DNA of 64,000 bases from an uncultured Acidimicrobiia bacterium. Its GTDB lineage: Bacteria > Actinomycetota > Acidimicrobiia > Acidimicrobiales > AC-14. The stretch lies in assembly GCA_963790325.1 (NCBI GenBank), contig CAWBNY010000004.1, positions 4,210 through 68,209 on the forward strand, given 5' to 3'. Positions 1-64,000 of the stretch are shown here, piece after piece; position 1 is the first letter of the stretch, and the number at the start of each line of letters is the position of its first letter. The position numbers and the translations under genes are program-made. The notes under the pieces were generated by a model that had not been told where the DNA came from, ran no database searches, and saw only the letters and a program-made list of their open reading frames with translations.

Positions 1-356
1 GTCGAACCGTTGACATCGAGCAGGCGGCACGGGTAGCGCGGGGCAGGACTGTTGCCCCCGGCGTGCGGGCGGTCATCGTGCCCGGTTCTCGGCGCGTCTC
101 CGACGAGGCGACACGACTCGGTTATCGAGCCACGCTTGAGGAGGCCGGGTTTGAGTGGCGGGAGCCGGGTTGCTCCTCGTGCGCAGCCGTGAACGGTGAC
201 ATCATCCCGCCACGGGAACGATGCATTTCCAGCACGAATCGTAACTTTGAGGGGCGCCAAGGGCCCGGTTCGATCACCCATCTCGCTAGCCCGGCCACGG
301 TGGCAGCGTCGGCCATTGTCGGACGCGTCGCCGATCCGCGGGATGTGGTGTCGTGA
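1..356 (+). CDS. aconitase-family (3-isopropylmalate dehydratase-type) large subunit, C-terminal part; 5' end outside window
   Basis: Frame 3 is open from the window edge. It contains GCSSCAAVNGD and the aconitase-family signature STNRNFEGRQG. Its stop overlaps the next start (GTGA). Confidence 0.85.
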   Translation, partial: RTVDIEQAARVARGRTVAPGVRAVIVPGSRRVSDEATRLGYRATLEEAGFEWREPGCSSCAAVNGDIIPPRERCISSTNRNFEGRQGPGSITHLASPATVAASAIVGRVADPRDVVS

Positions 357-922
357 AAACGATTGAGGGGACCGGTCTTCCATTGATGCGCGACTACGTC
401 GACACCGACATCATCGCACCAGCGACCGAGTTGCTCGTCGTAACATCCCAGGGGTTGGCTGAAATCGCCTTCAAGAACTGGCGCGTCCATGACGACGGGA
501 CTGCGCTCGACACGGTCTTCAACGACCGTAGGTATCTCTACTCAACGGTCCTTCTGGCAGGAGAGATGTTCGGCTGTGGATCGAGCCGTGAGCATGCGGT
601 CTGGGCGCTCAAGGCGTTCGGGATTCGCGTCATCGTTGCAAAAAGTTTCGGAGAGATCTTCCAGAGGAATGCGGCCAGAAACGGTATCGTTCCAGTGGTG
701 GTCTCTGACGCGACACTCCAGGCTCTTGCCGAGCGAACGCGAGTTTCCGTGCCGCCGGCCATCACTTTCCATCTCGACGCTCAGGCGGGGAGAGTAGGCG
801 ACCTCGAATTCTCCTTCGAGTTGACCGCCGAGACTGTTCGATTTGTCGTCGACGGCTACGACGAGATCGATGCAACCATGAAGCTGTTGGGACTCACAGA
901 TGAGTGCGCGATGCCAAGTTAG
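353..922 (+). CDS. aconitase-family small subunit (LeuD-like swivel domain)
   Basis: It has DTDIIAP and the FGCGSSREHAVWAL motif typical of LeuD/HacB small subunits. It is coupled to the upstream large subunit. Confidence 0.9.
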   Translation: MKTIEGTGLPLMRDYVDTDIIAPATELLVVTSQGLAEIAFKNWRVHDDGTALDTVFNDRRYLYSTVLLAGEMFGCGSSREHAVWALKAFGIRVIVAKSFGEIFQRNAARNGIVPVVVSDATLQALAERTRVSVPPAITFHLDAQAGRVGDLEFSFELTAETVRFVVDGYDEIDATMKLLGLTDECAMPS

Positions 923-965
923 TTAGGAATCAGCCAGTACCGGTCTCTCACCGTGGCCAACGGGT

Positions 966-986
966 CCGCTGATGAATCCTCAGCGG
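966..986 (+). terminator. weak hairpin downstream of the LeuD-like gene
   Basis: A 7-bp stem CCGCTGA/TCAGCGG flanks a 7-nt loop. There is no T-tract. It lies in the convergent intergenic region. Confidence 0.25.
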
Positions 987-1198
987 GAGCCTCACGGCAC
1001 CTCGCAAAGTACTGTGCAAAAACCACCCTCCATAACCAGGCTAAGCCACGCGTCGACCGGTGCGCCCTATCCCGGCCGCGGCGACAAGCGGCTCACGAGC
1101 AAGAGGTTCACGACCCGGTCCCCTGGTACCTGCACGCCCGCCAAGAAATCTTGCGAGCCTCAGCCGCCCCCTGAATAGTCACTTGAATCAACAAGATA

Positions 1199-1948
1199 CT
1201 AGTCCGTCTCGATCTTCAGGGTTTCGTGGTTGAAGTTGAGCTCGGGGAACGTCGGGTAGCGCTCCCGCATCACTTGATAGTAACGATCGACGCGCGGGTC
1301 GAGGGTCGGCAGGTACTTCTGCACCTCGATCCATGGAATGACTCCGTCTCGGCACAGGTAAGGGCGCCCGAGACTGCAATCGATTATCGTCGCCGCTTTG
1401 GTCGAGTAGGTGTCCAGCGCCTCGACTTGTGTCGGCCCCCCGTCGACGACGAGATCGACCCCAGAACCGATGTCGACGATGGCCTTCTCCAAAGAGACCC
1501 GGATCTGGCCTTGACCGGAGAGGTTCGCAGAGGTTGCGGCTACGGGACCAATGAACTTGGCTGAAACCAAGGACAAGCACTGGTCGTCGGCATGGGTGAC
1601 TGCAACAGTCATCAAACCGCAGGTCAGGCTTAGTGGGAAGTCAAGCTTCTGGGGAAAGATAAACCCGATCGGGCCGGGCAGCAAGTGTTCAAGAGCGTCG
1701 CCGGGGAACCATGCGGGGATGCGTACGTAGTCGGCGATCGCCTGGAGCGATGGAGCGACAACGGACAGGGGAGCTACACGATGGCGCTTCTTTACCTCAA
1801 ACACTCGCCGAATCGCCTCGGGATCGAGGGCGTCGCAGACCAGGACATAGTTGGTGATGGTCGGGCAGACCACAAGTCCCCCGCTACGAAGCACCTCGAC
1901 AGCAAGATCGATTCCGGCTTTGGTATTCTCTACAATCTTCGCCCCCAT
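1199..1948 (-). CDS. YrdC/Sua5-domain protein (threonylcarbamoyl-adenylate synthase-like adenylate-forming enzyme) with about 55-aa C-terminal tail
   Basis: Contains VKKRHRVAPLSVV and TSANLSGQ motifs of the YrdC/Sua5 fold. It is the last gene of the minus-strand operon. Confidence 0.8.
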   Translation of the reverse strand: MGAKIVENTKAGIDLAVEVLRSGGLVVCPTITNYVLVCDALDPEAIRRVFEVKKRHRVAPLSVVAPSLQAIADYVRIPAWFPGDALEHLLPGPIGFIFPQKLDFPLSLTCGLMTVAVTHADDQCLSLVSAKFIGPVAATSANLSGQGQIRVSLEKAIVDIGSGVDLVVDGGPTQVEALDTYSTKAATIIDCSLGRPYLCRDGVIPWIEVQKYLPTLDPRVDRYYQVMRERYPTFPELNFNHETLKIETD

Positions 1949-1951
1949 CGG

Positions 1952-3136
1952 TCACCCGCAGCGCTCGGGGTTTGCCATCAGTTGCGTGTGCAAGGACAGA
2001 AACAGCTCAGGATCGTTATACTGTGCTGGTCTGTTGCTGGCCTTGATCGCGCTGAAGACCTTGTCGACGAGTTCATCGGTGGGCGTCAGGTTGAGAGCCT
2101 CGAACTTGTCGACGACCAGTGTTCGACCCAGGCTGCCGTTGATGAGAAACTGCCAGTGCCGACCAAAAACTTCTGGCTCCACGAACTCGTAAGTGCTTCG
2201 GTCCTTCTTCATTCCATCAATGTGTATTCCGGCATAGCTCGCGAAAGCGTTGGCACCGAAGATCGGCTTGGAGCTCGATATCGGCAACTCCATTAGTTCG
2301 CGCATCCGTTCGAACACCGGTACCAGCTTGTCGAGGCGAATCCCGCACTGCTTGCCGTAGTACTTAGGCTTATAATGTAAGGCGCATGCGACCTCCTCAA
2401 TGGGCGCATTTCCGGCCCGTTCACCGATTCCACCGATGGTTCCCTGGAAGATGTCGGCGCCTGCCTTGATCGCCGCGAGTGAGTTTGCGGTAGCAAGGCC
2501 CATGTCGTTATGAACGTGGATTGCGAGCTTGGCCGCTCCGCCGACGAAGTCGCGGATCCGTGAGACGTACTCGGCACATTCCTCCGGGATGAAGGCACCG
2601 AGCGTGTCAGGAATAGCCAAGGTCGTGGCTCCCCGGGTGATACAGATCTCGATGCAGCGTTGAAGGAAGTCCAGCGAACCCCTGGACGCATCCTCGAATC
2701 CGGCCGTGATGTCTTGAATCCCGTATCTCTTGCACAGGTCGATCGCACGCTCCATCTCCTCGACGTAGGCGGCGAAGGTCATCTTCCGTTTCCGCTCAAG
2801 GTGGATCTCCGAACCAGTGAACATGAGCTGGACTTGGACGCCATCGGGGTTGACGATTGCGTCCGCCGTGCGCCGGAGATCTCTGTCGGTCGGGCGTGCT
2901 AGCATGCTCAACTTACAAGTGCGTTCCCGTGCAGTAAGCGTTTTGGTCAGTTCGAAATCGATCTCGGAGGCGGCTGGGAACCCGGTTTCGATATAGTCAA
3001 GCCCGGTATCTTCGAGCAGGTCGAACAGTTCAAGGCGCTCATCCAGACTCAGGCAAACCGGCTCGCCTTGGAGACCATCGCGAAGGGTCGTGTCGAAGAA
3101 CTCGACACGACCGAGTTGCGACGACATCGCGGTCAC
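1952..3136 (-). CDS. 2-isopropylmalate/homocitrate synthase family (HMGL-like aldolase)
   Basis: Contains FFDTTLRDGLQ, HVHNDMGLATANSLAAIKAGA and GIGERAGNAPIEEV motifs. Confidence 0.9.
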   Translation of the reverse strand: MTAMSSQLGRVEFFDTTLRDGLQGEPVCLSLDERLELFDLLEDTGLDYIETGFPAASEIDFELTKTLTARERTCKLSMLARPTDRDLRRTADAIVNPDGVQVQLMFTGSEIHLERKRKMTFAAYVEEMERAIDLCKRYGIQDITAGFEDASRGSLDFLQRCIEICITRGATTLAIPDTLGAFIPEECAEYVSRIRDFVGGAAKLAIHVHNDMGLATANSLAAIKAGADIFQGTIGGIGERAGNAPIEEVACALHYKPKYYGKQCGIRLDKLVPVFERMRELMELPISSSKPIFGANAFASYAGIHIDGMKKDRSTYEFVEPEVFGRHWQFLINGSLGRTLVVDKFEALNLTPTDELVDKVFSAIKASNRPAQYNDPELFLSLHTQLMANPERCG

Positions 3137-4236
3137 GCTTGGCCCACCGGGGCCTTGCGACCATCCAGATCGAGGGTCAGACCGTTGTCATACGGCCCAC
3201 GGACCACGACGTTCTCCACGTCGAACTGCATGAACATATAGCGACGCAGAATCGAATCCGGGATGACGTGGGACGAGTCAGTGAAGTCTCGTTGGAACGT
3301 CTGCTCGATGAAGCGGTTCCGCAACTCGTCGTCAGTTCGAAGGAGCTCGAGGAAAGCCTCGTTGTCCGACGATGAGCGGTCGCCGCTCACTCGCGGCAAT
3401 GCGTTGGTGTCAAGTAGAGAGAAGAGGTTCACCCCCTCATCGACGAGCACTCCATGAGTGTGGGAGGCGATGCGGAACACGTTGGTGGAGCGCTCCGTTG
3501 CTCGCGCTCCACCCTTTGCGCGGTCATGGGGATTCTCGAAGAACATCCGCTCAAGCAACTCGCGATCCCGCCAATCGGGGTCGTCCACGAGCACGCGTTG
3601 GGCGAATCCGACGACGACTCCCATACGTGGACCGTAGTTTCGGCCGGGGCGAGCGAAGTAGTCGATGTCCTGGAGGATGTTGCGGCCCTCAATCGGTGCG
3701 TGACGCAGAGAGGTCCCCCACCAGGCATCGAACTCACATATTCCAACGAACCCCACCAGCCGCTCCATCGGCGCGTTACCCAAGTCCGCTTCCACTCCAA
3801 TTCCGCCAGTGAACGAGATGAGCATATCCTGCATTGTCGGCTGGAGTTCCGCGTTGACGCGGAGTGTGTCCGAACCCCACCAGACTTTCCAGTCGTAGTC
3901 CGCGAGGCCAGACATTCCAATGCTATACGGAGCTACGTACTCGACTTCTGCGGGAGCTCGACCGTCGAGGAACCGCTGCTTGAGCCCGACTTTCGACACG
4001 GAGTCGCCGGCCCGTTCCAGTCCTTCAGCCGTTTGCTTCACGAAGAACCGGCCATCGACAAAGCACGAATCGGCGATATCGGCGACGTCGTCGGAAAATG
4101 AGCACACGCCCAGACCGAACCTCATTTGGCGATCGACGAAGTGATCCTTGTTGAGAAGCTTGGCGGGTTCGATGCACCCGTCGAAGACGCTCCTGATGTC
4201 ACCATAAAGATAAGCGGTGTTTCGTTGGGTTGTCAT
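3133..4236 (-). CDS. hypothetical protein (367 aa, no motif recognised)
   Basis: A long ORF with 4-nt overlaps to both neighbours and the same low-GC3 codon usage as the island. I could not recognise any family. Confidence 0.6.
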   Translation of the reverse strand: MTTQRNTAYLYGDIRSVFDGCIEPAKLLNKDHFVDRQMRFGLGVCSFSDDVADIADSCFVDGRFFVKQTAEGLERAGDSVSKVGLKQRFLDGRAPAEVEYVAPYSIGMSGLADYDWKVWWGSDTLRVNAELQPTMQDMLISFTGGIGVEADLGNAPMERLVGFVGICEFDAWWGTSLRHAPIEGRNILQDIDYFARPGRNYGPRMGVVVGFAQRVLVDDPDWRDRELLERMFFENPHDRAKGGARATERSTNVFRIASHTHGVLVDEGVNLFSLLDTNALPRVSGDRSSSDNEAFLELLRTDDELRNRFIEQTFQRDFTDSSHVIPDSILRRYMFMQFDVENVVVRGPYDNGLTLDLDGRKAPVGQA

Positions 4237-6227
4237 TCTCTTGCTCCTGCGAGTCGGCTAGTTCCGGCAAGAATTTCGCTCATTTGTTCCGCAGTCAGGC
4301 GTGGACGGCCGTTCATGGCCCGCACTGCGTTGAACCGCTCGACTCCCGGACCGAGTACCGTAGGATCGATCCGACAGTCGATAACAACCGGTTCATTGCG
4401 GTCGATCAACTCGTCTATGAACTTTTTAGTGATCATGCCGGGCTTCTCGACTACGACGCATCGTAGGCCCTGAGCCTGCGCGACCCGTTCGAGGTTGACC
4501 GGCCGCCGAAACGACAGTTCGTCAACTAAGAGCTGCTCGGAGACCGCGGCGAAACCCTGGTACACCGTCGAGAGCCGATAGTCGTTGAGGATGAAGATGA
4601 GCAACGAGCTTTCGATGTTTGAGGCCAGGCACGACAGCTCGTTGTTCATACTAACCGAACCGTCCCCGACGATACACACGGTCGGAGGAGCATCTGGACC
4701 TTCCATGTCCCGGGCTCCAAGGGTCACCCCAACCGAGGCCGCAACGGCATACCCCATCGTGTCGAAGCCACCGGGTTGGAACAGGCGCCAATCGCGCCGG
4801 AAGTGGATATAATGCGACGCGTAGAGCTTGCTTGTGCCGGTGTCGGCGACTATGTTCACTCTGGGTCGGTGGGCAAGGGCCTCGCTGAGTTCGAAGACAA
4901 CTCGCTGTCCGGTGAGTTTGGTGTCGTCACGCAAGGTCTCCTCGACCCGGTCGAGGTTGCACGGATGAAGATGGCGGAAGGTCTTTAGACGTTCCGACTG
5001 ATCGAGATGGGCGAAGCGGCGCCGGTCCTTGCGGATGACCTCAGTCAACGCAACCAGGAACGCGCGGATGTCTTGTCGACAGTACGTGCGGCGACGGCTT
5101 TCGACGCCCTTGGCCATGCCTCGACCGAAGACGTGTGGGTTTCGATCCACGTGCACGAGCTCTGGGCGCTTCAGCGCCTCGCTGAAGGAGTTGGTACCGT
5201 ATTCACCAAGCGAGGTACCCAGTGCCAGGACGAGGTCGACTGGCTCATCTTCCAGCCATTTCACTGGTCGTACATGAGGGAAGATACTGTGCTGTCCGAG
5301 AAACAGCGGCGAATCGTGGTCAGCGGCGGCGACACCCTTGGCGGTCGTGATGAGCGGAACCTGGAGCAAGTCTACGAGGGCCATCAACTCCTTCTCGGCA
5401 TTGGCCTGCGAGATTCCGTTGCCTGCGAACACAACCGGCCGTTTGGTTCTTTCCAGGAGCCGGGCCACCATGTGCGCATCTTGATCGAGGGATCCGGGCA
5501 TAGTTGTCGGTCCGGCGATCGAAAGGTCCGGCGCTGAAGTCTCGCTGCACCACCACGGCTGCTGCTTGAGGTTGATTCGAGCGCCCAGCACGTCGGTGCC
5601 GATGTGCAGATGGACCGGTCCGCGGCGTGGTTGATCGACATCGCCGACGAGGCACCGCGCTACTTCAGCGAAGCTCTCAAGGAAGTCGTCGGCGTTGCCG
5701 ACGTTCTTCTGACACACAGTGAGTCCGCGTATCACCTCAGCGATGTCACATTGGAAGCTCAGGGTGTCTTGCAACGCCCCGAGACGCTTTTTTGCTTCAG
5801 GGATCGTACCGTGCACCAAAAGCACAGCATCGTTATCCGAAGCGGCCTGCGCAAGCCCCGTCACAGCGTTCAGTGCAGCTGGGCCAGCTGTCGTCACGAC
5901 GACGCCGAACCGACGCGTAACCTGCGAATAACCCTGCGCCATGTAGGCCGCTCCGCCTTCGTGGGCGGACAGGACAAACTTTATTCCATCAGCATTGTGC
6001 GCAGCAGCCACGAAAGGGACAACATAGCCCCCTGGTATCCCGAAGACATGATGAACAGACTGAACCCTTAAGAAGTCTAACAGCGCGGTAGAAACCGTCG
6101 GCGATTCATCAGTCGATTGCACGATCACCGGGACCGTGGTCGTCCTCGCTTCGTCAATGTCCAGTTCCTGGGTCGGCATGTCGCGACTCCTCGTCACCGT
6201 TTCGACTTCCGTTCGTCGGAGGCTCAC
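4233..6227 (-). CDS. thiamine-diphosphate-dependent enzyme, acetolactate synthase large-subunit-like
   Basis: The N-terminal TPP-pyrimidine domain shows FGIPGG...HEGGAAYMAQGY...TAGPAALN, and the C-terminal TPP-binding motif is IVGDGSVSMNNELS. An alternative start lies at 6179 (MPTQEL). Confidence 0.9.
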   Translation of the reverse strand: MSLRRTEVETVTRSRDMPTQELDIDEARTTTVPVIVQSTDESPTVSTALLDFLRVQSVHHVFGIPGGYVVPFVAAAHNADGIKFVLSAHEGGAAYMAQGYSQVTRRFGVVVTTAGPAALNAVTGLAQAASDNDAVLLVHGTIPEAKKRLGALQDTLSFQCDIAEVIRGLTVCQKNVGNADDFLESFAEVARCLVGDVDQPRRGPVHLHIGTDVLGARINLKQQPWWCSETSAPDLSIAGPTTMPGSLDQDAHMVARLLERTKRPVVFAGNGISQANAEKELMALVDLLQVPLITTAKGVAAADHDSPLFLGQHSIFPHVRPVKWLEDEPVDLVLALGTSLGEYGTNSFSEALKRPELVHVDRNPHVFGRGMAKGVESRRRTYCRQDIRAFLVALTEVIRKDRRRFAHLDQSERLKTFRHLHPCNLDRVEETLRDDTKLTGQRVVFELSEALAHRPRVNIVADTGTSKLYASHYIHFRRDWRLFQPGGFDTMGYAVAASVGVTLGARDMEGPDAPPTVCIVGDGSVSMNNELSCLASNIESSLLIFILNDYRLSTVYQGFAAVSEQLLVDELSFRRPVNLERVAQAQGLRCVVVEKPGMITKKFIDELIDRNEPVVIDCRIDPTVLGPGVERFNAVRAMNGRPRLTAEQMSEILAGTSRLAGARE

Positions 6228-6779
6228 AACGCATCTTCTTCAACGCTCCTGTTCGCCCGTGCCAAGTAGATGACGGCTCGGGACGTCGTGATACAACTTT
6301 CCGCACGGAGTAGGACCCTCGTCCTGTCGCTCCACCGCATCCTGGGACGCCCCCCGCCGGGCCAAGAAATCGCGGGCACGAGGAACGACGACCGGGGTCC
6401 CGCAGGAGGAACCTCGACCGGTACCCCCCTCGCCGACATCGTCCGGAGCCTCCGCCCCAGGTCGAAACGTCCCGTAAGACCCGTCCGGTGGACAGTCCGG
6501 TGACGGAGGGCTATGCGGTGCGCGGCACCGCTGGTCAGTCGGCGCCGCGGCGAAGCCCGACGCGATTCCGGAGTGCGCCGTTCTCGCAGAAGAACCATTC
6601 ACGGGCGGCTGCCCATCTCCGCTGACCGATTGCAGACACCGCACCGAGTCGGCGGTCCGGCGCGTTGGGCCCTGGCGGCGGTGCGCGCCAGATCTTCGCG
6701 ACAGAACGTGCGGCCTTCAACCTGACGCTGGGCCTGGTCGGCTCCAGCCTCCAGGTCCCGCTCGAGCCGGAGGTGCGAC

Positions 6780-7190
6780 ATGACAACGAACAATGCGACC
6801 CCGACGACGGAGATCGCGGTCCTTGATCCGCAGTTCTCTGATGCGGAGCGCTACGCGCTCGGCGCGTTTCTGGCCGGCTACCGCAACCAGACCCGCGACG
6901 CCTACGCCTTGGATCTCCGCCAGTTCGTGGCGTCGTGTGACCAGCACGACCTGAAGCTGTTCGCCGTGCGCCGGGCAGACATCGAGTGCTTCGCCCGCGA
7001 CCTCGAGGCGCTGGGACGTGCAACTGCGACCGTCGCCCACCGTCTGTCGACGGTGGCGGGGTTCTACCGCTACGCGGACGAGGAAGGCCTGCTGTCGCCG
7101 TCGCCCGCCGCCCACGTGCGCCCGCCCGCGCATCGACTACGAGTCCCACGCCACAGGGCTCGACCGGTAGCGCCCGATATCACGTGGAAG
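6780..7190 (+). pseudogene. tyrosine recombinase/integrase, N-terminal SAM-like domain only (frameshifted and truncated)
   Basis: The sequence ERYALGAFLAGYRNQTRDAYALDLRQF...TVAHRLSTVAGFYRY is a phage-integrase N-terminal domain. Near 7125 the expected continuation (RPRIDYESHATGLDR then stop) is in another frame. The catalytic domain is absent. Confidence 0.7.
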
Positions 7191-7225
7191 CAACCTTCGA
7201 CCCAGCCGGCTCGGGTCGTGGTCGG

Positions 7226-7876
7226 TCAGCGCTCCATGCGGCCCGTCTCGTATGCCCACATGGCGATCTCGACGCGGTTCCGGGCGCCGAGCTTGTTCAT
7301 GAGGCTGGCCAGGTGGGTCTTGACCGTGCTGAGGCTGATGTAGAGCTCGTCGGCGATCTCGGCGTTAGTGCGGCCCCGGGCCACGGTGAGGACGACCTCC
7401 TCCTCCCGGGCCGTGAGCGGCTCGATGGGCTGGGCCGGCGTCGCCGCCCGCGGGGTCGAGAAGGCGGCCAGCAACCGGGCCGTCACGCTCGGGGCGATGA
7501 GGGCGTCGCCGCGGGCGGCAGCCTGGACGGCCTGCACCAGCAGCTCGGGCCCGGCGTCCTTGAGCAGGAACCCGCGGGCGCCAGCCTTGAGGGCGCCGTG
7601 CACGTATTCGTCGACGTCGAACGTGGTGATGACCACGACCGCCAGCGGATCCTCGACGTCGGGTCCGGCCAGCTGGCGGGTCGCCTCGATGCCATCGACA
7701 TCGGGCATGCGGATGTCGAACAGGCACACGTCGGGTCGCAGCCGGCGGGCCAGGGCCACCGCCTCGCGCCCGTCGGCGGCGGCGCCGACGACCTCGATGT
7801 CGGGGTGGGCGTCGAGGATCATCCGCAGCCCGGTGCGGATGATCTCCTGGTCGTCGGCGAGGAGGACGCGGATCAC
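7226..7876 (-). CDS. NarL/LuxR-family response regulator
   Basis: The receiver domain shows VLLADDQ...DVCLFDIRMPDVDG, and the LuxR HTH shows LTAREEEVVLTVARGRTNAEIADELYISLSTVKTHL. I chose the GTG at 7876 because it overlaps the kinase stop (GTGA); the ORF track extends to 7918. Confidence 0.9.
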   Translation of the reverse strand: MIRVLLADDQEIIRTGLRMILDAHPDIEVVGAAADGREAVALARRLRPDVCLFDIRMPDVDGIEATRQLAGPDVEDPLAVVVITTFDVDEYVHGALKAGARGFLLKDAGPELLVQAVQAAARGDALIAPSVTARLLAAFSTPRAATPAQPIEPLTAREEEVVLTVARGRTNAEIADELYISLSTVKTHLASLMNKLGARNRVEIAMWAYETGRMER

Positions 7877-9018
7877 GACCCGCCCCGGCCCCGGGGCAGC
7901 ACGGCCTGCACCGTCCACCCCCGGTTGCGGCTGGGGCCGGCCTCCAGGGTCCCGCCGAGCAGCTTGGCCCGCTCGGCCATGCCGAGCAGCCCGAACCCCG
8001 ACGACGAGCGAGGGTCGAACGCGCCGGCGTCCCCGTCGTCGCCCACCGTGAGCCGCACGCAGTCCTCGTCACCGTGCACGGTGACCTCGATGCGGGTGGC
8101 GTGGCGGGCGTGGCGGCGGGCGTTGGTGATCGACTCCTGGGCCAACCGGTAGAGGGTGGCGTCGACCGAGGGCCGCAGGCTGTCGAGGTCGCCCGAGAGC
8201 TCCACGTCGACGCGGGGCCCCGCGCCGCCGGTGGCGAGGCGCTCGATGTCGGCGACGCCGCGCTGCGGCGCGCGGTCGGGCTCCTCGCCCTGGCGCAGAG
8301 CACCGACCATGGCCCGCATCTCGGCCAGCGTCCGCGACGCCTCCTCCTCGATGACGGCGAGGGCGTCGAGGGCGGCGGACGGGTCGGACGCGGCGACCAC
8401 GCGGCCGGCCTGGGCCCGGATGGCGATGGCCGACACGTGGTGGGCGACGGTGTCGTGGAGCTCGCGGGCCAGCTGCTCCCGCTCGAGCAGCTTGACCTGG
8501 TCCATCCCCCGGTGGTGCTCCTTGTCCCGATAGCGGACGGCCACGCCGATGGCGGCCACCAGCAGCAGGAACACGCCGCCCAGGAACAGGTCGCTGATCG
8601 GCTGCGGGTCGCTGGCGCTGAGAAGGAGCGGGACCAGCAGGACGAGGGCCCCGAGCGTGGCCTCCCGGCCCGAACCCCATCGGTACAGCGCGTAGACGAG
8701 CAGGACCGAGAACACGCTGGTGTTCAGGCCCCGCCAATCGACGCCGGCCGCCAGCGAGACGATGTCGACGACGGCGAACGTGCCGAAGGCGGCCACCACG
8801 ACGGCAAGCGGGTGCGTGCGCCGCCAAAGCAGCGTCGGCACCAGCGCCAGCGTGATCACGACCGAGGCGGCCCGCCAGACCAGCTCGTCGGCGAGTACGC
8901 CTTCGAGCACGGCGACCGGCACCAGCCCGACGACCAGCGCCCAGTCCCGCCACACGCGCGCCGGCGGGTCCGGGGCGCGAGGCTCGGCCCACAACGAACG
9001 AGCCGCGTCTCGGAGCAC
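7873..9018 (-). CDS. sensor histidine kinase (HisKA_3 / DesK-NarX type)
   Basis: It has N-terminal transmembrane segments, the H-box LARELHDTVAHHVSAI and a C-terminal HATPase region. Confidence 0.9.
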   Translation of the reverse strand: MLRDAARSLWAEPRAPDPPARVWRDWALVVGLVPVAVLEGVLADELVWRAASVVITLALVPTLLWRRTHPLAVVVAAFGTFAVVDIVSLAAGVDWRGLNTSVFSVLLVYALYRWGSGREATLGALVLLVPLLLSASDPQPISDLFLGGVFLLLVAAIGVAVRYRDKEHHRGMDQVKLLEREQLARELHDTVAHHVSAIAIRAQAGRVVAASDPSAALDALAVIEEEASRTLAEMRAMVGALRQGEEPDRAPQRGVADIERLATGGAGPRVDVELSGDLDSLRPSVDATLYRLAQESITNARRHARHATRIEVTVHGDEDCVRLTVGDDGDAGAFDPRSSSGFGLLGMAERAKLLGGTLEAGPSRNRGWTVQAVLPRGRGGS

Positions 9019-9125
9019 GGCCCCACCCTAAGGAACGGCGGCGCCCGACGGATCGGCCGAAAGTACGGCCCGCGAATGACCGGATGCCCGATGTGGCGGC
9101 CGGCCCCGATCCGGACGATGGGTCC

Positions 9126-11444
9126 ATGCAGACATCACCCACGTTCCTCGGCCGGGTCGCCGGCTGGTGCTTCGACCACCGGGCCAAGGCGGTCGGCCTC
9201 TGGCTGGTCGCCCTCGTCACGATCCTCGCCGCGGCCGGCTCCGTCGGCTCGCGCTTCAGCGCCACGTCCGCCGTCCCCGGCTCCGGCAGCGCCGCTGGGT
9301 TCGCGGTGCTCGAGGAGCACTTCCCCGAGCTGGGCACGGGTGGGCAGGCGGGGACCATCGTTTTCCGGGCCGAACAGGGGGTCGAGGACCCCGAGGTGCG
9401 GGCCGCCATGGCGGCGCTGTTCGAGCTCGTCGATGCCGGGTTCCCCGATGTCGACGGCGTGGCCCAGCACCCCGGCGGCACCATCGTCTCGCCCTGGTCG
9501 GCGCCGGACCAGATCGCCCGCGGGGGCACGGTCGCCTATGCCCAGGTGAACCTGGCAGCCGAGGTCGACGACACCGCATCGGGGCTCCTCGGGGAGGCGA
9601 TCAGCGACCACGCCCCTGCCATCGACGGCCTCGAGGTCTTCCCCGGCGGCCAGTACCTCGCCGTGGTCGCGCCGCCCGAGTCCGAGCTGATCGGACTGGC
9701 CTTCGCCATGCTCGTGCTGATCGTCGCCTTCGGCTCGGTGCTGGCCATGGGGCTGCCCATCGCCGTCGCCCTCGGCGGTGTCGGTGCCGGCATCGGGACG
9801 ACCCTGCTGCTGAGCAACGTGTTCACGATCCCCGAGGACGCGACCCTGCTCGGGATCATGATCGGCCTCGGCGTCGGGATCGACTATGCCCTGTTCATCG
9901 TCTCCCGCTTCCGGGAGGGCCTGCACGACGGCCGCTCGCCCCGGGACGCCACCGTCGCCGCGATGGCCTCGTCCGGCCGGGCCGTGGTCTTCGCCGGCAC
10001 GACCGTGATGATCTCGATGCTCGGCCTCCTCCTCGTCGGCATCGGCTGGATCGGCGGCATGGGCATCGGCGTGTCGGCGACGGTGCTGGCCACCATGCTC
10101 ACGTCGACGACGCTCCTCCCGGCGCTGCTCGGCTTCGCCCGCGAACGAGTCGAGCTCACCCGCTGGCGGGGCCTGGTCGCCGCCGGCTTCGTCGCCGTCG
10201 CCCTCCTCGCGCTCGGCCTCGGGCTCGCCCCGCTGGCGGCGATCGGCGCCCTGCTCGCCCTGCTCGCCCTGCTCGCCAGCGTCGCCGTCCAGCCCCTGCG
10301 CCGCCCCGTCCCCCGGCGGGCGGCCACGCCGGTGCGCTCGACCTACGCCTACCGCTGGAGCCGCACCATCCAGCGCCATCCGTGGCGTTGGCTGCTCGGC
10401 GCCACCACCGTGCTGGTGCTCCTGGCCGCGCCGGTCACGAGCATCCGCCTGGGCTGGGCCGACGAGGGCAACTTCCCCGAGGGCACGCCGACCCGGCAGG
10501 CCTACGATCTCCTGGCCGAGGGCTTCGGCGCCGGGTTCAACGGGCCGTTCCTGGTCACCGTCGTCTCCGACGACGCGCCGGCCGTCCTCCGGCTGCAGCG
10601 GGCTCTGGCCCAGACACCGGGCGTCGCCGCCGTCACCCCGCCCGTCGCCGACGACCCCACCCACCCGTCGGCCTTCCTCATGCGGCTCGTGGCCACCACC
10701 GCACCCCAGGACGAGGCGACCGGCGATCTCGTCCGCCACCTGCGCGACGACGTCATCCCCGCGGCCGGCGCCGGGCTCGACGTGCAGGTCACCGGCGCCG
10801 CCGCCACCAGCATCGACATCACCGACTACCTGGCCGAGCGCACCGTCGTCTTCTTCGGGGCGGTGCTGGCCCTCTCTTTCGTGCTGCTGCTGCTGGTGTT
10901 CCGGTCGCTGCTGGTGCCGCTCAAGGCCGTGGTCATGAACGTGCTGTCGATCGGCGCCGCCTACGGCATCGTCGTCGCCGTCTTCCAGTGGGGGTGGGCC
11001 GGCTCGGTGCTCGGCATCGAGGGCGGGCCGATCAACCCGTTCATCCCGATGATGCTCTTCGCCGTCGTGTTCGGCCTCTCGATGGACTACGAGGTCTTCA
11101 TGCTCTCCCGCATCCGGGAGGAGTACGTCCGCACTGGTGACGCCACCACGTCGGTGGCCGACGGCCTGGCCTCCACGGCAAAGGTCATCACGGCCGCCGC
11201 CGCCATCATGGTCGTGGTCTTCGCCTCGTTCCTGCTCGAGGACATCCGGGAGATCAAGCTGTTCGGCCTCGGGCTTGCCGTCGCCGTCCTGCTCGACGCC
11301 ACCCTCGTCCGCATGGTGGTCGTGCCGGCCACCCTGGAGCTGCTCGGCGAGCGCAACTGGTGGCTCCCGACCTGGCTTGACCGGCTCCTGCCCCACGTCG
11401 AGATCGAACGCACCGAGCCGGTGCCCGAGCTGGTGGCGGCATGA
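9126..11444 (+). CDS. MMPL-family (RND superfamily) membrane transporter
   Basis: The protein is about 770 aa with two 6-TM bundles and the duplicated motif GLGVGIDYALFIVSRFRE / GLSMDYEVFMLSRIREE. The ORF track also allows a start at 9084. Confidence 0.9.
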   Translation: MQTSPTFLGRVAGWCFDHRAKAVGLWLVALVTILAAAGSVGSRFSATSAVPGSGSAAGFAVLEEHFPELGTGGQAGTIVFRAEQGVEDPEVRAAMAALFELVDAGFPDVDGVAQHPGGTIVSPWSAPDQIARGGTVAYAQVNLAAEVDDTASGLLGEAISDHAPAIDGLEVFPGGQYLAVVAPPESELIGLAFAMLVLIVAFGSVLAMGLPIAVALGGVGAGIGTTLLLSNVFTIPEDATLLGIMIGLGVGIDYALFIVSRFREGLHDGRSPRDATVAAMASSGRAVVFAGTTVMISMLGLLLVGIGWIGGMGIGVSATVLATMLTSTTLLPALLGFARERVELTRWRGLVAAGFVAVALLALGLGLAPLAAIGALLALLALLASVAVQPLRRPVPRRAATPVRSTYAYRWSRTIQRHPWRWLLGATTVLVLLAAPVTSIRLGWADEGNFPEGTPTRQAYDLLAEGFGAGFNGPFLVTVVSDDAPAVLRLQRALAQTPGVAAVTPPVADDPTHPSAFLMRLVATTAPQDEATGDLVRHLRDDVIPAAGAGLDVQVTGAAATSIDITDYLAERTVVFFGAVLALSFVLLLLVFRSLLVPLKAVVMNVLSIGAAYGIVVAVFQWGWAGSVLGIEGGPINPFIPMMLFAVVFGLSMDYEVFMLSRIREEYVRTGDATTSVADGLASTAKVITAAAAIMVVVFASFLLEDIREIKLFGLGLAVAVLLDATLVRMVVVPATLELLGERNWWLPTWLDRLLPHVEIERTEPVPELVAA

Positions 11445-11849
11445 AAGCCATCACCTGCCGCACCTACGGCGTCCTCCAGCTGGAGGAGGTCGTACGAGCC
11501 GGCGCCGGGCGCTGACGACGTGCTCGTCGACATGCACGCGGCGTCGGTGTTCGTCCCGGGGGGCACACTCGTGCAGGTCGGCGGCGACTCCGGCAATCGC
11601 TGGATCGGTCCCATCGGCCGGATGGTCGCCGCCGCCGGGCTCTCCCCGTTCGTCAGCCAGCGGATGACGAGCTTCGCGGTGCAGCCGAACCCGCGGGACC
11701 TCGTCCTCCTCGCCGACCTCGTCGAGCGCGGCCAGGTCGCTTTCGTGCTCGACCAGACCTTCGCCCTCGGCGAGGTCGCCGACGCCATCCGCCACGTCGA
11801 GGGTGGCCACACCCGCGGCAAGACCATCGTCACCACCACCAGGAGCTGA
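11441..11849 (+). pseudogene. zinc-type alcohol dehydrogenase/quinone oxidoreductase (MDR) remnant
   Basis: MKAITCRTYG..LQLEEV hits a stop at 11513. A second frame then reads DDVLVDMHAASV directly fused to PGGTLVQVGG...FVSQR...GHTRGKTIVT. About 170 aa of the middle of the fold are missing and there is a frameshift. Confidence 0.7.
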
Positions 11850-11852
11850 GCC

Positions 11853-12461
11853 ATGCACCCGATCCAGTTCGACGTCGACTACCCCGACGTCCCCCGCAAC
11901 CGAGCTACCGCGGCCTTCCGCCTGGTCCTCGTCATCCCGATCCTGGTCGTCCTCGGCGCGGTCGGGGCCACCGGCTTCGCCGACGACGGCACCGAGCTCG
12001 CTTGCCTCGCCGCCGGCGGGCTGTTCCTCCCGCCGCTGCTGCTGATCGTCTTCCGGCAGAAGTACCCGCGCTGGTGGTTCGACTTCAACGTCGGCTTCCT
12101 GCGGTTCGACGCCCGGGTGTTCGCCTACGCCCTGCTGCTCCGCGACGAGTACCCGTCGACCGACGAGGAGCAGGCCGTGCACCTCGAGCTGCCGTACCCC
12201 GACGTGGCCACCGACCTCAACCGCTGGCTGCCGCTGGTGAAGTGGTTCCTCGCCATCCCGCACTACGTCGTGCTGTTCGTCCTCGGCATCGGTGTCGTGC
12301 TGGCCACCATCGCCGCCTGGTTCGCCATCCTGTGCACCGGCCGCCACCCGCGACGCCTGTTCGACTTCACCGTCGGCGTCATGCGCTGGCACAACCGGGT
12401 CGCCGGCTACGCCTTCGCCCTGGTCACCGACACGTACCCGCCGTTCCGGCTGGCGGCCTGA
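11853..12461 (+). CDS. DUF4389-like membrane protein
   Basis: Two TM pairs and the motifs RFDARVFAYALLLRDEYP and FAILCTGRHPRRLFDF...YAFALVTDTYPPF are typical of DUF4389. Confidence 0.75.
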   Translation: MHPIQFDVDYPDVPRNRATAAFRLVLVIPILVVLGAVGATGFADDGTELACLAAGGLFLPPLLLIVFRQKYPRWWFDFNVGFLRFDARVFAYALLLRDEYPSTDEEQAVHLELPYPDVATDLNRWLPLVKWFLAIPHYVVLFVLGIGVVLATIAAWFAILCTGRHPRRLFDFTVGVMRWHNRVAGYAFALVTDTYPPFRLAA

Positions 12462-12485
12462 CCGTCAGCCCGCCGAGACGCTCGG

Positions 12486-12745
12486 CGGTCTGGGCTATCT
12501 CGGCCTCGTTGATTTGGTACTGCACGCGGTCAGTCGTCCTCGCCCGCTGTGATCTCGTGCGGGTCAACGACCGGGTGCTGAGTCTCGCTGGCAGGCTGCT
12601 CCCGCCCGAGCTTCGATCTCTCGTCGCCATTCATCTCGCCACCGCCGAGCGCCTTCGTGGCGAGGTCGGCGAGCTCGTCATCTACGACGAGCGCATGGCG
12701 GCCGCCGCCCGTCAGCTCGGGCACCGAGTGTTCGCGCCCGGATAG
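12486..12745 (+). pseudogene. PIN-domain (VapC-like) toxin, C-terminal remnant
   Basis: LRSLVAIHLATAERL...LVIYDERMAAAARQLGHRVFAPG matches the C-terminal half of VapC toxins. The N-terminal catalytic Asp region, a start codon and an antitoxin are all absent. Confidence 0.5.
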
Positions 12746-12888
12746 CGGAGACTCGCCACTCGCTGCCATCGGGTCACCGCGCTGCGGATCGCCCCACGCC
12801 ATCGCCCGCGCGTGCCCGTCCGGCAACGCCGGGGGTTCGATGGCTGGGAGCACCGCCGCCAGGTGGCCGCCCGGCAACGGGCAACCGC

Positions 12889-13860
12889 TCAGTCCCTTCG
12901 GCGCAGACCCGTGACCGGATCGGTGGCCAGGTCGATCACCACGGTCCCCACGCGCCGACCTCCGGCCGTCACCGACACCCGCCCGGTCCGATCCAACCCG
13001 CCCACCACCGCCGCCTCGATGCCGCGGGCGTGGAACGGGCGGAGGCAGTCGTCCTCCCGGCCGGGGGGGACGCACAGGAGGAAGGCGAAGCACGGGAAGC
13101 ACGTCAGCCACCGGGTGAGGTCCACACCGGCCGGCGCAGGCAAAAGGTCGAGGTCGACGGTGACGCCCAGGCGGTTGGCTTCCAACAGCATCCCGAGCGA
13201 CCCGAGGAGGCCGGCCATGCTCACGTCCTTGGCGGCCACGCATGACCCGTCCGCCGCGACCTGGGCGAGGAGGCGGACGTCGGCGGCCAGGCCGGTGCCC
13301 CGCTCGTCGAAGGAGCGGAAGAAAGGGAAGTCGTCCCGCATGGAGCCGGCGGTGACGGCGGCCACCACCAGGCTCTGACCGGCGGCGGCCCGGGTCATCG
13401 ACAGGGCCGGACCGCCGCCCACCAGCCGCCCCAGGCCGAACGCGGACAGCGCCGGCGGGCCGTCGTGGAGGGTGAGATGGCCGCCCACGACGGGCACGTC
13501 GTACAGCCGGCCGGCGTCGCGCATGCCCTCCAGCGCCAGGCGGGCGACCTCGGCCGAGGCCACCACCGTGTCGACGATGGCCAGCGGCACCGCCCCCATG
13601 GCGGCCAGGTCGTTGACGTTGGCCAGCACCGCGGCCACGCCCGCCCCGTAGGGATCGGCCGCCACCAAGCCGGGGAGCATCGCCTCGCCCCCCACCACCA
13701 GGTCGCCACCGACCAGAGCCCCGTCGTCGCCCGGGCCGGTGAGCCAGTCCGTTCCCCCGAAGACCTCCGACACCACCGCGATGGGCGCCTTGTTGCGCAA
13801 CCCCGGATGGGCCCGCACCGCGGCCGCCAGCGCCTCCAAATCTTGCACTAAAGTAGACAC
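12889..13860 (-). CDS. AIR synthase-related (PurM/ThiL/HypE-fold) ATP-utilising protein
   Basis: The PurM-like N domain shows GPGDDGALV...LANVNDLAAMGAVPLAIVDT, and the C domain shows KDVSMAGLLGSLGMLLE. I chose the GTG at 13860, which follows GGTAGAGAG. The longer ORF in the track is upstream read-through. Confidence 0.8.
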   Translation of the reverse strand: MSTLVQDLEALAAAVRAHPGLRNKAPIAVVSEVFGGTDWLTGPGDDGALVGGDLVVGGEAMLPGLVAADPYGAGVAAVLANVNDLAAMGAVPLAIVDTVVASAEVARLALEGMRDAGRLYDVPVVGGHLTLHDGPPALSAFGLGRLVGGGPALSMTRAAAGQSLVVAAVTAGSMRDDFPFFRSFDERGTGLAADVRLLAQVAADGSCVAAKDVSMAGLLGSLGMLLEANRLGVTVDLDLLPAPAGVDLTRWLTCFPCFAFLLCVPPGREDDCLRPFHARGIEAAVVGGLDRTGRVSVTAGGRRVGTVVIDLATDPVTGLRRRD

Positions 13861-13878
13861 CTCTCTACCATAGGATGC

Positions 13879-14658
13879 GTGGTTGCTCCGTTCCCGCTCG
13901 ATCTCCCGGAGCGGTCGACCAAGCCCCGCCGGGTGGGGCTCACCCACGTGCTCGACAAGGGTCTCACGCCCGGCCAGGTGACCGACCGGCTGGCCACGTG
14001 CGGGACCTACGTCGACGTGTGGAAGTTCGGCTGGGGCACCGCCTACGTGGACCCCATGGTGGAGGCCAAGCTCGCCGTCCTCGACCAGCACGCCGTGCTC
14101 GGCTGCCTGGGGGGCACCCTTCTCGAGGTGGCCTGGAGCCAGCGGCGGGCCGACGACCTCCTCGACTGGGCCGCCGGGGCCGGCTTCCCGTGCGTCGAGG
14201 TGTCCCGGGGGGCGGCGCCCATGAGCGTCGCCGACAAGCACGACCTCATCCGGGTGGCGGCGTCGGGGTTCACCGTGCTGTCCGAGGTGGGGGCCAAGAG
14301 CCGCACCGCCCGGATGGCGCCCGGGGACTGGGCCGACGAGGTGGCGGGCGATCTGGCCGCCGGCGCCCGGTGGGTCATCGCCGAGGGCCGGGAGAGCGGG
14401 ACGGTGGGCGTCTTCAACGACGACGGCAGCGTGCGGGAGGACGTGGTGACGGCGGTGGTGGGTGCCGCCGGCGGGGTCGAGCGGGTCGTGTTCGAAGCAC
14501 CCCGCAAGGACCAGCAGGCGTGGTTCATCCGCCGCTTCGGGAGCGAGGTCAACCTGGCCAACGTCGCCGTCACCGAGGTCATGGGCCTGGAGACGCTGCG
14601 CCTGGGGCTGCGGGCCGACACCATCGACCTGTCGGTCGGTCGCCTGCCGGTCCGCTAG
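13879..14658 (+). CDS. comA: (2R)-phospho-3-sulfolactate synthase (ComA/XcbB family)
   Basis: KPRRVGLTHVLDKG...YVDVWKFGWGTAY...GGTLLEVA...GFPCVEVSRG...VLSEVGAK follows the ComA family pattern. Confidence 0.85.
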   Translation: MVAPFPLDLPERSTKPRRVGLTHVLDKGLTPGQVTDRLATCGTYVDVWKFGWGTAYVDPMVEAKLAVLDQHAVLGCLGGTLLEVAWSQRRADDLLDWAAGAGFPCVEVSRGAAPMSVADKHDLIRVAASGFTVLSEVGAKSRTARMAPGDWADEVAGDLAAGARWVIAEGRESGTVGVFNDDGSVREDVVTAVVGAAGGVERVVFEAPRKDQQAWFIRRFGSEVNLANVAVTEVMGLETLRLGLRADTIDLSVGRLPVR

Positions 14659-14660
14659 CG

Positions 14661-15536
14661 GTGGCCAACCTCGTCCCCGGCCAGTACCGGAAGGTGTCGG
14701 TGGCGACGGTGGACGTCCCGCTGACGGTCGATGGCCTGACCAGCCACTTCCTCGGTCGGGAGGTCTACCGGGCGACCCGCTTCGTGGTGGTCCGGCGGGG
14801 GGACGACGCGGCCGTGGTCGAGGTCGATCACGCCGAGGACGGGCTGTTCGCACCGGTGAAGGCGGTGGAGGTCCTGGCCTTGCCGGCCGACTGTGACTAC
14901 GTGGTCGCGCCCGAGGTCGACACCGCCATCCCGTCGGCTCTGGCCGCCATCGCCTCCGGCGCCCGCTGCGTCGTGGTCGAGGGTCGCTACCGGCACGTGA
15001 GCTTCATCCTCGACCCCCGGCCCATCCGCATCCGGGTGGGCGACGTGGTGCCGCCGGGGCCGGCCAAGCTCCTCGACCAGGCCCGGCGGGTGCTGGCCGT
15101 GGCCGAGGACCTGCCGCCCGTCGAGCTGGTGCCGGACGTCGTCGACCTGGTCGATCTGGCCGCCGACCATCCGGCGCCGCGCTATCTCCTGCCGTGCCGA
15201 GGGTCGGGGATCGCGGTGGGGGGAGCGGCGGTCGACTTCCTCGACCAGCACCCCGAGCGGGGCGACTGGACCCTGCTCGGCTGCGCCCGGTCCCGAGCCA
15301 TCCACGAGTGGTTCTACGGCGACGTCCCGCCGACGGTGGACACCTGCCCCCGGCGCCTCTTCTCCGGCCGAGGTCTAAGCGACCGCCCGCTGCTCACCAA
15401 GTGCTGCCTGCTGGAGGACCGCAACCTCGACGAGCCGGGGGTGGCGGTGGTGCCGTGGGGCGCCTCCCTCGACCTGGTGCGGCGGGCACTGACCGCCCTG
15501 ACCACCGCCGAGGACCCGACGTGGGCGCCCGCCTGA
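14661..15536 (+). CDS. hypothetical protein (291 aa), embedded in the sulfonate operon
   Basis: It is in frame with near-saturated GC3. A GTG lies 2 nt after the comA stop, and its 3' end overlaps the next gene by 16 nt. No family was recognised. The C-terminal half is Cys-containing (CPRR...TKCC). Confidence 0.6.
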   Translation: MANLVPGQYRKVSVATVDVPLTVDGLTSHFLGREVYRATRFVVVRRGDDAAVVEVDHAEDGLFAPVKAVEVLALPADCDYVVAPEVDTAIPSALAAIASGARCVVVEGRYRHVSFILDPRPIRIRVGDVVPPGPAKLLDQARRVLAVAEDLPPVELVPDVVDLVDLAADHPAPRYLLPCRGSGIAVGGAAVDFLDQHPERGDWTLLGCARSRAIHEWFYGDVPPTVDTCPRRLFSGRGLSDRPLLTKCCLLEDRNLDEPGVAVVPWGASLDLVRRALTALTTAEDPTWAPA

Positions 15537-16882
15537 CCGACTCCGCTCTCTACGCCCACCTGTGGGGGACTGACGAGCTGCGGGCCGTGTTCGACGAACG
15601 CGCTCGGCTCCAGGGATGGCTCGACGTGGTGGCGGCGTTGGCCCGGGCCCAGGCCAAGCTCGGGATCGTCCCCCCCGAGGCGGCCGACGCCATCACCGAG
15701 CTGGCCACGGTCGACCGCCTCGACCTCGACTTCGTGGCCGCCGAGACCCGGCGCACGTCCCACTCCACCCTCGGCCTGATCCACGGCCTGCAGCGGGTGC
15801 TGCCCCCCGAGGCGGCCGGGCACGTGTACGTGGGCACCACCGTCCAGGACGTCACCGACACGTGGACGGTGCTCGCCCTGCGGGAGGTGGGGCGGGTGGC
15901 ATGGCGCGACCTGCGCATCGTCGAGGGCCTCCTCCTCGACCTGGCCGAGCGCCACCGGGACACGGTCATGGTCGGGCGGACCCACGGCCAGCCGGGGTCG
16001 CCGATCACGTTCGGGTACAAAGCCGCCTCGTGGGCGGACGAGGTCCGCCGCCACCTCGACCGGCTGGCCGAGGGCCGGCCCCGGTGGCTGGTCGGCCAGC
16101 TGGGCGGGGCCGTCGGCGTCCTCGGCTACTTCGGGGCCGACGGGCCGGCCCTTCGATCCGCCTTCTGCACCGAGCTCGATCTCGACGATCCGGCGATCTC
16201 GTGGCTGACGGCGAGGGACCGGCTGGCAGAGGCGGCGTCGGTGTTCGCCCTGGTCACGGGCACCTTGGCCCGCATCGGCAACGAGGTCCTCGAACTGCAG
16301 CGGCCCGAGATCGGCGAGCTGGCCGAGCCCACCACGGCCGACGTCGTGGGCAGCATCACCATGCCCCACAAGCGCAACCCGGAGCGCAGCGAGCACCTCG
16401 ACACCCTGGCCCGGCTGGTGCGGGCCAACGCCGCCGTCCTCGTCGAGGGCGTGGCCCAGCTCCACGAGCGGGACGGGCGGGCGTGGAAGGCGGAGTGGGT
16501 GGCGTTCCCCGAGGTGTGCCTGCTCACTGGAGTCGCCCTGCGGACCGCGATCGAGCTGCTCACCGGCCTCGAGGTCGACGGCGAGGCGATGGCCCGCCGG
16601 GTCGGGCAACGGGACGAGGCGGGCTCGGAGCGGGTGCTGGCCGTCCTCACCGCCCGCCTCGGCCGCCACCCGGCCCGGGAAGCGCTCCACCGGGCCCTCC
16701 GACCGGGCTCCGCCGGAACACCGTCTCTGGCCGACGCAGTCGTCGCCGAAGGCCTCCTCACCGCCGACGAGGTCGCCCGCCTGCTCGCCGAGCCGGCCGT
16801 CGAGGGGGCCGTGGCCATGGTCGACGAGGTCGTCCGCCGGGGTCGCGCCGCCCGGGCCGGCGACCCGTCGGCGTGGGCCTGA
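15521..16882 (+). CDS. aspartase/fumarase-superfamily lyase, adenylosuccinate lyase/CMLE-like (XcbC-like candidate)
   Basis: Contains LYAHLWGT, TVQDVTDT and the superfamily signature loop GSITMPHKRNPERSEHL. Confidence 0.85.
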   Translation: MGARLTDSALYAHLWGTDELRAVFDERARLQGWLDVVAALARAQAKLGIVPPEAADAITELATVDRLDLDFVAAETRRTSHSTLGLIHGLQRVLPPEAAGHVYVGTTVQDVTDTWTVLALREVGRVAWRDLRIVEGLLLDLAERHRDTVMVGRTHGQPGSPITFGYKAASWADEVRRHLDRLAEGRPRWLVGQLGGAVGVLGYFGADGPALRSAFCTELDLDDPAISWLTARDRLAEAASVFALVTGTLARIGNEVLELQRPEIGELAEPTTADVVGSITMPHKRNPERSEHLDTLARLVRANAAVLVEGVAQLHERDGRAWKAEWVAFPEVCLLTGVALRTAIELLTGLEVDGEAMARRVGQRDEAGSERVLAVLTARLGRHPAREALHRALRPGSAGTPSLADAVVAEGLLTADEVARLLAEPAVEGAVAMVDEVVRRGRAARAGDPSAWA

Positions 16883-16955
16883 CCCGGTGGTCCATGCGCT
16901 GGCCGTCCGGACCGGTGACACTGCGGGGGTTCACCAGTCCGAACGGAGACCTCCC

Positions 16956-17954
16956 GTGACCGTCAGCCCCGCCCTGGCCACCGCCGCTGCGCTGCCCCGA
17001 CTGCTCCTGGCCAACCTGCCCACGCCCCTCGTGGAGGCGTCGCGGCTGACCCACGCCCTCGGTGGCCCACCCATCCACGTCAAGCGCGACGACCTCGCCG
17101 GCTTCGGCCTGGCCGGCCACAAGGCCCGCCAGCTCGAGTTCCTGGTGGGGGCCGCCCTCGACCAGGGCTGCGACGTGATGGTCACCGGTGGCGGGCCCAG
17201 CTCGAACTTCTGCGCCGCGGCCGCGGCGGCGGCGTCGGCCGCCGGCCTCGACTGCCACCTCGTCCTCTACGGGGCCGAGCCGGAGCAGACCCATCCCAAC
17301 CTGGCCGTGGCCCAGGCGTGCGGAGCGGTCGTGCGCTACACCCGCGACCCGTCGCGGTCGTCGGTCGACGCCCGGGTGGTGGAGGTGGCGGAGGCGCTCA
17401 CCGCCGGCGGGCGGCAGCCCTTCGCCATGCCCCGGGGCGGCGCCACCGCCCTGGGCACGGTGGGGATGGTGCTCGGCGTGGAGGAGCTGGCCGCCCAGCT
17501 GGACGAGGCGGGCATCGAGCCGGCCATGGTGGTCATCGCCACCGGCTCCGGCGCCGCCTGCGCCGGCCTGACCCTGGGGGCGTCGCTGTGCGGGCGGTCG
17601 TGGCGGGTGGTGGGCGCCTCGGTGAGCCGGCCCGGGGAAGAGGTCGTGCAATCGGTGCAGACGCTCGCCGCCGAGTGCGCCGAGCTGCTCGGTGTCGAGA
17701 CCCCGCCCGGGCTCAGCCTGGAGCTGGCCGACGCCCGTGGTCCCGGATTCGGCGTCCCGTCGGCCGACGGCGAGTCGGCCGCCCGGGTGGCGCTGCGCAC
17801 CGAGGGCCTCGTCCTCGACCCGGTGTACACGGCCAAGGCCCTGGCCGTCCTCCTCCGCCTGCTCGACCCGGGGTCGAAGCAGCCGGTAGTTTTCTGGCAC
17901 ACCGGCGGGCTCCTGGGGGCGGCCCACCACCTGGCGGGAGGCGGCGAGGAGTGA
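16956..17954 (+). CDS. PLP-dependent enzyme of the ACC deaminase/D-cysteine desulfhydrase family (XcbE-like candidate)
   Basis: Contains PTPLVEASRL...HVKRDDLAGFGLAGHKARQLEFLV (the PLP-Lys motif) and the glycine loop TGGGPSSNF. I chose the GTG at 16956, which follows GGAGA; the ORF track start is 16887. Confidence 0.85.
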   Translation: MTVSPALATAAALPRLLLANLPTPLVEASRLTHALGGPPIHVKRDDLAGFGLAGHKARQLEFLVGAALDQGCDVMVTGGGPSSNFCAAAAAAASAAGLDCHLVLYGAEPEQTHPNLAVAQACGAVVRYTRDPSRSSVDARVVEVAEALTAGGRQPFAMPRGGATALGTVGMVLGVEELAAQLDEAGIEPAMVVIATGSGAACAGLTLGASLCGRSWRVVGASVSRPGEEVVQSVQTLAAECAELLGVETPPGLSLELADARGPGFGVPSADGESAARVALRTEGLVLDPVYTAKALAVLLRLLDPGSKQPVVFWHTGGLLGAAHHLAGGGEE

Positions 17955-17956
17955 AC

Positions 17957-18013
17957 GGTGGCGGTGGCGGGGTGGTGGTGGTGGTGGTGGTGGCGGTGGC
18001 GGTGGCGGTGGCG
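17957..18013 (+). repeat. (GGT/GGC)n trinucleotide microsatellite, A-free, in the intercistronic spacer
   Basis: The sequence ggtggcggtggcggggtggtggtggtggtggtggtggcggtggcggtggcggtggcggc fills the spacer between the stop at 17954 and the GTG at 18031. Confidence 0.95.
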
Positions 18014-18030
18014 GCCCGGCCCGGGAGCTG

Positions 18031-19464
18031 GTGGAGTCCGGCTTCACCCTGGAGAACGCCGACGCACCCCTCCTGCACCAGGGCCTCAACCTGGCCGACA
18101 TCGCCCACGTCATCGACCTCCGGGGTCGGCGGGTGGTCCCCGAGGACGCCGCCCGCCAGCTCCTCGACCTGCTGCTCGAGGTCCACGGCATGCCGGCCGA
18201 GGAGTTCCCCTACGACCCGTCCTTCGGCGAGGCCTACAACTCCCGGGAGCGGTACTTCGCCTCCCGGCTGGGCGACGTGGCCGGGTGGCTGCACGCCGGG
18301 CGGCCCCGGCGGGAGGCCACCCGCATGGCCCTGCGGCTGCTCCTCCGGCGCCAGCTGGTCGACCTGGTGGAGGACGCGGCCGGCTTCGTCGACAGCGTGG
18401 TCAGTCAGGCGGCGGCCCACCTGGGCACGCTCATGCCCGACCAGACGTACCTCCAGCAGGCCCAGCCGTCGACGTTCGGCCACTACGTCCTGTCCTTCGC
18501 CTACCCGACGGCGCGGGACGCGGCCCGCCTGGTCGACTGCATCGAGTGGGTGAACCTGTCGCCCGGCGGGGCCGGCTGCGTCAACGGGAGCCGGCTGCTG
18601 GAGGACCGGTCGGTGATCGCCGGGCTGCTGGGCTTCGGCGGGGTCATCGAGCACACCCGGGACGCGATGTGGCAGGTGGACGGCCTGATCAACATCCTGG
18701 CCACCACCGCCAGCATGCTGTCCAACCAGTCCAAGCTGGCCGAGGACCTGGAGATCTGGTCGTCGAGCGAGTTCGACTACGTCGACCTCGACGACGGTTT
18801 CACCCGGTCGAGCGTCCTCATGCCGAACAAGCGGAACCCCTACGCCCTGTCGATCGTGCGGGGGGCCTCGGGGATCCTGATCGGGCGGCTGGCGGGGTTC
18901 CTGGCCGTGGTCAAGAGCCCCTCCGCCCGCAGCGACAACCTCATCTTCGCCTACGGCGAGGTCCCCCGGGCCCTCGACCTGGCGTCGCGGACGACCCGCC
19001 TGATGGCCGGGGTGGTGCGCACCCTGCGGGTCAACCGCCAGCACATGGCCGACGCCCTGACGGCCGGCTTCACCCAGGCCACCGACCTGGCCGAGCACAT
19101 CGTCCAGGTGTGCCGCATCGACTACCGCACCGCCTACGTGATCGTGGGGGCGACGGTGCGGGCGGCGGCCGCGGTCGGGTTGCGGGGCGTCGACATCACC
19201 GGCGAGATGCTCGACAACGCGTCCGTCGAGCACCAGGGCCGGCCCCTCGGGCTGGCCGGCCACGACCTCTCGGCGGTGCTCGACCCGATGCGCATCGTGT
19301 CCAGCCGCTCGGCCACCGGCGGGGCCGCGCCCGAGGCGGTGGGGGGGATGGTGGCCACCTGCCGGGAGTCGGCGTCGTCGCTGCACGCCGAGGCCGACCG
19401 CTGGCGGGACTCGTTCGACTGCGCCGAGGCGGCGCTGCTCAAGCTGGCGGAGGAGACGGCGTGA
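18031..19464 (+). CDS. aspartase/fumarase-superfamily lyase, argininosuccinate lyase-like (XcbD-like candidate)
   Basis: Contains TYLQQAQPSTFGHY and the signature loop SSVLMPNKRNPYALS. No in-frame start exists between the stop at 17887 and 18028/18031. Confidence 0.85.
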   Translation: MESGFTLENADAPLLHQGLNLADIAHVIDLRGRRVVPEDAARQLLDLLLEVHGMPAEEFPYDPSFGEAYNSRERYFASRLGDVAGWLHAGRPRREATRMALRLLLRRQLVDLVEDAAGFVDSVVSQAAAHLGTLMPDQTYLQQAQPSTFGHYVLSFAYPTARDAARLVDCIEWVNLSPGGAGCVNGSRLLEDRSVIAGLLGFGGVIEHTRDAMWQVDGLINILATTASMLSNQSKLAEDLEIWSSSEFDYVDLDDGFTRSSVLMPNKRNPYALSIVRGASGILIGRLAGFLAVVKSPSARSDNLIFAYGEVPRALDLASRTTRLMAGVVRTLRVNRQHMADALTAGFTQATDLAEHIVQVCRIDYRTAYVIVGATVRAAAAVGLRGVDITGEMLDNASVEHQGRPLGLAGHDLSAVLDPMRIVSSRSATGGAAPEAVGGMVATCRESASSLHAEADRWRDSFDCAEAALLKLAEETA

Positions 19465-20849
19465 CCCGGGTGGAGCTGCCGACCGAGGTGTCGGTGGTCA
19501 ACCTGGGGCTGGCGCTGTTCGCCGATGCCATCCGGGACCAGGGCCGGCCCGTCCTCCATGTCGACTGGCGCATCCCGGCCGGAGGCGACCTGGCGCTGGT
19601 GGCGGCGCTGACCCGGCTGTACGGGCGGCACGGGGCGGCGGTCGACGCGGCCAATGCCGAGGTCGTGCGCCGGCTGGACACCGGGGTGCCGCGGCTGGTC
19701 GGGATCGCGCCGGCCGGCGACGTGGTGCCGGGGATGGGCGAGCGCACCATCCTCCACTGCGGGCCGGCCATCGGGTGGGACGACATGGGCGAGCCGCTGC
19801 GCAACTCGGTGCGGGCGGCGGTGCGGGCCGAGGGGTGGGACCCGGCGGGCGGCGACGACGAGGTCGACCTGGAGCCGGCCAACCACCACTCGGCGGTCGT
19901 GCCCATGGCCACCGCCATGGGGCCGTCGACGCCCGTGTTCGTGGTCGAGATGGAGGGCCTCCGCTCGTTCTCGCCCATCAACCAAGGCCCGGGCGAGGTG
20001 GCCTGGTTCGGGCGGGACACCCCGGCCGCCGTCGACCGGCTCGTCTTCCTGCGGGACGTGGCCGGCCCCCTGCTGGCCTCGGTGGTGGCGGCGGCCGGCC
20101 CGCTGGATCTGATGGCGGTGGCGGCCCAGGGCCTGCAGATGGGCGACGACCTGCACATGCGCACCCAGGCCGCCACCAACCTCCTGCTGCGGACCTGGCT
20201 CCCCCACCTCATGGGCCTGGAGCCGGCCGCCCGGTCCGAGCTCGGGGGCTTCCTCGCCGGGAACCACCTGTTCTTCCTGAACCTGGCCATGGCCGGGGCC
20301 AAGGCGCTGACCCTGTGGGCCGAGCAGGTGCCGGGCGCCAGCGTGGTCACCACCATGGCCCGCAACGGGACCGCCTACGGCGTCCGGCTGCCGGGGTCGC
20401 CGGAGTGGTTCGTGACCGGCTCGCCGCCGGTCGGCGACGCCTTGTTCCACCCCGGCCGGTCGGCCGACGACGCCGCCCCCGACATCGGCGACTCGGCGGT
20501 GCTGGAGCTGATCGGGCTGGGCGGGTGCGCGGCGGCGGGCTCGCCGGCGGTGGCGGCCTTCGTGGGGGGAACGATGGCCGACGCGGTCGCGACCACGGAG
20601 GACATGGACCGGGTGTGCGCCGGGCGGAGCAGCCGGTTCAGGCTGCCCATCCTCGACTTCCGGGGCACGCCGGTGGGCGTCGACGTGCGCAAGGTGGTCG
20701 AGCTCGGCATCACGCCCAAGGTCACCACCGGCATCCTCCACGCCGGTGACGGGGGCCAGATCGGCGCCGGGGTGGCGCACGGCCCGATCGCCTGCTTCCG
20801 CGACGCCCTCCTCGATCTCGACCGCCGCCTCGATCGCCGCCTCGGGTGA
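19461..20849 (+). CDS. DUF1116-family protein (YlbE-like)
   Basis: The GTGA overlap with the upstream stop couples the two genes. The length and the motifs HHSAVVPMA, GDDLHMRTQAAT and MARNGT...DSAV.E..GLGG resemble the YlbE/DUF1116 family. This call is from memory of the family and was not searched. Confidence 0.7.
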   Translation: MTRVELPTEVSVVNLGLALFADAIRDQGRPVLHVDWRIPAGGDLALVAALTRLYGRHGAAVDAANAEVVRRLDTGVPRLVGIAPAGDVVPGMGERTILHCGPAIGWDDMGEPLRNSVRAAVRAEGWDPAGGDDEVDLEPANHHSAVVPMATAMGPSTPVFVVEMEGLRSFSPINQGPGEVAWFGRDTPAAVDRLVFLRDVAGPLLASVVAAAGPLDLMAVAAQGLQMGDDLHMRTQAATNLLLRTWLPHLMGLEPAARSELGGFLAGNHLFFLNLAMAGAKALTLWAEQVPGASVVTTMARNGTAYGVRLPGSPEWFVTGSPPVGDALFHPGRSADDAAPDIGDSAVLELIGLGGCAAAGSPAVAAFVGGTMADAVATTEDMDRVCAGRSSRFRLPILDFRGTPVGVDVRKVVELGITPKVTTGILHAGDGGQIGAGVAHGPIACFRDALLDLDRRLDRRLG

Positions 20850-21631
20850 CCGTCGAAGTCGGCGCCGGTGCCCACCGGACGCTGGCGGTCGACGGGCGGG
20901 GGCAGGTGGTGGGCGTCTACCGCCACGCCGCCCATCTCCGCCTGCCGGCAGGGATGGTGGCGGTGGTCACGCCCCAGGTGGGGCGGGGCCCGCTCCACGT
21001 GCGCGGCCCGGTGCGGCCCGAGCTCCTCGCCCCCGGCGACCGGGTCGACGTGGTGGGCGGCGCTTCGCTGCGCGTGGCGACGGCGGTTGAGGTCGACCTG
21101 GCCGCGGCCCGGGTGTGGCGGGGGGCGCTGCCCGAGCCATCGACGTTGGCCGGTGCCGACTTGAACGTCTTCGCCGCCGCCCCTCCGTCGGCGTTGGTCG
21201 ACCCGGTCCACGCCGACCGGCTGGCGGTGGCCGTCCACCGCCTCGACCACGACGACCTGGCGGGTGCGGCCCGGGCCATCGGCGGGCTGGGTCCGGGTCT
21301 GACCCCGTCGGGCGACGACGTCCTGGCCGGGATCCTTCTCGTCCGGCGGGCGCTCCGGGGACCGGCGGCGGAGTCGGGGTTGGTCGCCGTCGCCCGCGCC
21401 GTGCGGACCACCTCGTTGTCGCGGGAGGTCCTGGTGTGGGCCGCCCGGGGCCAGGCGGTGGAGCCCGTCCACGACCTCCTGGGCTCGGTGGCGGCCGGCG
21501 ACCGGGCCGCCGCCGACACCGCCCTGGCGCACGTGGTCGCCCTCGGCCACTCGTCCGGTGCCGACCTCGCCCTCGGCCTCGCCCTCGGACTGGGACTGCG
21601 TCTCGGGGTTGCCCGAACGGGGTACCGGTGA
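20846..21631 (+). CDS. DUF2877-family protein (YlbF-like)
   Basis: It overlaps the upstream stop (GTGA). GLGPGLTPSGDDVLAGILL and the C-terminal ALGHSSGADL are characteristic DUF2877 motifs. Confidence 0.7.
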   Translation: MTVEVGAGAHRTLAVDGRGQVVGVYRHAAHLRLPAGMVAVVTPQVGRGPLHVRGPVRPELLAPGDRVDVVGGASLRVATAVEVDLAAARVWRGALPEPSTLAGADLNVFAAAPPSALVDPVHADRLAVAVHRLDHDDLAGAARAIGGLGPGLTPSGDDVLAGILLVRRALRGPAAESGLVAVARAVRTTSLSREVLVWAARGQAVEPVHDLLGSVAAGDRAAADTALAHVVALGHSSGADLALGLALGLGLRLGVARTGYR

Positions 21632-21691
21632 CGACGCTTCGGGTCCGCCTCGCCTGCCCGGTCACCTACGTTTCACCCGGCTGACCGGATT

Positions 21692-21749
21692 GTTGCACGG
21701 GGCCAGGGTGCCGGCGCCCACGTTGCACGGCCATGCAATGCTGGTGCAA
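21692..21749 (+). promoter_or_regulatory. repeated GTTGCACGG boxes plus inverted GTGCAA
   Basis: GTTGCACGG occurs at 21692-21700 and 21722-21730, exactly 30 bp apart, and GTGCAA occurs at 21744-21749. The local GC dips. The boxes lie upstream of the small CDS. Confidence 0.2.
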
Positions 21750-21828
21750 GCGTCCCGGACCATGCTGCCGGGACAGACGTGCGAGCAGGAGGCGTGCCGT
21801 GCCGAAGACCACCGCCTGTCGAGCCCGG

Positions 21829-22128
21829 GTGGCCTGCGGGTGCCGCTTCGCCCAGGGTGCGCCGCTCCACCATGACCTCCTGACCCGGGTCGACGCCGAC
21901 GTCGCCGCCGCCCTCGACCTTTTCGAGCTGGCCATCACTTGGGACGAGCTCGACTACAGCGAGCAGGCCCTCGTCCCCCCCGCCGACTGGCTCGACTTCG
22001 CCGCCGAGCACCGGTGGCACGACCCCGAGCTGGCCGAGCGCCTGTTCTCGGTGGCGGTCGACATCGCCTACCGACGGGGCACCCCCGCCGCCCCCCGCCT
22101 CCTCCGGGTCCTGACCCCCTCCGCCTGA
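21829..22128 (+). CDS. hypothetical acidic protein (about 100 aa)
   Basis: The 3' two-thirds (LLTRVDADVAAALDLFELAITWDELDYSEQ...) have saturated GC3. The start is uncertain: GTG at 21829 or 21799. The ATG at 21733 would add an implausible Cys/Arg-rich leader. Confidence 0.4.
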   Translation: MACGCRFAQGAPLHHDLLTRVDADVAAALDLFELAITWDELDYSEQALVPPADWLDFAAEHRWHDPELAERLFSVAVDIAYRRGTPAAPRLLRVLTPSA

Positions 22129-22198
22129 GCCTGCCCGGCCGGGCTTGACCAGCGCCCTGGGGCAGGGGCGCGGATGTTCGGCGCCCGGCGGTCCGCTG

Positions 22199-24832
22199 TC
22201 AGACGTCGTTGCGGCCGATGCAGACGAAGGCGGCGGCCGCCGCCCGGTCCTGACCGTCGCCGGCGCCGGCCAGGGCGAGGGCCGGGCGCTCCCCCGCCCG
22301 CAGCCGCCGGTGGAGGGCGACCATGACCGCGGTGGTGGCCACGTCGGGCACCGGCAGGAGGGGGGCGATCACGGCCCGGACGCCGAGCGATAGGAGGGCG
22401 GCGGCCGTGCCCAGGAGGTCGTCACCCTCGTGGACGGCGGCCACCGCCGCGTCGCAGGCCGAGAGCACCACCACCGACGGCGCCCGGCGGAGCCGCTCGA
22501 GGTCGTAGACGGTGAGCGGACCGTCGTGGAGGAGCACCGACGAGAAGAGGGGGCTGTCGGCCCGAAACGTCCCGTGGGCGGCCAGGTGGGCCAGATCGGC
22601 CTTCTCCAGCGCGGCCACGACACCGGCGACGGTCGCCCGCTCGCCGGTGAGCACGGTCGCCCTCGGGTAGAGGGCAGCCAGTTGACCGACCTCGGTCTCG
22701 GCCCCGGGCAGCCGGGGCCCCGCCACCAGCGCCACCCGCCGCCGCCCCCGGGAAGGCGCCGGCCGGGCCGGCCCGGCCGTCCCCGCCAGCCACACCGCGG
22801 CACTGGGAGCGACGGTGGTCGGGCGCCCCGCCAGGGTCGGCAGGGTCGACCACGGCAAACCGTGCAACTCGCCCGTGGGGACCACCACCACCGGCTGCCC
22901 GTTCGGCACGCCCAACGGAGCCAGCAAGAGCTCGTCGAGGCGGGCCGCGGTCGACGCCAGGGCCGACTCCGCCACCGCCCGCGATCCGGGCCAGAGCAGG
23001 CGCCGAAGGGCGAACATGAGGTACTGCCGCTCCCGCTCGACCTCCACCGCCGGGGCCAGGTCGTGGACCTTCACCCCTGCCCGGCGGACGGTGACGGCGT
23101 GCAGCCGCCCCTGCACCGACACGAACTCGACGAGGACGCGGTCACCCAACGCCCGCCGCAACGAGGCGACGTCGAGCCGGCCGGTGTCCGCCGCCCCGTC
23201 GTCACTCGCCCGCCGGGTGCGGTCCCGCACCCTCTCCTCCACCGCCGCCGCCTGCAGCGTCAGCGTCGGGGTCGGCCCGCCGTTGAGGGCGGCGTCCCGC
23301 AGCTCGGTCCGGATGCGGCGGAGCTGGGCCAGGTCGGCGGCCAGCTCGCCGTCGTCGGGCGGCCGCGCCGGCGGTCGCCGCAGCGCGCCCGCCCGCCCCC
23401 GCTCGACCCAGCGCAGGACCTCGGCCGGCCGCCCGCCGTCGAGGGCCAGGCGGACGCCGAGACGGGCCAGGTCGGCCGAGTGACCGGCCGCCCGGGCCCG
23501 CAGCTCCGACCCGCCGAGGGTCGCCCGGTACTCGTCGACGACGGTGATACCCCGGCCCAGGGCCCGCTTGGCGCCGGCTCGGTCGCCCTCGGCCAGGCGC
23601 AGCAGGGCGGTGGCGTGCCACGCCTGAGCCCGGCAGTCGGCGGATCCCACGGTGCGGGCGGACGCCGACTGGCCCAGCTCGGTGCGGGCGACGGCCGGCC
23701 GGCCCAGGGCCAGCGCCATCCGACCCACGAACGTGCGCACGTGGAGCGCCTCCACCGCCCACCCCTGGGACTCGAGCTCGGCCGCGATCCGCCGGCTGCG
23801 GCGGAGCAGGCCCGGTGGCGGAACCTCCTGGTCCTGGTGGGCCAGGACCGCGGCCTGGATCTCGACATACCGGGCCTGGGCCGACCACGGGAGGCGGCGG
23901 GCGGCCCGGAACTGGCGGGCGGCGAGGGCCGCCTCCGCCGCCGCCTGATCGTAGGCCCCCGCGGCCAGGAGGGACCGGGCCAGCAGGAGCCGGCACTCGT
24001 TGAGGTGGGTGAGGTCGCCCCGGGCCAGGGCGGCCACCGCCGACGCGGCTGCGGCCCGGGCCTCGCCCACCAGGCCTGCGGCCAGCAACACCTCGCTGCG
24101 GTCGGCGTCGAGCACCGCCACCAGCCGGTCCGGGTTGTCGAGGTCCTGGTAGGCCCGCTGGGCCCGGTCGAAGGCAGCCAGCGCCTCCGGCAACCTTCCC
24201 TGCCGGCAGTAGGCGAAGCCGGTGTTGTGGGCGGCCATGGCCACGATCATCGGGAGGTCCCGCTCCAAAGCGATCCGCTCCCCTTCGGCGAAGTCGGCGA
24301 GGGCGGCGTCGAGGTGGCCCTGGGCGCCGTGGAGGATGCCCCGGCACACCCGCAGCCGGGCGATCGACGCCTTGCTGCCCGTGCGGGCCAGGGAGCGGAG
24401 GGATCGTCCGTAGGCGGGCAGGGCCTGGTCGAGGTGGCCCGTCCAGTGGAGGACGACGCCGCCGAGGAGCTCCACCTCACCCCGCACCGACGTCGGAGCC
24501 ATCTCCCGGGCCCGCCCGATCTCCCGGGTGCTACCGGCGACGTCACCCACGCTGAGCAGGGAGATCGCCATGCTGGCCCGAGCCATCGCCTCCCGGTCGG
24601 GGAGGTTGTGCGCGACGCTGGTGGCCACGGCCGCCCGGTAGCGGCCGAGCGCCTCCCGGTGACGACCGAGCTCGTGGAGGGCCAGCCCGACGACCCACGA
24701 CGCGGCCGCGGAGACGCTCGGGGCGTCGGCGCCCTCGACCAGCTCGGTGGCCCGAGCCAGGACCGCAGCCGGGTCGCGATGGCGGCGATCGGCCAGCTCG
24801 GCCAGCTCGTCGAGGACCGCCCGCGACCCCAC
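22199..24832 (-). CDS. TPR-repeat protein with C-terminal CHAT (caspase-like) protease domain
   Basis: About 600 aa of TPR-like helical repeats precede a CHAT dyad context: DLAHLAAHGTF (His) and VVVLSACDAA (Cys). There is no signal peptide. Confidence 0.85.
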   Translation of the reverse strand: MGSRAVLDELAELADRRHRDPAAVLARATELVEGADAPSVSAAASWVVGLALHELGRHREALGRYRAAVATSVAHNLPDREAMARASMAISLLSVGDVAGSTREIGRAREMAPTSVRGEVELLGGVVLHWTGHLDQALPAYGRSLRSLARTGSKASIARLRVCRGILHGAQGHLDAALADFAEGERIALERDLPMIVAMAAHNTGFAYCRQGRLPEALAAFDRAQRAYQDLDNPDRLVAVLDADRSEVLLAAGLVGEARAAAASAVAALARGDLTHLNECRLLLARSLLAAGAYDQAAAEAALAARQFRAARRLPWSAQARYVEIQAAVLAHQDQEVPPPGLLRRSRRIAAELESQGWAVEALHVRTFVGRMALALGRPAVARTELGQSASARTVGSADCRAQAWHATALLRLAEGDRAGAKRALGRGITVVDEYRATLGGSELRARAAGHSADLARLGVRLALDGGRPAEVLRWVERGRAGALRRPPARPPDDGELAADLAQLRRIRTELRDAALNGGPTPTLTLQAAAVEERVRDRTRRASDDGAADTGRLDVASLRRALGDRVLVEFVSVQGRLHAVTVRRAGVKVHDLAPAVEVERERQYLMFALRRLLWPGSRAVAESALASTAARLDELLLAPLGVPNGQPVVVVPTGELHGLPWSTLPTLAGRPTTVAPSAAVWLAGTAGPARPAPSRGRRRVALVAGPRLPGAETEVGQLAALYPRATVLTGERATVAGVVAALEKADLAHLAAHGTFRADSPLFSSVLLHDGPLTVYDLERLRRAPSVVVLSACDAAVAAVHEGDDLLGTAAALLSLGVRAVIAPLLPVPDVATTAVMVALHRRLRAGERPALALAGAGDGQDRAAAAAFVCIGRNDV

Positions 24833-24881
24833 GGCTCGGAATGGTAGAGAGTCGTGTGTATCTCAGCGGCCCCTGCCGACT

Positions 24882-24895
24882 GTGAACGGTGAACG
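24882..24895 (+). promoter_or_regulatory. tandem GTGAACG GTGAACG in the CHAT/S8 divergent intergenic region
   Basis: A perfect 7-bp tandem repeat lies just upstream of the GAGGGAGG Shine-Dalgarno sequence of the S8 gene. Confidence 0.2.
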
Positions 24896-24908
24896 AGGGA
24901 GGCGGACA

Positions 24909-26438
24909 GTGACCGAGGGCGCAGCCGGACCGAGCGGCACCGGCAACGGCGACGACAGGGACGACGGCAACGACAAGGGCCACGGCGACGGCGACGGCGA
25001 CGGCGGCTACGGCGGCGAACCGGTCGTCGGCGACGGCCGGGAACGGCCCCGGGGACGATGGACGAACCGGGTGGGCTTCGCCGCCTGGCCCGGTGGCACT
25101 GTCTTCGCCTACCGGCCGGGCGAGATCCTCACCCTGCGGGGGGAGGATGCGCTGGCCACCACCCGGGAGCGAAACAACGACGTCCGGGTGCTCCAGGAGC
25201 TGGGCCAGTTCACCCGTCTCGGCGGCATCGCCGACGTCCTGGCCGAGGTCGGCGAGCTCCGCCGGCGGGGCATCCTCGCCCAACCCAACCACGTGTTCTT
25301 CGCCCACGACGGTGTCGGACCGACACCCGTGTTCCCGACACCCGTGTTCCCGACACCCGTGTTCCCGACCGGCGCCAACTGGGGCTGCAGGTGCTGCTCG
25401 CCGGGACCGTCGTGCCCGCCCCACCCCTCGAAGTCGTGCGCATGCGGTGGCGTTTTCCCCACCCCCGTCTTCCCCACCCCCGTCTTCCCCACCCCCGTGT
25501 TCCCGACGCCGGTGTTCCCGACGCCGGTGTTCCCGACGCCGGTGTTCCCCACCGAGATGAAGAGCACCGCCCGGGCGGTGCCGCCCGCCACCGACGTGTC
25601 CACCGCCACCGCCGCGCTGGCCGCGCCCATCCCCTCCGACGGGCCCCTCGTCATCGTGCTCGACACCGGCCTGGCCGCCGACGGACCGTACTTCCCGGCC
25701 GCCCTCACCTCGGCACCCGTGGCCGGCGCCACCTCCGCCGACCACGACGAGCCCGACGAGGACGGCGACGGCGGCCTCGATCCGTGTGCCGGCCACGGCA
25801 CGTTCATCGCCGGCGTCGTCGGCCAGGTCGCCCCCGGCTGCGAGGTCGTGATCCACCGGGTTTTCTCCACCTTCGCCGACTCGTCGGAGGCCGAGATCGT
25901 GGACGCCATCGCCAACCTCGACCCGGCCCGGCCCGATCGCACCATCCTCAACCTGTCCTTCGGCGGCTACACCCTCGACCTCCCTGTCGCCATGGCCATG
26001 GCCATCGCCGCCATCCAGGCCACGGGCGTCGTCGTGGTGGCATCGGCCGGAAACGACGCCACCTGCGTTCCCACCTACCCCGCCGCCTTCCCGGGCGTGG
26101 TCGCCGTGGGCGCGGTGGGCCCCACCGGCCCCGCCCCGTTCACCAACTACGGGCCGTGGGTCAGGGCGTGCGCGCCCGGCGTCGACATCGTGAGCACGTT
26201 CTTCCAGGGCTTCAACGGTTCCGAGCCGGTGCCGCCGGGTGGCGGCGGCGACCCCGACGATTTCTCCGGCTGGGCCCGGTGGAGCGGCACGTCGTTCTCC
26301 GCCCCCGTGGTCGCCGGCGCCCTGGCCCGGAGGATCCTGACCGACGGCTGCACCGCCGAGGAGGCGGTGTCGAGGGTGGTCGACGCCCCCGCCCTCATGC
26401 GGATCCCCAACCTGGGCACGGTGGTGAACGTCATCTGA
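24909..26438 (+). CDS. cytoplasmic subtilisin-like serine protease (S8) with I9-like propeptide and repeat/Cys-rich linker
   Basis: The catalytic residues are present: VIVLDTGLA (Asp), GHGTFIAG (His), ASAGND (Asn) and SGTSFSAP (Ser). I chose the GTG at 24909, which follows GAGGGAGG. The N-terminus is acidic with no hydrophobic signal. Confidence 0.85.
   Translation: MTEGAAGPSGTGNGDDRDDGNDKGHGDGDGDGGYGGEPVVGDGRERPRGRWTNRVGFAAWPGGTVFAYRPGEILTLRGEDALATTRERNNDVRVLQELGQFTRLGGIADVLAEVGELRRRGILAQPNHVFFAHDGVGPTPVFPTPVFPTPVFPTGANWGCRCCSPGPSCPPHPSKSCACGGVFPTPVFPTPVFPTPVFPTPVFPTPVFPTPVFPTEMKSTARAVPPATDVSTATAALAAPIPSDGPLVIVLDTGLAADGPYFPAALTSAPVAGATSADHDEPDEDGDGGLDPCAGHGTFIAGVVGQVAPGCEVVIHRVFSTFADSSEAEIVDAIANLDPARPDRTILNLSFGGYTLDLPVAMAMAIAAIQATGVVVVASAGNDATCVPTYPAAFPGVVAVGAVGPTGPAPFTNYGPWVRACAPGVDIVSTFFQGFNGSEPVPPGGGGDPDDFSGWARWSGTSFSAPVVAGALARRILTDGCTAEEAVSRVVDAPALMRIPNLGTVVNVI
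25320..25370 (+). repeat. 3 x 15-bp tandem repeat encoding PTPVF
   Basis: The unit ccgacacccgtgttc occurs three times, followed by a partial unit, in frame within the S8 CDS. Confidence 0.95.
25452..25553 (+). repeat. 6 x 15-bp tandem repeat encoding PTPVF (three nucleotide variants)
   Basis: The units are cccacccccgtcttc x2, cccacccccgtgttc x1 and ccgacgccggtgttc x3. All encode PTPVF. Confidence 0.95.
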
Positions 26439-26457
26439 ACGGTCCCGGGCCGGGAGC

Positions 26458-26481
26458 GGAACGCTCCTACGATGGCGCCGT
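26458..26481 (+). promoter_or_regulatory. ECF-type promoter-like motif GGAAC-N16-CGT
   Basis: GGAAC is at 26458-26462 and CGT at 26479-26481. The CGT overlaps the GTG that I assigned as the sigma factor start. Confidence 0.25.
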
Positions 26482-27076
26482 GTCGACATCCCGGGAGGAC
26501 TCGGTCGCCGACCTGGTGCTGGCGGCCAGGGCCGGCGACGCCGCCGCCTGGGACGCCCTCGTCGACCGCTTCGCCGGCCGGATCATGGCCGTCACCCGGT
26601 CCTTCCGCCTCGGGCGGGCCGACGCCGACGACGTCTTCCAGGTCACCTGGCTGCGCCTGGTCGCCAACCTCGAGAGCATCCGGGAACCCGATCGGGTCGG
26701 CGCCTGGCTGGTGACCACCGCGTCCCACGAGTGCCTGCGGCTGCTGCGCAAGGCCGGCCACCAGGCCCCGGGCGACGACGGCTGGGAGGACGGCCTGGTC
26801 GACGACGCGGCCGAGGTCGACGCGGGCGTGCTCACCACCGAGCGCGACCACGCCCTGTGGGCGGCGATGGGGATGCTTTCCGCCGCCTGCCAGCGACTCC
26901 TGCGGTTGCTGGCGGCCGACCCCGCCCCCACCTACGAAGAGGTCTCGGCGGCCCTGTCCATGCCGATCGGCAGCATCGGCCCCACCCGCCGCCGGTGCCT
27001 CGACCACCTCCGAACCCATTTCTCGCGTATCACCGGGACGCCCCAAGGCTCATCTGAGTTGGGGGAGATGCCATGA
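26480..27076 (+). CDS. ECF-family RNA polymerase sigma factor
   Basis: Region 2 shows AGDAAAWDALVDRF...DADDVFQVTWLRL, and the region 4 HTH shows YEEVSAALSMPIGSIGPTRRRCLDHLR. An alternative start is the GTG at 26516. Confidence 0.85.
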   Translation: MSTSREDSVADLVLAARAGDAAAWDALVDRFAGRIMAVTRSFRLGRADADDVFQVTWLRLVANLESIREPDRVGAWLVTTASHECLRLLRKAGHQAPGDDGWEDGLVDDAAEVDAGVLTTERDHALWAAMGMLSAACQRLLRLLAADPAPTYEEVSAALSMPIGSIGPTRRRCLDHLRTHFSRITGTPQGSSELGEMP

Positions 27077-27558
27077 CTGATCACGAAGACCGAGACGACC
27101 GAGACGACGACCTCCTGGAGGAGCTGCGAGCGATGCTGGGCCGCGTCGATCCGGTCCCGGTGGAGATGGTCGCCGCCGCCCGCGCCACCTTCATCTGGCA
27201 CACGATCGACGCCGAGCTGGCCCAGCTCACCTGCGATTCGGTCCTCGACACCGATCGCATGGCCGGCGTCCGCGGCGGGAGCACGGCGGTCGGGCCCCAG
27301 CTGCTCACCTTTTCGGCCGAAGGCCTGACGGTGGAGATCGAGGCCACCACCGGGCCGGGCGGGCTGCGCCTGCTCGGCCAGCTGGTCCCGCCCCAGCCGG
27401 GCCAGGTCGAGGTCTGCCACCCGGGGGGCACCACCACCGTCGACGTCGACGCCCTGGGCCGCTTCGCGGCCGACGGTCTGGCCCCGGGCCCGGTGAGCCT
27501 GCGCTGCCGCCCCGCGCAGGGCGGCCCCGCCGTCGGCACCGACTGGTTTCTCGCCTAG
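27073..27558 (+). CDS. sigma-coupled soluble protein (putative anti-sigma/partner), no TM segment and no zinc-finger motif
   Basis: It overlaps the sigma gene stop (ATGA). It has an acidic N-terminus (DHEDRDDRDDD) and a predicted beta-rich C-terminal half. No HxxxCxxC motif is present. Confidence 0.6.
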   Translation: MTDHEDRDDRDDDLLEELRAMLGRVDPVPVEMVAAARATFIWHTIDAELAQLTCDSVLDTDRMAGVRGGSTAVGPQLLTFSAEGLTVEIEATTGPGGLRLLGQLVPPQPGQVEVCHPGGTTTVDVDALGRFAADGLAPGPVSLRCRPAQGGPAVGTDWFLA

Positions 27559-27615
27559 GACGTATCAGGGAGCCCCGTCGGCGGCTCTCAGTGGTGAGCG
27601 ACCGAGGGAGGCGAG

Positions 27616-27831
27616 ATGGACTCGATCACGCAGAGCGACACCTGCTACCTGCTGCTGACCGGCGGGCGGGGCTCACCCCAGAGCCTGATGTTCCGGACCG
27701 AGGAGCAGGCGCAGGCCGAGTTCCGCAGGATCAGCCGGGCCCCCCGGGCGGGGACCCAGTGGATGGAGCTGTCGATGGTGGTCGGCGGCGGCCGCCTCCA
27801 CCGGCTGGCCTCCTACGCCCGACCCTCGTAG
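27616..27831 (+). CDS. small hypothetical protein (71 aa)
   Basis: The ATG is preceded by GAGGGAGGCGAG. No family was recognised. Confidence 0.5.
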   Translation: MDSITQSDTCYLLLTGGRGSPQSLMFRTEEQAQAEFRRISRAPRAGTQWMELSMVVGGGRLHRLASYARPS

Positions 27832-27919
27832 ATCCCCCCGCGGGGCCAGCGGCGAGCAGGGCGCCGGTCAACGGCGACAGGCGCCCCGCCCGTCCATCCG
27901 GGCTAGTCTCCGACGCCCG

Positions 27920-28807
27920 ATGGACCAACGGCTCGTGACACCCCAGATCCGCACCCTCTTCTGGGGCGTGGGCTGCGCCTTCTCCGGCCTGGCGGGACTG
28001 GTGCTGTTCCTCTTCCCGGAGAAGACCGACACCCTCTTCGCCTGGACGATCGCCCGGGGCGACACCGCCGCCTTCCTCGGTGCCTGCTTCCTCGGGATCA
28101 GCCTTCTCTCGTTCCTCTGCTACGGCATCACCGAGTGGCGGGGGGTCCGGTTCTGCTTCCTGGGGACGCTGGCCTTCGTCACCGCCATGACGGTGGCCAC
28201 CCTCCTCCACCTCGACCAGTTCCACTTCGGCAGCGACGAGCCCATCGCCCTGGTCACGGCCTTCGGGTGGACCATCGTCTACCTGGCCGCGCCGGTGGCC
28301 GGTTGGCTGCTGCTGTCCCGCCAGCTGCGGGAGCCGGGGTCCGACCACCGCCCGGCGACCCCCATCGTCCCCGGCCTGCGCTATCTCTACCTGGCCCAGG
28401 GCGGGCTGCTGGTGGCGGTCGGGGTCGTGCTGTTCGTGTCCCCCGGGTCGGCCGACAGCGTGTGGCCATGGCCCCTCACCCCGTTGACCGCCCGGGCGGT
28501 GGGGTCGTTCCTCATCGGATTCGGGATCATGCTCGTCGGCGTCGGTCGGGAGGACGCGACCGAGATCCTGGAGCCACCCGGCGCCGCCTGCTGGTGGACG
28601 GCGCTGCTGTCGGGGATGGCCGCCACCCGGTTCCAGGGGACTGTCGACGTCGGCTCCATCCGAGGTCTGCTGTGGTGCCTGGTGGTCGTGAGCCTCCTCC
28701 TCGGGGGCGTCGCCGGCGAGCTGGCCGCCCGCCGCCTGCGGGCCGGCCCCCGTCCACCCGGCGCACCCCGCCCGCCCCGTCCCCCACGACGACCGATCGA
28801 GGGCTAG
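27920..28807 (+). CDS. polytopic membrane protein with internal duplication and Pro/Arg-rich tail
   Basis: There are about 8 hydrophobic segments. The halves begin FPEKTDTLFAWTIARGDTAAFLG and SPGSADSVWPWPLTPLTARAVGSFLIG. Confidence 0.7.
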   Translation: MDQRLVTPQIRTLFWGVGCAFSGLAGLVLFLFPEKTDTLFAWTIARGDTAAFLGACFLGISLLSFLCYGITEWRGVRFCFLGTLAFVTAMTVATLLHLDQFHFGSDEPIALVTAFGWTIVYLAAPVAGWLLLSRQLREPGSDHRPATPIVPGLRYLYLAQGGLLVAVGVVLFVSPGSADSVWPWPLTPLTARAVGSFLIGFGIMLVGVGREDATEILEPPGAACWWTALLSGMAATRFQGTVDVGSIRGLLWCLVVVSLLLGGVAGELAARRLRAGPRPPGAPRPPRPPRRPIEG

Positions 28808-28903
28808 ACGTCCGACCGCCGTCCGCCGCCGGCACCTCAGCCTCAGCCGGGTGGCTCGACGACGACCCCGACGACGGCGAGTCCCCCGGTTGGTTGGACG
28901 GCC

Positions 28904-29845
28904 CTAGCCGCTGGCGCCCTCCGGGGACGGCTCGGGCTTGTTCCGGCCCAGGTCGCAGCCGTTCTCCTCGAGGAACGCCTGGATGGCGGCCCGCTCCTCA
29001 CGGCTGAGGCGGCGCTGGGCGCCCTGGGGCGGCTGCGGGGGGATGGGGTAGCCGAGCATCGACGCCATGACGACGACCACCCGGTCGTAGCGTCCGAGGT
29101 CGTCCACCCAGTCCTGGGCCTTCGTCTCCCAGTAGTGGTTGCGGGTGGTGGTGTAGCTGTCGAGCTCGCCCTGGATGGTGCGGGCCTGCCCGGCCAGCAG
29201 CCCGAGGTGCTTGCGCGTCTGCTCGGCGGGATCCTCCTCGTCCTCCTCCGGCTCGTCGCCGACCAGGGCGCCGGTGCCGAGGGGATCGCGTCCGGTGAGC
29301 GCCAGCAGCTCGGTCTGCCGGTCGATGGAGACCGGGACCTTCACCGCCGGTCCGAACGCCCCCGCCTCCCGCCACATGTCGGCCTGGGGGGCGAGGTACC
29401 CCAGGGCGAAGTCGACCAGGTCGGGGTCGAGGTGCTCGTCCCCGCCGGTGGCCCGGGCCAGGTCCCAGGTGTGGACGACATGGTCGGTGGTGATCTGGGC
29501 CAGGTAGTCCTCGCCGGTGATGTCGCCGAACGACACGTGCACCACCCGCAGCGGGACGTCGTCGTCGTGGCAGGCGGCGAGCGCGGCCACCGCCACGTCG
29601 GTCCAGGCCGACCACGGGTCGTCGCCGACCTGGTCGCCGTCGAACCGGTTGCCCACCTCGGCGATCGTCTCCCCCGCCAGCAGGGGCGGGACCCACTGGT
29701 TCTCGTTGACGACGTGGTTGAGCAACGCCTTCACGTCCCACTCGGCGTTGGGCGTGGGCAGCGACAGCTGGTCCTTGGACACCGCCCGCACGCGGGCGCC
29801 GAACTCGTCGACCGCCCGCCGGTACAACCCGATCACGTCGGCCAT
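28904..29845 (-). CDS. DinB/mycothiol-maleylpyruvate-isomerase N-terminal-domain protein with about 110-aa C-terminal extension
   Basis: PTPNAEWDVKALLNHVV.EN.W...ITTDHVVHTWDLARATG follows the pattern of the actinobacterial DinB-like (TIGR03086-type) family. Confidence 0.7.
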   Translation of the reverse strand: MADVIGLYRRAVDEFGARVRAVSKDQLSLPTPNAEWDVKALLNHVVNENQWVPPLLAGETIAEVGNRFDGDQVGDDPWSAWTDVAVAALAACHDDDVPLRVVHVSFGDITGEDYLAQITTDHVVHTWDLARATGGDEHLDPDLVDFALGYLAPQADMWREAGAFGPAVKVPVSIDRQTELLALTGRDPLGTGALVGDEPEEDEEDPAEQTRKHLGLLAGQARTIQGELDSYTTTRNHYWETKAQDWVDDLGRYDRVVVVMASMLGYPIPPQPPQGAQRRLSREERAAIQAFLEENGCDLGRNKPEPSPEGASG

Positions 29846-29861
29846 TGGCGACCACCTCCGC

Positions 29862-30422
29862 CTATGTGATTACCACCTCCGTGTCGCTCAACGCACGAAT
29901 CGTGTTGGAGACGTAGCAGACCCGGGACGCGTGGGCCGCCAGCTGCTCCAGCTCCTCCCGGGGATGGCCGGACGTGACCTCCACCCGGACGTGGGTGAAC
30001 CTGGGGCCGTCGTAGGTGCCCACCGCCCGCACCGCGATGTCGGGCAGCTCGATTCCCCGCTTGCGGGCCACGTGGGCCAGGGCCAGGGTGAAGCACGAGG
30101 CGAGGGAGGCGAGGAACAGCTCGGTGGGCTGGGGCCCGGTGTCGTCGCCGCCCGACTTGAGCGGCTCGTCGACCCGGATCTCGAATTCCCGGGCCCTGAC
30201 CCGGCACCGGTACCCACCGTCCCAGGTGGCCTCGACCGAGAGCTCAGCCGTGCGAGTGGTCCCCGTGGTCGTGGCCGGCCGGGCGCCGGGCCAGGCCCAT
30301 CGCCCGGTGGTCGATCTCGGCCGCCGACACCAAGCCGCCGGCGGCCAGCACCGACTCCAGCGCCGCCAGCCAGCAGTGGTAGTAGCTCCAGGGCACTGCC
30401 ACAAGGTCCGAACTGGTGACAT
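29862..30422 (-). CDS. OsmC/Ohr-family protein (start uncertain)
   Basis: The OsmC core GGDDTGPQPTELFLASLASCF...VCYVSNT begins near 30250. The only canonical in-frame starts are at 30410 and 30422, inside the upstream gene. Confidence 0.65.
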   Translation of the reverse strand: MSPVRTLWQCPGATTTAGWRRWSRCWPPAAWCRRPRSTTGRWAWPGARPATTTGTTRTAELSVEATWDGGYRCRVRAREFEIRVDEPLKSGGDDTGPQPTELFLASLASCFTLALAHVARKRGIELPDIAVRAVGTYDGPRFTHVRVEVTSGHPREELEQLAAHASRVCYVSNTIRALSDTEVVIT

Positions 30423-30654
30423 CTTCGGTCGCCGGGGCCACAGGATCTGTCACCAGTTCGGGGTCGGGCCAGCCGGCGATGGTGGCGATCAGCTCCTGGC
30501 GGAAGTCCTCCCAGTCGAACGCGCCGGCGGCGTGCAACGCCAGCGCCAGTCCGAACGCCCGGCTCTCCCAGGGCTCGGCGAAGACCAGCTCCCCGTTGCT
30601 CCGGGGGGGCGAGGCGGGGCCGTAGACGTCGAGGACGCCGACGGTCGCGCTCAC
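30244..30654 (-). CDS. nitrile hydratase accessory (activator) protein, beta-subunit-homologue type
   Basis: It overlaps the alpha subunit stop (GTGA). [18 protein letters not shown]... is the beta-like N-terminal motif. The C-terminal tail is His-rich (HDHGDHSHG). Confidence 0.8.
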
Positions 30655-31253
30655 GAGGGCGACGGCACCCGGGCCACGCCCACCATGGCGTCGCGGGTGA
30701 CGAGGGCGGCCAACTCGTCCTCGGCCAGGCCGTCGGTGCCGGCAGGGCGCTCGGGGAGCACCATGTAGCGCACCTCCGACGACGAGTCCCACACCTGGAT
30801 GTCGACGCCGGCGGGCACGTCGAGGCCCATCTCGGCCAGCAGGGTGCGGGGCTCGCGCACCATCCGCGACCGGTAGGCGGGGTCCTTGTACCAGGCCGGC
30901 GGCAGTCCGAGAACCGGCCACGGGTAGCAGGAGCACAGGGTGCACACCACCACGTGGTGGGTGCCGGGCGTCTGCTCCAGAACCACGATGTGCTCGCCCT
31001 GGGGGCCCTTGAAGCCCATCTCGGCGATGGAGCCGGTGCCGTCGGCCAGCAGGCGGGCCTTGTACTCGGGGTCGGACCAGGCGTGGGCCACGACCCTGGC
31101 CCCGTTCATGGGGCCGACGTTCTCCTCGTAGTTCTTGATGAACCCGTCCATCACCTTGGGGTCGACCAGGCCCCGCTCGACCAGGATCGACTCCAGGGCC
31201 TCGGTGCGCAGGGCGATGGGCAGGCGCTCGGCGTCGGTGTCGCTCACGCTCAT
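30651..31253 (-). CDS. nthA: nitrile hydratase alpha subunit, cobalt type
   Basis: The metal-binding motif is [15 protein letters not shown]. The Thr and Tyr variants indicate the Co type. The ATG at 31253 overlaps the beta subunit stop (ATGA). Confidence 0.92.
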
Positions 31254-31918
31254 GACGGGGCAGCCTCCAGGTAGGACTCGTACAGGTCGATGGTGACGGT
31301 GAACGGCTCGGCACCGTCGCCCCACAGCTCGGCCGAGTCAAAGACGACCGCGTACACGTGCTGGGGGTTCTCGCCCAGGAAGTGGGCGTTGGTCTCGGGC
31401 AGCACCATGGCCGGCTGGACCAGGCGGACCTCGCCCGTCCGGCCCCGCACGTACCGGGGCAGGCGGGTGTGGCCGGAGGGGTGGATGTCCTTCGCCCGCA
31501 CCCGGTCACCGGGTTCGAAGGCGGGCGGGGTTTCGACCGGGCGGATGGAGCCGGCGGCGGTGGGCTTGTAGTCGGGCTTGTTGGGCTCGGGGACGGGCGG
31601 CTCCTCCACGTCCTCCCCCCGCAGCTTCCTGGCCCGGGCGTCGACCGCCCCCGGGGCGATGATCGAGCTGTCGGTGAGCAGGTTCTCGGCCATCTTCAGC
31701 CACCGGCCGTAGTACCCGAAGGCGAGGTAGTCGATGGGGTGCTGGCGGTTGAGGGCGTGGCGGAACGAGTCGAGGTTGGTGCCCGACACCCGCATCGAGA
31801 GCAGGGCCATGGCGAAGGCCCGCCGCTCCCAGTCCTCGTGGAAGGGCGGGTCGTCGGGCGGCGTCAGCCGCACCGACCCGAAACCCTGCAGGCCGCCCAT
31901 GTCGGCGACGGTGTCCAA
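31250..31918 (-). CDS. nthB: nitrile hydratase beta subunit
   Basis: Contains GGLQGFG..., [22 protein letters not shown] and ENPQHVY.V.F. The TTG at 31918 is preceded by GGAGG plus a 6-nt spacer. Confidence 0.9.
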
Positions 31919-31991
31919 GGTTGACCTCCTCCTCGAAGGCGGAGCGCCGCGCCCGGCCGGCGGTGCCGGGCGCGGCTGCTCCAGGACTGGC

Positions 31992-32480
31992 TCAGACGGT
32001 CCAGGTGTTGATCTGGAAGGCACCCGCCCGCCAGGCGGTGAGGGCCGAGTCGAGCACGTCGAGGGGGTGGAACGGGGTGACGCCGTCGATGAGGTCGTCC
32101 TCCCGGAACCCGTAGAGGGCGCCCATGGCGAAGCGGCAGGCGTACACCTTGGCTCCCTCCCGCAGAAGGGTCTTGATCTGGTTGTTGATGGCCATGTGGC
32201 CGGGAAAGGCCTCCTGGCCGACGGCGGGGAAGCCCCGGGTGCCGGAGGCGAGGAGCACGCCCGGGCCGTAGAGGACGATGCTCACGTCGAAGCCCTTGCG
32301 CACCAGCCGGGTCGACGTCAACAGGTTCACCAGGGCCACCGACCCCTCGTAGGGGACGGTGTGGATGAAGACGAAGGCCTTCTCCCCCGGGTTGGCCTTG
32401 ATGTCCTCGAACAGCTTCTCGTCGGTGTTGAACAGGACCTCGCCGTCGGCGGGCCGCTCATTGTTGACGGTCTTCGGCAT
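31992..32480 (-). CDS. DsrE/DsrF-like small protein (assignment tentative)
   Basis: The protein is 162 aa with a strong Shine-Dalgarno sequence (GAGGAGAG). The pattern FVFIHTVPYEG...VLYGPGV...KVYACRFAMG suggests the DsrE-like fold. This is a low-certainty call made by eye. Confidence 0.55.
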   Translation of the reverse strand: MPKTVNNERPADGEVLFNTDEKLFEDIKANPGEKAFVFIHTVPYEGSVALVNLLTSTRLVRKGFDVSIVLYGPGVLLASGTRGFPAVGQEAFPGHMAINNQIKTLLREGAKVYACRFAMGALYGFREDDLIDGVTPFHPLDVLDSALTAWRAGAFQINTWTV

Positions 32481-32489
32481 CTGCTCTCC

Positions 32490-32807
32490 TCAGCTCTCAC
32501 TCGCGGGGGTCTCGGGGTCTTTGCTGTCTGACATCGGTGGTGCGACCGGCCCCACCGCGGGTGTCCCCCGCACCGGCGATCGGGTCCAGGTCTGGCGGTG
32601 GCTGCCGGGCATGAGCTGGATCGTCATCCGCCGCAGCCTCCATGGCAGCCGCCGGTAGGTCGGGGCGAACAGCCCCAGCCAGAACTGCTCGCGCCAGCCC
32701 TTCGGTGCCGACGGTGGCTCCCGGCCGTAGCGGGCGGCGACGCGCCGCTGGGCGTCGACCATGAGGTAGTGCTCCGAGTTCTGCCGCAGCCAGCGGGCGA
32801 AGCCCAT
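32490..32807 (-). CDS. small hypothetical protein (105 aa)
   Basis: It is packed tightly between its neighbours (1-nt and 9-nt gaps). The N-terminal 60 aa are Trp/Arg-rich. No family was recognised. Confidence 0.5.
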   Translation of the reverse strand: MGFARWLRQNSEHYLMVDAQRRVAARYGREPPSAPKGWREQFWLGLFAPTYRRLPWRLRRMTIQLMPGSHRQTWTRSPVRGTPAVGPVAPPMSDSKDPETPASES

Positions 32808-32808
32808 G

Positions 32809-34143
32809 TCACAGGGCCGCCAGGGCGTTCTGGGCCGCCACCGAGATGGGCTCGTTGAGGGCGCCGATCGGGGGCGAGTACACGTTCTCCATGGTGGCCA
32901 GGTCGCGCAGGGTGATCCCCGTCTTGACCGCCATGCCCAGGAAGTCGGCCCGCTCCTTGATCCCCTCGCCGCCCACCATCTGGGCCCCGATGAGGCGCAG
33001 GCTCCCCGGTTCGGCCAGCAGCTTGACCCGGATCTTCTTGACCCCCGGGTAGTAGCGGGCCCGGGAGATCCCGTTGGCCACCCCCAGCACGTGGGGGATG
33101 CCGAGGGCGGTGGCCAGGGTCTCGCCGAAGGAGACCCCGCCGATCATCCACTTGCCCGCCACCATCCCCCATGGGACGTAGACCGGCTGGTAGGCCCGCC
33201 TGCCGCCGGCGGCGTTGGTGCCCGCCACCTTGCCCTGGGCGTAGGCGTGGCTGCCGGAGAGCCCCTGGATGGGGAGGTTGCTGACCCCGTGGGGAAGCTC
33301 GGCGCAGTCGCCGGCGGCGTAGACGTCGGGGTGGGAGGTGCCCATGCGCTCGTCGACCACGATCCCGCCGGTGGAGCCGGTCCGGATGCCGGCGGACGAG
33401 GCCAGGCGGGCGTTGGGCTGCTTGTGGGTGCAGACCACGACCAGGTCGGCGGGGAGGTCGCCTCCGTCGGTCCTGACCGCCTTGACATGGCCGTCGTCGT
33501 CGCCCACGAAGGCCCGGGCGGGGGTGTTCCAGTGCATCTTCACGCCCATCTCGGCCCACGACTCCTCCACCGGGGCGGCGATGTCGGGGTCGGCCGCCTC
33601 GGCCAGGGCCCACGGCGCCTTGTCGACCAGGTGGGTCTCGATCCCCCGATGGGCGAGGGCGGTGACCATCTCCAGGCCCAGGGGCGAGGCCTCCACCACC
33701 ACCGCCACCTTGACCGTGTCGAGGACCTTGTCCCACTCCATGGCCCGGCGGATGTTCTTGACGTAGTAGAGGCCCTGGAGGTCGGTGCCGGGGACGCCGG
33801 GGTCGGCGTAGTCGAAGCCGGTGCCGAGGATCAGGCGGTCGAAGCCCTCGTCGCCCTCACCTTCGATCGTGATCCGCTTCTGGTTGACGTCGAGGCCGGT
33901 GACCCGGGTGTCGTAGTGGATGTCGATGCCGTTCTCCTGGTACGCCTCCTTGGTGGCCAGGAAGAGGCGCTCGAAGTCGGGGATCTCCTTGCCGTGGACG
34001 TAGGGGATGCCGCACGGGCTGTAGGCCGCGTCCTCGTACTCGGTGTAGACGGTGACCTGGGCGCCGCGATCGGTAGCCTTGGCCGCGCCGGCCGCTCCGA
34101 TGCCGGCGGCGCCGCCGCCCACAACCACGATCCTCTGGCCCAA
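32809..34143 (-). CDS. FAD-dependent pyridine nucleotide-disulfide oxidoreductase, single-Cys CoA-disulfide reductase/NADH oxidase type
   Basis: Contains the FAD motif VVVGGGAAG, the active-site context YSPCGIPY, a second Rossmann fold (VAVVVEASPLGLE), AAGDCA and a C-terminal dimerisation domain. The track start is a TTG; an alternative GTG at 34128 follows AGAGGA. Confidence 0.9.
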   Translation of the reverse strand: MGQRIVVVGGGAAGIGAAGAAKATDRGAQVTVYTEYEDAAYSPCGIPYVHGKEIPDFERLFLATKEAYQENGIDIHYDTRVTGLDVNQKRITIEGEGDEGFDRLILGTGFDYADPGVPGTDLQGLYYVKNIRRAMEWDKVLDTVKVAVVVEASPLGLEMVTALAHRGIETHLVDKAPWALAEAADPDIAAPVEESWAEMGVKMHWNTPARAFVGDDDGHVKAVRTDGGDLPADLVVVCTHKQPNARLASSAGIRTGSTGGIVVDERMGTSHPDVYAAGDCAELPHGVSNLPIQGLSGSHAYAQGKVAGTNAAGGRRAYQPVYVPWGMVAGKWMIGGVSFGETLATALGIPHVLGVANGISRARYYPGVKKIRVKLLAEPGSLRLIGAQMVGGEGIKERADFLGMAVKTGITLRDLATMENVYSPPIGALNEPISVAAQNALAAL

Positions 34144-34160
34144 GGCGTTTACTATACTGG

Positions 34161-34168
34161 ACGTACGT
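34161..34168. promoter_or_regulatory. ACGTACGT palindrome in AT-richer divergent promoter region
   Basis: A perfect 8-bp palindrome sits within tttactatactggacgtacgttt, between the oxidoreductase operon and the XRE-cupin gene. Confidence 0.2.
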
Positions 34169-34195
34169 TTCCCACGCTGTCAAGGAGGCGCCAAG

Positions 34196-34813
34196 TTGAC
34201 GGATCTGAGCGAGCCCATCACGGCGGAGGAAGGCGCTGGCCAGTCGTCCGTCGATCGCATCGTGGGGGCGATCGGGCCCCGGCTGCGAGAGCTGCGCCTG
34301 CAACGAGGGCTGTCGTTGCAGCAGCTGGCCGAGCGGGCCGGGGTGTCGGCGGCGGCCATCCACAAGATCGAGCGCAGCGGCATGGTCCCCACCATCACCA
34401 CCCTGCTGAAGCTGGCCGACGCCTTCGACCGCCCGGTGGGGTGGTTCGTCGACGAGGACGCGCCCACCGCCGGCCCGGTGGCCTTCACCGCGGCCGGGGC
34501 CCGGCCGCAGGCGTTCAGCCCCCAGCCGGGGGTCGAGCTGGCCACCGTCTCGGGGTCCTACGCCCGGTTCCTCCTGGACGCGGCCGTCGCCACCGTCGAG
34601 CCCGGCGCCGGCAGCGGCCCGGCCGACGACGAGCGCCAGGGTGAGGAGTTGGTCTTCGTGCTCGACGGGGTGCTCGACTTCGATGTCGACGGCCACCCGT
34701 ACCGGCTGGAGCCGGGCGACGCCCTCCACCTGCGCACCGACCGTCCCCACCGATGGGAGAACGGCGGGCACCGGCCGGCGCAGGCCCTGTGGGTGACCGT
34801 CCGCCCCCTGTAG
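34196..34813 (+). CDS. XRE-family HTH regulator with C-terminal cupin domain
   Basis: The HTH is LRLQRGLSLQQLAERAGVSAAAIHKIERS, and the cupin region is GEELVFVLDG...GDALH. The TTG start follows AAGGAGG. Confidence 0.85.
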   Translation: MTDLSEPITAEEGAGQSSVDRIVGAIGPRLRELRLQRGLSLQQLAERAGVSAAAIHKIERSGMVPTITTLLKLADAFDRPVGWFVDEDAPTAGPVAFTAAGARPQAFSPQPGVELATVSGSYARFLLDAAVATVEPGAGSGPADDERQGEELVFVLDGVLDFDVDGHPYRLEPGDALHLRTDRPHRWENGGHRPAQALWVTVRPL

Positions 34814-34886
34814 GTCAGACCGGGGCGGGGAAGATCAGCACCTCGACGTCGAGCTCGGCGACGCCCGGCCGGCGGCGGGCCTGGCG

Positions 34887-35714
34887 TCAGGCGTCGATGC
34901 CGAGGAGGCGGGCCCGGGTGACGGCCCTCGCCCCTCGTTTGAGGCCGATGATCGCCACCATCCAGGCGATGGCGCCGACGATGAGGCCGCTGCCGCTGGC
35001 GCCGAGGAGGGCGCCGGTGGACTGGCCGTAGGAGAGGATGATCAGGGGCAGGGTCACCAGGCTCGACGCCTGTTGGGCGGCGGCCGCGCTCTTGACCCGG
35101 GCCGAGAGCCGGAGGACCACCGAGAGGGTGATGGCGAGGAACGGCGGGACCACCCACAGCATGAGCACCCACCAGGCCGGGGTGGGGAAGAACCAGCCGC
35201 CCACGTTGGGGCCCACGATGAGGTTGACGGCGAGGGAGTAGATCCCGAAGCCGACGAGGGTGGTCAGGTACCCGGGGACGAGGCTGGCCACGAGCTTGCC
35301 CAGGTAGATCTCCCGCTCCGAGGCCGGCGAGTGGGCCAGGAACTCGCCCGTCCCCTTCTCCTTCTCGCCGACGACGGTGTTGGCCGCGATGGCGGTGGAG
35401 ATGGTCATGGGCACGATCACCGCGAGGGGGGCGAAGAGGTACACGGCCAGGGCGTAGGTGGTGCGGTCGGCCGCGTTGGAACCCCGGACCGCCTCCTGCG
35501 CCTGCTGGGGGAGGAGCTCGAGGGCGGCCGACACCTTGGAGATGGTGGGGACGTCGCCCAGGTTGGTGATGGTCAGCAGGAGGATCACCGGGATCACGAC
35601 GAAGAAGAGGGCGGCCAGGATCAGCATGGGCAGCCAGAAGTCGGGGCTCTTGGCCAGCTGGCGGAGGTCGTTGCGGGCGACGGCCCACATGCGGGAGCGG
35701 TTCACCCGGTTCAC
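34887..35714 (-). CDS. ABC-2-type transporter permease
   Basis: Six hydrophobic segments are present. The start overlaps the ATPase stop (GTGA). Confidence 0.8.
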   Translation of the reverse strand: MNRVNRSRMWAVARNDLRQLAKSPDFWLPMLILAALFFVVIPVILLLTITNLGDVPTISKVSAALELLPQQAQEAVRGSNAADRTTYALAVYLFAPLAVIVPMTISTAIAANTVVGEKEKGTGEFLAHSPASEREIYLGKLVASLVPGYLTTLVGFGIYSLAVNLIVGPNVGGWFFPTPAWWVLMLWVVPPFLAITLSVVLRLSARVKSAAAAQQASSLVTLPLIILSYGQSTGALLGASGSGLIVGAIAWMVAIIGLKRGARAVTRARLLGIDA

Positions 35715-36685
35715 CGGTGTCGTACCCGCAGGTAGAGCTCCTCCAGGGAGGGCTCGTGGGGGGTGACCTTGGTCAGGCGGACGCCGACCGCGGCCAGGGA
35801 GGCGACTAGGTGCGGCACCCGGGCGATGTCGTCGAGCTGGACCTCGACCTCGTCGGCGTGGCCATCGGTGGGGGCGAAGCCGACCACACCGGGCATGAGC
35901 TGGAGGCGGTCGAGGCTGCCGGGGGCCTCGGCGCCGAAGACGACCATGGGGTGGGGCCAGAACCGGCGCATGAGCTCCTCCGGGGGACCGGCCATCACCG
36001 TGGTCCCGTCCTCCAGGAGGACGACCTCGTCGGCCAGGCCCTCGGCCTCGAGCAGGAGGTGGGTGCACATGACCACCGTCTTGCCGCCGGCGGCCATGTC
36101 GTCGACGAGGGCGAGGACGGCGTGGGACGACTCGGGGTCGAGGCCCGACGTGGGCTCGTCGAGGAGGAGGAGGTCGGGGTCGTGAAGGACGGCCCTCGCC
36201 AGGGCGAGCCGGGTCTTCATGCCCGTCGAGTAGCCGCCGACCTTGCGGTCGAGGGCGTCGACGATGCCGAAGCGGTCGGCGGCGTCGGTCACCGGCGCGT
36301 TCCGTCCGAGGCCGAAGAGCTCGGCTGCGTAGGCGAGGTTGTCTCGCCCGGTGAGTCGGTCGTAGAGGGCGGGCTTGGCCGCCACCACGCCGCACCGCCG
36401 GCGGACCTGCTCGCCCTCGGGGCCGGCCGGGTCGAGTCCGAAGACGCGGGCGGTGCCGGCCTCGGTGGTCAGGGCGCCGGTGATCACCCGCAGGGCGGTC
36501 GTCTTGCCCGCGCCGTTGGGACCGACGAGGACGGTGACCGACCCCGCCGGCACGGCCAGGGTCAGGCCGGCCAGGCCGGTGGCGGGTCCGAACGTCCGCC
36601 GGACCCCCGTGAGCTCCACGACCGCCGCCGGCCGGCCGGCGTCGGCAGGCACGGCATCGTCACGGACCGGGGTTCGGGTGTGCAC
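35711..36685 (-). CDS. ABC transporter ATP-binding protein
   Basis: Contains Walker A (GPNGAGKTT), the signature YSTGMKTRL and Walker B (LLLLDEPTSGLD). The start is uncertain (GTG at 36685). Confidence 0.9.
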   Translation of the reverse strand: MHTRTPVRDDAVPADAGRPAAVVELTGVRRTFGPATGLAGLTLAVPAGSVTVLVGPNGAGKTTALRVITGALTTEAGTARVFGLDPAGPEGEQVRRRCGVVAAKPALYDRLTGRDNLAYAAELFGLGRNAPVTDAADRFGIVDALDRKVGGYSTGMKTRLALARAVLHDPDLLLLDEPTSGLDPESSHAVLALVDDMAAGGKTVVMCTHLLLEAEGLADEVVLLEDGTTVMAGPPEELMRRFWPHPMVVFGAEAPGSLDRLQLMPGVVGFAPTDGHADEVEVQLDDIARVPHLVASLAAVGVRLTKVTPHEPSLEELYLRVRHR

Positions 36686-36813
36686 TGCCCGACAACATCG
36701 GCCGCCGGGGCCCTCGCCTTGAACCGGTGACGGATTCGGGGGCCCTGCCCCCGAGAAACGACCCCGGTTCGGCGGTTCGGCGGTTCGGCGGACGAGCCCG
36801 GTTCGGCGGGCGC

Positions 36814-39800
36814 TCAGGCCCGGAGGGGGCCCGTGAGGCGGCCGTGGGTGGCGAACCGGGAGCGGATGTCGCGGGGCAGGGACGCGGCGATCGTCTGCAG
36901 GGCGTCGCGGGCCTGGCGGCCGGGGGCGACCTCGGCCAGCAGCAGGGCCGAACCGGTGGGCACGGCCACCGCCGCCGCCTCCTCCCGATGTCCCAGCCGG
37001 GCCAGGGCCAGGGCCTGGTACTTGGCCGACCCCCGCTGCCGGGCCAGCTCGAGCAACAGCTCCGCCCGCGCCGGCTCCAACCGGCTCCCGACCTCGATCA
37101 GCCGCAGCTCGGCCCGCCAGCGGAACGGCAGCCACACCCGGATCAGCGGCTCCGCCTCCGCCACCAGCGCCGCCGCCGCCCCCTCGTCCCCCTCCATCAG
37201 CCGGCACTCGGCCGCCGCCAGCAGGGCGTGCAGCTCCTGTTCGGTCTGCAGCGACCCCGCCGCCACCTCCCGGGACTGCTCGATCGCCTCGCGGGCCAGA
37301 TCCTCCGCCCGGGCCACGTCCCCCAGCTCCCGCCACACCCACGAGAGCGTGGTCGACGTCCGGGCCCGGTAGAAGTGCACGTCGTAGCGGTTGAGCAGGC
37401 CCCGCTTGCGCTCGAGCACCCGCAGCGCCCCCGCCAGGTCGCCCAGGTTGGCCCGGGCCAGGCCGGCGAAGAACAGCGTCCGCAGCAGCGCCCGGAACGA
37501 TCCCGTCTCCTCGCAGGTGGCCATCGACCGGGCCAGCACGTCCCGGGCCTCGGCGAAGCGGTCCCCGTGTTCCAGCAGCGCTCCCAGACAGCTCAACGCG
37601 GACGCCACCGTGGACGGATCCGACTCCCCGTCGGTCATGGCCTGCTCGTAGGCGGCCGACGCCCCCGCCATGTCGCCCGCCCAGTGGCGTACCCGTCCCA
37701 CCAGCACCAACGCGCTCGCCTGGGCCCCCGGCGCGGCCGCCGCGGCCTCGGCCAGCGCCGTCGCCTGCACCGCGAAGTCGGCGGCCCGGTCGACGTCGCG
37801 CCCGTAATAGGCGGTCCACCCCAGCCGCTCCAGGGCCATCGCCTCCAAGGCCGAGTCGCCCGAGGCCCGGGCCAACGCCAGGGCCCGCTGGTGGTCGTCC
37901 CGGGCGCCGGCGTACTCGGCCAGCTCCTCCCGCACCTGCCCCCGCCGCAGCGACACCCGGCCCTCGGCGGCCGAATCCCCGGCGGCCGACGCCGCCGCCA
38001 CCGCCCGCCCGAACAGCCGCTCCGCATCCCGGTTGGCGAAGCGCCGGCGGGCGTCGGCCGCGGCTGCCGTCCACGCTTCGCACGCCCGCCGCCAGTCCCC
38101 CGCCGCCTCCCGGTGGACGGCCACCAGCTCGTGACGGTCGGCCACCAGCTCCGCGATCCGCCGGTGCCGGCTGGCCCGCACCGCCGGCGCCGTCGTCTCG
38201 TACAGAACGTCCTGGATGACGCTGTTGGCGAACGCCAGGTCGCCCGCCTTGGTCACCAGCAGCCCCGCCTCCAGCGCCCGTTGGGCCAGGCGGGCGGCGA
38301 CCTCCGACGCCACCTCCTGGACCCGCGCCACCAGGTCGAGGTCGAACGACGCCCCCGCCACCACCCCCACCCGGAGGAACTCCTCCACGTCACCGCCCGC
38401 CCGCCGGACCCGCTCCGTCACCACGTCCCGCAGCGACCGGCTGACCTCCAGGGCGTCGGCCGCCCGGTCGGAGTCGGCCGCCAGGCGGAACGCCTCCACC
38501 GAGAAGAGCACGTCGCCGCCGGTGAGCTCGTACACGGGAGCCGCCAGCTCGGGCACCCCCATGGCGGCCGCCAGCTGCTCCACCGCCGCCACCGGGAGGG
38601 GGCCGAGGTGGATCTCCCGGCCCAGGTGCTCGAGCGTCTCCATCGCCTCCCGGGCCTCCTCGGGACGCAGCGTCACCACCACGAGCATCCGCGCCTGGGA
38701 CAGGCGGCCGGCCATGAACCGCAACGCCTCGAGGGTGGAGGCGCCGGCATGCTCCAGGTCGTCCAGGACCAGCAACACCGGGTGCCGTTGGGCCAGGCGG
38801 GCGAAGAGCTCGGTCACCGCCTCCAGCGACCGCCGGTGCTCCAACTCCGGACCGGCTCGCTCGTAGGCGGACGTCGCCCCCGCCAGCCCCGACGCCACCG
38901 GGAGGCCGGGCAGCAGCTCCCGCAACGTCCCCGCCCAGCTGCCGACCAGCTCCGCCGCCACCTCGGCCGAAACCCCCTCCAGGTACTTCCGGACCGACTC
39001 CACGATGGGCTGGAGGAACAGCGACCGCTCGGCCTCGTTGCACCGGGCTCGCAATGTGACGCCGCCCGCCGCCTCCGCCACCGCCGCCGCCTCCAACGCC
39101 AGCCGGGACTTGCCCGACCCCGCGGGACCGCACACGAACACGAACGCGCTCCGCCCCGCGACCGCCGCCGCCCATGCCTCCCGCAGCAGGTACAGCTCCT
39201 GGCGCCGGCCCACCAGCGGCACCGCCCGGGCGGCGGGACCACCACGGATGCCGGCGCCCGACGCCCCCCGCAGCTCGGGCTCCGGACCGCCCCCGGCGAT
39301 GGCCTCGAACAGCACGAGGGTCTCGTCGGCCGGGGCCACGCCCAGTTCGTCGTGCAGCTCCCGCTCCAGCCGCTTGAACACCACCAGGGCCGCCCCCCGG
39401 TCCCCCCGCCGGTGGTTGGCCCGCATGAGGGCCCGGTGGGCGTCCTCGTCGAAGGAGTCGGCGTCGACCGCGGCGGTGGCCGCCTCCAGGGCGGTGGCGG
39501 TGTCGCCCAGCTCCAGAGCCGCCGCCCACACGCACGCCCGGGCCCGCCGTTGCAGGCGCGCCACCCGCCGCCGCGGCCCCTGGGCCCACGGCGCGTAGGG
39601 CTCGTCCTCCAGCAGCTCGCCCGCGTCGAGGACGGCCAGCGCCCGCCGCCCGGCCGTCGCCGCCGGCCCGAACGCTCCCGCCCCCAGCCGGGACTCGGCC
39701 TCCGCCACCAGCCCCTCGGCCTCGTGGAAATCGGTCTCGAGGTCGGCCCGGTAGCCCGACCGGCCGCCTTGGATGCGGTCGCGGCCGACCAGCCGCCGCA

Positions 39801-40008
39801 GCCGGCTGACCAGTGACGCCACGTTCTGCTCGGCCTTGGCCGGTGCGCCGTCGGGCCACAGATCGTCGATGATGCGGTCGGTGGGGACGAGGTGGCCGGA
39901 CTCCACCGCCAGCATCCCCAGCAGGCTCGACGCCCGCCCCGCCGGCAGCTCGGCGACCCGCGCCCCGTCGACGAACAGGCGCAGCGGTCCCACCAGCCGG
40001 ACCCGCAC
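36814..40008 (-). CDS. SARP/AfsR-like regulator: winged-helix + BTAD + P-loop NTPase + TPR
   Basis: The N-terminus VRVRLVGPLRL is followed by a BTAD region (HRALMRANHRRGDRGAAL..F..L...L..ELGV.P), a P-loop (GPAGSGKS) and a long TPR-like C-terminus. The ORF track allows a start up to 40221. Confidence 0.85.
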   Translation of the reverse strand: MRVRLVGPLRLFVDGARVAELPAGRASSLLGMLAVESGHLVPTDRIIDDLWPDGAPAKAEQNVASLVSRLRRLVGRDRIQGGRSGYRADLETDFHEAEGLVAEAESRLGAGAFGPAATAGRRALAVLDAGELLEDEPYAPWAQGPRRRVARLQRRARACVWAAALELGDTATALEAATAAVDADSFDEDAHRALMRANHRRGDRGAALVVFKRLERELHDELGVAPADETLVLFEAIAGGGPEPELRGASGAGIRGGPAARAVPLVGRRQELYLLREAWAAAVAGRSAFVFVCGPAGSGKSRLALEAAAVAEAAGGVTLRARCNEAERSLFLQPIVESVRKYLEGVSAEVAAELVGSWAGTLRELLPGLPVASGLAGATSAYERAGPELEHRRSLEAVTELFARLAQRHPVLLVLDDLEHAGASTLEALRFMAGRLSQARMLVVVTLRPEEAREAMETLEHLGREIHLGPLPVAAVEQLAAAMGVPELAAPVYELTGGDVLFSVEAFRLAADSDRAADALEVSRSLRDVVTERVRRAGGDVEEFLRVGVVAGASFDLDLVARVQEVASEVAARLAQRALEAGLLVTKAGDLAFANSVIQDVLYETTAPAVRASRHRRIAELVADRHELVAVHREAAGDWRRACEAWTAAAADARRRFANRDAERLFGRAVAAASAAGDSAAEGRVSLRRGQVREELAEYAGARDDHQRALALARASGDSALEAMALERLGWTAYYGRDVDRAADFAVQATALAEAAAAAPGAQASALVLVGRVRHWAGDMAGASAAYEQAMTDGESDPSTVASALSCLGALLEHGDRFAEARDVLARSMATCEETGSFRALLRTLFFAGLARANLGDLAGALRVLERKRGLLNRYDVHFYRARTSTTLSWVWRELGDVARAEDLAREAIEQSREVAAGSLQTEQELHALLAAAECRLMEGDEGAAAALVAEAEPLIRVWLPFRWRAELRLIEVGSRLEPARAELLLELARQRGSAKYQALALARLGHREEAAAVAVPTGSALLLAEVAPGRQARDALQTIAASLPRDIRSRFATHGRLTGPLRA

Positions 40009-40084
40009 CGTGCCGGTCACCTGCGCCACCGGGCAGAAACTACCGGTCCACCTCCCGGACGTTGCCGCCGACAACACTGAGGCG

Positions 40085-40870
40085 ATGGGTGCCCCCCACC
40101 TCACCGCCGGCTGGGAACCCGACCTCGACGTCGGCGACACCCTGCTGCGGGCATTCGTCTTCGCCATCGCCGACCGCCTGACGACGATGGCCGACGGCGT
40201 CGGCGGCCGCCTGCGCCGCACTCCCGAGGCGGCCTACGCCGATCCCCACTCCGCCTTCGTGTTCGACAACGGGGTGGTCCTCCTCCAGCCTCCGGGCGTG
40301 ATCGACATCCACCGGGTGGTCGAGGAGGCGTTGGCCTTCTACCCGCCCGAGCGCACGTGGATCCTCTTCTCCGCCTGGCCCCTGCCCGACCTCTCCCCCG
40401 CCGGCCTCGAGCTCGTCGGCCACCCGCCGTTCCTCCTGCGGGCGCCGGCCCCCTTCACCCGGCCCGACCCGCCCGGCAGCCGCGTCGTCGAGGTCGGCAC
40501 GGCCGAGGAGCTGGCCGACTTCGAAAAGGTCCTGGTCGAGGGCTACCCCATGCCCGAGGGCGGGGCCATCATCGACCACCGCCTGCTGGGCGGCCCCGTC
40601 CGCCTGTGGGTCGGCTACGACGGCGACCGGGCCGTCGCCGTCTCCGGCGCCCACGTGGCCCACGGGGTGATCGAGGTGGACTGGGTGGCCACCCTCCCCG
40701 ACGTGCGGGGGCGGGGCTTCGGCGCCGCCCTCACCGGCCGCGCCGCCGGCTGCCGGCCGGAGCTACCCGCGGTCCTGGTGGCCAGCGACGACGGGCGGCC
40801 GATCTACGAGCGCCTCGGTTTCCTGCCCATCCACCGGTGCACCATCTGGACCCGCCCGGGACGATCCTGA
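40085..40870 (+). CDS. GNAT-family N-acetyltransferase
   Basis: The C-terminal acetyl-CoA binding context is VATLPDVRGRGFGAALT...YERLGF. Confidence 0.7.
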   Translation: MGAPHLTAGWEPDLDVGDTLLRAFVFAIADRLTTMADGVGGRLRRTPEAAYADPHSAFVFDNGVVLLQPPGVIDIHRVVEEALAFYPPERTWILFSAWPLPDLSPAGLELVGHPPFLLRAPAPFTRPDPPGSRVVEVGTAEELADFEKVLVEGYPMPEGGAIIDHRLLGGPVRLWVGYDGDRAVAVSGAHVAHGVIEVDWVATLPDVRGRGFGAALTGRAAGCRPELPAVLVASDDGRPIYERLGFLPIHRCTIWTRPGRS

Positions 40871-40896
40871 GGGTCGGCGGCGTTGCACCGGTCATC

Positions 40897-41616
40897 ATGA
40901 GAGTCGAGATCTGGTCCGACGTCGTCTGCCCCTGGTGCTACATCGGCAAGCGCCACTTCGAGTCCGCCCTCGCCCGGTTCGAGCATCGCGACCAGGTCGA
41001 GCTGGTGTGGCGGGCGTTCGAGCTCGACCCGGGTGCGCCGGTGGAGCGGACGGGCCGCTACATCGACCGGCTGGCGTCGAAGTACCGCATCCCGGAGGCG
41101 GAGGCGGAGGCCATGATCGAGCGGATGACCCGGGTCGGCGACGACGCCGGGGTCGACTTCCGCTTCGACACGTCCCGCCCGGGCAACACGTTCGACGCCC
41201 ACCGCCTCATCCACCTGGGACTGGCGCGGGGCGTGCAGGACGCGGTGAAGGAGCGGCTGATGGCGGCCACGTTCAGCGAGGGCCGGCCGACGGGTCGCCG
41301 GGAGACCTTGGTCGAGGTGGCGGCGGAGGCCGGCCTCGACACCGACGAGGTGGCGGCCGTGCTCGATGGCGACCGCTACGCCGACGAGGTGCGGGCCGAC
41401 GAGGCCACCGCCCGGGCGTTCGGGATCACCGCGGTGCCGTTCTTCGTGATCGACCGGGCCTACGGGGTGCCCGGCGCCCAGCACCCCGACGTCCTCCTCG
41501 ACGTCCTGCGCCAGGCGTGGGCGGCGAGCGAGGCGGCCGCTCCGTCGGCGCTGGTCAGCACCGGCAGCGAGGGCCGCGGCGACGAGGCGTGCGAGGACGA
41601 CAGCTGCGCCGTCTGA
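40897..41616 (+). CDS. DsbA-family thiol oxidoreductase (FrnE/HCCA isomerase-like)
   Basis: Contains the CxxC motif in VEIWSDVVCPWCYIGKRHFE, and later GITAVPFFVID. Confidence 0.9.
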   Translation: MRVEIWSDVVCPWCYIGKRHFESALARFEHRDQVELVWRAFELDPGAPVERTGRYIDRLASKYRIPEAEAEAMIERMTRVGDDAGVDFRFDTSRPGNTFDAHRLIHLGLARGVQDAVKERLMAATFSEGRPTGRRETLVEVAAEAGLDTDEVAAVLDGDRYADEVRADEATARAFGITAVPFFVIDRAYGVPGAQHPDVLLDVLRQAWAASEAAAPSALVSTGSEGRGDEACEDDSCAV

Positions 41617-42242
41617 CGGCCGCGGCCGTCGCCGCGGTCCTCCTGTTCGCCGGGTGTGGCGGGGAGCCCGGTGGCGAACCGGCCGCCGGGCCCGGACCGG
41701 CGGCGGTCGCCACGTCATTGCCCGTGGGTGTCACCGGCGCCGTCGACCTGCGCCGGCTGGTGGTGCAGCAGGCCCCCGACGACTACCAGCTCCTCGCCTC
41801 GCCCCCGTTCGGGGCGGTCGACCTCCGGCGGCTGCTGGCCGAGTTCTCCGACGCCCCCGCCGCCGACGAGGTCATCCTGGAGGACGCCGGCTTCCAGGCC
41901 GGTTACACCCGGGGCTGGCAGCGGGAGAGCCCGCGGGCCTTCCTCGGGGTGTTCGTGTTCGAGTTCGCCGACGAGGAAGGGGCCCGGTCGGCCCGGGATG
42001 GCTTCGCCGCCCAGAACGCCACCGTGAAGGGCGCCAGCCGGTTCCCGGTCGCCTCGGTGGCCGGCGCCGTCGGCGAGTCTTACACCCGGCACCTCGACGA
42101 ACGGCCGCCCGAGCGGGTCCACCTGGTCACCTTCGTCCGGGGGCCCCGGCTCTACCAGGTGGGCGGGCAGTTCGACGACCTGACCGCCACCGTCGACGAG
42201 ACCGTCCGCTTCGCCGAGGCCCAGGACCGGGTGGCCGGCTAG
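41589..42242 (+). CDS. lipoprotein, unknown function
   Basis: From the GTG start the signal peptide is RGRQLRRLTAAAVAAVLLFAGC, which includes a lipobox. Confidence 0.65.
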   Translation: MRGRQLRRLTAAAVAAVLLFAGCGGEPGGEPAAGPGPAAVATSLPVGVTGAVDLRRLVVQQAPDDYQLLASPPFGAVDLRRLLAEFSDAPAADEVILEDAGFQAGYTRGWQRESPRAFLGVFVFEFADEEGARSARDGFAAQNATVKGASRFPVASVAGAVGESYTRHLDERPPERVHLVTFVRGPRLYQVGGQFDDLTATVDETVRFAEAQDRVAG

Positions 42243-42967
42243 GTCTTCGCCAGATCCCGCAGGTCGAGCACGGTTCCGTTCTCGAGGTCGGCGTCGAGGA
42301 GGCTCCAGATGTCCCGGGCCACCGCCACGGGGTCGGCCAGCTTCCCGGCGGTGTGGAGATCGACGAACTTCTGGCGGCTGGGGAAGTCCCGCTCCGGCGT
42401 CCTGCGCATGAGGGCCTGCATGCCGGTGTCGACGGTCCCCGGGGCTACGGCCAGCACCCGCACCCCGCCCCGCTTGTCCTGCTCGGCGCCCACGTTGCGG
42501 ACCCACTGGTCGACCCCCGCCTTGGCCGCCCCGTACGACGACCACCCCGGGTAGACGCTCTTGGCCGCCCCCGAGGTCAACATGACGAGAAATCGGCGGG
42601 CGGCGACATCGCGCACCGCGGCGATGAACATGTGCCCCACGACCTGCGGCGACGCGCTGTTGAGGACGACGTTGCGGGCGTAGGTGTCTTCGTCGACCTC
42701 GCCCGCGAACCCGATGGGGTCGAGGGTGCCGGCGGCGTGGACGAAGACGACGTGGTCGCCCTCGAAGCGGGCGAGCTCGGAGCGGAAGGACTCGGCCACG
42801 GCCGGCCACGAGGCCGGGTCGGAGAGGTCGGCGGCGAGGTGGTCGACACCGTCGAGGGGGGTGCGGCTGATGCCGATGACCCTGGCGTCCGGCCACGGGA
42901 CGGTGCTGGCCAGCGCCTGACCGATACCGCCCGAGGCGCCCGAGATCCAGATCAGTGCGTTCGTCAT
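42239..42967 (-). CDS. short-chain dehydrogenase/reductase (SDR)
   Basis: Contains the TGxxxGxG-type motif ISGASGGIGQAL and the catalytic YGAAKAG. Confidence 0.9.
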   Translation of the reverse strand: MTNALIWISGASGGIGQALASTVPWPDARVIGISRTPLDGVDHLAADLSDPASWPAVAESFRSELARFEGDHVVFVHAAGTLDPIGFAGEVDEDTYARNVVLNSASPQVVGHMFIAAVRDVAARRFLVMLTSGAAKSVYPGWSSYGAAKAGVDQWVRNVGAEQDKRGGVRVLAVAPGTVDTGMQALMRRTPERDFPSRQKFVDLHTAGKLADPVAVARDIWSLLDADLENGTVLDLRDLAKT

Positions 42968-43004
42968 GGGTGCGAAGCTACCCAGGTGCCACAATGACCA
43001 TGGC

Positions 43005-43697
43005 ATGGGGCTGTTCGTGCACCTGGTGGTCCTCACCGTGCTCGACGACGAGCTCGTGGCCCTGGTCGGGGTCGAGCACCCCAACCGCCTCGTCCTGCCC
43101 GGAGGGCCCGTCGTCGACGACGAGGACCTCGTCGCCGCCGCCGACCGCCACCTGTGGGAGCTCACCGGCCTGGAGTCGGAGCGGGTGCACGTCGAGCAAC
43201 TGGCGACCTACGGCCTGCCCCGGCGGGTGACGGTTGCGTACCTGGTCGTCGTGCCCGGCCTGGCCGCGGCCGACATCACCGAGATCGACGAGCCGGGCGG
43301 CGTGGACGACGACACCCACGACACCCACGGGTCCGACGACACCGACGCGGAGTGGCTCCCCGTCGGCGAGCTGCTCGAGAACCCGGCCTGCCTGGCGTTC
43401 GACCACCACGCGGTCCTGGCCGACGGGGTGGAGCGGACCCGGTCAAAGCTCGAGTACTCGCCCCTCGGAACCGCTTTCTGCCCCGACGAGTTCACCATCG
43501 GCGACCTCCGGCGGGTGTACCAGGCGGTGTGGGACACGTCGCTCGACCCCCGCAACTTCCACCGCAAGGTGTCGGGGACGGCCGACTTCCTCGTCGAGAC
43601 GGGCCGCATCACCCATGGCGAGGCCGGCCGCCCCGCCCGCCTCTACCGGCGAGGCGACGTCGACCGCCTCCATCCCGCCTTCCTCCGGCCGACCTGA
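43005..43697 (+). CDS. Nudix-like domain + winged-helix protein (NrtR-like regulator candidate)
   Basis: The Nudix box is degenerate (LPGGPVVDDEDLVAAADRHLWELTG). The C-terminal pattern FTIGDLRRVYQAVWDTSLDPRNFHRKV is typical of NrtR-type wHTH domains. Confidence 0.65.
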   Translation: MGLFVHLVVLTVLDDELVALVGVEHPNRLVLPGGPVVDDEDLVAAADRHLWELTGLESERVHVEQLATYGLPRRVTVAYLVVVPGLAAADITEIDEPGGVDDDTHDTHGSDDTDAEWLPVGELLENPACLAFDHHAVLADGVERTRSKLEYSPLGTAFCPDEFTIGDLRRVYQAVWDTSLDPRNFHRKVSGTADFLVETGRITHGEAGRPARLYRRGDVDRLHPAFLRPT

Positions 43698-43739
43698 GGG
43701 CGCCCGCGGTGTGGGTGGCGGGTGCGGATCGCCAGCCGA

Positions 43740-44987
43740 TCACCCGGCGATACGAAACACCGCCCGCACCAGCGGCTCGAAGTGGTCGAGGGCGGGCGTG
43801 TCGTAGGCGGGGTCGAAGGACGCCTGGTCCCACTCGTCGGCGAAGACCTCGGCCTGGGCGAACCAGGGCGCGCCGCGGTGGCGCTCCCGGGCCTCGGGGT
43901 CGCCGCCCAGGTGCTCGGCGAAGTGGCGGGCCTGGAAGTCCTGGTGCCAGCGCACCAGTTGGTAGACGTCGTCGGCCACGTACGGGCGGAGGATCTCGGC
44001 CGACACCGCCCCATGGTTGGCCCATGACACCGCCTTGCCCACGTCGTGGCAGAGGGCGGCCACCACCAGCTCGGCCGACGCCCCCGCCCGCTCGGCCCGG
44101 GCCGCGGTCTGGCAGGCGTGGGTGAGCTGGTCGACGGGGAAGCCCGCCTCCAGACCGGCCATCGTCCGGAGCAGCCCCAGGACCGAGTCGGCCGCCCGGG
44201 GCCGGTCGGCGACCAGGCCCCGGTCGACCGCGGCCCACTGCCCGCCGGTGAAGGAGTCCATGGCCGTCACCGGAAGTAGGCCCGGGCGCGCCGAACCGGG
44301 ATCCATCCCGTCCAGCACCGACGCCTGCAGCCGGGAGTAGTACAGGTCGTGCAGATCGCCGTACCGGGCGGCGGCGTAGCTGAGGAACAGCTGCCGCCGG
44401 GGCCGGGCCGTGCGGTTGTCGCCGCTGCGGTGGGGCGTGAGGGAGTGGAAGGCGACCACGTCGCCGGCCCGGGTCTCGGCCAGGAACCCGGCCGCCGGCA
44501 GCGCGTCGTCGGGGATGTCGGCCGGGCGGCCCTCCTCGGTCAGCAGGCGATGGTGCAGGCCGGCGAACAGCTCCACCGCCCCATTGTCGGCTGTGGCCGC
44601 GTCCACCGCCACCACCACCGTGACCAGGGCCGATGGCGGCACCGGTAGCCAGTGCCAGTAGGCGTAGTCCTGGTGGGCGAGGTAGCCCCGGGCCCCCGGC
44701 GGCTTGAAGATGAGCTTGTCCTTGAACAGCGCCGCCTCCTCCCCGAGCAGCTCCGCCGCCAGCGACGACAGCCCCGCCGCCACCGAGGCCAGCGCCGGCG
44801 ACAGGTCGATCACCGGGTCGAGCCGATCGGGTGGCCGTCGCGAGTTGAGGACGTGGGTGCGCAGGTTGTCGGGGTGGAACACGCCCGACGCCTCCAGCCG
44901 GTCGCACTCGGCCGCCCAGGTCGCGACCTCGTCGTCCCCGAACACGGCCGGGACGACCACGAACCCGTCCTCCAGGTAGGAAGTCAC
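43740..44987 (-). CDS. fusion protein: phytanoyl-CoA dioxygenase (PhyH) family Fe/2OG oxygenase + HD-domain protein (PhnY/PhnZ-like arrangement)
   Basis: The N-terminal half has the PhyH pattern (YLEDGFVVV...GYLAHQDYAYW...AFHSLTPHRSGDN). The C-terminal half is an HD domain (QLTHACQTA...ALCHDVGK...RWHQD). The frame is continuous with no stop between them. The GTG start overlaps the upstream stop. Confidence 0.8.
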   Translation of the reverse strand: MTSYLEDGFVVVPAVFGDDEVATWAAECDRLEASGVFHPDNLRTHVLNSRRPPDRLDPVIDLSPALASVAAGLSSLAAELLGEEAALFKDKLIFKPPGARGYLAHQDYAYWHWLPVPPSALVTVVVAVDAATADNGAVELFAGLHHRLLTEEGRPADIPDDALPAAGFLAETRAGDVVAFHSLTPHRSGDNRTARPRRQLFLSYAAARYGDLHDLYYSRLQASVLDGMDPGSARPGLLPVTAMDSFTGGQWAAVDRGLVADRPRAADSVLGLLRTMAGLEAGFPVDQLTHACQTAARAERAGASAELVVAALCHDVGKAVSWANHGAVSAEILRPYVADDVYQLVRWHQDFQARHFAEHLGGDPEARERHRGAPWFAQAEVFADEWDQASFDPAYDTPALDHFEPLVRAVFRIAG

Positions 44988-45766
44988 AGTCGGAGCGACC
45001 ACTCGTACTGGCGCATCACCGGCACCATCCCCAGGTGGACGTAGACCGCCGCCCCCGGCCGTCCGTCGACGCCGAAGATGCCGGTGGCGGCCAGGCCGAG
45101 GTCGACGGCCCGCCGGGACAGGACCCGCAACGTCTCGGCGGCGATGCCCTCCCGCCGCCGGTCCGGATGGACGAAGACGTTCTTGGCCCGCAGCAGCCCG
45201 TCCTGCTCCAGGGTGGCGACGCCCCCGCACACCTCGCCGTCGACCTCGACCAGGAAGGCCTGCATCCCGCCGGCGCACTTCCGCCGCTCGAGGTCGACCC
45301 ACTCCCCGGGGACGGTGACGTGCCCGTCGGCCGCCTCCTCGGAGCCGGCGTGGAGCTTGCCCTTGGCCTCCCACCCGTCCTCGTCGACGATCTCCCGCAA
45401 CGTCACCTCCGACCGGGCCGCCGCCGTCGGCAGCGCCCCCTCCACCACGTATCCGATCTCCGCCCGGCGCCGGTAGCCGGCCCCGGCCAGCGCCCCGTCG
45501 AGGGCGGCCGCCGGTCCGTCCAGGTAGACCCGGGCCACGCTCCGACCCAGCTCCCGGAGCCGCCGGGTCACGCCGTCGACCCAAGCGGGCGGGCCGGCGC
45601 CACCGAGCTCCCCCGGCCGCACCCGGTGCACGACGCACCCCGCCGGCAACGCCGCCGTGCCCTCCATCCACGCCAGCTCGGCCCCGTCGACGGCCTCCAC
45701 CGTCGCCCCCAGCTCGAAGTAGCGCCGGTCGCTCTCGAGGAGGGCCCCCGCCAACGCGACCGTCAC
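44984..45766 (-). CDS. GNAT-family acetyltransferase
   Basis: The C-terminal context is FVHPDRRREGIAAETL. It is translationally coupled to the PhyH-HD gene. Confidence 0.65.
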   Translation of the reverse strand: MTVALAGALLESDRRYFELGATVEAVDGAELAWMEGTAALPAGCVVHRVRPGELGGAGPPAWVDGVTRRLRELGRSVARVYLDGPAAALDGALAGAGYRRRAEIGYVVEGALPTAAARSEVTLREIVDEDGWEAKGKLHAGSEEAADGHVTVPGEWVDLERRKCAGGMQAFLVEVDGEVCGGVATLEQDGLLRAKNVFVHPDRRREGIAAETLRVLSRRAVDLGLAATGIFGVDGRPGAAVYVHLGMVPVMRQYEWSLRL

Positions 45767-46102
45767 CGGCCCACCGGCGACCCGAAGTCCTCGAACCTCA
45801 CAGCCCGCTCACCCCGTGGCGCAGCAGGCGGCCGGAGGCGTCGAGCGACAGGAGCCCGATCCCGGCCGGCGCGACCTGCTGGCGGGGTTCGGGTTGGAAC
45901 GGCAGGACGAGGACGGGGGGACCCGTTCGGATCGGGCACCGCCGGCCACCGGACGTGCGGCATCATCGACCGGGGCGGCACGGCCGAAGGCTAACCGTCG
46001 AGGTCCACCCGGAAGATCTTCCCGGTCCCCCAGTCGCCGACGTCGTCGACGGGGGTGGCCTTCCACCGCGGCCCGCGGGGCCTGTAGCGGCAACTGGTGA
46101 CG

Positions 46103-46128
46103 GATCCCGGGGTCAGGACCCCGGGATC
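46103..46128 (-). terminator. strong GC hairpin immediately 3' of the lipoprotein operon
   Basis: GATCCCGGGGT-cagg-ACCCCGGGATC forms an 11-bp perfect stem with a 4-nt loop. It starts 2 nt after the stop at 46130. There is no U-tract. Confidence 0.5.
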
Positions 46129-46129
46129 G

Positions 46130-47422
46130 TCACCGATTCGCTCGTTCGACGGCCGGGTCCCGTTCGATCACCAGGTCGCCGATGCGGCGGCCCATGGCCG
46201 ACCCCTCGGTGTGGTCGCCGCGCCAGTGGATGCCGCCGTAGAGCCGGGACAGCCCCGCCTCCTCCCCCATGGCCAGGTAGCGGTCGGCCTCGTCGGGGAA
46301 CAGGTGGGCCAGCACCGTCGCCACCGCCGCCGAGTAGGTCGAGTGGCCGGACACGTAGGCCGGGAACAGCGGCGTGGTCAGCAGCGGCTTCCACTCCGGG
46401 TCGAGGAGCTCCTGGATGGCGTTCTCGGGACGGGGCGTCCACCACCTGTACTTGGCGTCCCACGCCGCCACCCCGGCGTCGGCCAGGGCGACGTTCGCCA
46501 TCGCCAGCGTCCGCACCGACCGGGCGCCGTCGGCCCCTGCGCGGGCGAGGTCGTCGAGGACGATCCGGTTCCAGATCCCGGGTGGCAGCGGCGTCCCCTG
46601 GCCTCCCTCCCAGAAGCGGGCGATGCGCTTCTCGCCGTCGGTGAGACCGGCGCCGATGTCGATCAGCTCCCGACCCTCGGCCAGCAGTTCGGTAGATCCG
46701 TAGGCGGGGGGCGGCGGGGGCCGGACGGCGTCGCCCGCCGGGAGCACCCACGTCTGCCATCGCCCCGCCAGCGGTTGGACCGGCGGCGACACCGAGCCCG
46801 GCGGCGGCTGCCAGAACCCGGGTCGGTCGGGACGGTCGGCGGGCCGGGTCCCGTCCCACACCTCCGCCGACCCGTCGGCATCGGCCCGGGCGATGACCCG
46901 CTCGGCCACCCTCCGGCCCAGGTCGAGACCGGCGCCGCCGCCCTCGCCGGGACCGGCCACCTCCTCCGCCCGCCGGTCGAGGCGGAGGGCGGGCTGCTCG
47001 GGGAACAGGTGGGCCACCACCCTCGACGCCGCCCCCGCCACCGCCGCCTCCTCCGACGGGTACGACCGCGACTCGAAGACGCCCTGCCAGTGCCGGGCGA
47101 CCACCAGGGCGTCGAAGGCGGCCACCGCCACCAGGGCGTAGTCCCGGGACGCGTTGGGCGGGTCCTTGGTCCGGGCCGACACGAACTCCATGGCCCGCTC
47201 GATCCACTCGCCGCCCAGGGGGCCCGCCCCACCCCGGGTCGCCTCCGGCCCCCGCCCGTCCCCGGCCGGGGCGACGACCGGGATCGTCGCCGGGTCGCCG
47301 ACCACCCAGGTGGTCCACCGGTGGACGTCGGGCAGCGCCGGGGGCGGCGCGGGTGGCGACGTCCGGCAGCCGGCGACGATCAGGGCGACGACCACGGCCA
47401 GGCCGGCACCGCCCGTCCTCAT
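46130..47422 (-). CDS. PAP2/vanadium-dependent haloperoxidase-like lipoprotein
   Basis: The lipobox is LIVAGC. The PAP2 motifs are KYRWWTPRP, VSGHS and SRLYGGIHWRGD. Confidence 0.8.
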   Translation of the reverse strand: MRTGGAGLAVVVALIVAGCRTSPPAPPPALPDVHRWTTWVVGDPATIPVVAPAGDGRGPEATRGGAGPLGGEWIERAMEFVSARTKDPPNASRDYALVAVAAFDALVVARHWQGVFESRSYPSEEAAVAGAASRVVAHLFPEQPALRLDRRAEEVAGPGEGGGAGLDLGRRVAERVIARADADGSAEVWDGTRPADRPDRPGFWQPPPGSVSPPVQPLAGRWQTWVLPAGDAVRPPPPPAYGSTELLAEGRELIDIGAGLTDGEKRIARFWEGGQGTPLPPGIWNRIVLDDLARAGADGARSVRTLAMANVALADAGVAAWDAKYRWWTPRPENAIQELLDPEWKPLLTTPLFPAYVSGHSTYSAAVATVLAHLFPDEADRYLAMGEEAGLSRLYGGIHWRGDHTEGSAMGRRIGDLVIERDPAVERANR

Positions 47423-48195
47423 GGCGACAGGGACGCGGCCGCGTAGGCGCTCCGCACCGGCTCGCACCACACGATCACCGACCGCACCCAGTCGAGGTCG
47501 ACGGTGTCCGGCAGGCGGTAGTTCTGGGCCCCGGCGGTGGCGGTGAGGCGGGCGACCTGGACATGGCGGCTGTCCAGCGCCTCCCGGCTCGTCCGGGGGG
47601 CGGGGGCGTCGCTCAGCCACACGAAGAGGTCCGAGTTGCGGGTGACCACGAACGGGTCGAGGCGCAGGGCCGCCTCCCCGTCGAACCGGTAGAGCGTCGC
47701 CGTCCCTGCGCCCTCCTGGTCGATCCCGTAGAGCTCCCCCGCCGCCACCCGGGCGGCGGCCGTCATCCCCGGCAGGGCGGCCTCGGCCACCGGGGTGTCG
47801 AGCTGTTGGTCGACGACGACCTCCCACGTCCCGCCGGCGACCACGTCCAGCGTGGCCGGGCCGGTGCGGATGGAGTACCCGAACGAGCTCCCCGGGCAGC
47901 CGTCCACCACGGCCAGGGCCGGCACCTCCCCGTCGAGGCCGACCCGCACCGAGCCGGCCCCGTCGCAGGCCACCGTCACCCGCCACTGCAGGGCCTCGGG
48001 CGCGACCTCGAACCGCTCGGTCACCTGGTCGCCGGAGCCGGTGAGGCGGGCCAGGCGATCCCACCGGGGTGCCACCTTCTCCTCCCGGACCGTCGTCGTG
48101 GGCGCGCTCTCGTCCCGGCTTCCCGTGGAGCAGCCCGCCACCAGCACCATCGCCGCCACCACCAGCCGAGCGGGCAGTCGCCCGCCCGTCAGCAC
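47419..48195 (-). CDS. lipoprotein with DM13-like domain
   Basis: The lipobox is MVLVAGC. The C-terminal LYRFDGEAALRLDPFVVTRNSDLFVWLSD resembles DM13. Confidence 0.65.
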   Translation of the reverse strand: MLTGGRLPARLVVAAMVLVAGCSTGSRDESAPTTTVREEKVAPRWDRLARLTGSGDQVTERFEVAPEALQWRVTVACDGAGSVRVGLDGEVPALAVVDGCPGSSFGYSIRTGPATLDVVAGGTWEVVVDQQLDTPVAEAALPGMTAAARVAAGELYGIDQEGAGTATLYRFDGEAALRLDPFVVTRNSDLFVWLSDAPAPRTSREALDSRHVQVARLTATAGAQNYRLPDTVDLDWVRSVIVWCEPVRSAYAAASLSP

Positions 48196-49547
48196 TTCTT
48201 GTCCAGGCCGATGATGTTGAGGCCGAACCTGCCCCCCCGGACGTCGCCGTCGCGGCCGTAGACGTACCGGCCCCGGGGGGCGACGAAGGCGGTGTAGGTG
48301 CCGGGCTTGGAGTACTCGTCGGTGTAGCGGTAGGCGCCGGCCAGGTCGGCCCCCAGCATCGGGAACTCCTCGCCGTCGGGCGAGGTGAGCGTGCCCATGA
48401 CGGTGCCGTCCCGGTAGACGAGGTCGAGCTTGGCCCCCTGGGCCGACGTGCCCGTGTGGCGGCGGTCGGACGCCACGTCGACCGTGTAGATCCCCGCCCC
48501 CTGGCCGCTGGGGGCGGCGAAGAACCTGCGGGGCACACCGTCGGTGAGGGTGACGTCGCCCGAGATGCCGTCGTCGGCGATGGTGCCGGCGATGGTGGCG
48601 TCGCCGCTCTTCGAGGTGAGGGAGAACGTGTCGCCCGTCACCGGCTCCGCCCACCACTGGATGTCGCCCGCCGGCTCCGGTTCCGAGTCGGACAGGTAGA
48701 CCCGCACCAGACGGGAGCCGTCGGGGTTGGGGGCCAGCTCGACGTTGAGGCGGTCGGTGGCCATCGCCACCCGCCCGTGGTAGACGCCGGCGGTCGGCGT
48801 CGCCTCCTGGGACAGGTCGAGGGCGATGACGTTGCCGTCGGGCCGGCCCCCCTTGACGTCGCCCCCCCGGCCCTGGATCTCGGTGGCCTGGCGGGTGACG
48901 ATGGCGAGGTAGGTGTCGGGGGCGCCGCCGGCGACGGAGTAGCCCAGGCGGCGGGTGAGGTCGTTGTGACGGAACGGGTAGCGCTCCCCGGCGGAGGACA
49001 CCACCGCCCCCTCCACGTAGCTGCCCGTCTGGCGGGCGGTGAGGGTGGACCCGTTGACAGACGTGCCCGTCCACCCGTCGCCGGCAACGGTGATCTCGAA
49101 CGTCCCCGCCCCGTCGCCCGCGGGCCGGGTGAAGAAGTGGCGGGCCACCCCGTCGGCCAGGGTGACCGTCCCGTCGGTCTCGAAGTCCTCGATCCGGCCC
49201 GAGATGGTGGCCCCGCCGCTGGCCGAGGTGAGGATGAAGGCCCCGCCCGGCGCCGTCCCCTCGAACCACTCGGCGGTGCCGCCCGGGACCCCGTCGGTGA
49301 CGTAGACCTTCATGCCCGCGGCGCGGTCGTCGGCCCGGGCGAAGTGGATCGACACCAGGTTGCCGGTGAACGCCACCCCGCCGACGAACACCCCTGCGCT
49401 CGACAGCTCGGCCAGGCGGTCGTCGAGCGCCGACGTCGTGGGACCGGCGGCACCGCCGCCGGTCGAGTCGGACTCGGAACCGGAGCCGCAGGCGGGGAGG
49501 ACCACCAGCATCGCAGCCAGTGGAACGAGCAGCCGGCGAAGGCTCAC
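48189..49547 (-). CDS. lipoprotein with two homologous about 190-aa repeats, unknown function
   Basis: The lipobox is VVLPAC. Repeat 1 (VYVTDGVPGG...TLADGVARHFFTRPAGDGAGTFEITVAGD) parallels repeat 2 (VYLSDSEPEP...TLTDGVPRRFFAAPSGQGAGIYTVDVASD). Confidence 0.75.
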   Translation of the reverse strand: MSLRRLLVPLAAMLVVLPACGSGSESDSTGGGAAGPTTSALDDRLAELSSAGVFVGGVAFTGNLVSIHFARADDRAAGMKVYVTDGVPGGTAEWFEGTAPGGAFILTSASGGATISGRIEDFETDGTVTLADGVARHFFTRPAGDGAGTFEITVAGDGWTGTSVNGSTLTARQTGSYVEGAVVSSAGERYPFRHNDLTRRLGYSVAGGAPDTYLAIVTRQATEIQGRGGDVKGGRPDGNVIALDLSQEATPTAGVYHGRVAMATDRLNVELAPNPDGSRLVRVYLSDSEPEPAGDIQWWAEPVTGDTFSLTSKSGDATIAGTIADDGISGDVTLTDGVPRRFFAAPSGQGAGIYTVDVASDRRHTGTSAQGAKLDLVYRDGTVMGTLTSPDGEEFPMLGADLAGAYRYTDEYSKPGTYTAFVAPRGRYVYGRDGDVRGGRFGLNIIGLDKKC

Positions 49548-49609
49548 AGCCCGAGGCTATGCCCGGCCGGCAGGAGGGTCAACGAGCGCGGCGATAGGGT
49601 GCGGACGAC

Positions 49610-49873
49610 GTGAGCGACGACCTGCCCGACCGGCCCAAACGGCCCGAAGACCTCACCGCCGACGAGCGGACCACCCTCCACCGGGCTCACCAGTGGCTGC
49701 GCAACGCGTCGTCGGCCCTGGAGGCCCTCACCGCCACCGATCCCATCCGGGGCCGGTGGACGCCGGCGCCGGCGCCCGACGAGGCCCTCGACGGGGCCCG
49801 GGCCGACCTCCGCAACGCCTACCAGGCCATCGTCCGCCACCACCACGATCTCTTCGGCTGGGACGACTCCTAG
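49610..49873 (+). CDS. small hypothetical protein (87 aa)
   Basis: It has a GTG start and high GC3. No family was recognised. Confidence 0.4.
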   Translation: MSDDLPDRPKRPEDLTADERTTLHRAHQWLRNASSALEALTATDPIRGRWTPAPAPDEALDGARADLRNAYQAIVRHHHDLFGWDDS

Positions 49874-49947
49874 CGGGAGGGAGGCAGGCCCCACCCGAGG
49901 CGGGCCGCTGTGGCACCGAGGCCGTCGGGCGGGCCAAGCCCACCCTG

Positions 49948-50283
49948 TCAGTCCTGCCGGCACTCCTCGCACGGGCACCACGACCGCAGGGTCTCCCAGG
50001 TGTAGATGCCGGTGCCGTGGCCGTCGTTCCACTCGAGGTTGAGGCCCCAGTTGCCGACCTTCTCCGCCCCCTCGACGCGCAGCGCCGCCGGCGCCCCCGG
50101 TTGCGGCCACGCCACCCCGCCCCCGGCCCGCACGTCGCGGCACTGGGCGCACGGGCACCAGGCCCGCAGCCCGTCCAACCCGAAGCGGCTGACGTGACCG
50201 TCGGCCCAGGTGACGGTCACGCCCGCCTCCCGCGCGATGTCGATGACGGTGGGCGTGGTGGCGGACTCGTCGGCGGCGGTCAT
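49948..50283 (-). CDS. DUF971 (gamma-butyrobetaine hydroxylase-like N-terminal domain) protein
   Basis: It contains a duplicated W.DGH...Y....LR..CPC..C pattern: WADGHVSRFGLDGLRAWCPCAQC and WNDGHGTGIYTWETLRSWCPCEEC. Confidence 0.8.
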   Translation of the reverse strand: MTAADESATTPTVIDIAREAGVTVTWADGHVSRFGLDGLRAWCPCAQCRDVRAGGGVAWPQPGAPAALRVEGAEKVGNWGLNLEWNDGHGTGIYTWETLRSWCPCEECRQD

Positions 50284-50325
50284 GGCCGACCGACCGTAGG
50301 CCAACGGGCGCGGCAATCTGTGGCC

Positions 50326-51135
50326 ATGGGACGATGGGCGGGGTCCGGGTTGACGGTCGGCCTGGTCCGCGGCCTCGTCGTCGGCCTGGTCGTCGTCCTC
50401 GCCCTCGCCGGCTGCCGCGACCCGGATCCCGCGGCCGTCCCGCCCCCGACCACCCGTCCCGCCCCCGGTCCGCTCGGGTTCAGCGACGCCGACGACGGAC
50501 GCATCGTCACCGCCGCCGTGGGCCAGCGGGTCACCGTGATCCTCCACAGCTCCGAGTTCGTGTTCGGCGAGCCGTCGGACCCGGCCGTGCTCCGCCCCGA
50601 TCGCCCACCCACGGTGACGCCCAGCCCCCCCACCTGCCTCGAGACCCCGACCTCGGGGTGCGGCACGATCGTGGCCAGCTTCGTCGGGCTGGCCCCGGGC
50701 GCCGCCTCGGTGACCGCCGAACGGGCGGGCTGCGTCGCGCCGGAGTGCGATCCGGCCCTCGCCCGCTGGCACCTCACCGTCCGCGTGGTCGACTCGACCA
50801 CGACCACCATGGCGCCCCGGGGTGAGGTGGTGGGCACGGTGCGCTTCGGGCCGGTGTGCCCGGTCGAGTCCGACCCGCCCGACCCCGACTGCGCCCCCCG
50901 TCCCGGTTGGGGCACGGTCGAGCTGGCCCGGGCCGACGGCATCGTCGTCGCCAGCGACCGCACCGACGACGGCGGCGCCTTCGCCATCGCCGTCCCCCCC
51001 GGCGACTACCGGGTCCTCGCCTTCCCGGCCCAGTCGGCCCTCGGCGGCGGCTGCCAGGCCGACCCGGCCCGGGTGACGGTGGCGGACGGCACGTCGACCA
51101 CCGTCGACGTCACCTGCGACACGGGCATCCGCTAG
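50326..51135 (+). CDS. lipoprotein with C-terminal carboxypeptidase-regulatory-like beta-sandwich
   Basis: The lipobox is VLALAGC. The C-terminal pattern is G.V......DG.F.I.V.PG.Y.V. Confidence 0.65.
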   Translation: MGRWAGSGLTVGLVRGLVVGLVVVLALAGCRDPDPAAVPPPTTRPAPGPLGFSDADDGRIVTAAVGQRVTVILHSSEFVFGEPSDPAVLRPDRPPTVTPSPPTCLETPTSGCGTIVASFVGLAPGAASVTAERAGCVAPECDPALARWHLTVRVVDSTTTTMAPRGEVVGTVRFGPVCPVESDPPDPDCAPRPGWGTVELARADGIVVASDRTDDGGAFAIAVPPGDYRVLAFPAQSALGGGCQADPARVTVADGTSTTVDVTCDTGIR

Positions 51136-51213
51136 GCCGTACTCCGCCGGGGGCAGGCGCGGCTGCTCCCGGCGGGGGACGACGGAGGCGGCCGCCCGGC
51201 CTACCTTGCCGGT

Positions 51214-51486
51214 ATGGGAGTGTGGCTCACCGCGGCCGGCATCGCCCTGTTCCAGGTGGTGGGGTCGTTCGGGGCGGCCGACGACCAGCCCGAGCGCAAG
51301 GCGATCGACGCCGTCGCCGTGCTCCTCGTCCTGGCCGGCCCGGCCGCCCTCGCCCGTCGCGACCGGTGGCCCCTGGCCGCGGTGGCGGTGAGCGCGGCCG
51401 CCACCGACGTCTACCTCGGCCTCGGCTACCCCTACGGGCCGGTCTTCGTGAGCGTGGCCGTCGCCCTCTTCCACGCCGTCCAGCCG
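51214..51486 (+). pseudogene. sensor histidine kinase, N-terminal membrane fragment only
   Basis: FQVVGSFGAA...AVLLVLAGPAALARR...YLGLGYPYGPVF.SVAVALF is the typical N-terminus of actinobacterial HisKA_3 kinases. The sequence loses this identity after about 51486. Confidence 0.6.
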
Positions 51487-52061
51487 CCTTCTACCCCGCC
51501 CTCACCGGCGCCCGGAACCTGGGGGTGTTCGCGACCGTCGGCGGCCACGACCCGGCCCGGATCCCCGGCCTGCTCGCCACCGTCGGCCTGGCCGACCGGC
51601 CCCACGACCGCTACCGGGGCTACTCCCTGGGGATGAAACAGCGCCTCGGGATCGCCGCCGCCCTCCTCGGCGACCCCGAGCTGCTCATCCTGGACGAGCC
51701 GGCCAACGGCCTCGACCCCCAGGGGGTCCGGGAGATGCGGGCCCTCGTCGCCGGCCTGGCCGGCTCCGGCCGCACCGTCCTCGTCTCGTCCCACGACCTG
51801 AGCGAGCTGGAGCAGGTCTGCGACTGGATGGTGCTCATCGACACCGGTCGCTCGCTCTACCAGGGCCCGACCCACGACCTCCTCCGCACCGCGGCCCGGG
51901 GTCTGGCGGTGGCCACCCCCGACCCCCCCGACCACCACGTCCTGGCCGAGGTCCTGCGCAGCCACGGCCACCGGGTCGACGACCGGACCGCCGACCACCG
52001 CCTGGTCGTCGCCGTTGACGGGGCCGACGTGGCCGACCTGGCCGCGTCCGTCACCGCCTGA
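51487..52061 (+). pseudogene. ABC transporter ATP-binding protein lacking the N-terminal about 70 aa (no Walker A)
   Basis: In a different frame it begins at FYPALTGARNL and continues with the signature YSLGMKQRL, Walker B (LLILDEPANGLD) and the H-loop (SSHDL). There is no start codon and no Walker A. Confidence 0.7.
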
Positions 52062-52091
52062 TCCGACGTTGGCTCGCCCCTTCGGCAGTCG

Positions 52092-52670
52092 TCAGACCCG
52101 GATCCAGCCGATGTCGGTGACCGGCCAGACGCGGACGATCGCCCGGCCGATGATCACCGACTCGGGGATCGGCCCGAACTGGCGGCTGTCCTCCGACACC
52201 TCCCGCCGATCGCCCATCACCCAGTACCGGCCGTCGGGGACGCGCTGCTTGGCGATGTCGGTGGTGACCGTGCCGGTGCGGAGGTAGAACTCGTCGAGCA
52301 CCTCGCCGTTGAGGTACACGATCCCGTCCCGGGCCTCGAGCTCGTCGCCGGGGCCGGCGATGACCCGCTTGACCAGGATCTCGACCTGGGTGCTACCCCC
52401 GGCGCGAGCCGGCTTGTCGAACACGACCACGTCGCCCCGCCGGGGGTCGCCCAGCCGGTACCGGAGCTTGTCGACGACGACCCTGTCGCCGCGGCTGAGG
52501 GCGGGCTCCATCGCCGGCGAGGAGATCTGGAAGGGCTCCGCCACGTAGGTCTTGACAGCCACCACCACCACCAGGGCGACGACGACCAGGGCGACCCAGC
52601 CCAGGACCGACCGTGCTGCCCGCCGCCTCCGGCTGGGCGCCTTCTCCGTCCAATCCGTCCGCTTCCCCAT
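52092..52670 (-). CDS. lepB: signal peptidase I
   Basis: A TM anchor is followed by SSPAMEP (the catalytic Ser box), VKRVIAGPGD (Lys box) and GDRREVSEDSR. Confidence 0.9.
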   Translation of the reverse strand: MGKRTDWTEKAPSRRRRAARSVLGWVALVVVALVVVVAVKTYVAEPFQISSPAMEPALSRGDRVVVDKLRYRLGDPRRGDVVVFDKPARAGGSTQVEILVKRVIAGPGDELEARDGIVYLNGEVLDEFYLRTGTVTTDIAKQRVPDGRYWVMGDRREVSEDSRQFGPIPESVIIGRAIVRVWPVTDIGWIRV

Positions 52671-52832
52671 GGTCCCCGTCCCCGATCTTGACCGACTCCT
52701 GAACTCTGTCAGAACCGGCCTGAGCACGCGGGGCCGACGGTTGGACCACACCGCAACGAGCCGTGCCCCCGCGGTCGTGGCCGGAAGTCCGAGCGCGGCC
52801 ACGGGCCGGTGGATCCGTAGGGAGAACGCCCC

Positions 52833-53915
52833 ATGACGGACGGCATCGGCGTCCCTAAGGTCGTCGCCATGAACGACAACGACCTACGGGACGCCCTCGC
52901 CGACCGGCTCTTCGAAGCCGCCGTCGGCACCCTCGAGCTGTTCAGCGTCTACCTCGGGTGGCGTCTGGGCCTGTACCGGACCCTGGCTGACAACGGCCCC
53001 CTCACCGCCCCCGAGCTGGCCGCCGCCGCCGGCATCGACGGCCGCTACGCCCGGGAGTGGCTCGAGCAGCAGGCGGTGGCCGGGTTCCTCGAAATGGCCG
53101 GTGACAGCCGCTTCACCCTCGCCCCGGCCCACGCCGAGGTCCTCGTCGACCCCGAGAGCCCGGCCCACGCGGCGCCGTTCGCACCGATGGTGGTGGGCAT
53201 CGGCGCCGCCCTATCCCGGGTCGCCGACGCCTACCGCACCGGCCGAGGTGTCCCCTACTCCGACTACGGGGCCGACTTCCGGGACGGTCAGGGGGCGATC
53301 AACCGGCCCGCCTACGTCCACGAGCTGGCCGGCTGGCTGGAGGCGGTGCCCGAGGTCCGCTCGGAGCGCGCCCGGGTGGCCGACCTCGGGTGTGGCCAGG
53401 GATGGTCGACTTTGGCCCTGGCCGCCGCCTTCCCTTCGGCCGTGGTCGACGGCTTCGACGCCGACGAGGCCTCCATCCTCGACGCCAAGGTCAACGCCGC
53501 CGCCCACCCGGCGGGCGAGCGGGTCTCGTTCGTCTGCGGCGACGCGGCCACCGTGGCCGCCGCCGGTCCCTACGACGTGCTGTGCTTCTTCGAGGCGTTG
53601 CACGACCTGTCCGACCCGGTCGGCGCGCTGGCCGCGGCCGGGGCCGCGCTCGCTCCGGGCGGGGCCGTGGTCGTGGTCGACGAACGGGTGGCCGACGCCT
53701 TCGCCGCCCCCGGCGACCTGGTCGAGCGGATGATGTACGGCTGGAGCGTGTCGCACTGCCTGCCGGCCGCTCGGGCGGAGGAACCGTCCGCCGCCTTGGG
53801 GACCGTGCTCAGGTCGGGCACCGTGCGTCACCTGGCCGAAGCCGCCGGACTGCCCCGGGTCGAGATCCCCGAGATCGAGAGCGCCTTCTTCCGGATGTAC
53901 GTGCTGCGGCCCTGA
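52833..53915 (+). CDS. class I SAM-dependent methyltransferase with N-terminal winged-helix/dimerisation domain
   Basis: Motif I is VADLGCGQGW. The acidic loop and motif II follow. An alternative start is at 52869. Confidence 0.8.
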   Translation: MTDGIGVPKVVAMNDNDLRDALADRLFEAAVGTLELFSVYLGWRLGLYRTLADNGPLTAPELAAAAGIDGRYAREWLEQQAVAGFLEMAGDSRFTLAPAHAEVLVDPESPAHAAPFAPMVVGIGAALSRVADAYRTGRGVPYSDYGADFRDGQGAINRPAYVHELAGWLEAVPEVRSERARVADLGCGQGWSTLALAAAFPSAVVDGFDADEASILDAKVNAAAHPAGERVSFVCGDAATVAAAGPYDVLCFFEALHDLSDPVGALAAAGAALAPGGAVVVVDERVADAFAAPGDLVERMMYGWSVSHCLPAARAEEPSAALGTVLRSGTVRHLAEAAGLPRVEIPEIESAFFRMYVLRP

Positions 53916-53935
53916 GGCTGGCCACACTGGAGGTG

Positions 53936-54436
53936 ATGCTCCAGTCACCCCGGACGGCCGGGCCGCGCCTGTCGCCGCTCGGGCCGGGGGGTCGCCCCTT
54001 CGCCCGCTGGCGCCCGCTCATGGCGCTGGTGGCGGTCGGCGTCGCCCTCGCCGGCGGGCTCGTCCTCATGTCCGACCGGGCTCCCGGGCTGCTCGAACGG
54101 GTCTCCCGCCGCATCGACGCCGGCTCGTCCCGGGCCGCCCAACTGGCGGCCCAGACCCGACCCCAGTCGGACTTCGAGATCCACATCGCGCTGTGGGCGA
54201 CGATCACCATCCTCGTCGGGCTGACCATGTGGTCGAACTGGTCGGTCCTCGTCTCGGCGGTGGGCGTGTTCCTGACCAGCGTGGTCGCGGAGCGGGCCCA
54301 GGAGGCGCTGACCACCGCCCGGGAGATGCAGCTGGGCGACATCGCCGGCAACCTCATCGGCGTCCTCGCCGGCCTGGGCGTGGTCTTCGGCGTCGCCGTC
54401 GTCTTCGGCTGGAGGGATCCCGGCCCAGCCCGGTAG
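53936..54436 (+). CDS. membrane protein, unknown function
   Basis: The ATG follows GGAGGTG. Four hydrophobic segments are present. Confidence 0.55.
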   Translation: MLQSPRTAGPRLSPLGPGGRPFARWRPLMALVAVGVALAGGLVLMSDRAPGLLERVSRRIDAGSSRAAQLAAQTRPQSDFEIHIALWATITILVGLTMWSNWSVLVSAVGVFLTSVVAERAQEALTTAREMQLGDIAGNLIGVLAGLGVVFGVAVVFGWRDPGPAR

Positions 54437-54462
54437 ATCTCCTTGTAGTAGTATCATGCGAC

Positions 54463-54708
54463 ATGCTTACGGTGCCAGAGGCGGCGCGGCGGGCGCTGCG
54501 CGACCCCGAGACCGTCCGCCGGTGGATCCGGTCGGGCAAGCTCCGGGCGTCGAAGGTGGGTACCCAGCACGTCATCGACGAGGCCGACCTCGACGCCTTC
54601 CTCACCGACACGTCGGTCCCGGTCCCCGACCGCTGGCAGCACTTCGACTCGGGTCGTCCCCAGCCGGACTGGGCGTCGGCCGTCGCCCGCTCTCGCCAGG
54701 AGCGCTGA
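54463..54708 (+). CDS. excisionase/MerR-type HTH antitoxin candidate
   Basis: The HTH is MLTVPEAARRALRDPETVRRWIRSGKLRASKVG. It lies directly upstream of the PIN gene. Confidence 0.65.
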   Translation: MLTVPEAARRALRDPETVRRWIRSGKLRASKVGTQHVIDEADLDAFLTDTSVPVPDRWQHFDSGRPQPDWASAVARSRQER

Positions 54709-55104
54709 GTGCTCGTCGTGGATGCGTCGGTGGCGCTCCACGCCTGCGGGGTCGAGGCAGGGTTCGACGTCCTCGGCGACCAGGACCTCGTGGCGCCGCC
54801 CATCATGTGGTCGGAGGCCCGGTCGGCGCTGCACGAGCTGCTGTGGCGGGGTGAGGTCTCGCCCGACGATGTCGACGCCACCCGGGCGCGTCTCGAAGCG
54901 TGCCCCGTCACCAGCCGGTCACCTGCCAACCTCGGACCCGAAGCGTGGCGGCTGGCCGACGAGCTCGGCTGGGCGAAGACGTACGACGCCGAGTACGTCG
55001 CCCTCGGGCTCATCCTCGGATGCCGGGTGGTCACCCTCGACGGCCGCTTCCGCCGGGGAGCCGACCGCCTCGGGTTCGTCGTCGCCCCCCACGAACTGAC
55101 GTAG
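54709..55104 (+). CDS. vapC: PIN-domain toxin (VapC-like)
   Basis: LVVDASVAL (the first acidic residue) and TYDAEYVALG are present. The GTG start immediately follows the antitoxin stop. Confidence 0.75.
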   Translation: MLVVDASVALHACGVEAGFDVLGDQDLVAPPIMWSEARSALHELLWRGEVSPDDVDATRARLEACPVTSRSPANLGPEAWRLADELGWAKTYDAEYVALGLILGCRVVTLDGRFRRGADRLGFVVAPHELT

Positions 55105-55291
55105 TCCGCGATCACCACCCCGGGTCCCCGATGATGGGGGCGTCCGCTCGGAGGTTGGCGATCGCCTCGGCCAGCGAGCCCGACCGCGCCGAGCAACGAG
55201 GCGATCAGTGGTCGTGTCACCGAGCGACGAGGTTCAAGTGGATGCCGGCGTCCCGCCGACTGAACAGTGGTTGACGAATGACCCGATGAAC

Positions 55292-55495
55292 CTACGCCCG
55301 CGCCCCGTCAGGGGTGCGGAGGTGGCGCAGCGCCCGATCGAAGCCGACGAGCACCCGCTCCAGCTCGTCGGCCTGCTCGGCGGACTGGGCGGCCAGGGCG
55401 GCCGCCGCCATGCGGGCACCGGCCACCAGCGCGGCCAGCTCCTCCACCTTGAGCGTGGCCCGGACGACCCCGGGCCGATCCCAGTCCAGGGTCAT
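55292..55495 (-). CDS. small hypothetical protein (67 aa)
   Basis: The ATG lies 1 nt after the stop of the upstream AhpD-like gene. The protein is predicted helical and Ala/Leu-rich. Confidence 0.4.
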   Translation of the reverse strand: MTLDWDRPGVVRATLKVEELAALVAGARMAAAALAAQSAEQADELERVLVGFDRALRHLRTPDGARA

Positions 55496-55496
55496 C

Positions 55497-55883
55497 TCAG
55501 GCGGCCGTGGCCTTGACGTGGTCGACGACCCGGTCGACCTGGGCCTTGAACTCGTCGTAGTCGACCTGCATCCCGTTGAGGTAGGTGCTCCATCCGCTGA
55601 CCAGCTTGGTGTAGTGCATGGCCTCCTCGACCTCGTCGTCGGTCGCACCGAACAGCTTGGCCGACTCGGTGTGGAAGAGAACGCAGTAGCGGCACCGGGT
55701 GACCGCGGCCACCGCCAGGCCGATCAGCTCCTTGAACTTGTTCGGGATGAGCGTCTCGCCGAACTGGACCCGCTTGATGAGGTCCCATTCCGCGTCGATG
55801 AACTGGTCGGGGATCAGGTCCACGAACCCGATCACCTCGCCGAACATCTCCTTCATCTCCCGCTGCACGTCGGTGCGCGCCAT
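55497..55883 (-). CDS. carboxymuconolactone decarboxylase (AhpD-like) family protein
   Basis: KELIGLAVAAVTRCRYCVLFH contains the CxxC motif of the AhpD/CMD fold. Confidence 0.85.
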   Translation of the reverse strand: MARTDVQREMKEMFGEVIGFVDLIPDQFIDAEWDLIKRVQFGETLIPNKFKELIGLAVAAVTRCRYCVLFHTESAKLFGATDDEVEEAMHYTKLVSGWSTYLNGMQVDYDEFKAQVDRVVDHVKATAA

Positions 55884-56017
55884 CTCGTTCCTCCTGTCGT
55901 TCGGGCCCCGAATCGAGCCGTTGCCGGCAACCTAGGAACGACGGGCTGCAGAACGCCTGCACCGGATGCCCGCTCGACTGCAGGCCGGCTGCAGGACCGG
56001 CGGTCCACGATCGCCCC

Positions 56018-56440
56018 ATGACCACGATCGACGGCCCCCGGACGCTCGGCCTCGCCCCCACCGTCGACAGCTTCCTCGAGGCCGTCTCCGGTGGGGCCGG
56101 CGTCCCCGCGAGCCTGTTCACGCCCGACGCCGTCCTCGACGCCACCGTCCCCGGCTGGCGCTTCGGCCGGCGGGGGGCCGACGACGTCGCCCGCCAGTAC
56201 AGCGGCTGGTTCGCCGACCCGGCCGCCTTCGAGGAGCTGGAACGGCTCGCCTTCGACGGCGGTGAGGCCGTCACCTTCCTCCTGACCTGGCTCGAGCGGG
56301 GCGTTCCCCACGCCGCCCACCACTGCCACCTGCTGCGCCTGGCGCCCGACGGTCGCATCGCCGCCGACCGGTGCTTCTGCGGAGGTCGATGGGACGCCGG
56401 CCTCCTGGCCGAGATGGCCGCCGCAGGCGATGCTGGTTGA
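56018..56440 (+). CDS. SnoaL/NTF2-like fold protein (tentative)
   Basis: The call rests on size and an alpha+beta pattern. It overlaps the next gene by 11 nt. Confidence 0.5.
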   Translation: MTTIDGPRTLGLAPTVDSFLEAVSGGAGVPASLFTPDAVLDATVPGWRFGRRGADDVARQYSGWFADPAAFEELERLAFDGGEAVTFLLTWLERGVPHAAHHCHLLRLAPDGRIAADRCFCGGRWDAGLLAEMAAAGDAG

Positions 56441-57446
56441 CGTGGCCCGACTCGCCCGTTCGGTCGACGAGCTCCTCGCCCACGTCGAGCGCCGGGAGCA
56501 GTTCGTCAACCCGGACGGACGGTCGGCGGCCGCCTTCGAGCGGGTCTGGATCGAGGGCGATCCCCATGTGGTGAAGTACGTCCACCTCGACCACGACTTC
56601 ACCATGCGGGTGTCGGGCGACGTCGGCTGCCGGCCGGTGCGGGCGTGGGCGGCGGGACTCCTCGACTCGGCGCCCGCCCTCGTCGACCACGCCATCGTGG
56701 GGGCCGCCCTCGGGCACGGACGCAACGGCTGGGGCGCGGCGCTTCTCATGCGGGACGTGTCCGGCGACCTCCTCCCCGGCGGCGACGGCCCGATCCCGGC
56801 CGACCGGCACGCCACCTACATCGACCACCTGGCCGGGTTCTGCGCCTCCACCTGGGATTGGCACGACGACCCGGGGTCCGGTCCGGGCCTGTTGCCCTAC
56901 GCCGCCCGGTGGGCGTGGTTCGGCCACGCCGCCCTCGACGGCGAGCGGGCGCTGGGCTGGCCGGAACGGGTCCCCCGGATCGCGGACGACGGCTGGCGCC
57001 AGTTCGGCGAGCAGGCCCCGGCCGGGCTCGCCCGGCTGGTCGACGACCTCCGCCGGGATCCCACCCCGCTGGCGACCGCCCTGCGCCGGACCCCTTCGTG
57101 CTTCCTCCACGGAGACGTGAAGGCGTCCAACTCGGGCGCCGCGGCCGACGGCCGCACCGTCCTCATCGACTGGGCCTACGTCGGCGAGGGACCGGCGTGT
57201 CACGAGCTGACCTGGCATCTGGCCCTCGACCGGTCCCGGCTCCCGATCACCAAGGAAGCCACCATCGACCTCTTCCGCGCCGCCCTCGAGGGCCACGGGG
57301 TGGCCACCGACGGCTGGTGGGACCGCCAGCTCGGCCTGTGCCTGCTCGGCGGGGTCGTGCAGTTCGGCTGGGAGAAGGCGCTGGGTGACGACGACGAGCT
57401 CGCCTGGTGGTGCCGCGCCGCCGAAGCCGGTGCCGCCTGGCTGTGA
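56430..57446 (+). CDS. aminoglycoside/choline kinase-like phosphotransferase family protein
   Basis: The Brenner/APH motif is FLHGDVKASN....VLIDWAY. Confidence 0.8.
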   Translation: MLVDVARLARSVDELLAHVERREQFVNPDGRSAAAFERVWIEGDPHVVKYVHLDHDFTMRVSGDVGCRPVRAWAAGLLDSAPALVDHAIVGAALGHGRNGWGAALLMRDVSGDLLPGGDGPIPADRHATYIDHLAGFCASTWDWHDDPGSGPGLLPYAARWAWFGHAALDGERALGWPERVPRIADDGWRQFGEQAPAGLARLVDDLRRDPTPLATALRRTPSCFLHGDVKASNSGAAADGRTVLIDWAYVGEGPACHELTWHLALDRSRLPITKEATIDLFRAALEGHGVATDGWWDRQLGLCLLGGVVQFGWEKALGDDDELAWWCRAAEAGAAWL

Positions 57447-58231
57447 TCGACGGCCTCACCACCGCCTACTCGGCGACGGGCGCCGCCTGGCAGCGGGGGC
57501 CGGGCCCCGTCTACGACCGCCTGGCCGAGGTGATTCTCGCCCGCTCCCCGGTGCCGATCGCCGGCGGCCGGATCCTCGACGTCGGCGCCGGCACCGGGGC
57601 CGCGTCCCGGGCGGCCCTGGCCGCCGGCGCGGCGGCCGTGATCGCGGTCGACCGGGCCGTCGGGATGCTCCGCCACGACGCGCCCCGGCGGCCGCCCGCG
57701 GTGGCCGGCGACGCCCTCGCCCTCCCGTTCCCGGCCGCCACCTTCGACGGGGCCGTGGCCGCCTTCTCCCTCAACCACCTCGACGATCCCGCCGGGGGCC
57801 TGCAGGAGATGGCCCGCGTCACCCGCCCCGGCGGCGCTCTGGTGATGGCCAGCTACGCCGCCGACGACACCCACCCGGTGAAGGCGGCGGTGGAGGCCGC
57901 CCTCGTCGCCCACGGCTGGAGAGCGGAGCCGTGGTACGTCACCATCCAGGCCACGACCGCCCGCCTGCTCGCCACCGTCGACGCCTGCGCCGCGGCCGCG
58001 GCCGCGGCCGGGCTCGAGGCGGTCGTCGAGCCGGTGCGGGTGCCCTTTCCGGAGCTGGACGCCGGCGACCTGGTCGCCTGGCGGCTGGGAATGGCCCAGC
58101 ATGCGCCGTTCCTGAGCCGCCTCCCGCCCGGCCAGCAGGGCGCGGTGGTCGCCGACGCCATCAGTCGGCTGGGCGACGACATAGAGCCGCTCGAGCGGTC
58201 GATCCTCGTGGTGACCGGGGTCAGCCCCTGA
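57443..58231 (+). CDS. class I SAM-dependent methyltransferase
   Basis: Motif I is ILDVGAGTGA, followed by LPFPAATFD and RPGGALV. The GTGA overlap couples it to the upstream gene. Confidence 0.85.
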   Translation: MIDGLTTAYSATGAAWQRGPGPVYDRLAEVILARSPVPIAGGRILDVGAGTGAASRAALAAGAAAVIAVDRAVGMLRHDAPRRPPAVAGDALALPFPAATFDGAVAAFSLNHLDDPAGGLQEMARVTRPGGALVMASYAADDTHPVKAAVEAALVAHGWRAEPWYVTIQATTARLLATVDACAAAAAAAGLEAVVEPVRVPFPELDAGDLVAWRLGMAQHAPFLSRLPPGQQGAVVADAISRLGDDIEPLERSILVVTGVSP

Positions 58232-61200
58232 GGACGCGCTCGACGAAACGGCGGCCGACGTCGCCGCCATCGCCGGCGACCACCACCGTCCCCCCCCAGC
58301 GCTCGGCCTGGCGCCGCCACCGCTCCGACCGGCGCTGCGTCGCCAACGCCGCCACCAGCGGCCAGCCGTCCAGCACCGCGCACCGCCCGAGCCCGTCGAC
58401 GACCGCCGCCAGCTCCTCGTCCGGAACCGACCGGTCGGCCAGCCCGGCGACGGCCCGGGCCAGCAGCTCGTAGCGGGCCGCGCCCCGCTGGGCGGCGTCG
58501 CCGGCGACGGCACGGGCCAGCTCGGCCGCGGCGGGCAGGTCGTCGGCCGCGATCGCCAGCCGGGCCCGCAGCAGGCCGAGCCGATGGCGCTGGTGCCAGG
58601 CCATGGTCCCGTCCCACGTGTCGACCGGCGCCAGCCGGCCGGCCAGCACCGCCGCCCCTGCCGGGTCGTCCCGCAGGAGGCAGCCGTCGGCCAGGTCGAG
58701 CAGGGCCACGTAGTAGCCCTCGGCCATGGCCTCGCCGGAGGGGCCGGCGTCGCCTCCGGCGGCCTCGACCGCCCGCCAGTTGTGGTCGTCGGCTTCCTCC
58801 ACCCGACCGGTCCAACGCCGGAGCCAGGCCCGGGAGTTGGCCGCCGGCCCGGCGAAGCGCGCCCCCATGGAGCCAGCCCGCTCGACGGCGGCATCGAGGT
58901 CGTCCGCCGCGCCGAGGGCCTCGGCCACCCGCCCGAGCTGGCCGAAGGCGAGGATGCGGCTGAACCGCAGATGGAGATGGGCCCACGGGTGGGCCAGCGA
59001 GTCGGGGTCGACCATGGGCCGGGCCAGGGTCTCGAGGGCTTCGGCCGGCCGGCCCTGATGGACCCGGGCCTGAGCCAGCCACACGTCGGCGAGGCCGCGC
59101 ACCGCCGGTGGGCCGCCGCGCACCGCGGTCAGGTGCTCGACCGCACCGGGGAGGTCACCCGCCCCGTGGCGGACCCGCCCGGCCAGGGCGAGGGCGCTGA
59201 CCAGCACCGCATCGTCGGCCGCCCGGGCCGCGGCGGCGTCGGCGTAGGCCCGGGCGTCGTCGTAGCGGCGCCGGTAGTAGGCGACCCATCCGGCCACCTC
59301 GAGGGCGGCGGCGCCCCCGCCCAGGGCGATGGCCCGCTCCGCGTCCGCCGCCGCGTCGTCGTAGGCGACCCGGCTCATGCGCAGCCGGGCCCGGACCACC
59401 AACGCGTCGGCGGTCGCCACCTGGTCGAGGGCTGCCTCCAGGTGCTCCTCGGCCGCATCCACGTCGAAGCGCCCGGCCGCCGCCAGCGCCGCCGCCACGA
59501 AGGAGGAGGAGGCCAGGGCTCGGTCGCCTCCCGCCCGGGCGTGGACGGCCACCGCCAGCGAGTCCGGATCGGGCCGGGCGGCGAGCTTCCGCGCCGCCAC
59601 CTGGTGGACGAGGGCCCGGCGGGCGGCACCGGTCGCCGTCTCCAGCGCCTCCCGCAACAGCTGATGGCGAAAGGCGAAGCCGTTCCCCCACTCCACGAGG
59701 AGGCCGGCCCGGGCCGCCGCCTCGAGGTGGGCGAGCACGTCGACCACGGGCGTCGCCGCCACCTGGGCGAGCAGCTCGAGGTCGCACTCGGGGCCGAGCA
59801 CGGCGGCCACCCGCAGGGTGGCGGCCACGTCCTGCCCCAGCCCGTCGACCCGGGACGCCACCGCTTCCCGCAGCGTGGCCGGGACCTCCTCGTCCACCGC
59901 GCCCGCCAGCGCCGCCAGCAGGAGCGGGTGACCGCCGCTGCGCTCGTAGAGCGACCCCGCCCGCTCGGCCCCGACCAGCTCGGCGACCGCGACCCGGTCC
60001 AGCGGACCCAACCTGATCGTGTTCGTCGCCTCGAGGTCCTTGGCCCCGCCGGGCCGGGTGGTGACGACCAACAGGGTGCGCCGGCAACGCCGGCCGGCGA
60101 AGGCGAGCCACGCCCGCGTCCCCCCGCCGGCCCCGTGGAGGTCCTCGATCACGACCACCACCGGACGGCCATCGCCGGCCCGGGAGACGGCTGCCGCCAG
60201 CGCCGCGAACACCCGCAGACGGGACGCGGCCGGGTCGGCGACCAGGGTCGCAGTGGCGGTGGTGCCCGAGATCGGCCCCAGCAGGGGCGCCAGGGTGGCG
60301 GCGTCGTCGCCGACGAGGGCCGCCGCCCGTTCGGCGCCGATGTCCAGGAGGTGGTCGGCGAGCGCATCCGCCACCGGCTGCAGCGGGAGGTCGCGGCCGA
60401 GCTCGTCGCACCGACCCTGGAGCACGACCGCGTCCGGGCCGATCGAGTCGCACCAACTCCGGACGAGCGTGGTCTTGCCCATCCCGGCCTCGCCCTCCAC
60501 CACGACCAGGCCCACCCCGCCTCCCGCCACCGAGGCGAGGGCGGCGTCGAGCCTCGCCAGCTCCGACGCCCGCCCGACCAGTCCCGCCGGCCCGGCGCGA
60601 GGCGGGGGAGGCGCGGAAGCGAGGTCGCCGTCCGCGGCCGCCAGCGCCTCGGCGTACAGGGCTTCCGTTCCGGACGTCGGTGGGACACCGAGGTCCTCGG
60701 CCAGTCGCTTCCTCACCCGGCTGTAGGCGGCCAGCGCCGATGCCGGCCGACCGGCAGCCAGATGCGACCGCATGAGCGCCCGGAGGACGGCCTCGTCGTA
60801 GGGATCTCGGGCCAACGACTGCTCGGCCAGGGCGGCGGCCGCCCCGTGGTCGCCCGCGGCGGCGGCGGCGTCGACCGCCAGCCGCTCGACCCCCGCCAGC
60901 GCGGCGCCGGCCGCCATTCGCTCGGCCTCGACCCACTCGCCCTCGTCGTCGGGCAGCAGCGGACCCCGCGCCAGGGCCAGGGCGGCGCCGGCTGCGGCCC
61001 GCGCCGCCCCGATCCGACCCTCGGCCAGGGCGGTCGACGCGGTCGCGGCCAGTTCCGAGAGCTCGTCGACGTCCAGCCAGTCGGTCGCCAGCAGGTAGCC
61101 GGAGTCCCGGCGGAGGATCCGGTCCGCGCCCAGGACGCGGCGTAGTCGGGACACGAGCACACCGACCTGGTCGGCCGGACGGGACGGTTGGGCGTCGCCC

Positions 61201-61346
61201 CAGAGAGCGTCGGCGATCCGGTCCACCGACACCGGCTTGCCGCGAGCGACCGCCAGGACCTTCAACAGCACCCGCCCCTTGCGACTGCCGAGATCGTGTT
61301 CGTGCCTGCCCTCGATCTCGAACCCCCCGAGCAGGCGGACACGCAT
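58221..61346 (-). CDS. SARP/AfsR-like regulator: winged-helix + BTAD + P-loop NTPase + TPR (paralogue of 36814-40008)
   Basis: The N-terminus MRVRLLGGFEI is followed by a BTAD region (LRALMRSHLAAGRPASALAAYSRVRKRLAEDLGV.P), a P-loop (GEAGMGKTT) and a TPR-like tail. The sequence upstream of the ATG at 61346 in the ORF track is read-through into the tRNA fragment. Confidence 0.85.
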   Translation of the reverse strand: MRVRLLGGFEIEGRHEHDLGSRKGRVLLKVLAVARGKPVSVDRIADALWGDAQPSRPADQVGVLVSRLRRVLGADRILRRDSGYLLATDWLDVDELSELAATASTALAEGRIGAARAAAGAALALARGPLLPDDEGEWVEAERMAAGAALAGVERLAVDAAAAAGDHGAAAALAEQSLARDPYDEAVLRALMRSHLAAGRPASALAAYSRVRKRLAEDLGVPPTSGTEALYAEALAAADGDLASAPPPPRAGPAGLVGRASELARLDAALASVAGGGVGLVVVEGEAGMGKTTLVRSWCDSIGPDAVVLQGRCDELGRDLPLQPVADALADHLLDIGAERAAALVGDDAATLAPLLGPISGTTATATLVADPAASRLRVFAALAAAVSRAGDGRPVVVVIEDLHGAGGGTRAWLAFAGRRCRRTLLVVTTRPGGAKDLEATNTIRLGPLDRVAVAELVGAERAGSLYERSGGHPLLLAALAGAVDEEVPATLREAVASRVDGLGQDVAATLRVAAVLGPECDLELLAQVAATPVVDVLAHLEAAARAGLLVEWGNGFAFRHQLLREALETATGAARRALVHQVAARKLAARPDPDSLAVAVHARAGGDRALASSSFVAAALAAAGRFDVDAAEEHLEAALDQVATADALVVRARLRMSRVAYDDAAADAERAIALGGGAAALEVAGWVAYYRRRYDDARAYADAAAARAADDAVLVSALALAGRVRHGAGDLPGAVEHLTAVRGGPPAVRGLADVWLAQARVHQGRPAEALETLARPMVDPDSLAHPWAHLHLRFSRILAFGQLGRVAEALGAADDLDAAVERAGSMGARFAGPAANSRAWLRRWTGRVEEADDHNWRAVEAAGGDAGPSGEAMAEGYYVALLDLADGCLLRDDPAGAAVLAGRLAPVDTWDGTMAWHQRHRLGLLRARLAIAADDLPAAAELARAVAGDAAQRGAARYELLARAVAGLADRSVPDEELAAVVDGLGRCAVLDGWPLVAALATQRRSERWRRQAERWGGTVVVAGDGGDVGRRFVERVLRG

Positions 61347-61600
61347 GGCGCCATTCTCCGCCACCCTTGCCGCCGACGCGGCGACCCCGCCCCCCGATGT
61401 GCTCGATGTGCTCCAGCCTGGCGTCGAGCAGCCCGGCACCGTGACCTCTTCGGTAGAGCGAGGCCGCAGTGATCCCGGGTGACGAGCGCGACCGAGGCGT
61501 TCTGCGCCTTCGCTTGCTCCCTCGAACCCTTGGGTCCGGTGTTGCTCAGCCCCGTGACGGCGTCGGTACCCCGAACACCCCCAGCCGGTCGAGTTGCTTG

Positions 61601-61645
61601 TGGTGCCCCCGGCAGGATTCGAACCTGCGACACACGGTTTAGGAA
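61601..61645 (-). other. 3' fragment of a tRNA-Arg(CCU)-like gene (anticodon loop to CCA), att-site-like
   Basis: The minus strand reads ttCCTaa-accgt-gtgtc-GCAGGTTCGAATCCTGC-cgggggc-a-cca. Anticodon loop, 3' anticodon stem, variable loop, T-arm, 3' acceptor strand and CCA are all present. The 5' acceptor, D-arm and 5' anticodon stem are absent. Confidence 0.8.
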
Positions 61646-61795
61646 TTGGGCCAAATTGGGGCTTATTTAGGCTAATTCGGTGCCTGTCGGACGGATAATA
61701 GCAGGTGATAGCCCTACGCATCGGAAATAGCGAGTCCGTGTTGACCCGTTCAGAACCAATGCAAACTGGCCGATACCGGGGCGTCCGGGGGCGAA

Positions 61796-61818
61796 AGATG
61801 GCCCACTGGATGGCCCAC
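61796..61818 (+). repeat. tandem direct repeat GATGGCCCACT x2 (12-bp period)
   Basis: The two copies are at 61796-61806 and 61808-61818, in the non-coding leader of the element. Confidence 0.9.
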
Positions 61819-61998
61819 TTTCTACCGTCCCTGAGGTCCGCCCGGCACGTCTCGGCGGCTGCGTCGCCGGCGGGGCTTCTGGAGCGCTACGGCGTCGCCG
61901 TCCGGCCCACGCAGCGAGGCAGATGGTCAACCCGGTTGGATTGGCATCGTTCCCCGACTCCTCTGCTATCCTGACAGGAGGTATCAGGAGGTTCGCCA

Positions 61999-62586
61999 AT
62001 GGCCATGCCGCTGCACGAGGTTCTCGAGCGCAGGTTCGGGGTTGACGAGGACGACTTCACTGCCGCATTGGTGGACTTCGCCGACCGTGCCGGGCCGTTG
62101 GCGCTCGTCGAGCTCAACCCGAAGGACTACTTCGGCGCGGGTCAGCTGTCGGCTCTCCGCAAGCTCGGCGCGTCCCTCGACCCTCTTCGAGCGGATGACC
62201 TCGGCCCGGTCGCCGGCTTTGCTGCGGCACACGCCGAGCTGGTGGCTCACTCGCTCTCGGTCGCAGAAACGGCCAAGCGTCTCGGTGTCGACACGAGTCG
62301 CGTCCGGCAGCGGATCTACGCCCGATCGCTCTATGCCTTCAAGTACCAGGGCGGCTGGCTGATCCCGGCGTTCCAGCTTCGGCAGCGGAAGCTGCTCTCC
62401 GGGCTCAACGCCGTCGTGTCGGCCCTGGCTCCCCTGCTTCCGCCAGTCGTCGTCAGCCGGTGGTTCACGACGCCGAACGCCGACCTCGTGGTCGATGACG
62501 CGCCGGTCTCGCCGATCGAGTGGCTCGAAGCCGGCGGCCCGTCAGAGACCGTCACCGCGCTCGCAGAGGCGATCGACCAGCTGTAG
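61999..62586 (+). CDS. Xre/ParS/MbcA-type antitoxin (HTH + C-terminal toxin-binding DUF2384-like domain)
   Basis: The HTH is LSVAETAKRLGVDTSRVRQRIYA. The C-terminal WFTTPNADL...SPIEWLEAGG....V follows the DUF2384 pattern. A doubled CAGGAGG lies upstream. Confidence 0.75.
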   Translation: MAMPLHEVLERRFGVDEDDFTAALVDFADRAGPLALVELNPKDYFGAGQLSALRKLGASLDPLRADDLGPVAGFAAAHAELVAHSLSVAETAKRLGVDTSRVRQRIYARSLYAFKYQGGWLIPAFQLRQRKLLSGLNAVVSALAPLLPPVVVSRWFTTPNADLVVDDAPVSPIEWLEAGGPSETVTALAEAIDQL

Positions 62587-63204
62587 TGGCCAAGTTCCCG
62601 GGGCCGCCCTCGGTCGACGACCTGCGGGCGGTTCGACCGGAGATCCACACCCTGCGCTCGGGAACGACGGTCGCTCGCATCTATGCCAAAAGCGGCCGGT
62701 ATCCGGCGGCCTGGGACGACTTCCGCTTCGTCGGTCCAGTTCCGACCGCGCGCTTCGACCACCACGCCGATGGCGAACAACGCGGGGTCCTCTACGGCGC
62801 GCTCTCGCTCACCACCTGTGTGGCCGAGGTGTTCCAAAGCACCCGGGTCGTCGATCGATCAACCGACGACCGCTGCCTGGCCGCCCTTCGCCTCGCCCGG
62901 GCGGTCCGTCTCCTCGACCTCGCTGGCGAATGGCCGACGCGCGCTGGTGCGAGCCAGGCGATCAGCGTCGGGCCCTCGCACCAGGGCGCAGGCATGGGCG
63001 CGCACCATCTACGAGGCCCATCCGGGAATCGAGGGGCTCTGGTACCCCTCTTCGATGCACGGCGGCCATACCGCCGTCGTTCTGTTCGAGCGCGCCGCCG
63101 ACGCCCTGCCTGCCGATCCCGACATCGACGTCCCGCTGTCGCATCCCGGCCTGCTGCCGGACCTCGTCCGTGCCGCCGACGCGCTCGGCTACCTCATCCG
63201 GTGA
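62586..63204 (+). pseudogene. RES-domain toxin, interrupted by a frameshift near 62950-62990
   Basis: Frame A carries the R and E motifs (ARFDHH...LYGALSLTTCVAEVF). Frame B carries QAWARTIYEAHPGIEGLWYPSSMHGG (the S motif) through to the stop at 63204. The start overlaps the antitoxin stop. Confidence 0.75.
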
Positions 63205-63220
63205 GAACCAGCGGCGCCCG

Positions 63221-63242
63221 GCCTGAGTTGGCCGTCTCAGGC
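63221..63242. terminator. hairpin between convergent genes
   Basis: A 7-bp stem GCCTGAG/CTCAGGC flanks an 8-nt loop. Confidence 0.25.
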
Positions 63243-63459
63243 GGGGGCCGGTTTGGGGATGAGCGAACAGCGGCACGACTGGGCGTGCGAACCCGAACCC
63301 GACCTCCCGCGATAGATGGCGACGATGGGCTGTACGTGGATCTCACTCGCTGGAGCGGCCGTGCGGACGACCCGTTCGATCACCTCCGCCTCGCGCCGCG
63401 CCTGGTCGACGACGGCATCCATCGCCCGCCGCGTGCCTGCGCCCTTGGCAGGATCGACC

Positions 63460-63840
63460 TCATGGACGTTCCGCCTCCAGGTGCCTGTTCGCGGCAGCAG
63501 CGAGCGCCTTGAGATCCCCGGGGTCGGAGCTGATCACGAGGTCGCGGCGACGCAGCGCCCCTTCGGTGACGCAGGCGTCGACGACGTCGGTCGTTCCGGC
63601 CTTCGCTGCCAGCGCGCCCGTTGCCCGGGCAAGTCCGTCGTCGAGCGCCTCGATGTCGCAGCCTCGCAGGAGCCGGGCCAACAAAGCCTGCCGCCCGCCT
63701 CCCCGCCACGCCTGAGCGACCACGGGAGCGGGTGCGGTCGGAGGGATCCGAGCTGTCAGCAGCGCTCGGTGACGGGCCCAGATCCTGCGCTCGCCGCGAT
63801 CGGCGGCGACGAGCGCACCGGTGTCGTAGGTGACGCCCAT
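63460..63840 (-). CDS. vapC: PIN-domain toxin (VapC-like)
   Basis: Contains MGVTYDTGALVAADRGE and DVVDACV..GA......V.SSDPGDL. The ATG at 63840 overlaps the upstream stop. Confidence 0.8.
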   Translation of the reverse strand: MGVTYDTGALVAADRGERRIWARHRALLTARIPPTAPAPVVAQAWRGGGRQALLARLLRGCDIEALDDGLARATGALAAKAGTTDVVDACVTEGALRRRDLVISSDPGDLKALAAAANRHLEAERP

Positions 63841-64000
63841 CAGGCGCTCTGACGTGGACGACTCCCGCTTCGGCGCGATCGGCGGATGGCGTCGCCCGCC
63901 CACGCCTCGGCTTCGGCCAGCTCCGCATCGCTGAACGCTCCGTGCTCCCGCTCGAACTCGGCGACGCCCGCAAGTCCGTCCCGGATCAGGAACTCCTTGC
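63840..64000 (-). CDS. antitoxin candidate (VapB-like), 5' end outside window
   Basis: A minus-strand frame is open from the window edge and reads ...KEFLIRDGLAGVAEFEREHGAFSDAELAEAEAWAGDAIRRSRRSGSRPRQSA. Its stop shares one nucleotide with the vapC ATG. It is absent from the ORF track because no start lies in the window. Confidence 0.5.
   Translation of the reverse strand, partial: KEFLIRDGLAGVAEFEREHGAFSDAELAEAEAWAGDAIRRSRRSGSRPRQSA

Follow-up and report, generated by a model that had tools for sequence, protein, structure and literature searches.

The window analysed here, 64,000 nucleotides of a contig from an uncultured Acidimicrobiia bacterium, contains a locus of eight genes in which a nitrile hydratase (NHase) is encoded beside a flavoprotein, a small basic protein and a DsrE-like protein, with a regulator gene diverging from them (Table 1). 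Profile matches and reading frames confirm that every gene listed by the initial annotation exists where it had been placed, and the flanking frames that were scanned contain no recognisable amidase, aldoxime dehydratase or cobalt transporter. A single amidase-signature gene was found genome-wide (C2:963430), and this is probably gatA.

Table 1. Features of the NHase locus and of the associated distal genes, in window coordinates.
Feature	Position	Strand	Basis or remark
XRE-family HTH + cupin regulator	34196..34813	+	HTH_3 59 bits, Cupin_2 60 bits; divergent from flavoprotein gene
Divergent control region, 52 bp	34144..34195	.	TATAGTAAAC element, -10-like or operator
CoADR/Nox-type single-Cys flavoprotein, 444 aa	32809..34143	-	Pfam and NCBIfam matches; TTG start
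Small basic protein, 105 aa, unnamed family	32490..32807	-	68-sequence alignment
DsrE/YchN-fold protein, 162 aa, MSMEG_0572/Sll0783 family	31992..32480	-	TIGR04044
GC-rich hairpin	31941..31982	-	Sequence; stem conserved at this position
NHase beta, 222 aa, TTG start	31250..31918	-	TIGR03888
NHase alpha, Co-type (CTLCSCY), 200 aa	30651..31253	-	TIGR01323
NHase accessory (activator) protein, 136 aa, His-rich C-terminal tail	30244..30654	-	TIGR03889
OsmC-like protein, both family cysteines	29862..~30266	-	Pfam OsmC 73 bits
Distal supercluster part: sll0787-like AIR-synthase-like (-); ComA-, XcbE-, XcbC- and AllH-like (+)	12889..21631		

The flavoprotein matches Pyr_redox_2 (165 bits), and the NCBIfam profile that fits it best, CoA-disulfide reductase, gives 243 bits against a far higher cut-off (579). 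Its single redox cysteine, Cys44 (YSPCGIPY), is at least 90% conserved, and the nearest solved structures are 6pfz NoxA-3, 6ruz, 3cgb CoADR and the CoA-persulfide reductase 8a56. The NAD(P)H-binding glycine motif is degenerate, with VVVEASPLGLE aligned to VIGAGFIGLE of the homologues. The small-protein gene starts 1 nt past the flavoprotein stop codon and its product has no Pfam or NCBIfam match; we regard the gene as real because every relative has the protein, at 42-80% identity. Thirteen residues are invariant in the 68-sequence alignment, the motifs WLRxNSEHYLL, YRRLPW and MPGSHR are present, and there is no cysteine. Structure prediction of the flavoprotein/small-protein complex gave ipSAE values of 0.81, 0.78 and 0.81, against 0.09 for the best control, with at least 90% of contacts agreeing between runs and a partner pLDDT of at least 72; 58 of 80 solved complexes reach this ipSAE mark, as do 2 of 110 mismatched pairs. 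On the evidence of these models, the small protein most likely binds the flavoprotein as a subunit.

The DsrE-like gene is single-copy in the host genome, and its product is 78-99% identical in 80 species genomes. The model (pLDDT 87) has DsrE, YchN, DsrEFH and TusBCD as best folds, and Cys115-Arg116 is invariant. A resemblance to the Nit1C-type cluster had been proposed for the three genes, and it stands for this protein, which belongs to the MSMEG_0572/Sll0783 family (Nit1C ORF1/NitB; TIGR04044 210 bits, cut-off 110) and shares the Cys-Arg pair with canonical members. The family assignments proposed for its two neighbours fail: no match to MSMEG_0569 occurs in the genome at E <= 1e-3, the 105-aa protein is unlike MSMEG_0570, and no MSMEG_0570 is found in the host genome. 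The flavoprotein and the small protein are non-homologous stand-ins for the canonical MSMEG_0569/0570 pair.

NHase beta (TIGR03888, 187 bits against 152) begins at TTG 31918 (MDTVADMGG) behind GGAGGAGG, not at GTG 32023, where the open frame has its earliest start codon. The nearest structure is the Co-type NHase 3qxe_B; Arg53, Tyr69, Trp73 and Arg152 are common to conventional NHases, and an insert with Gly123-Ser124-x-Arg126 is clade-specific. The alpha subunit (TIGR01323, 294 against 250; nearest structures 4ob1, 3qxe, 1v29 and 1ire) stays well below the cut-off for thiocyanate hydrolase gamma (193 against 291). The alpha start and the beta stop overlap (ATGA), as do the GTG start of the accessory gene (TIGR03889, 66 against 46; NHase_beta_N, 51 bits) and the alpha stop (GTGA). 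The OsmC-like gene is the fixed fourth gene of the module and accompanies the NHase in both orientations. NHases similar to this one (identity of at least 73% in alpha and 67% in beta) carry it too, and 11 of 13 lie beside a DsrE-like gene; one of the other two loci is too short and the second, L123, has none in its available sequence. A second NHase class of the same genomes never has OsmC or DsrE-like neighbours. The trio-linked NHase is a clade of its own.

The start of the regulator, as read from the sequence, is a TTG behind AAGGAGG, giving 205 aa rather than the 253 aa of the open frame; the protein is PuuR-like at 64 bits, below the cut-off. It is the divergent partner of the flavoprotein in nearly all loci that reach far enough upstream. 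The TATAGTAAAC element lies 7 nt ahead of the flavoprotein TTG, and 58 of 65 loci have a motif of this type, by a pattern defined post hoc, between -90 and +30 relative to the start of the flavoprotein gene (shuffled mean 1.1); the ACGTACGT palindrome is found in only 4 of these 65. A 36-nt Shine-Dalgarno leader of the flavoprotein gene, present in the four nearest relatives, is absent from the window, and the OsmC-like gene has ACG where its relatives have ATG, so that its canonical start is lost. Two start sites of the host genome thus look damaged, and expression of the cluster in the host strain may be poor.

The DsrE-like stop codon and the ribosome-binding site of NHase beta are separated by a hairpin with a perfect 12-bp stem (GCCGCGCCCGGC/GCCGGGCGCGGC), a 7-nt loop and five outer pairs, lacking a T-tract. 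Of 36 co-directional loci, 35 have a stem of 9 bp or more without interruption at this point, and the stem covaries, its sequences differing between lineages. The minus-strand genes had been described as one operon; they do share a strand, but a single operon is doubtful because this strong hairpin separates the DsrE-like gene from NHase beta.

Conservation was surveyed in 80 related loci from species genomes, 67 of which have more than 3 kb of sequence downstream. The trio of flavoprotein, small protein and DsrE-like protein is present in essentially all 80. The NHase adjoins it in 50 of the 67 loci (32 co-directional, 18 convergent), across several actinobacterial families, and the arrangement is therefore not peculiar to the host. 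The genomes are not independent, the convergent arrangement being one clade in the flavoprotein tree; the same tree requires at least five gains or losses of the NHase. The NHase module is optional. A gene for an Amidohydro_2 protein of about 300 aa occurs in eight NHase-less loci and never together with the NHase; genome-wide searches gave no Amidohydro_2 gene in five genomes that have the NHase and no NHase alpha in five that have Amidohydro_2. Amidohydro_2 enzymes are not known to hydrolyse nitriles, so the alternation need not mean that both catalyse the same reaction. The intervening hairpin and the 18 convergent loci show that the NHase need not be transcribed together with the trio, and obligatory co-transcription is improbable. 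A transcriptional split that makes the NHase independent of the flavoprotein genes had been named as evidence against the proposal; a functional link is still favoured by the conservation of the adjacency. One cultivable carrier is Planosporangium flavigriseum (locus L061).

The connection to Nit1C (cluster defined in PMC1199592) comes from the NHase-less relatives, in which the regulator and trio are followed by genes for a 233-aa protein, Amidohydro_2, a radical SAM (rSAM) protein, a GNAT protein, an sll0787-like protein and a glycosyltransferase (GT). The last four score 393 (MSMEG_0568), 106 (MSMEG_0567), 285 (sll0787-like) and 365 bits (MSMEG_0565), and because the trio runs into these genes it is tied to Nit1C. 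In the rSAM operon near an NHase locus, the 233-aa gene is followed by rSAM and the Amidohydro_2 gene is missing. The host genome has the rSAM (382 against 304), GNAT (92 against 68) and GT (363 against 260) genes on contig C3, apart from the NHase locus. In the window itself, the AIR-synthase-like gene noticed at 12889 is real, although its sll0787 family score of 225 bits is below the cut-off of 321. The distal ComA- and Xcb-like genes also score below their family cut-offs (240 against 280, 304 against 450, 423 against 575), and the AllH-like gene matches AllH at 86 bits; an unrelated ECF-sigma/protease cassette separates this distal part from the NHase module. Within 7 kb of the trio, an XcbC-like gene occurs in 33 and an AllH-like gene in 31 of the 80 loci.

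The proposal that an NHase occupies the place of the nitrilase is borne out by the slot and by the absence of an sll0784-type nitrilase from the host genome (best match 209 bits, cut-off 503, in a 682-aa frame that we take to be NadE-like). The gene order of an actinobacterial canonical cluster, MSMEG_0572, CN-hydrolase, MSMEG_0569, rSAM, also speaks for it. The M. smegmatis cluster differs in order from the window, where the ORF1-like gene precedes the hydrolase. The hydrolase slot holds a nitrilase-superfamily enzyme in canonical Nit1C, a Co-type NHase in the window and Amidohydro_2 in sister lineages. MSMEG_0565-0572 is induced more than 500-fold by GlnR on nitrogen starvation (PMC6039565), and the nit1C nitrilase NitC of a cyanide-assimilating Pseudomonas hydrolyses cyanide-derived nitriles (PMC11049912).

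An NHase by itself liberates no ammonia, and the only amidase-signature gene is probably gatA; the idea that nitriles simply serve as a nitrogen source is therefore unsupported. The rSAM, GNAT, AIR-synthase-like, GT and Xcb-like genes might instead build a nitrile-containing molecule, which the NHase would convert to a carboxamide, either finished or the next intermediate, with no ammonia released. Toyocamycin nitrile hydratase offers an analogy, turning a nitrile into a carboxamide on the way to sangivamycin, and the AIR-synthase superfamily includes enzymes, HypE among them, that form nitriles from carboxamides by dehydration; by analogy, the cluster could itself make the nitrile. Such tailoring would also suit the lack of a partner amidase and of a nitrilase, the insert in NHase beta and a dedicated NHase clade unlike the housekeeping NHases of the same genomes. 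We nevertheless consider it rather unlikely, since it would be odd for an essential step to be optional and replaced by an unrelated hydrolase, and since the links of canonical Nit1C are with starvation for nitrogen and the use of cyanide, not with any known product (PMC6039565, PMC11049912).

Somewhat less probable still is a thiol-redox or peroxide defence core, in which the flavoprotein/small-protein pair, the DsrE-like and the OsmC-like proteins form a peroxide or persulfide relay and the NHase is a passenger without chemical link. The M. smegmatis cluster does confer peroxide resistance (the gpr phenotype) and raises NADPH/NADP (PMC6039565), the flavoprotein is closest to NADH oxidases and CoA disulfide or persulfide reductases, and the DsrE fold with its invariant cysteine and the OsmC membership are confirmed. 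However, OsmC accompanies the NHase rather than the trio, the flavoprotein lacks a normal NAD(P)H glycine motif, and this NHase clade occurs only beside the trio. A stand-alone NHase operon for environmental nitriles, neighbouring a redox operon by chance or shared island history, would fit the textbook Co-type sequence with its accessory protein and the terminator-like hairpin; it is made improbable by adjacency in 50 loci, in two orientations and several families, by conventional NHases of the same genomes lacking such neighbours while the linked NHase forms its own clade, by mutual exclusion with the Amidohydro_2 gene, and by the absent amidase or aldoxime dehydratase partner.

We favour, with a probability of about 0.6, the reading that a large Nit1C-related (gpr, nitBCDEFGH) cluster of actinobacteria is present in the window in one of its versions, with an optional NHase module at the hydrolase place, and that the cluster handles a cluster-specific nitrile. 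The fixed head of this cluster is the XRE-cupin regulator and the trio, and the four module genes behind it encode beta, alpha, an accessory protein resembling a metallochaperone, and the OsmC-like thiol protein. As a transcription unit the module is probably semi-independent, with polymerase either reading through the hairpin or restarting behind it. The predicted flavoprotein/small-protein complex and the DsrE-like cysteine protein would perform thiol, disulfide or persulfide redox work, possibly involving a coenzyme-M-type sulfonate thiol encoded nearby. No description of a trio-headed Nit1C variant was found in the literature searched; the arrangement is widespread and apparently an undescribed actinobacterial variant of Nit1C. 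In the Nit1C-related cluster favoured here, the NHase would hydrate a cluster-specific nitrile or cyano-adduct to the amide, probably under nitrogen limitation or cyanide.

The best-supported reading of the locus is an undescribed actinobacterial variant of the Nit1C gene cluster, which has a different hydrolase, flavoprotein/small-protein pair and regulator, and in which the hydrolase slot is filled by a nitrile hydratase (NHase) as a dedicated but dispensable module. In Synechocystis, Nit1C corresponds to sll0783-0787, and in mycobacteria and cyanobacteria the cluster is linked to nitrogen-starvation and peroxide responses. It was defined by Podar et al. 2005 (PMC1199592) and is also represented by gpr MSMEG_0565-0572 of M. 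smegmatis (PMC6039565) and by nitBCDEFGH of cyanide-assimilating Pseudomonas (PMC11049912). No description of an NHase in a Nit1C-like context was found in the literature searched.

The eight genes claimed by the initial annotation for positions 29862-34813, including a Co-type NHase, a single-Cys flavoprotein and an XRE-cupin regulator, were confirmed by ORF listing and family scans (see table). The flavoprotein stop codon lies 1 nt from the small-protein start, and the small-protein stop 9 nt from the start of the DsrE-like gene; these three genes are referred to as the trio. The beta and alpha genes of the NHase overlap in ATGA, the alpha and accessory genes in GTGA. With both subunits over their thresholds, the metal motif present and the accessory protein downstream, the NHase is classed from its sequence as cobalt-type. 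In the scanned flanking frames a TIGR03086 DinB-like gene and an ABC-2 permease could be recognised, and the claimed absence of the usual NHase companions was borne out, with no amidase, aldoxime dehydratase or cobalt transporter recognised there. The TIGR03086 gene, of the mycothiol-dependent-enzyme type, begins 16 nt past the OsmC stop; since it follows OsmC in the four closest relatives only, it is regarded as a lineage-specific add-on to the module.

Features of the window, with family scores (bits) set against the respective cut-offs
Feature	Position	Strand	Length	Assignment or reading
Flavoprotein		minus	444 aa	pyridine-nucleotide-disulfide-oxidoreductase; top NCBIfam match CoA-disulfide reductase, 243 bits < 579
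Small protein		minus	105 aa	without family match
DsrE-like protein		minus	162 aa	TIGR04044, 210 bits > 110; Pfam PF02635, 26.3 > 22.7
NHase beta	start TTG 31918	minus	222 aa	TIGR03888, 187 > 152; start (MDTVADMGG) preceded by GGAGGAGG (junction reading)
NHase alpha		minus		TIGR01323, 294 > 250; motif CTLCSCY read in translation
NHase accessory protein, His-rich tail		minus		TIGR03889, 66 > 46
OsmC-like protein		minus		PF02566, 73 bits > 27.5; both family cysteines in translation
Regulator	start TTG 34196	plus		HTH_3 and Cupin_2; AAGGAGG upstream of start (junction reading)
Control region compared	34144-34195
Site of leader deletion	34105-34160
Hairpin	31941-31982			range includes outer pairs
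Beta insert	31540-31560			residues 120-127
OsmC-like domain start region	30244-30422
ACG codon of OsmC-like gene	30264-30266
TIGR03086 gene	28904-29845			DinB-like
AIR-synthase-like gene	12889-13902			sll0787-like, 225 bits < 321

Relatives were collected by searching one genome per species with the DsrE-like protein, and the loci were compared by targeted tblastn with the window's proteins. The best 80 of the 266 relatives found (78-99% identity) originate mostly from MAGs of Acidimicrobiia or other Actinomycetota, and also from Planosporangium flavigriseum, Lapillicoccus, Mycolicibacterium and Dormibacterota. Regulator, flavoprotein, small protein and DsrE-like gene keep the same order in essentially all sufficiently long loci. 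The arrangement is not unique to the window: among the loci with more than 3 kb of downstream sequence (n=67), the NHase module, composed of beta, alpha, accessory and OsmC-like genes, stands beside the trio in 50, being co-directional in 32 and convergent immediately downstream in 18, and is absent from the other 17. The co-directional form is present in a named strain, Planosporangium flavigriseum TBRC 198 (locus L061).

The NHase-less loci connect the trio to Nit1C. In these, the DsrE-like gene is followed by genes for a 233-aa protein, an Amidohydro_2 protein of ~300 aa (PF04909, 62 bits) and an MSMEG_0568 rSAM protein (393 bits), and further on by MSMEG_0567 GNAT (106 bits), sll0787-like (285) and MSMEG_0565 GT (365) genes; this direct physical linkage ties the trio to the Nit1C families. 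The Amidohydro_2 gene occurs in 0 of 50 NHase loci vs 8 of 17 NHase-less loci, counts that overstate the number of events because related genomes are not independent. Genome-wide, it is absent from five NHase-positive genomes, and NHase alpha is absent from five Amidohydro_2-positive genomes. Five loci that carry both an NHase and the rSAM operon (L036, L049, L060, L061 and L068) have the 233-aa gene abutting rSAM, the Amidohydro_2 gene missing. The flavoprotein tree groups the convergent loci in a single clade and the Amidohydro_2 loci in two or three, and implies no fewer than five gains or losses of NHase. A PDB sequence search with the Amidohydro_2 protein returned no match. The 233-aa protein (L069:7467-8165 and homologues) is conserved, has no family match, is kept ahead of rSAM even without the Amidohydro_2 gene, and was not found in the genome under study.

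Family by family, the resemblance to Nit1C proposed in the initial annotation proved to be partial. The DsrE-like protein does belong to the MSMEG_0572 (Sll0783, ORF1/NitB) family, scoring above the TIGR04044 cut-off, and is the only copy in the 3.22-Mb genome. The flavoprotein had been suggested to be of the MSMEG_0569 family, and this must be abandoned: the model has no match in the genome at E <= 1e-3, and gave 641 bits in a positive control, the canonical actinobacterial cluster L099. Nor is the small protein of the MSMEG_0570 family, whose model finds only 16 bits, on another contig, and nothing in the cluster; two actinobacterial MSMEG_0570 proteins, the only two compared, are visibly unlike the 105-aa protein. 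The sll0784-type nitrilase is absent from the genome (best match 209 bits < 503, in a distant 682-aa frame), and the hydrolase after ORF1 is the NHase. Three further families lie outside the window on contig C3: MSMEG_0568 rSAM (382 > 304), MSMEG_0567 GNAT (92 > 68) and MSMEG_0565 GT (363 > 260). This C3 locus (10155-17048, L083), near the contig start, also contains an amino-acid-kinase-family gene (12005-13141) and a PLP Orn/DAP/Arg-type decarboxylase gene (15846-17048). The AIR-synthase-like gene, previously counted as another Nit1C family, is real and sll0787-like, but its score is below the family cut-off. A single compact, mostly co-directional Nit1C cluster was not found in this genome, its genes being split between 12.9-34.8 kb of the window, a part interrupted by a foreign cassette, and C3.

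Compared with Nit1C as described, both systems place ORF1/NitB directly upstream of a C-N hydrolysing enzyme and include a pair of flavoprotein and ~100-aa protein, and the genome also has the rSAM, GNAT and GT families and the sll0787-like gene. In contrast, the hydrolase there is a nitrilase, and here it is an NHase or, in sister lineages, the Amidohydro_2 protein; the flavoprotein is CoADR-like instead of COG2072/MSMEG_0569 type; the small protein is unrelated to MSMEG_0570; an XRE-cupin regulator stands in place of NitA, NtcA or a GlnR-box; coenzyme-M-type and AllH-like genes are added; and the genes do not form one operon, lying in this genome on two contigs. The canonical cluster L099 comprises MSMEG_0572 (257 bits), a 290-aa CN-hydrolase, MSMEG_0569 and rSAM (524 bits); the window's DsrE-like protein shares only 46% identity with the ORF1 of that cluster. 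Of 301 genomes sampled evenly across the phylum, 11 have the MSMEG_0572 family and 2 have MSMEG_0570.

The NHase linked to the trio constitutes a clade of its own. Comparison of 60 relatives of the genome identified 13 loci with an NHase at least 73% (alpha) and 67% (beta) identical to that of the window; the OsmC-like gene is present in 13/13 and the DsrE-like gene in 11/13, L120 ending before the position and L123 having none in the available sequence. These genomes also contain NHases of a second, conventional class (alpha 50-68%, beta 33-43% identical), beside which neither gene is found. Conventional NHases are carried by many related genomes (loci L124-L139). Recoding at an in-frame TGA, considered for five matches to conventional alpha genes, was rejected: these are ordinary stop codons that the search read through. 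Arg53, Tyr69, Trp73 and Arg152 of beta are invariant in both classes; the Arg/Arg/Tyr that contact the oxidised cysteines in PtNHase correspond to residues of this framework. The linked clade differs from the conventional enzymes in a beta insert with invariant Gly123-Ser124-x-Arg126, missing in the latter, and in residue 71, which is Gly instead of Glu. The insert is a possible substrate-channel determinant. Like the Co-type NHases of Pseudomonas putida (3qxe), Bacillus/Geobacillus (1v29, 2dpp) and Pseudonocardia thermophila (1ire), the window enzyme has CTLCSCY in alpha, the beta Arg/Tyr/Trp framework and the gene order beta, alpha, accessory, in which each stop codon overlaps the next start; unlike them, it has a fixed OsmC-like fourth gene, stands beside the MSMEG_0572-type gene and has no amidase, aldoxime dehydratase or cobalt transporter partner. 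The OsmC-like protein is below the cut-off of every NCBIfam subfamily model.

The trio itself suggests redox and sulfur chemistry. The nearest solved relatives of the flavoprotein are NADH oxidases and CoA-disulfide or CoA-persulfide reductases. With the single-Cys PNDR group (3cgb, 4fx9, 8a56, 3nta, 6pfz) it shares full-length homology (E 1e-47 to 1e-60), the FAD motif, the dimerisation domain and the redox cysteine at the position of CoADR Cys43, here the single Cys44 within YSPCGIPY. It differs in being far under every equivalog cut-off, that of CoA-disulfide reductase included; in its NAD(P)H motif; and in having a dedicated partner of ~85-105 aa, encoded alongside and predicted to bind. 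In a residue alignment, the NAD(P)H-binding VIGAGFIGLE of the relatives corresponds to VVVEASPLGLE, GxGxxG being replaced by E151-A-S-P-L-G156, and Glu151, Pro154, Leu155 and Gly156 are each at least 90% conserved among 65 family members. Because the glycine-motif residues are replaced and conserved as such, the usual nicotinamide dinucleotide site is considered degenerate, and we infer that the flavoprotein uses another partner.

The small-protein family (68 sequences) has 13 invariant residues (W6, R8, L15, P49, Y51, P55, W56, P67-G-S-H-R71 and W74) and lacks cysteine; in the protein atlas it matches unnamed actinobacterial clusters only. Complex predictions from alignments of both partners gave ipSAE values of 0.81, 0.78 and 0.81 (best control 0.09), on a scale where the mark was attained by 58/80 solved complexes and 2/110 mismatched pairs. 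The runs agreed in at least 90% of contacts, with partner pLDDT of at least 72, and placed the contacts on flavoprotein segments 175-187, 254-265, 281-291 and 341-350. The predicted complex supports binding of the small protein to the flavoprotein.

The model of the DsrE-like protein (pLDDT 87) matches DsrE, YchN, DsrEFH and TusBCD structures, with 3pnx, 3mc3, 1jx7 and 2hy5 as top folds; the PDB sequence search gave four matches, none significant (E 0.74-0.93). Like DsrE/TusD/YchN proteins (2hy5, 2d1p, 1jx7, 3pnx), it has the fold (Foldseek probability 1.00, TM 0.5-0.6) and a conserved cysteine at the strand-to-helix junction: in the model, Cys115, a candidate counterpart of the persulfide-carrying Cys78 of TusD/DsrE, ends strand 111-115 ahead of helix 116-122, and Cys115-Arg116 is invariant in both variant and canonical ORF1 members. 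In contrast, identity to these proteins is merely 12-20%, an N-terminal segment of ~30 residues is additional, and DsrF/H or TusB/C partners are not encoded.

Whether the genes form one minus-strand operon, as initially annotated, was considered in the light of the junction between the trio and the NHase module. Between the DsrE-like stop codon and the ribosome-binding site of NHase beta lies a perfect 12-bp GC stem, and an uninterrupted stem of at least 9 bp occupies the same position in 35 of 36 co-directional loci, its sequence varying by lineage; it is also found in many NHase-less and convergent loci. A scan for consensus promoters and terminators over 29.5-35 kb found none, the terminator search being blind to this hairpin because it has no T-tract. 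Hairpin and convergent arrangement indicate that the trio is its own transcription unit, so the operon is probably split and the NHase module is presumably reached by read-through or from its own start. Conserved adjacency and clade specificity still argue for a functional link between NHase and trio.

Control regions were compared at 65 loci. The ACGTACGT palindrome, previously put forward as operator, is rejected because it occurs in only 4 of them; preferred is a TATAGTAAAC-type element (NAT[AGC]GTN[AGT]A[CT]), found 5' of the flavoprotein start in 58/65 loci with a pattern set after seeing the data, and repeated 20-22 nt downstream in 11 loci. A 36-nt leader containing GAGGTGGAGGAC precedes the flavoprotein start in the four nearest relatives (L003, L004, L005, L012). 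This Shine-Dalgarno leader is missing from the window, so that the flavoprotein TTG lies 7 nt past a conserved TATAGT; translation could start in a leaderless manner, expression could be lowered, or the assembly could be wrong here. In the OsmC-like gene, ACG stands in place of the ATG of most relatives, and no ATG, GTG or TTG occurs near the domain start, as in L003, L004 and L012. The protein is nevertheless 83-88% conserved despite the missing start codon, which points to initiation at a non-canonical codon or to coupling with the accessory gene. For both odd start sites, the candidate explanations are a non-canonical start, decay at an early stage or an error of assembly.

Genes resembling the bacterial coenzyme M pathway (PMC9457059) extend the neighbourhood. 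Within 7 kb of the trio at 80 loci, XcbC-like genes occur in 33, AllH-like in 31, XcbE-like in 20, and a gene for a 324-aa protein encoded beside AllH in 14. Compact relatives have the order GNAT, AIR-synthase-like, ComA, XcbE, XcbC, AllH, trio. The window, where the AIR-synthase-like gene adjoins ComA-, XcbE-, XcbC- and AllH-like genes, keeps this order apart from two insertions, the NHase module and an unrelated ECF-sigma/protease cassette; its matches to coenzyme M pathway families are all below cut-offs.

What the NHase does in this setting admits several answers. NHase by itself frees no ammonia, and the genome has one amidase-signature gene, so a simple nitrile-to-ammonia route is not supported. 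Thiocyanate hydrolase (SCNase, 2dd4) is an NHase homologue acting on a sulfur-linked cyano group, the chemistry that the sulfur context might suggest; however, the enzyme is not itself an SCNase, as the gamma model TIGR03887 scores 193 < 291 and beta is one 222-aa chain, not divided into two. The NHase may instead serve in tailoring, or act on a thiol-linked cyano adduct. Extended to the whole cluster, the latter would give a thiol-cofactor-dependent cyanide/nitrile pathway, to which we assign a probability of only about one in ten. The ComA/XcbC/XcbE-like genes nearby would make a coenzyme-M-type sulfonate thiol, and this thiol, or the disulfide or persulfide derived from it, would trap cyanide in an adduct, either S-cyano (an organic thiocyanate) or a sulfonated nitrile. 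Hydration of the adduct by the dedicated NHase clade would yield a thiocarbamate or amide; the sulfur would be handled by the DsrE-like Cys protein; and the putative two-subunit flavoenzyme, CoADR-like with no normal NAD(P)H site and a ~100-aa partner, would recycle the sulfur carrier.

The chemistry of Nit1C has been unexplained since 2005 though the cluster is conserved. The variant is a natural experiment in which ORF1, rSAM, GNAT and GT were kept, whereas three components were swapped: the regulator, the pair of flavoprotein and small protein, and the hydrolase, be it nitrilase, NHase or Amidohydro_2. Indispensable parts can thus be separated from exchangeable ones. The leads that it offers are a dedicated NHase clade, which should act on the cluster metabolite, a flavoenzyme with a degenerate NAD(P)H site and, by prediction, two subunits, and physical linkage to coenzyme-M-type genes. 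Should the thiol-cofactor pathway prove true, the chemistry of Nit1C-type clusters would become concrete, and coenzyme M would acquire a new role in soil Actinomycetota.
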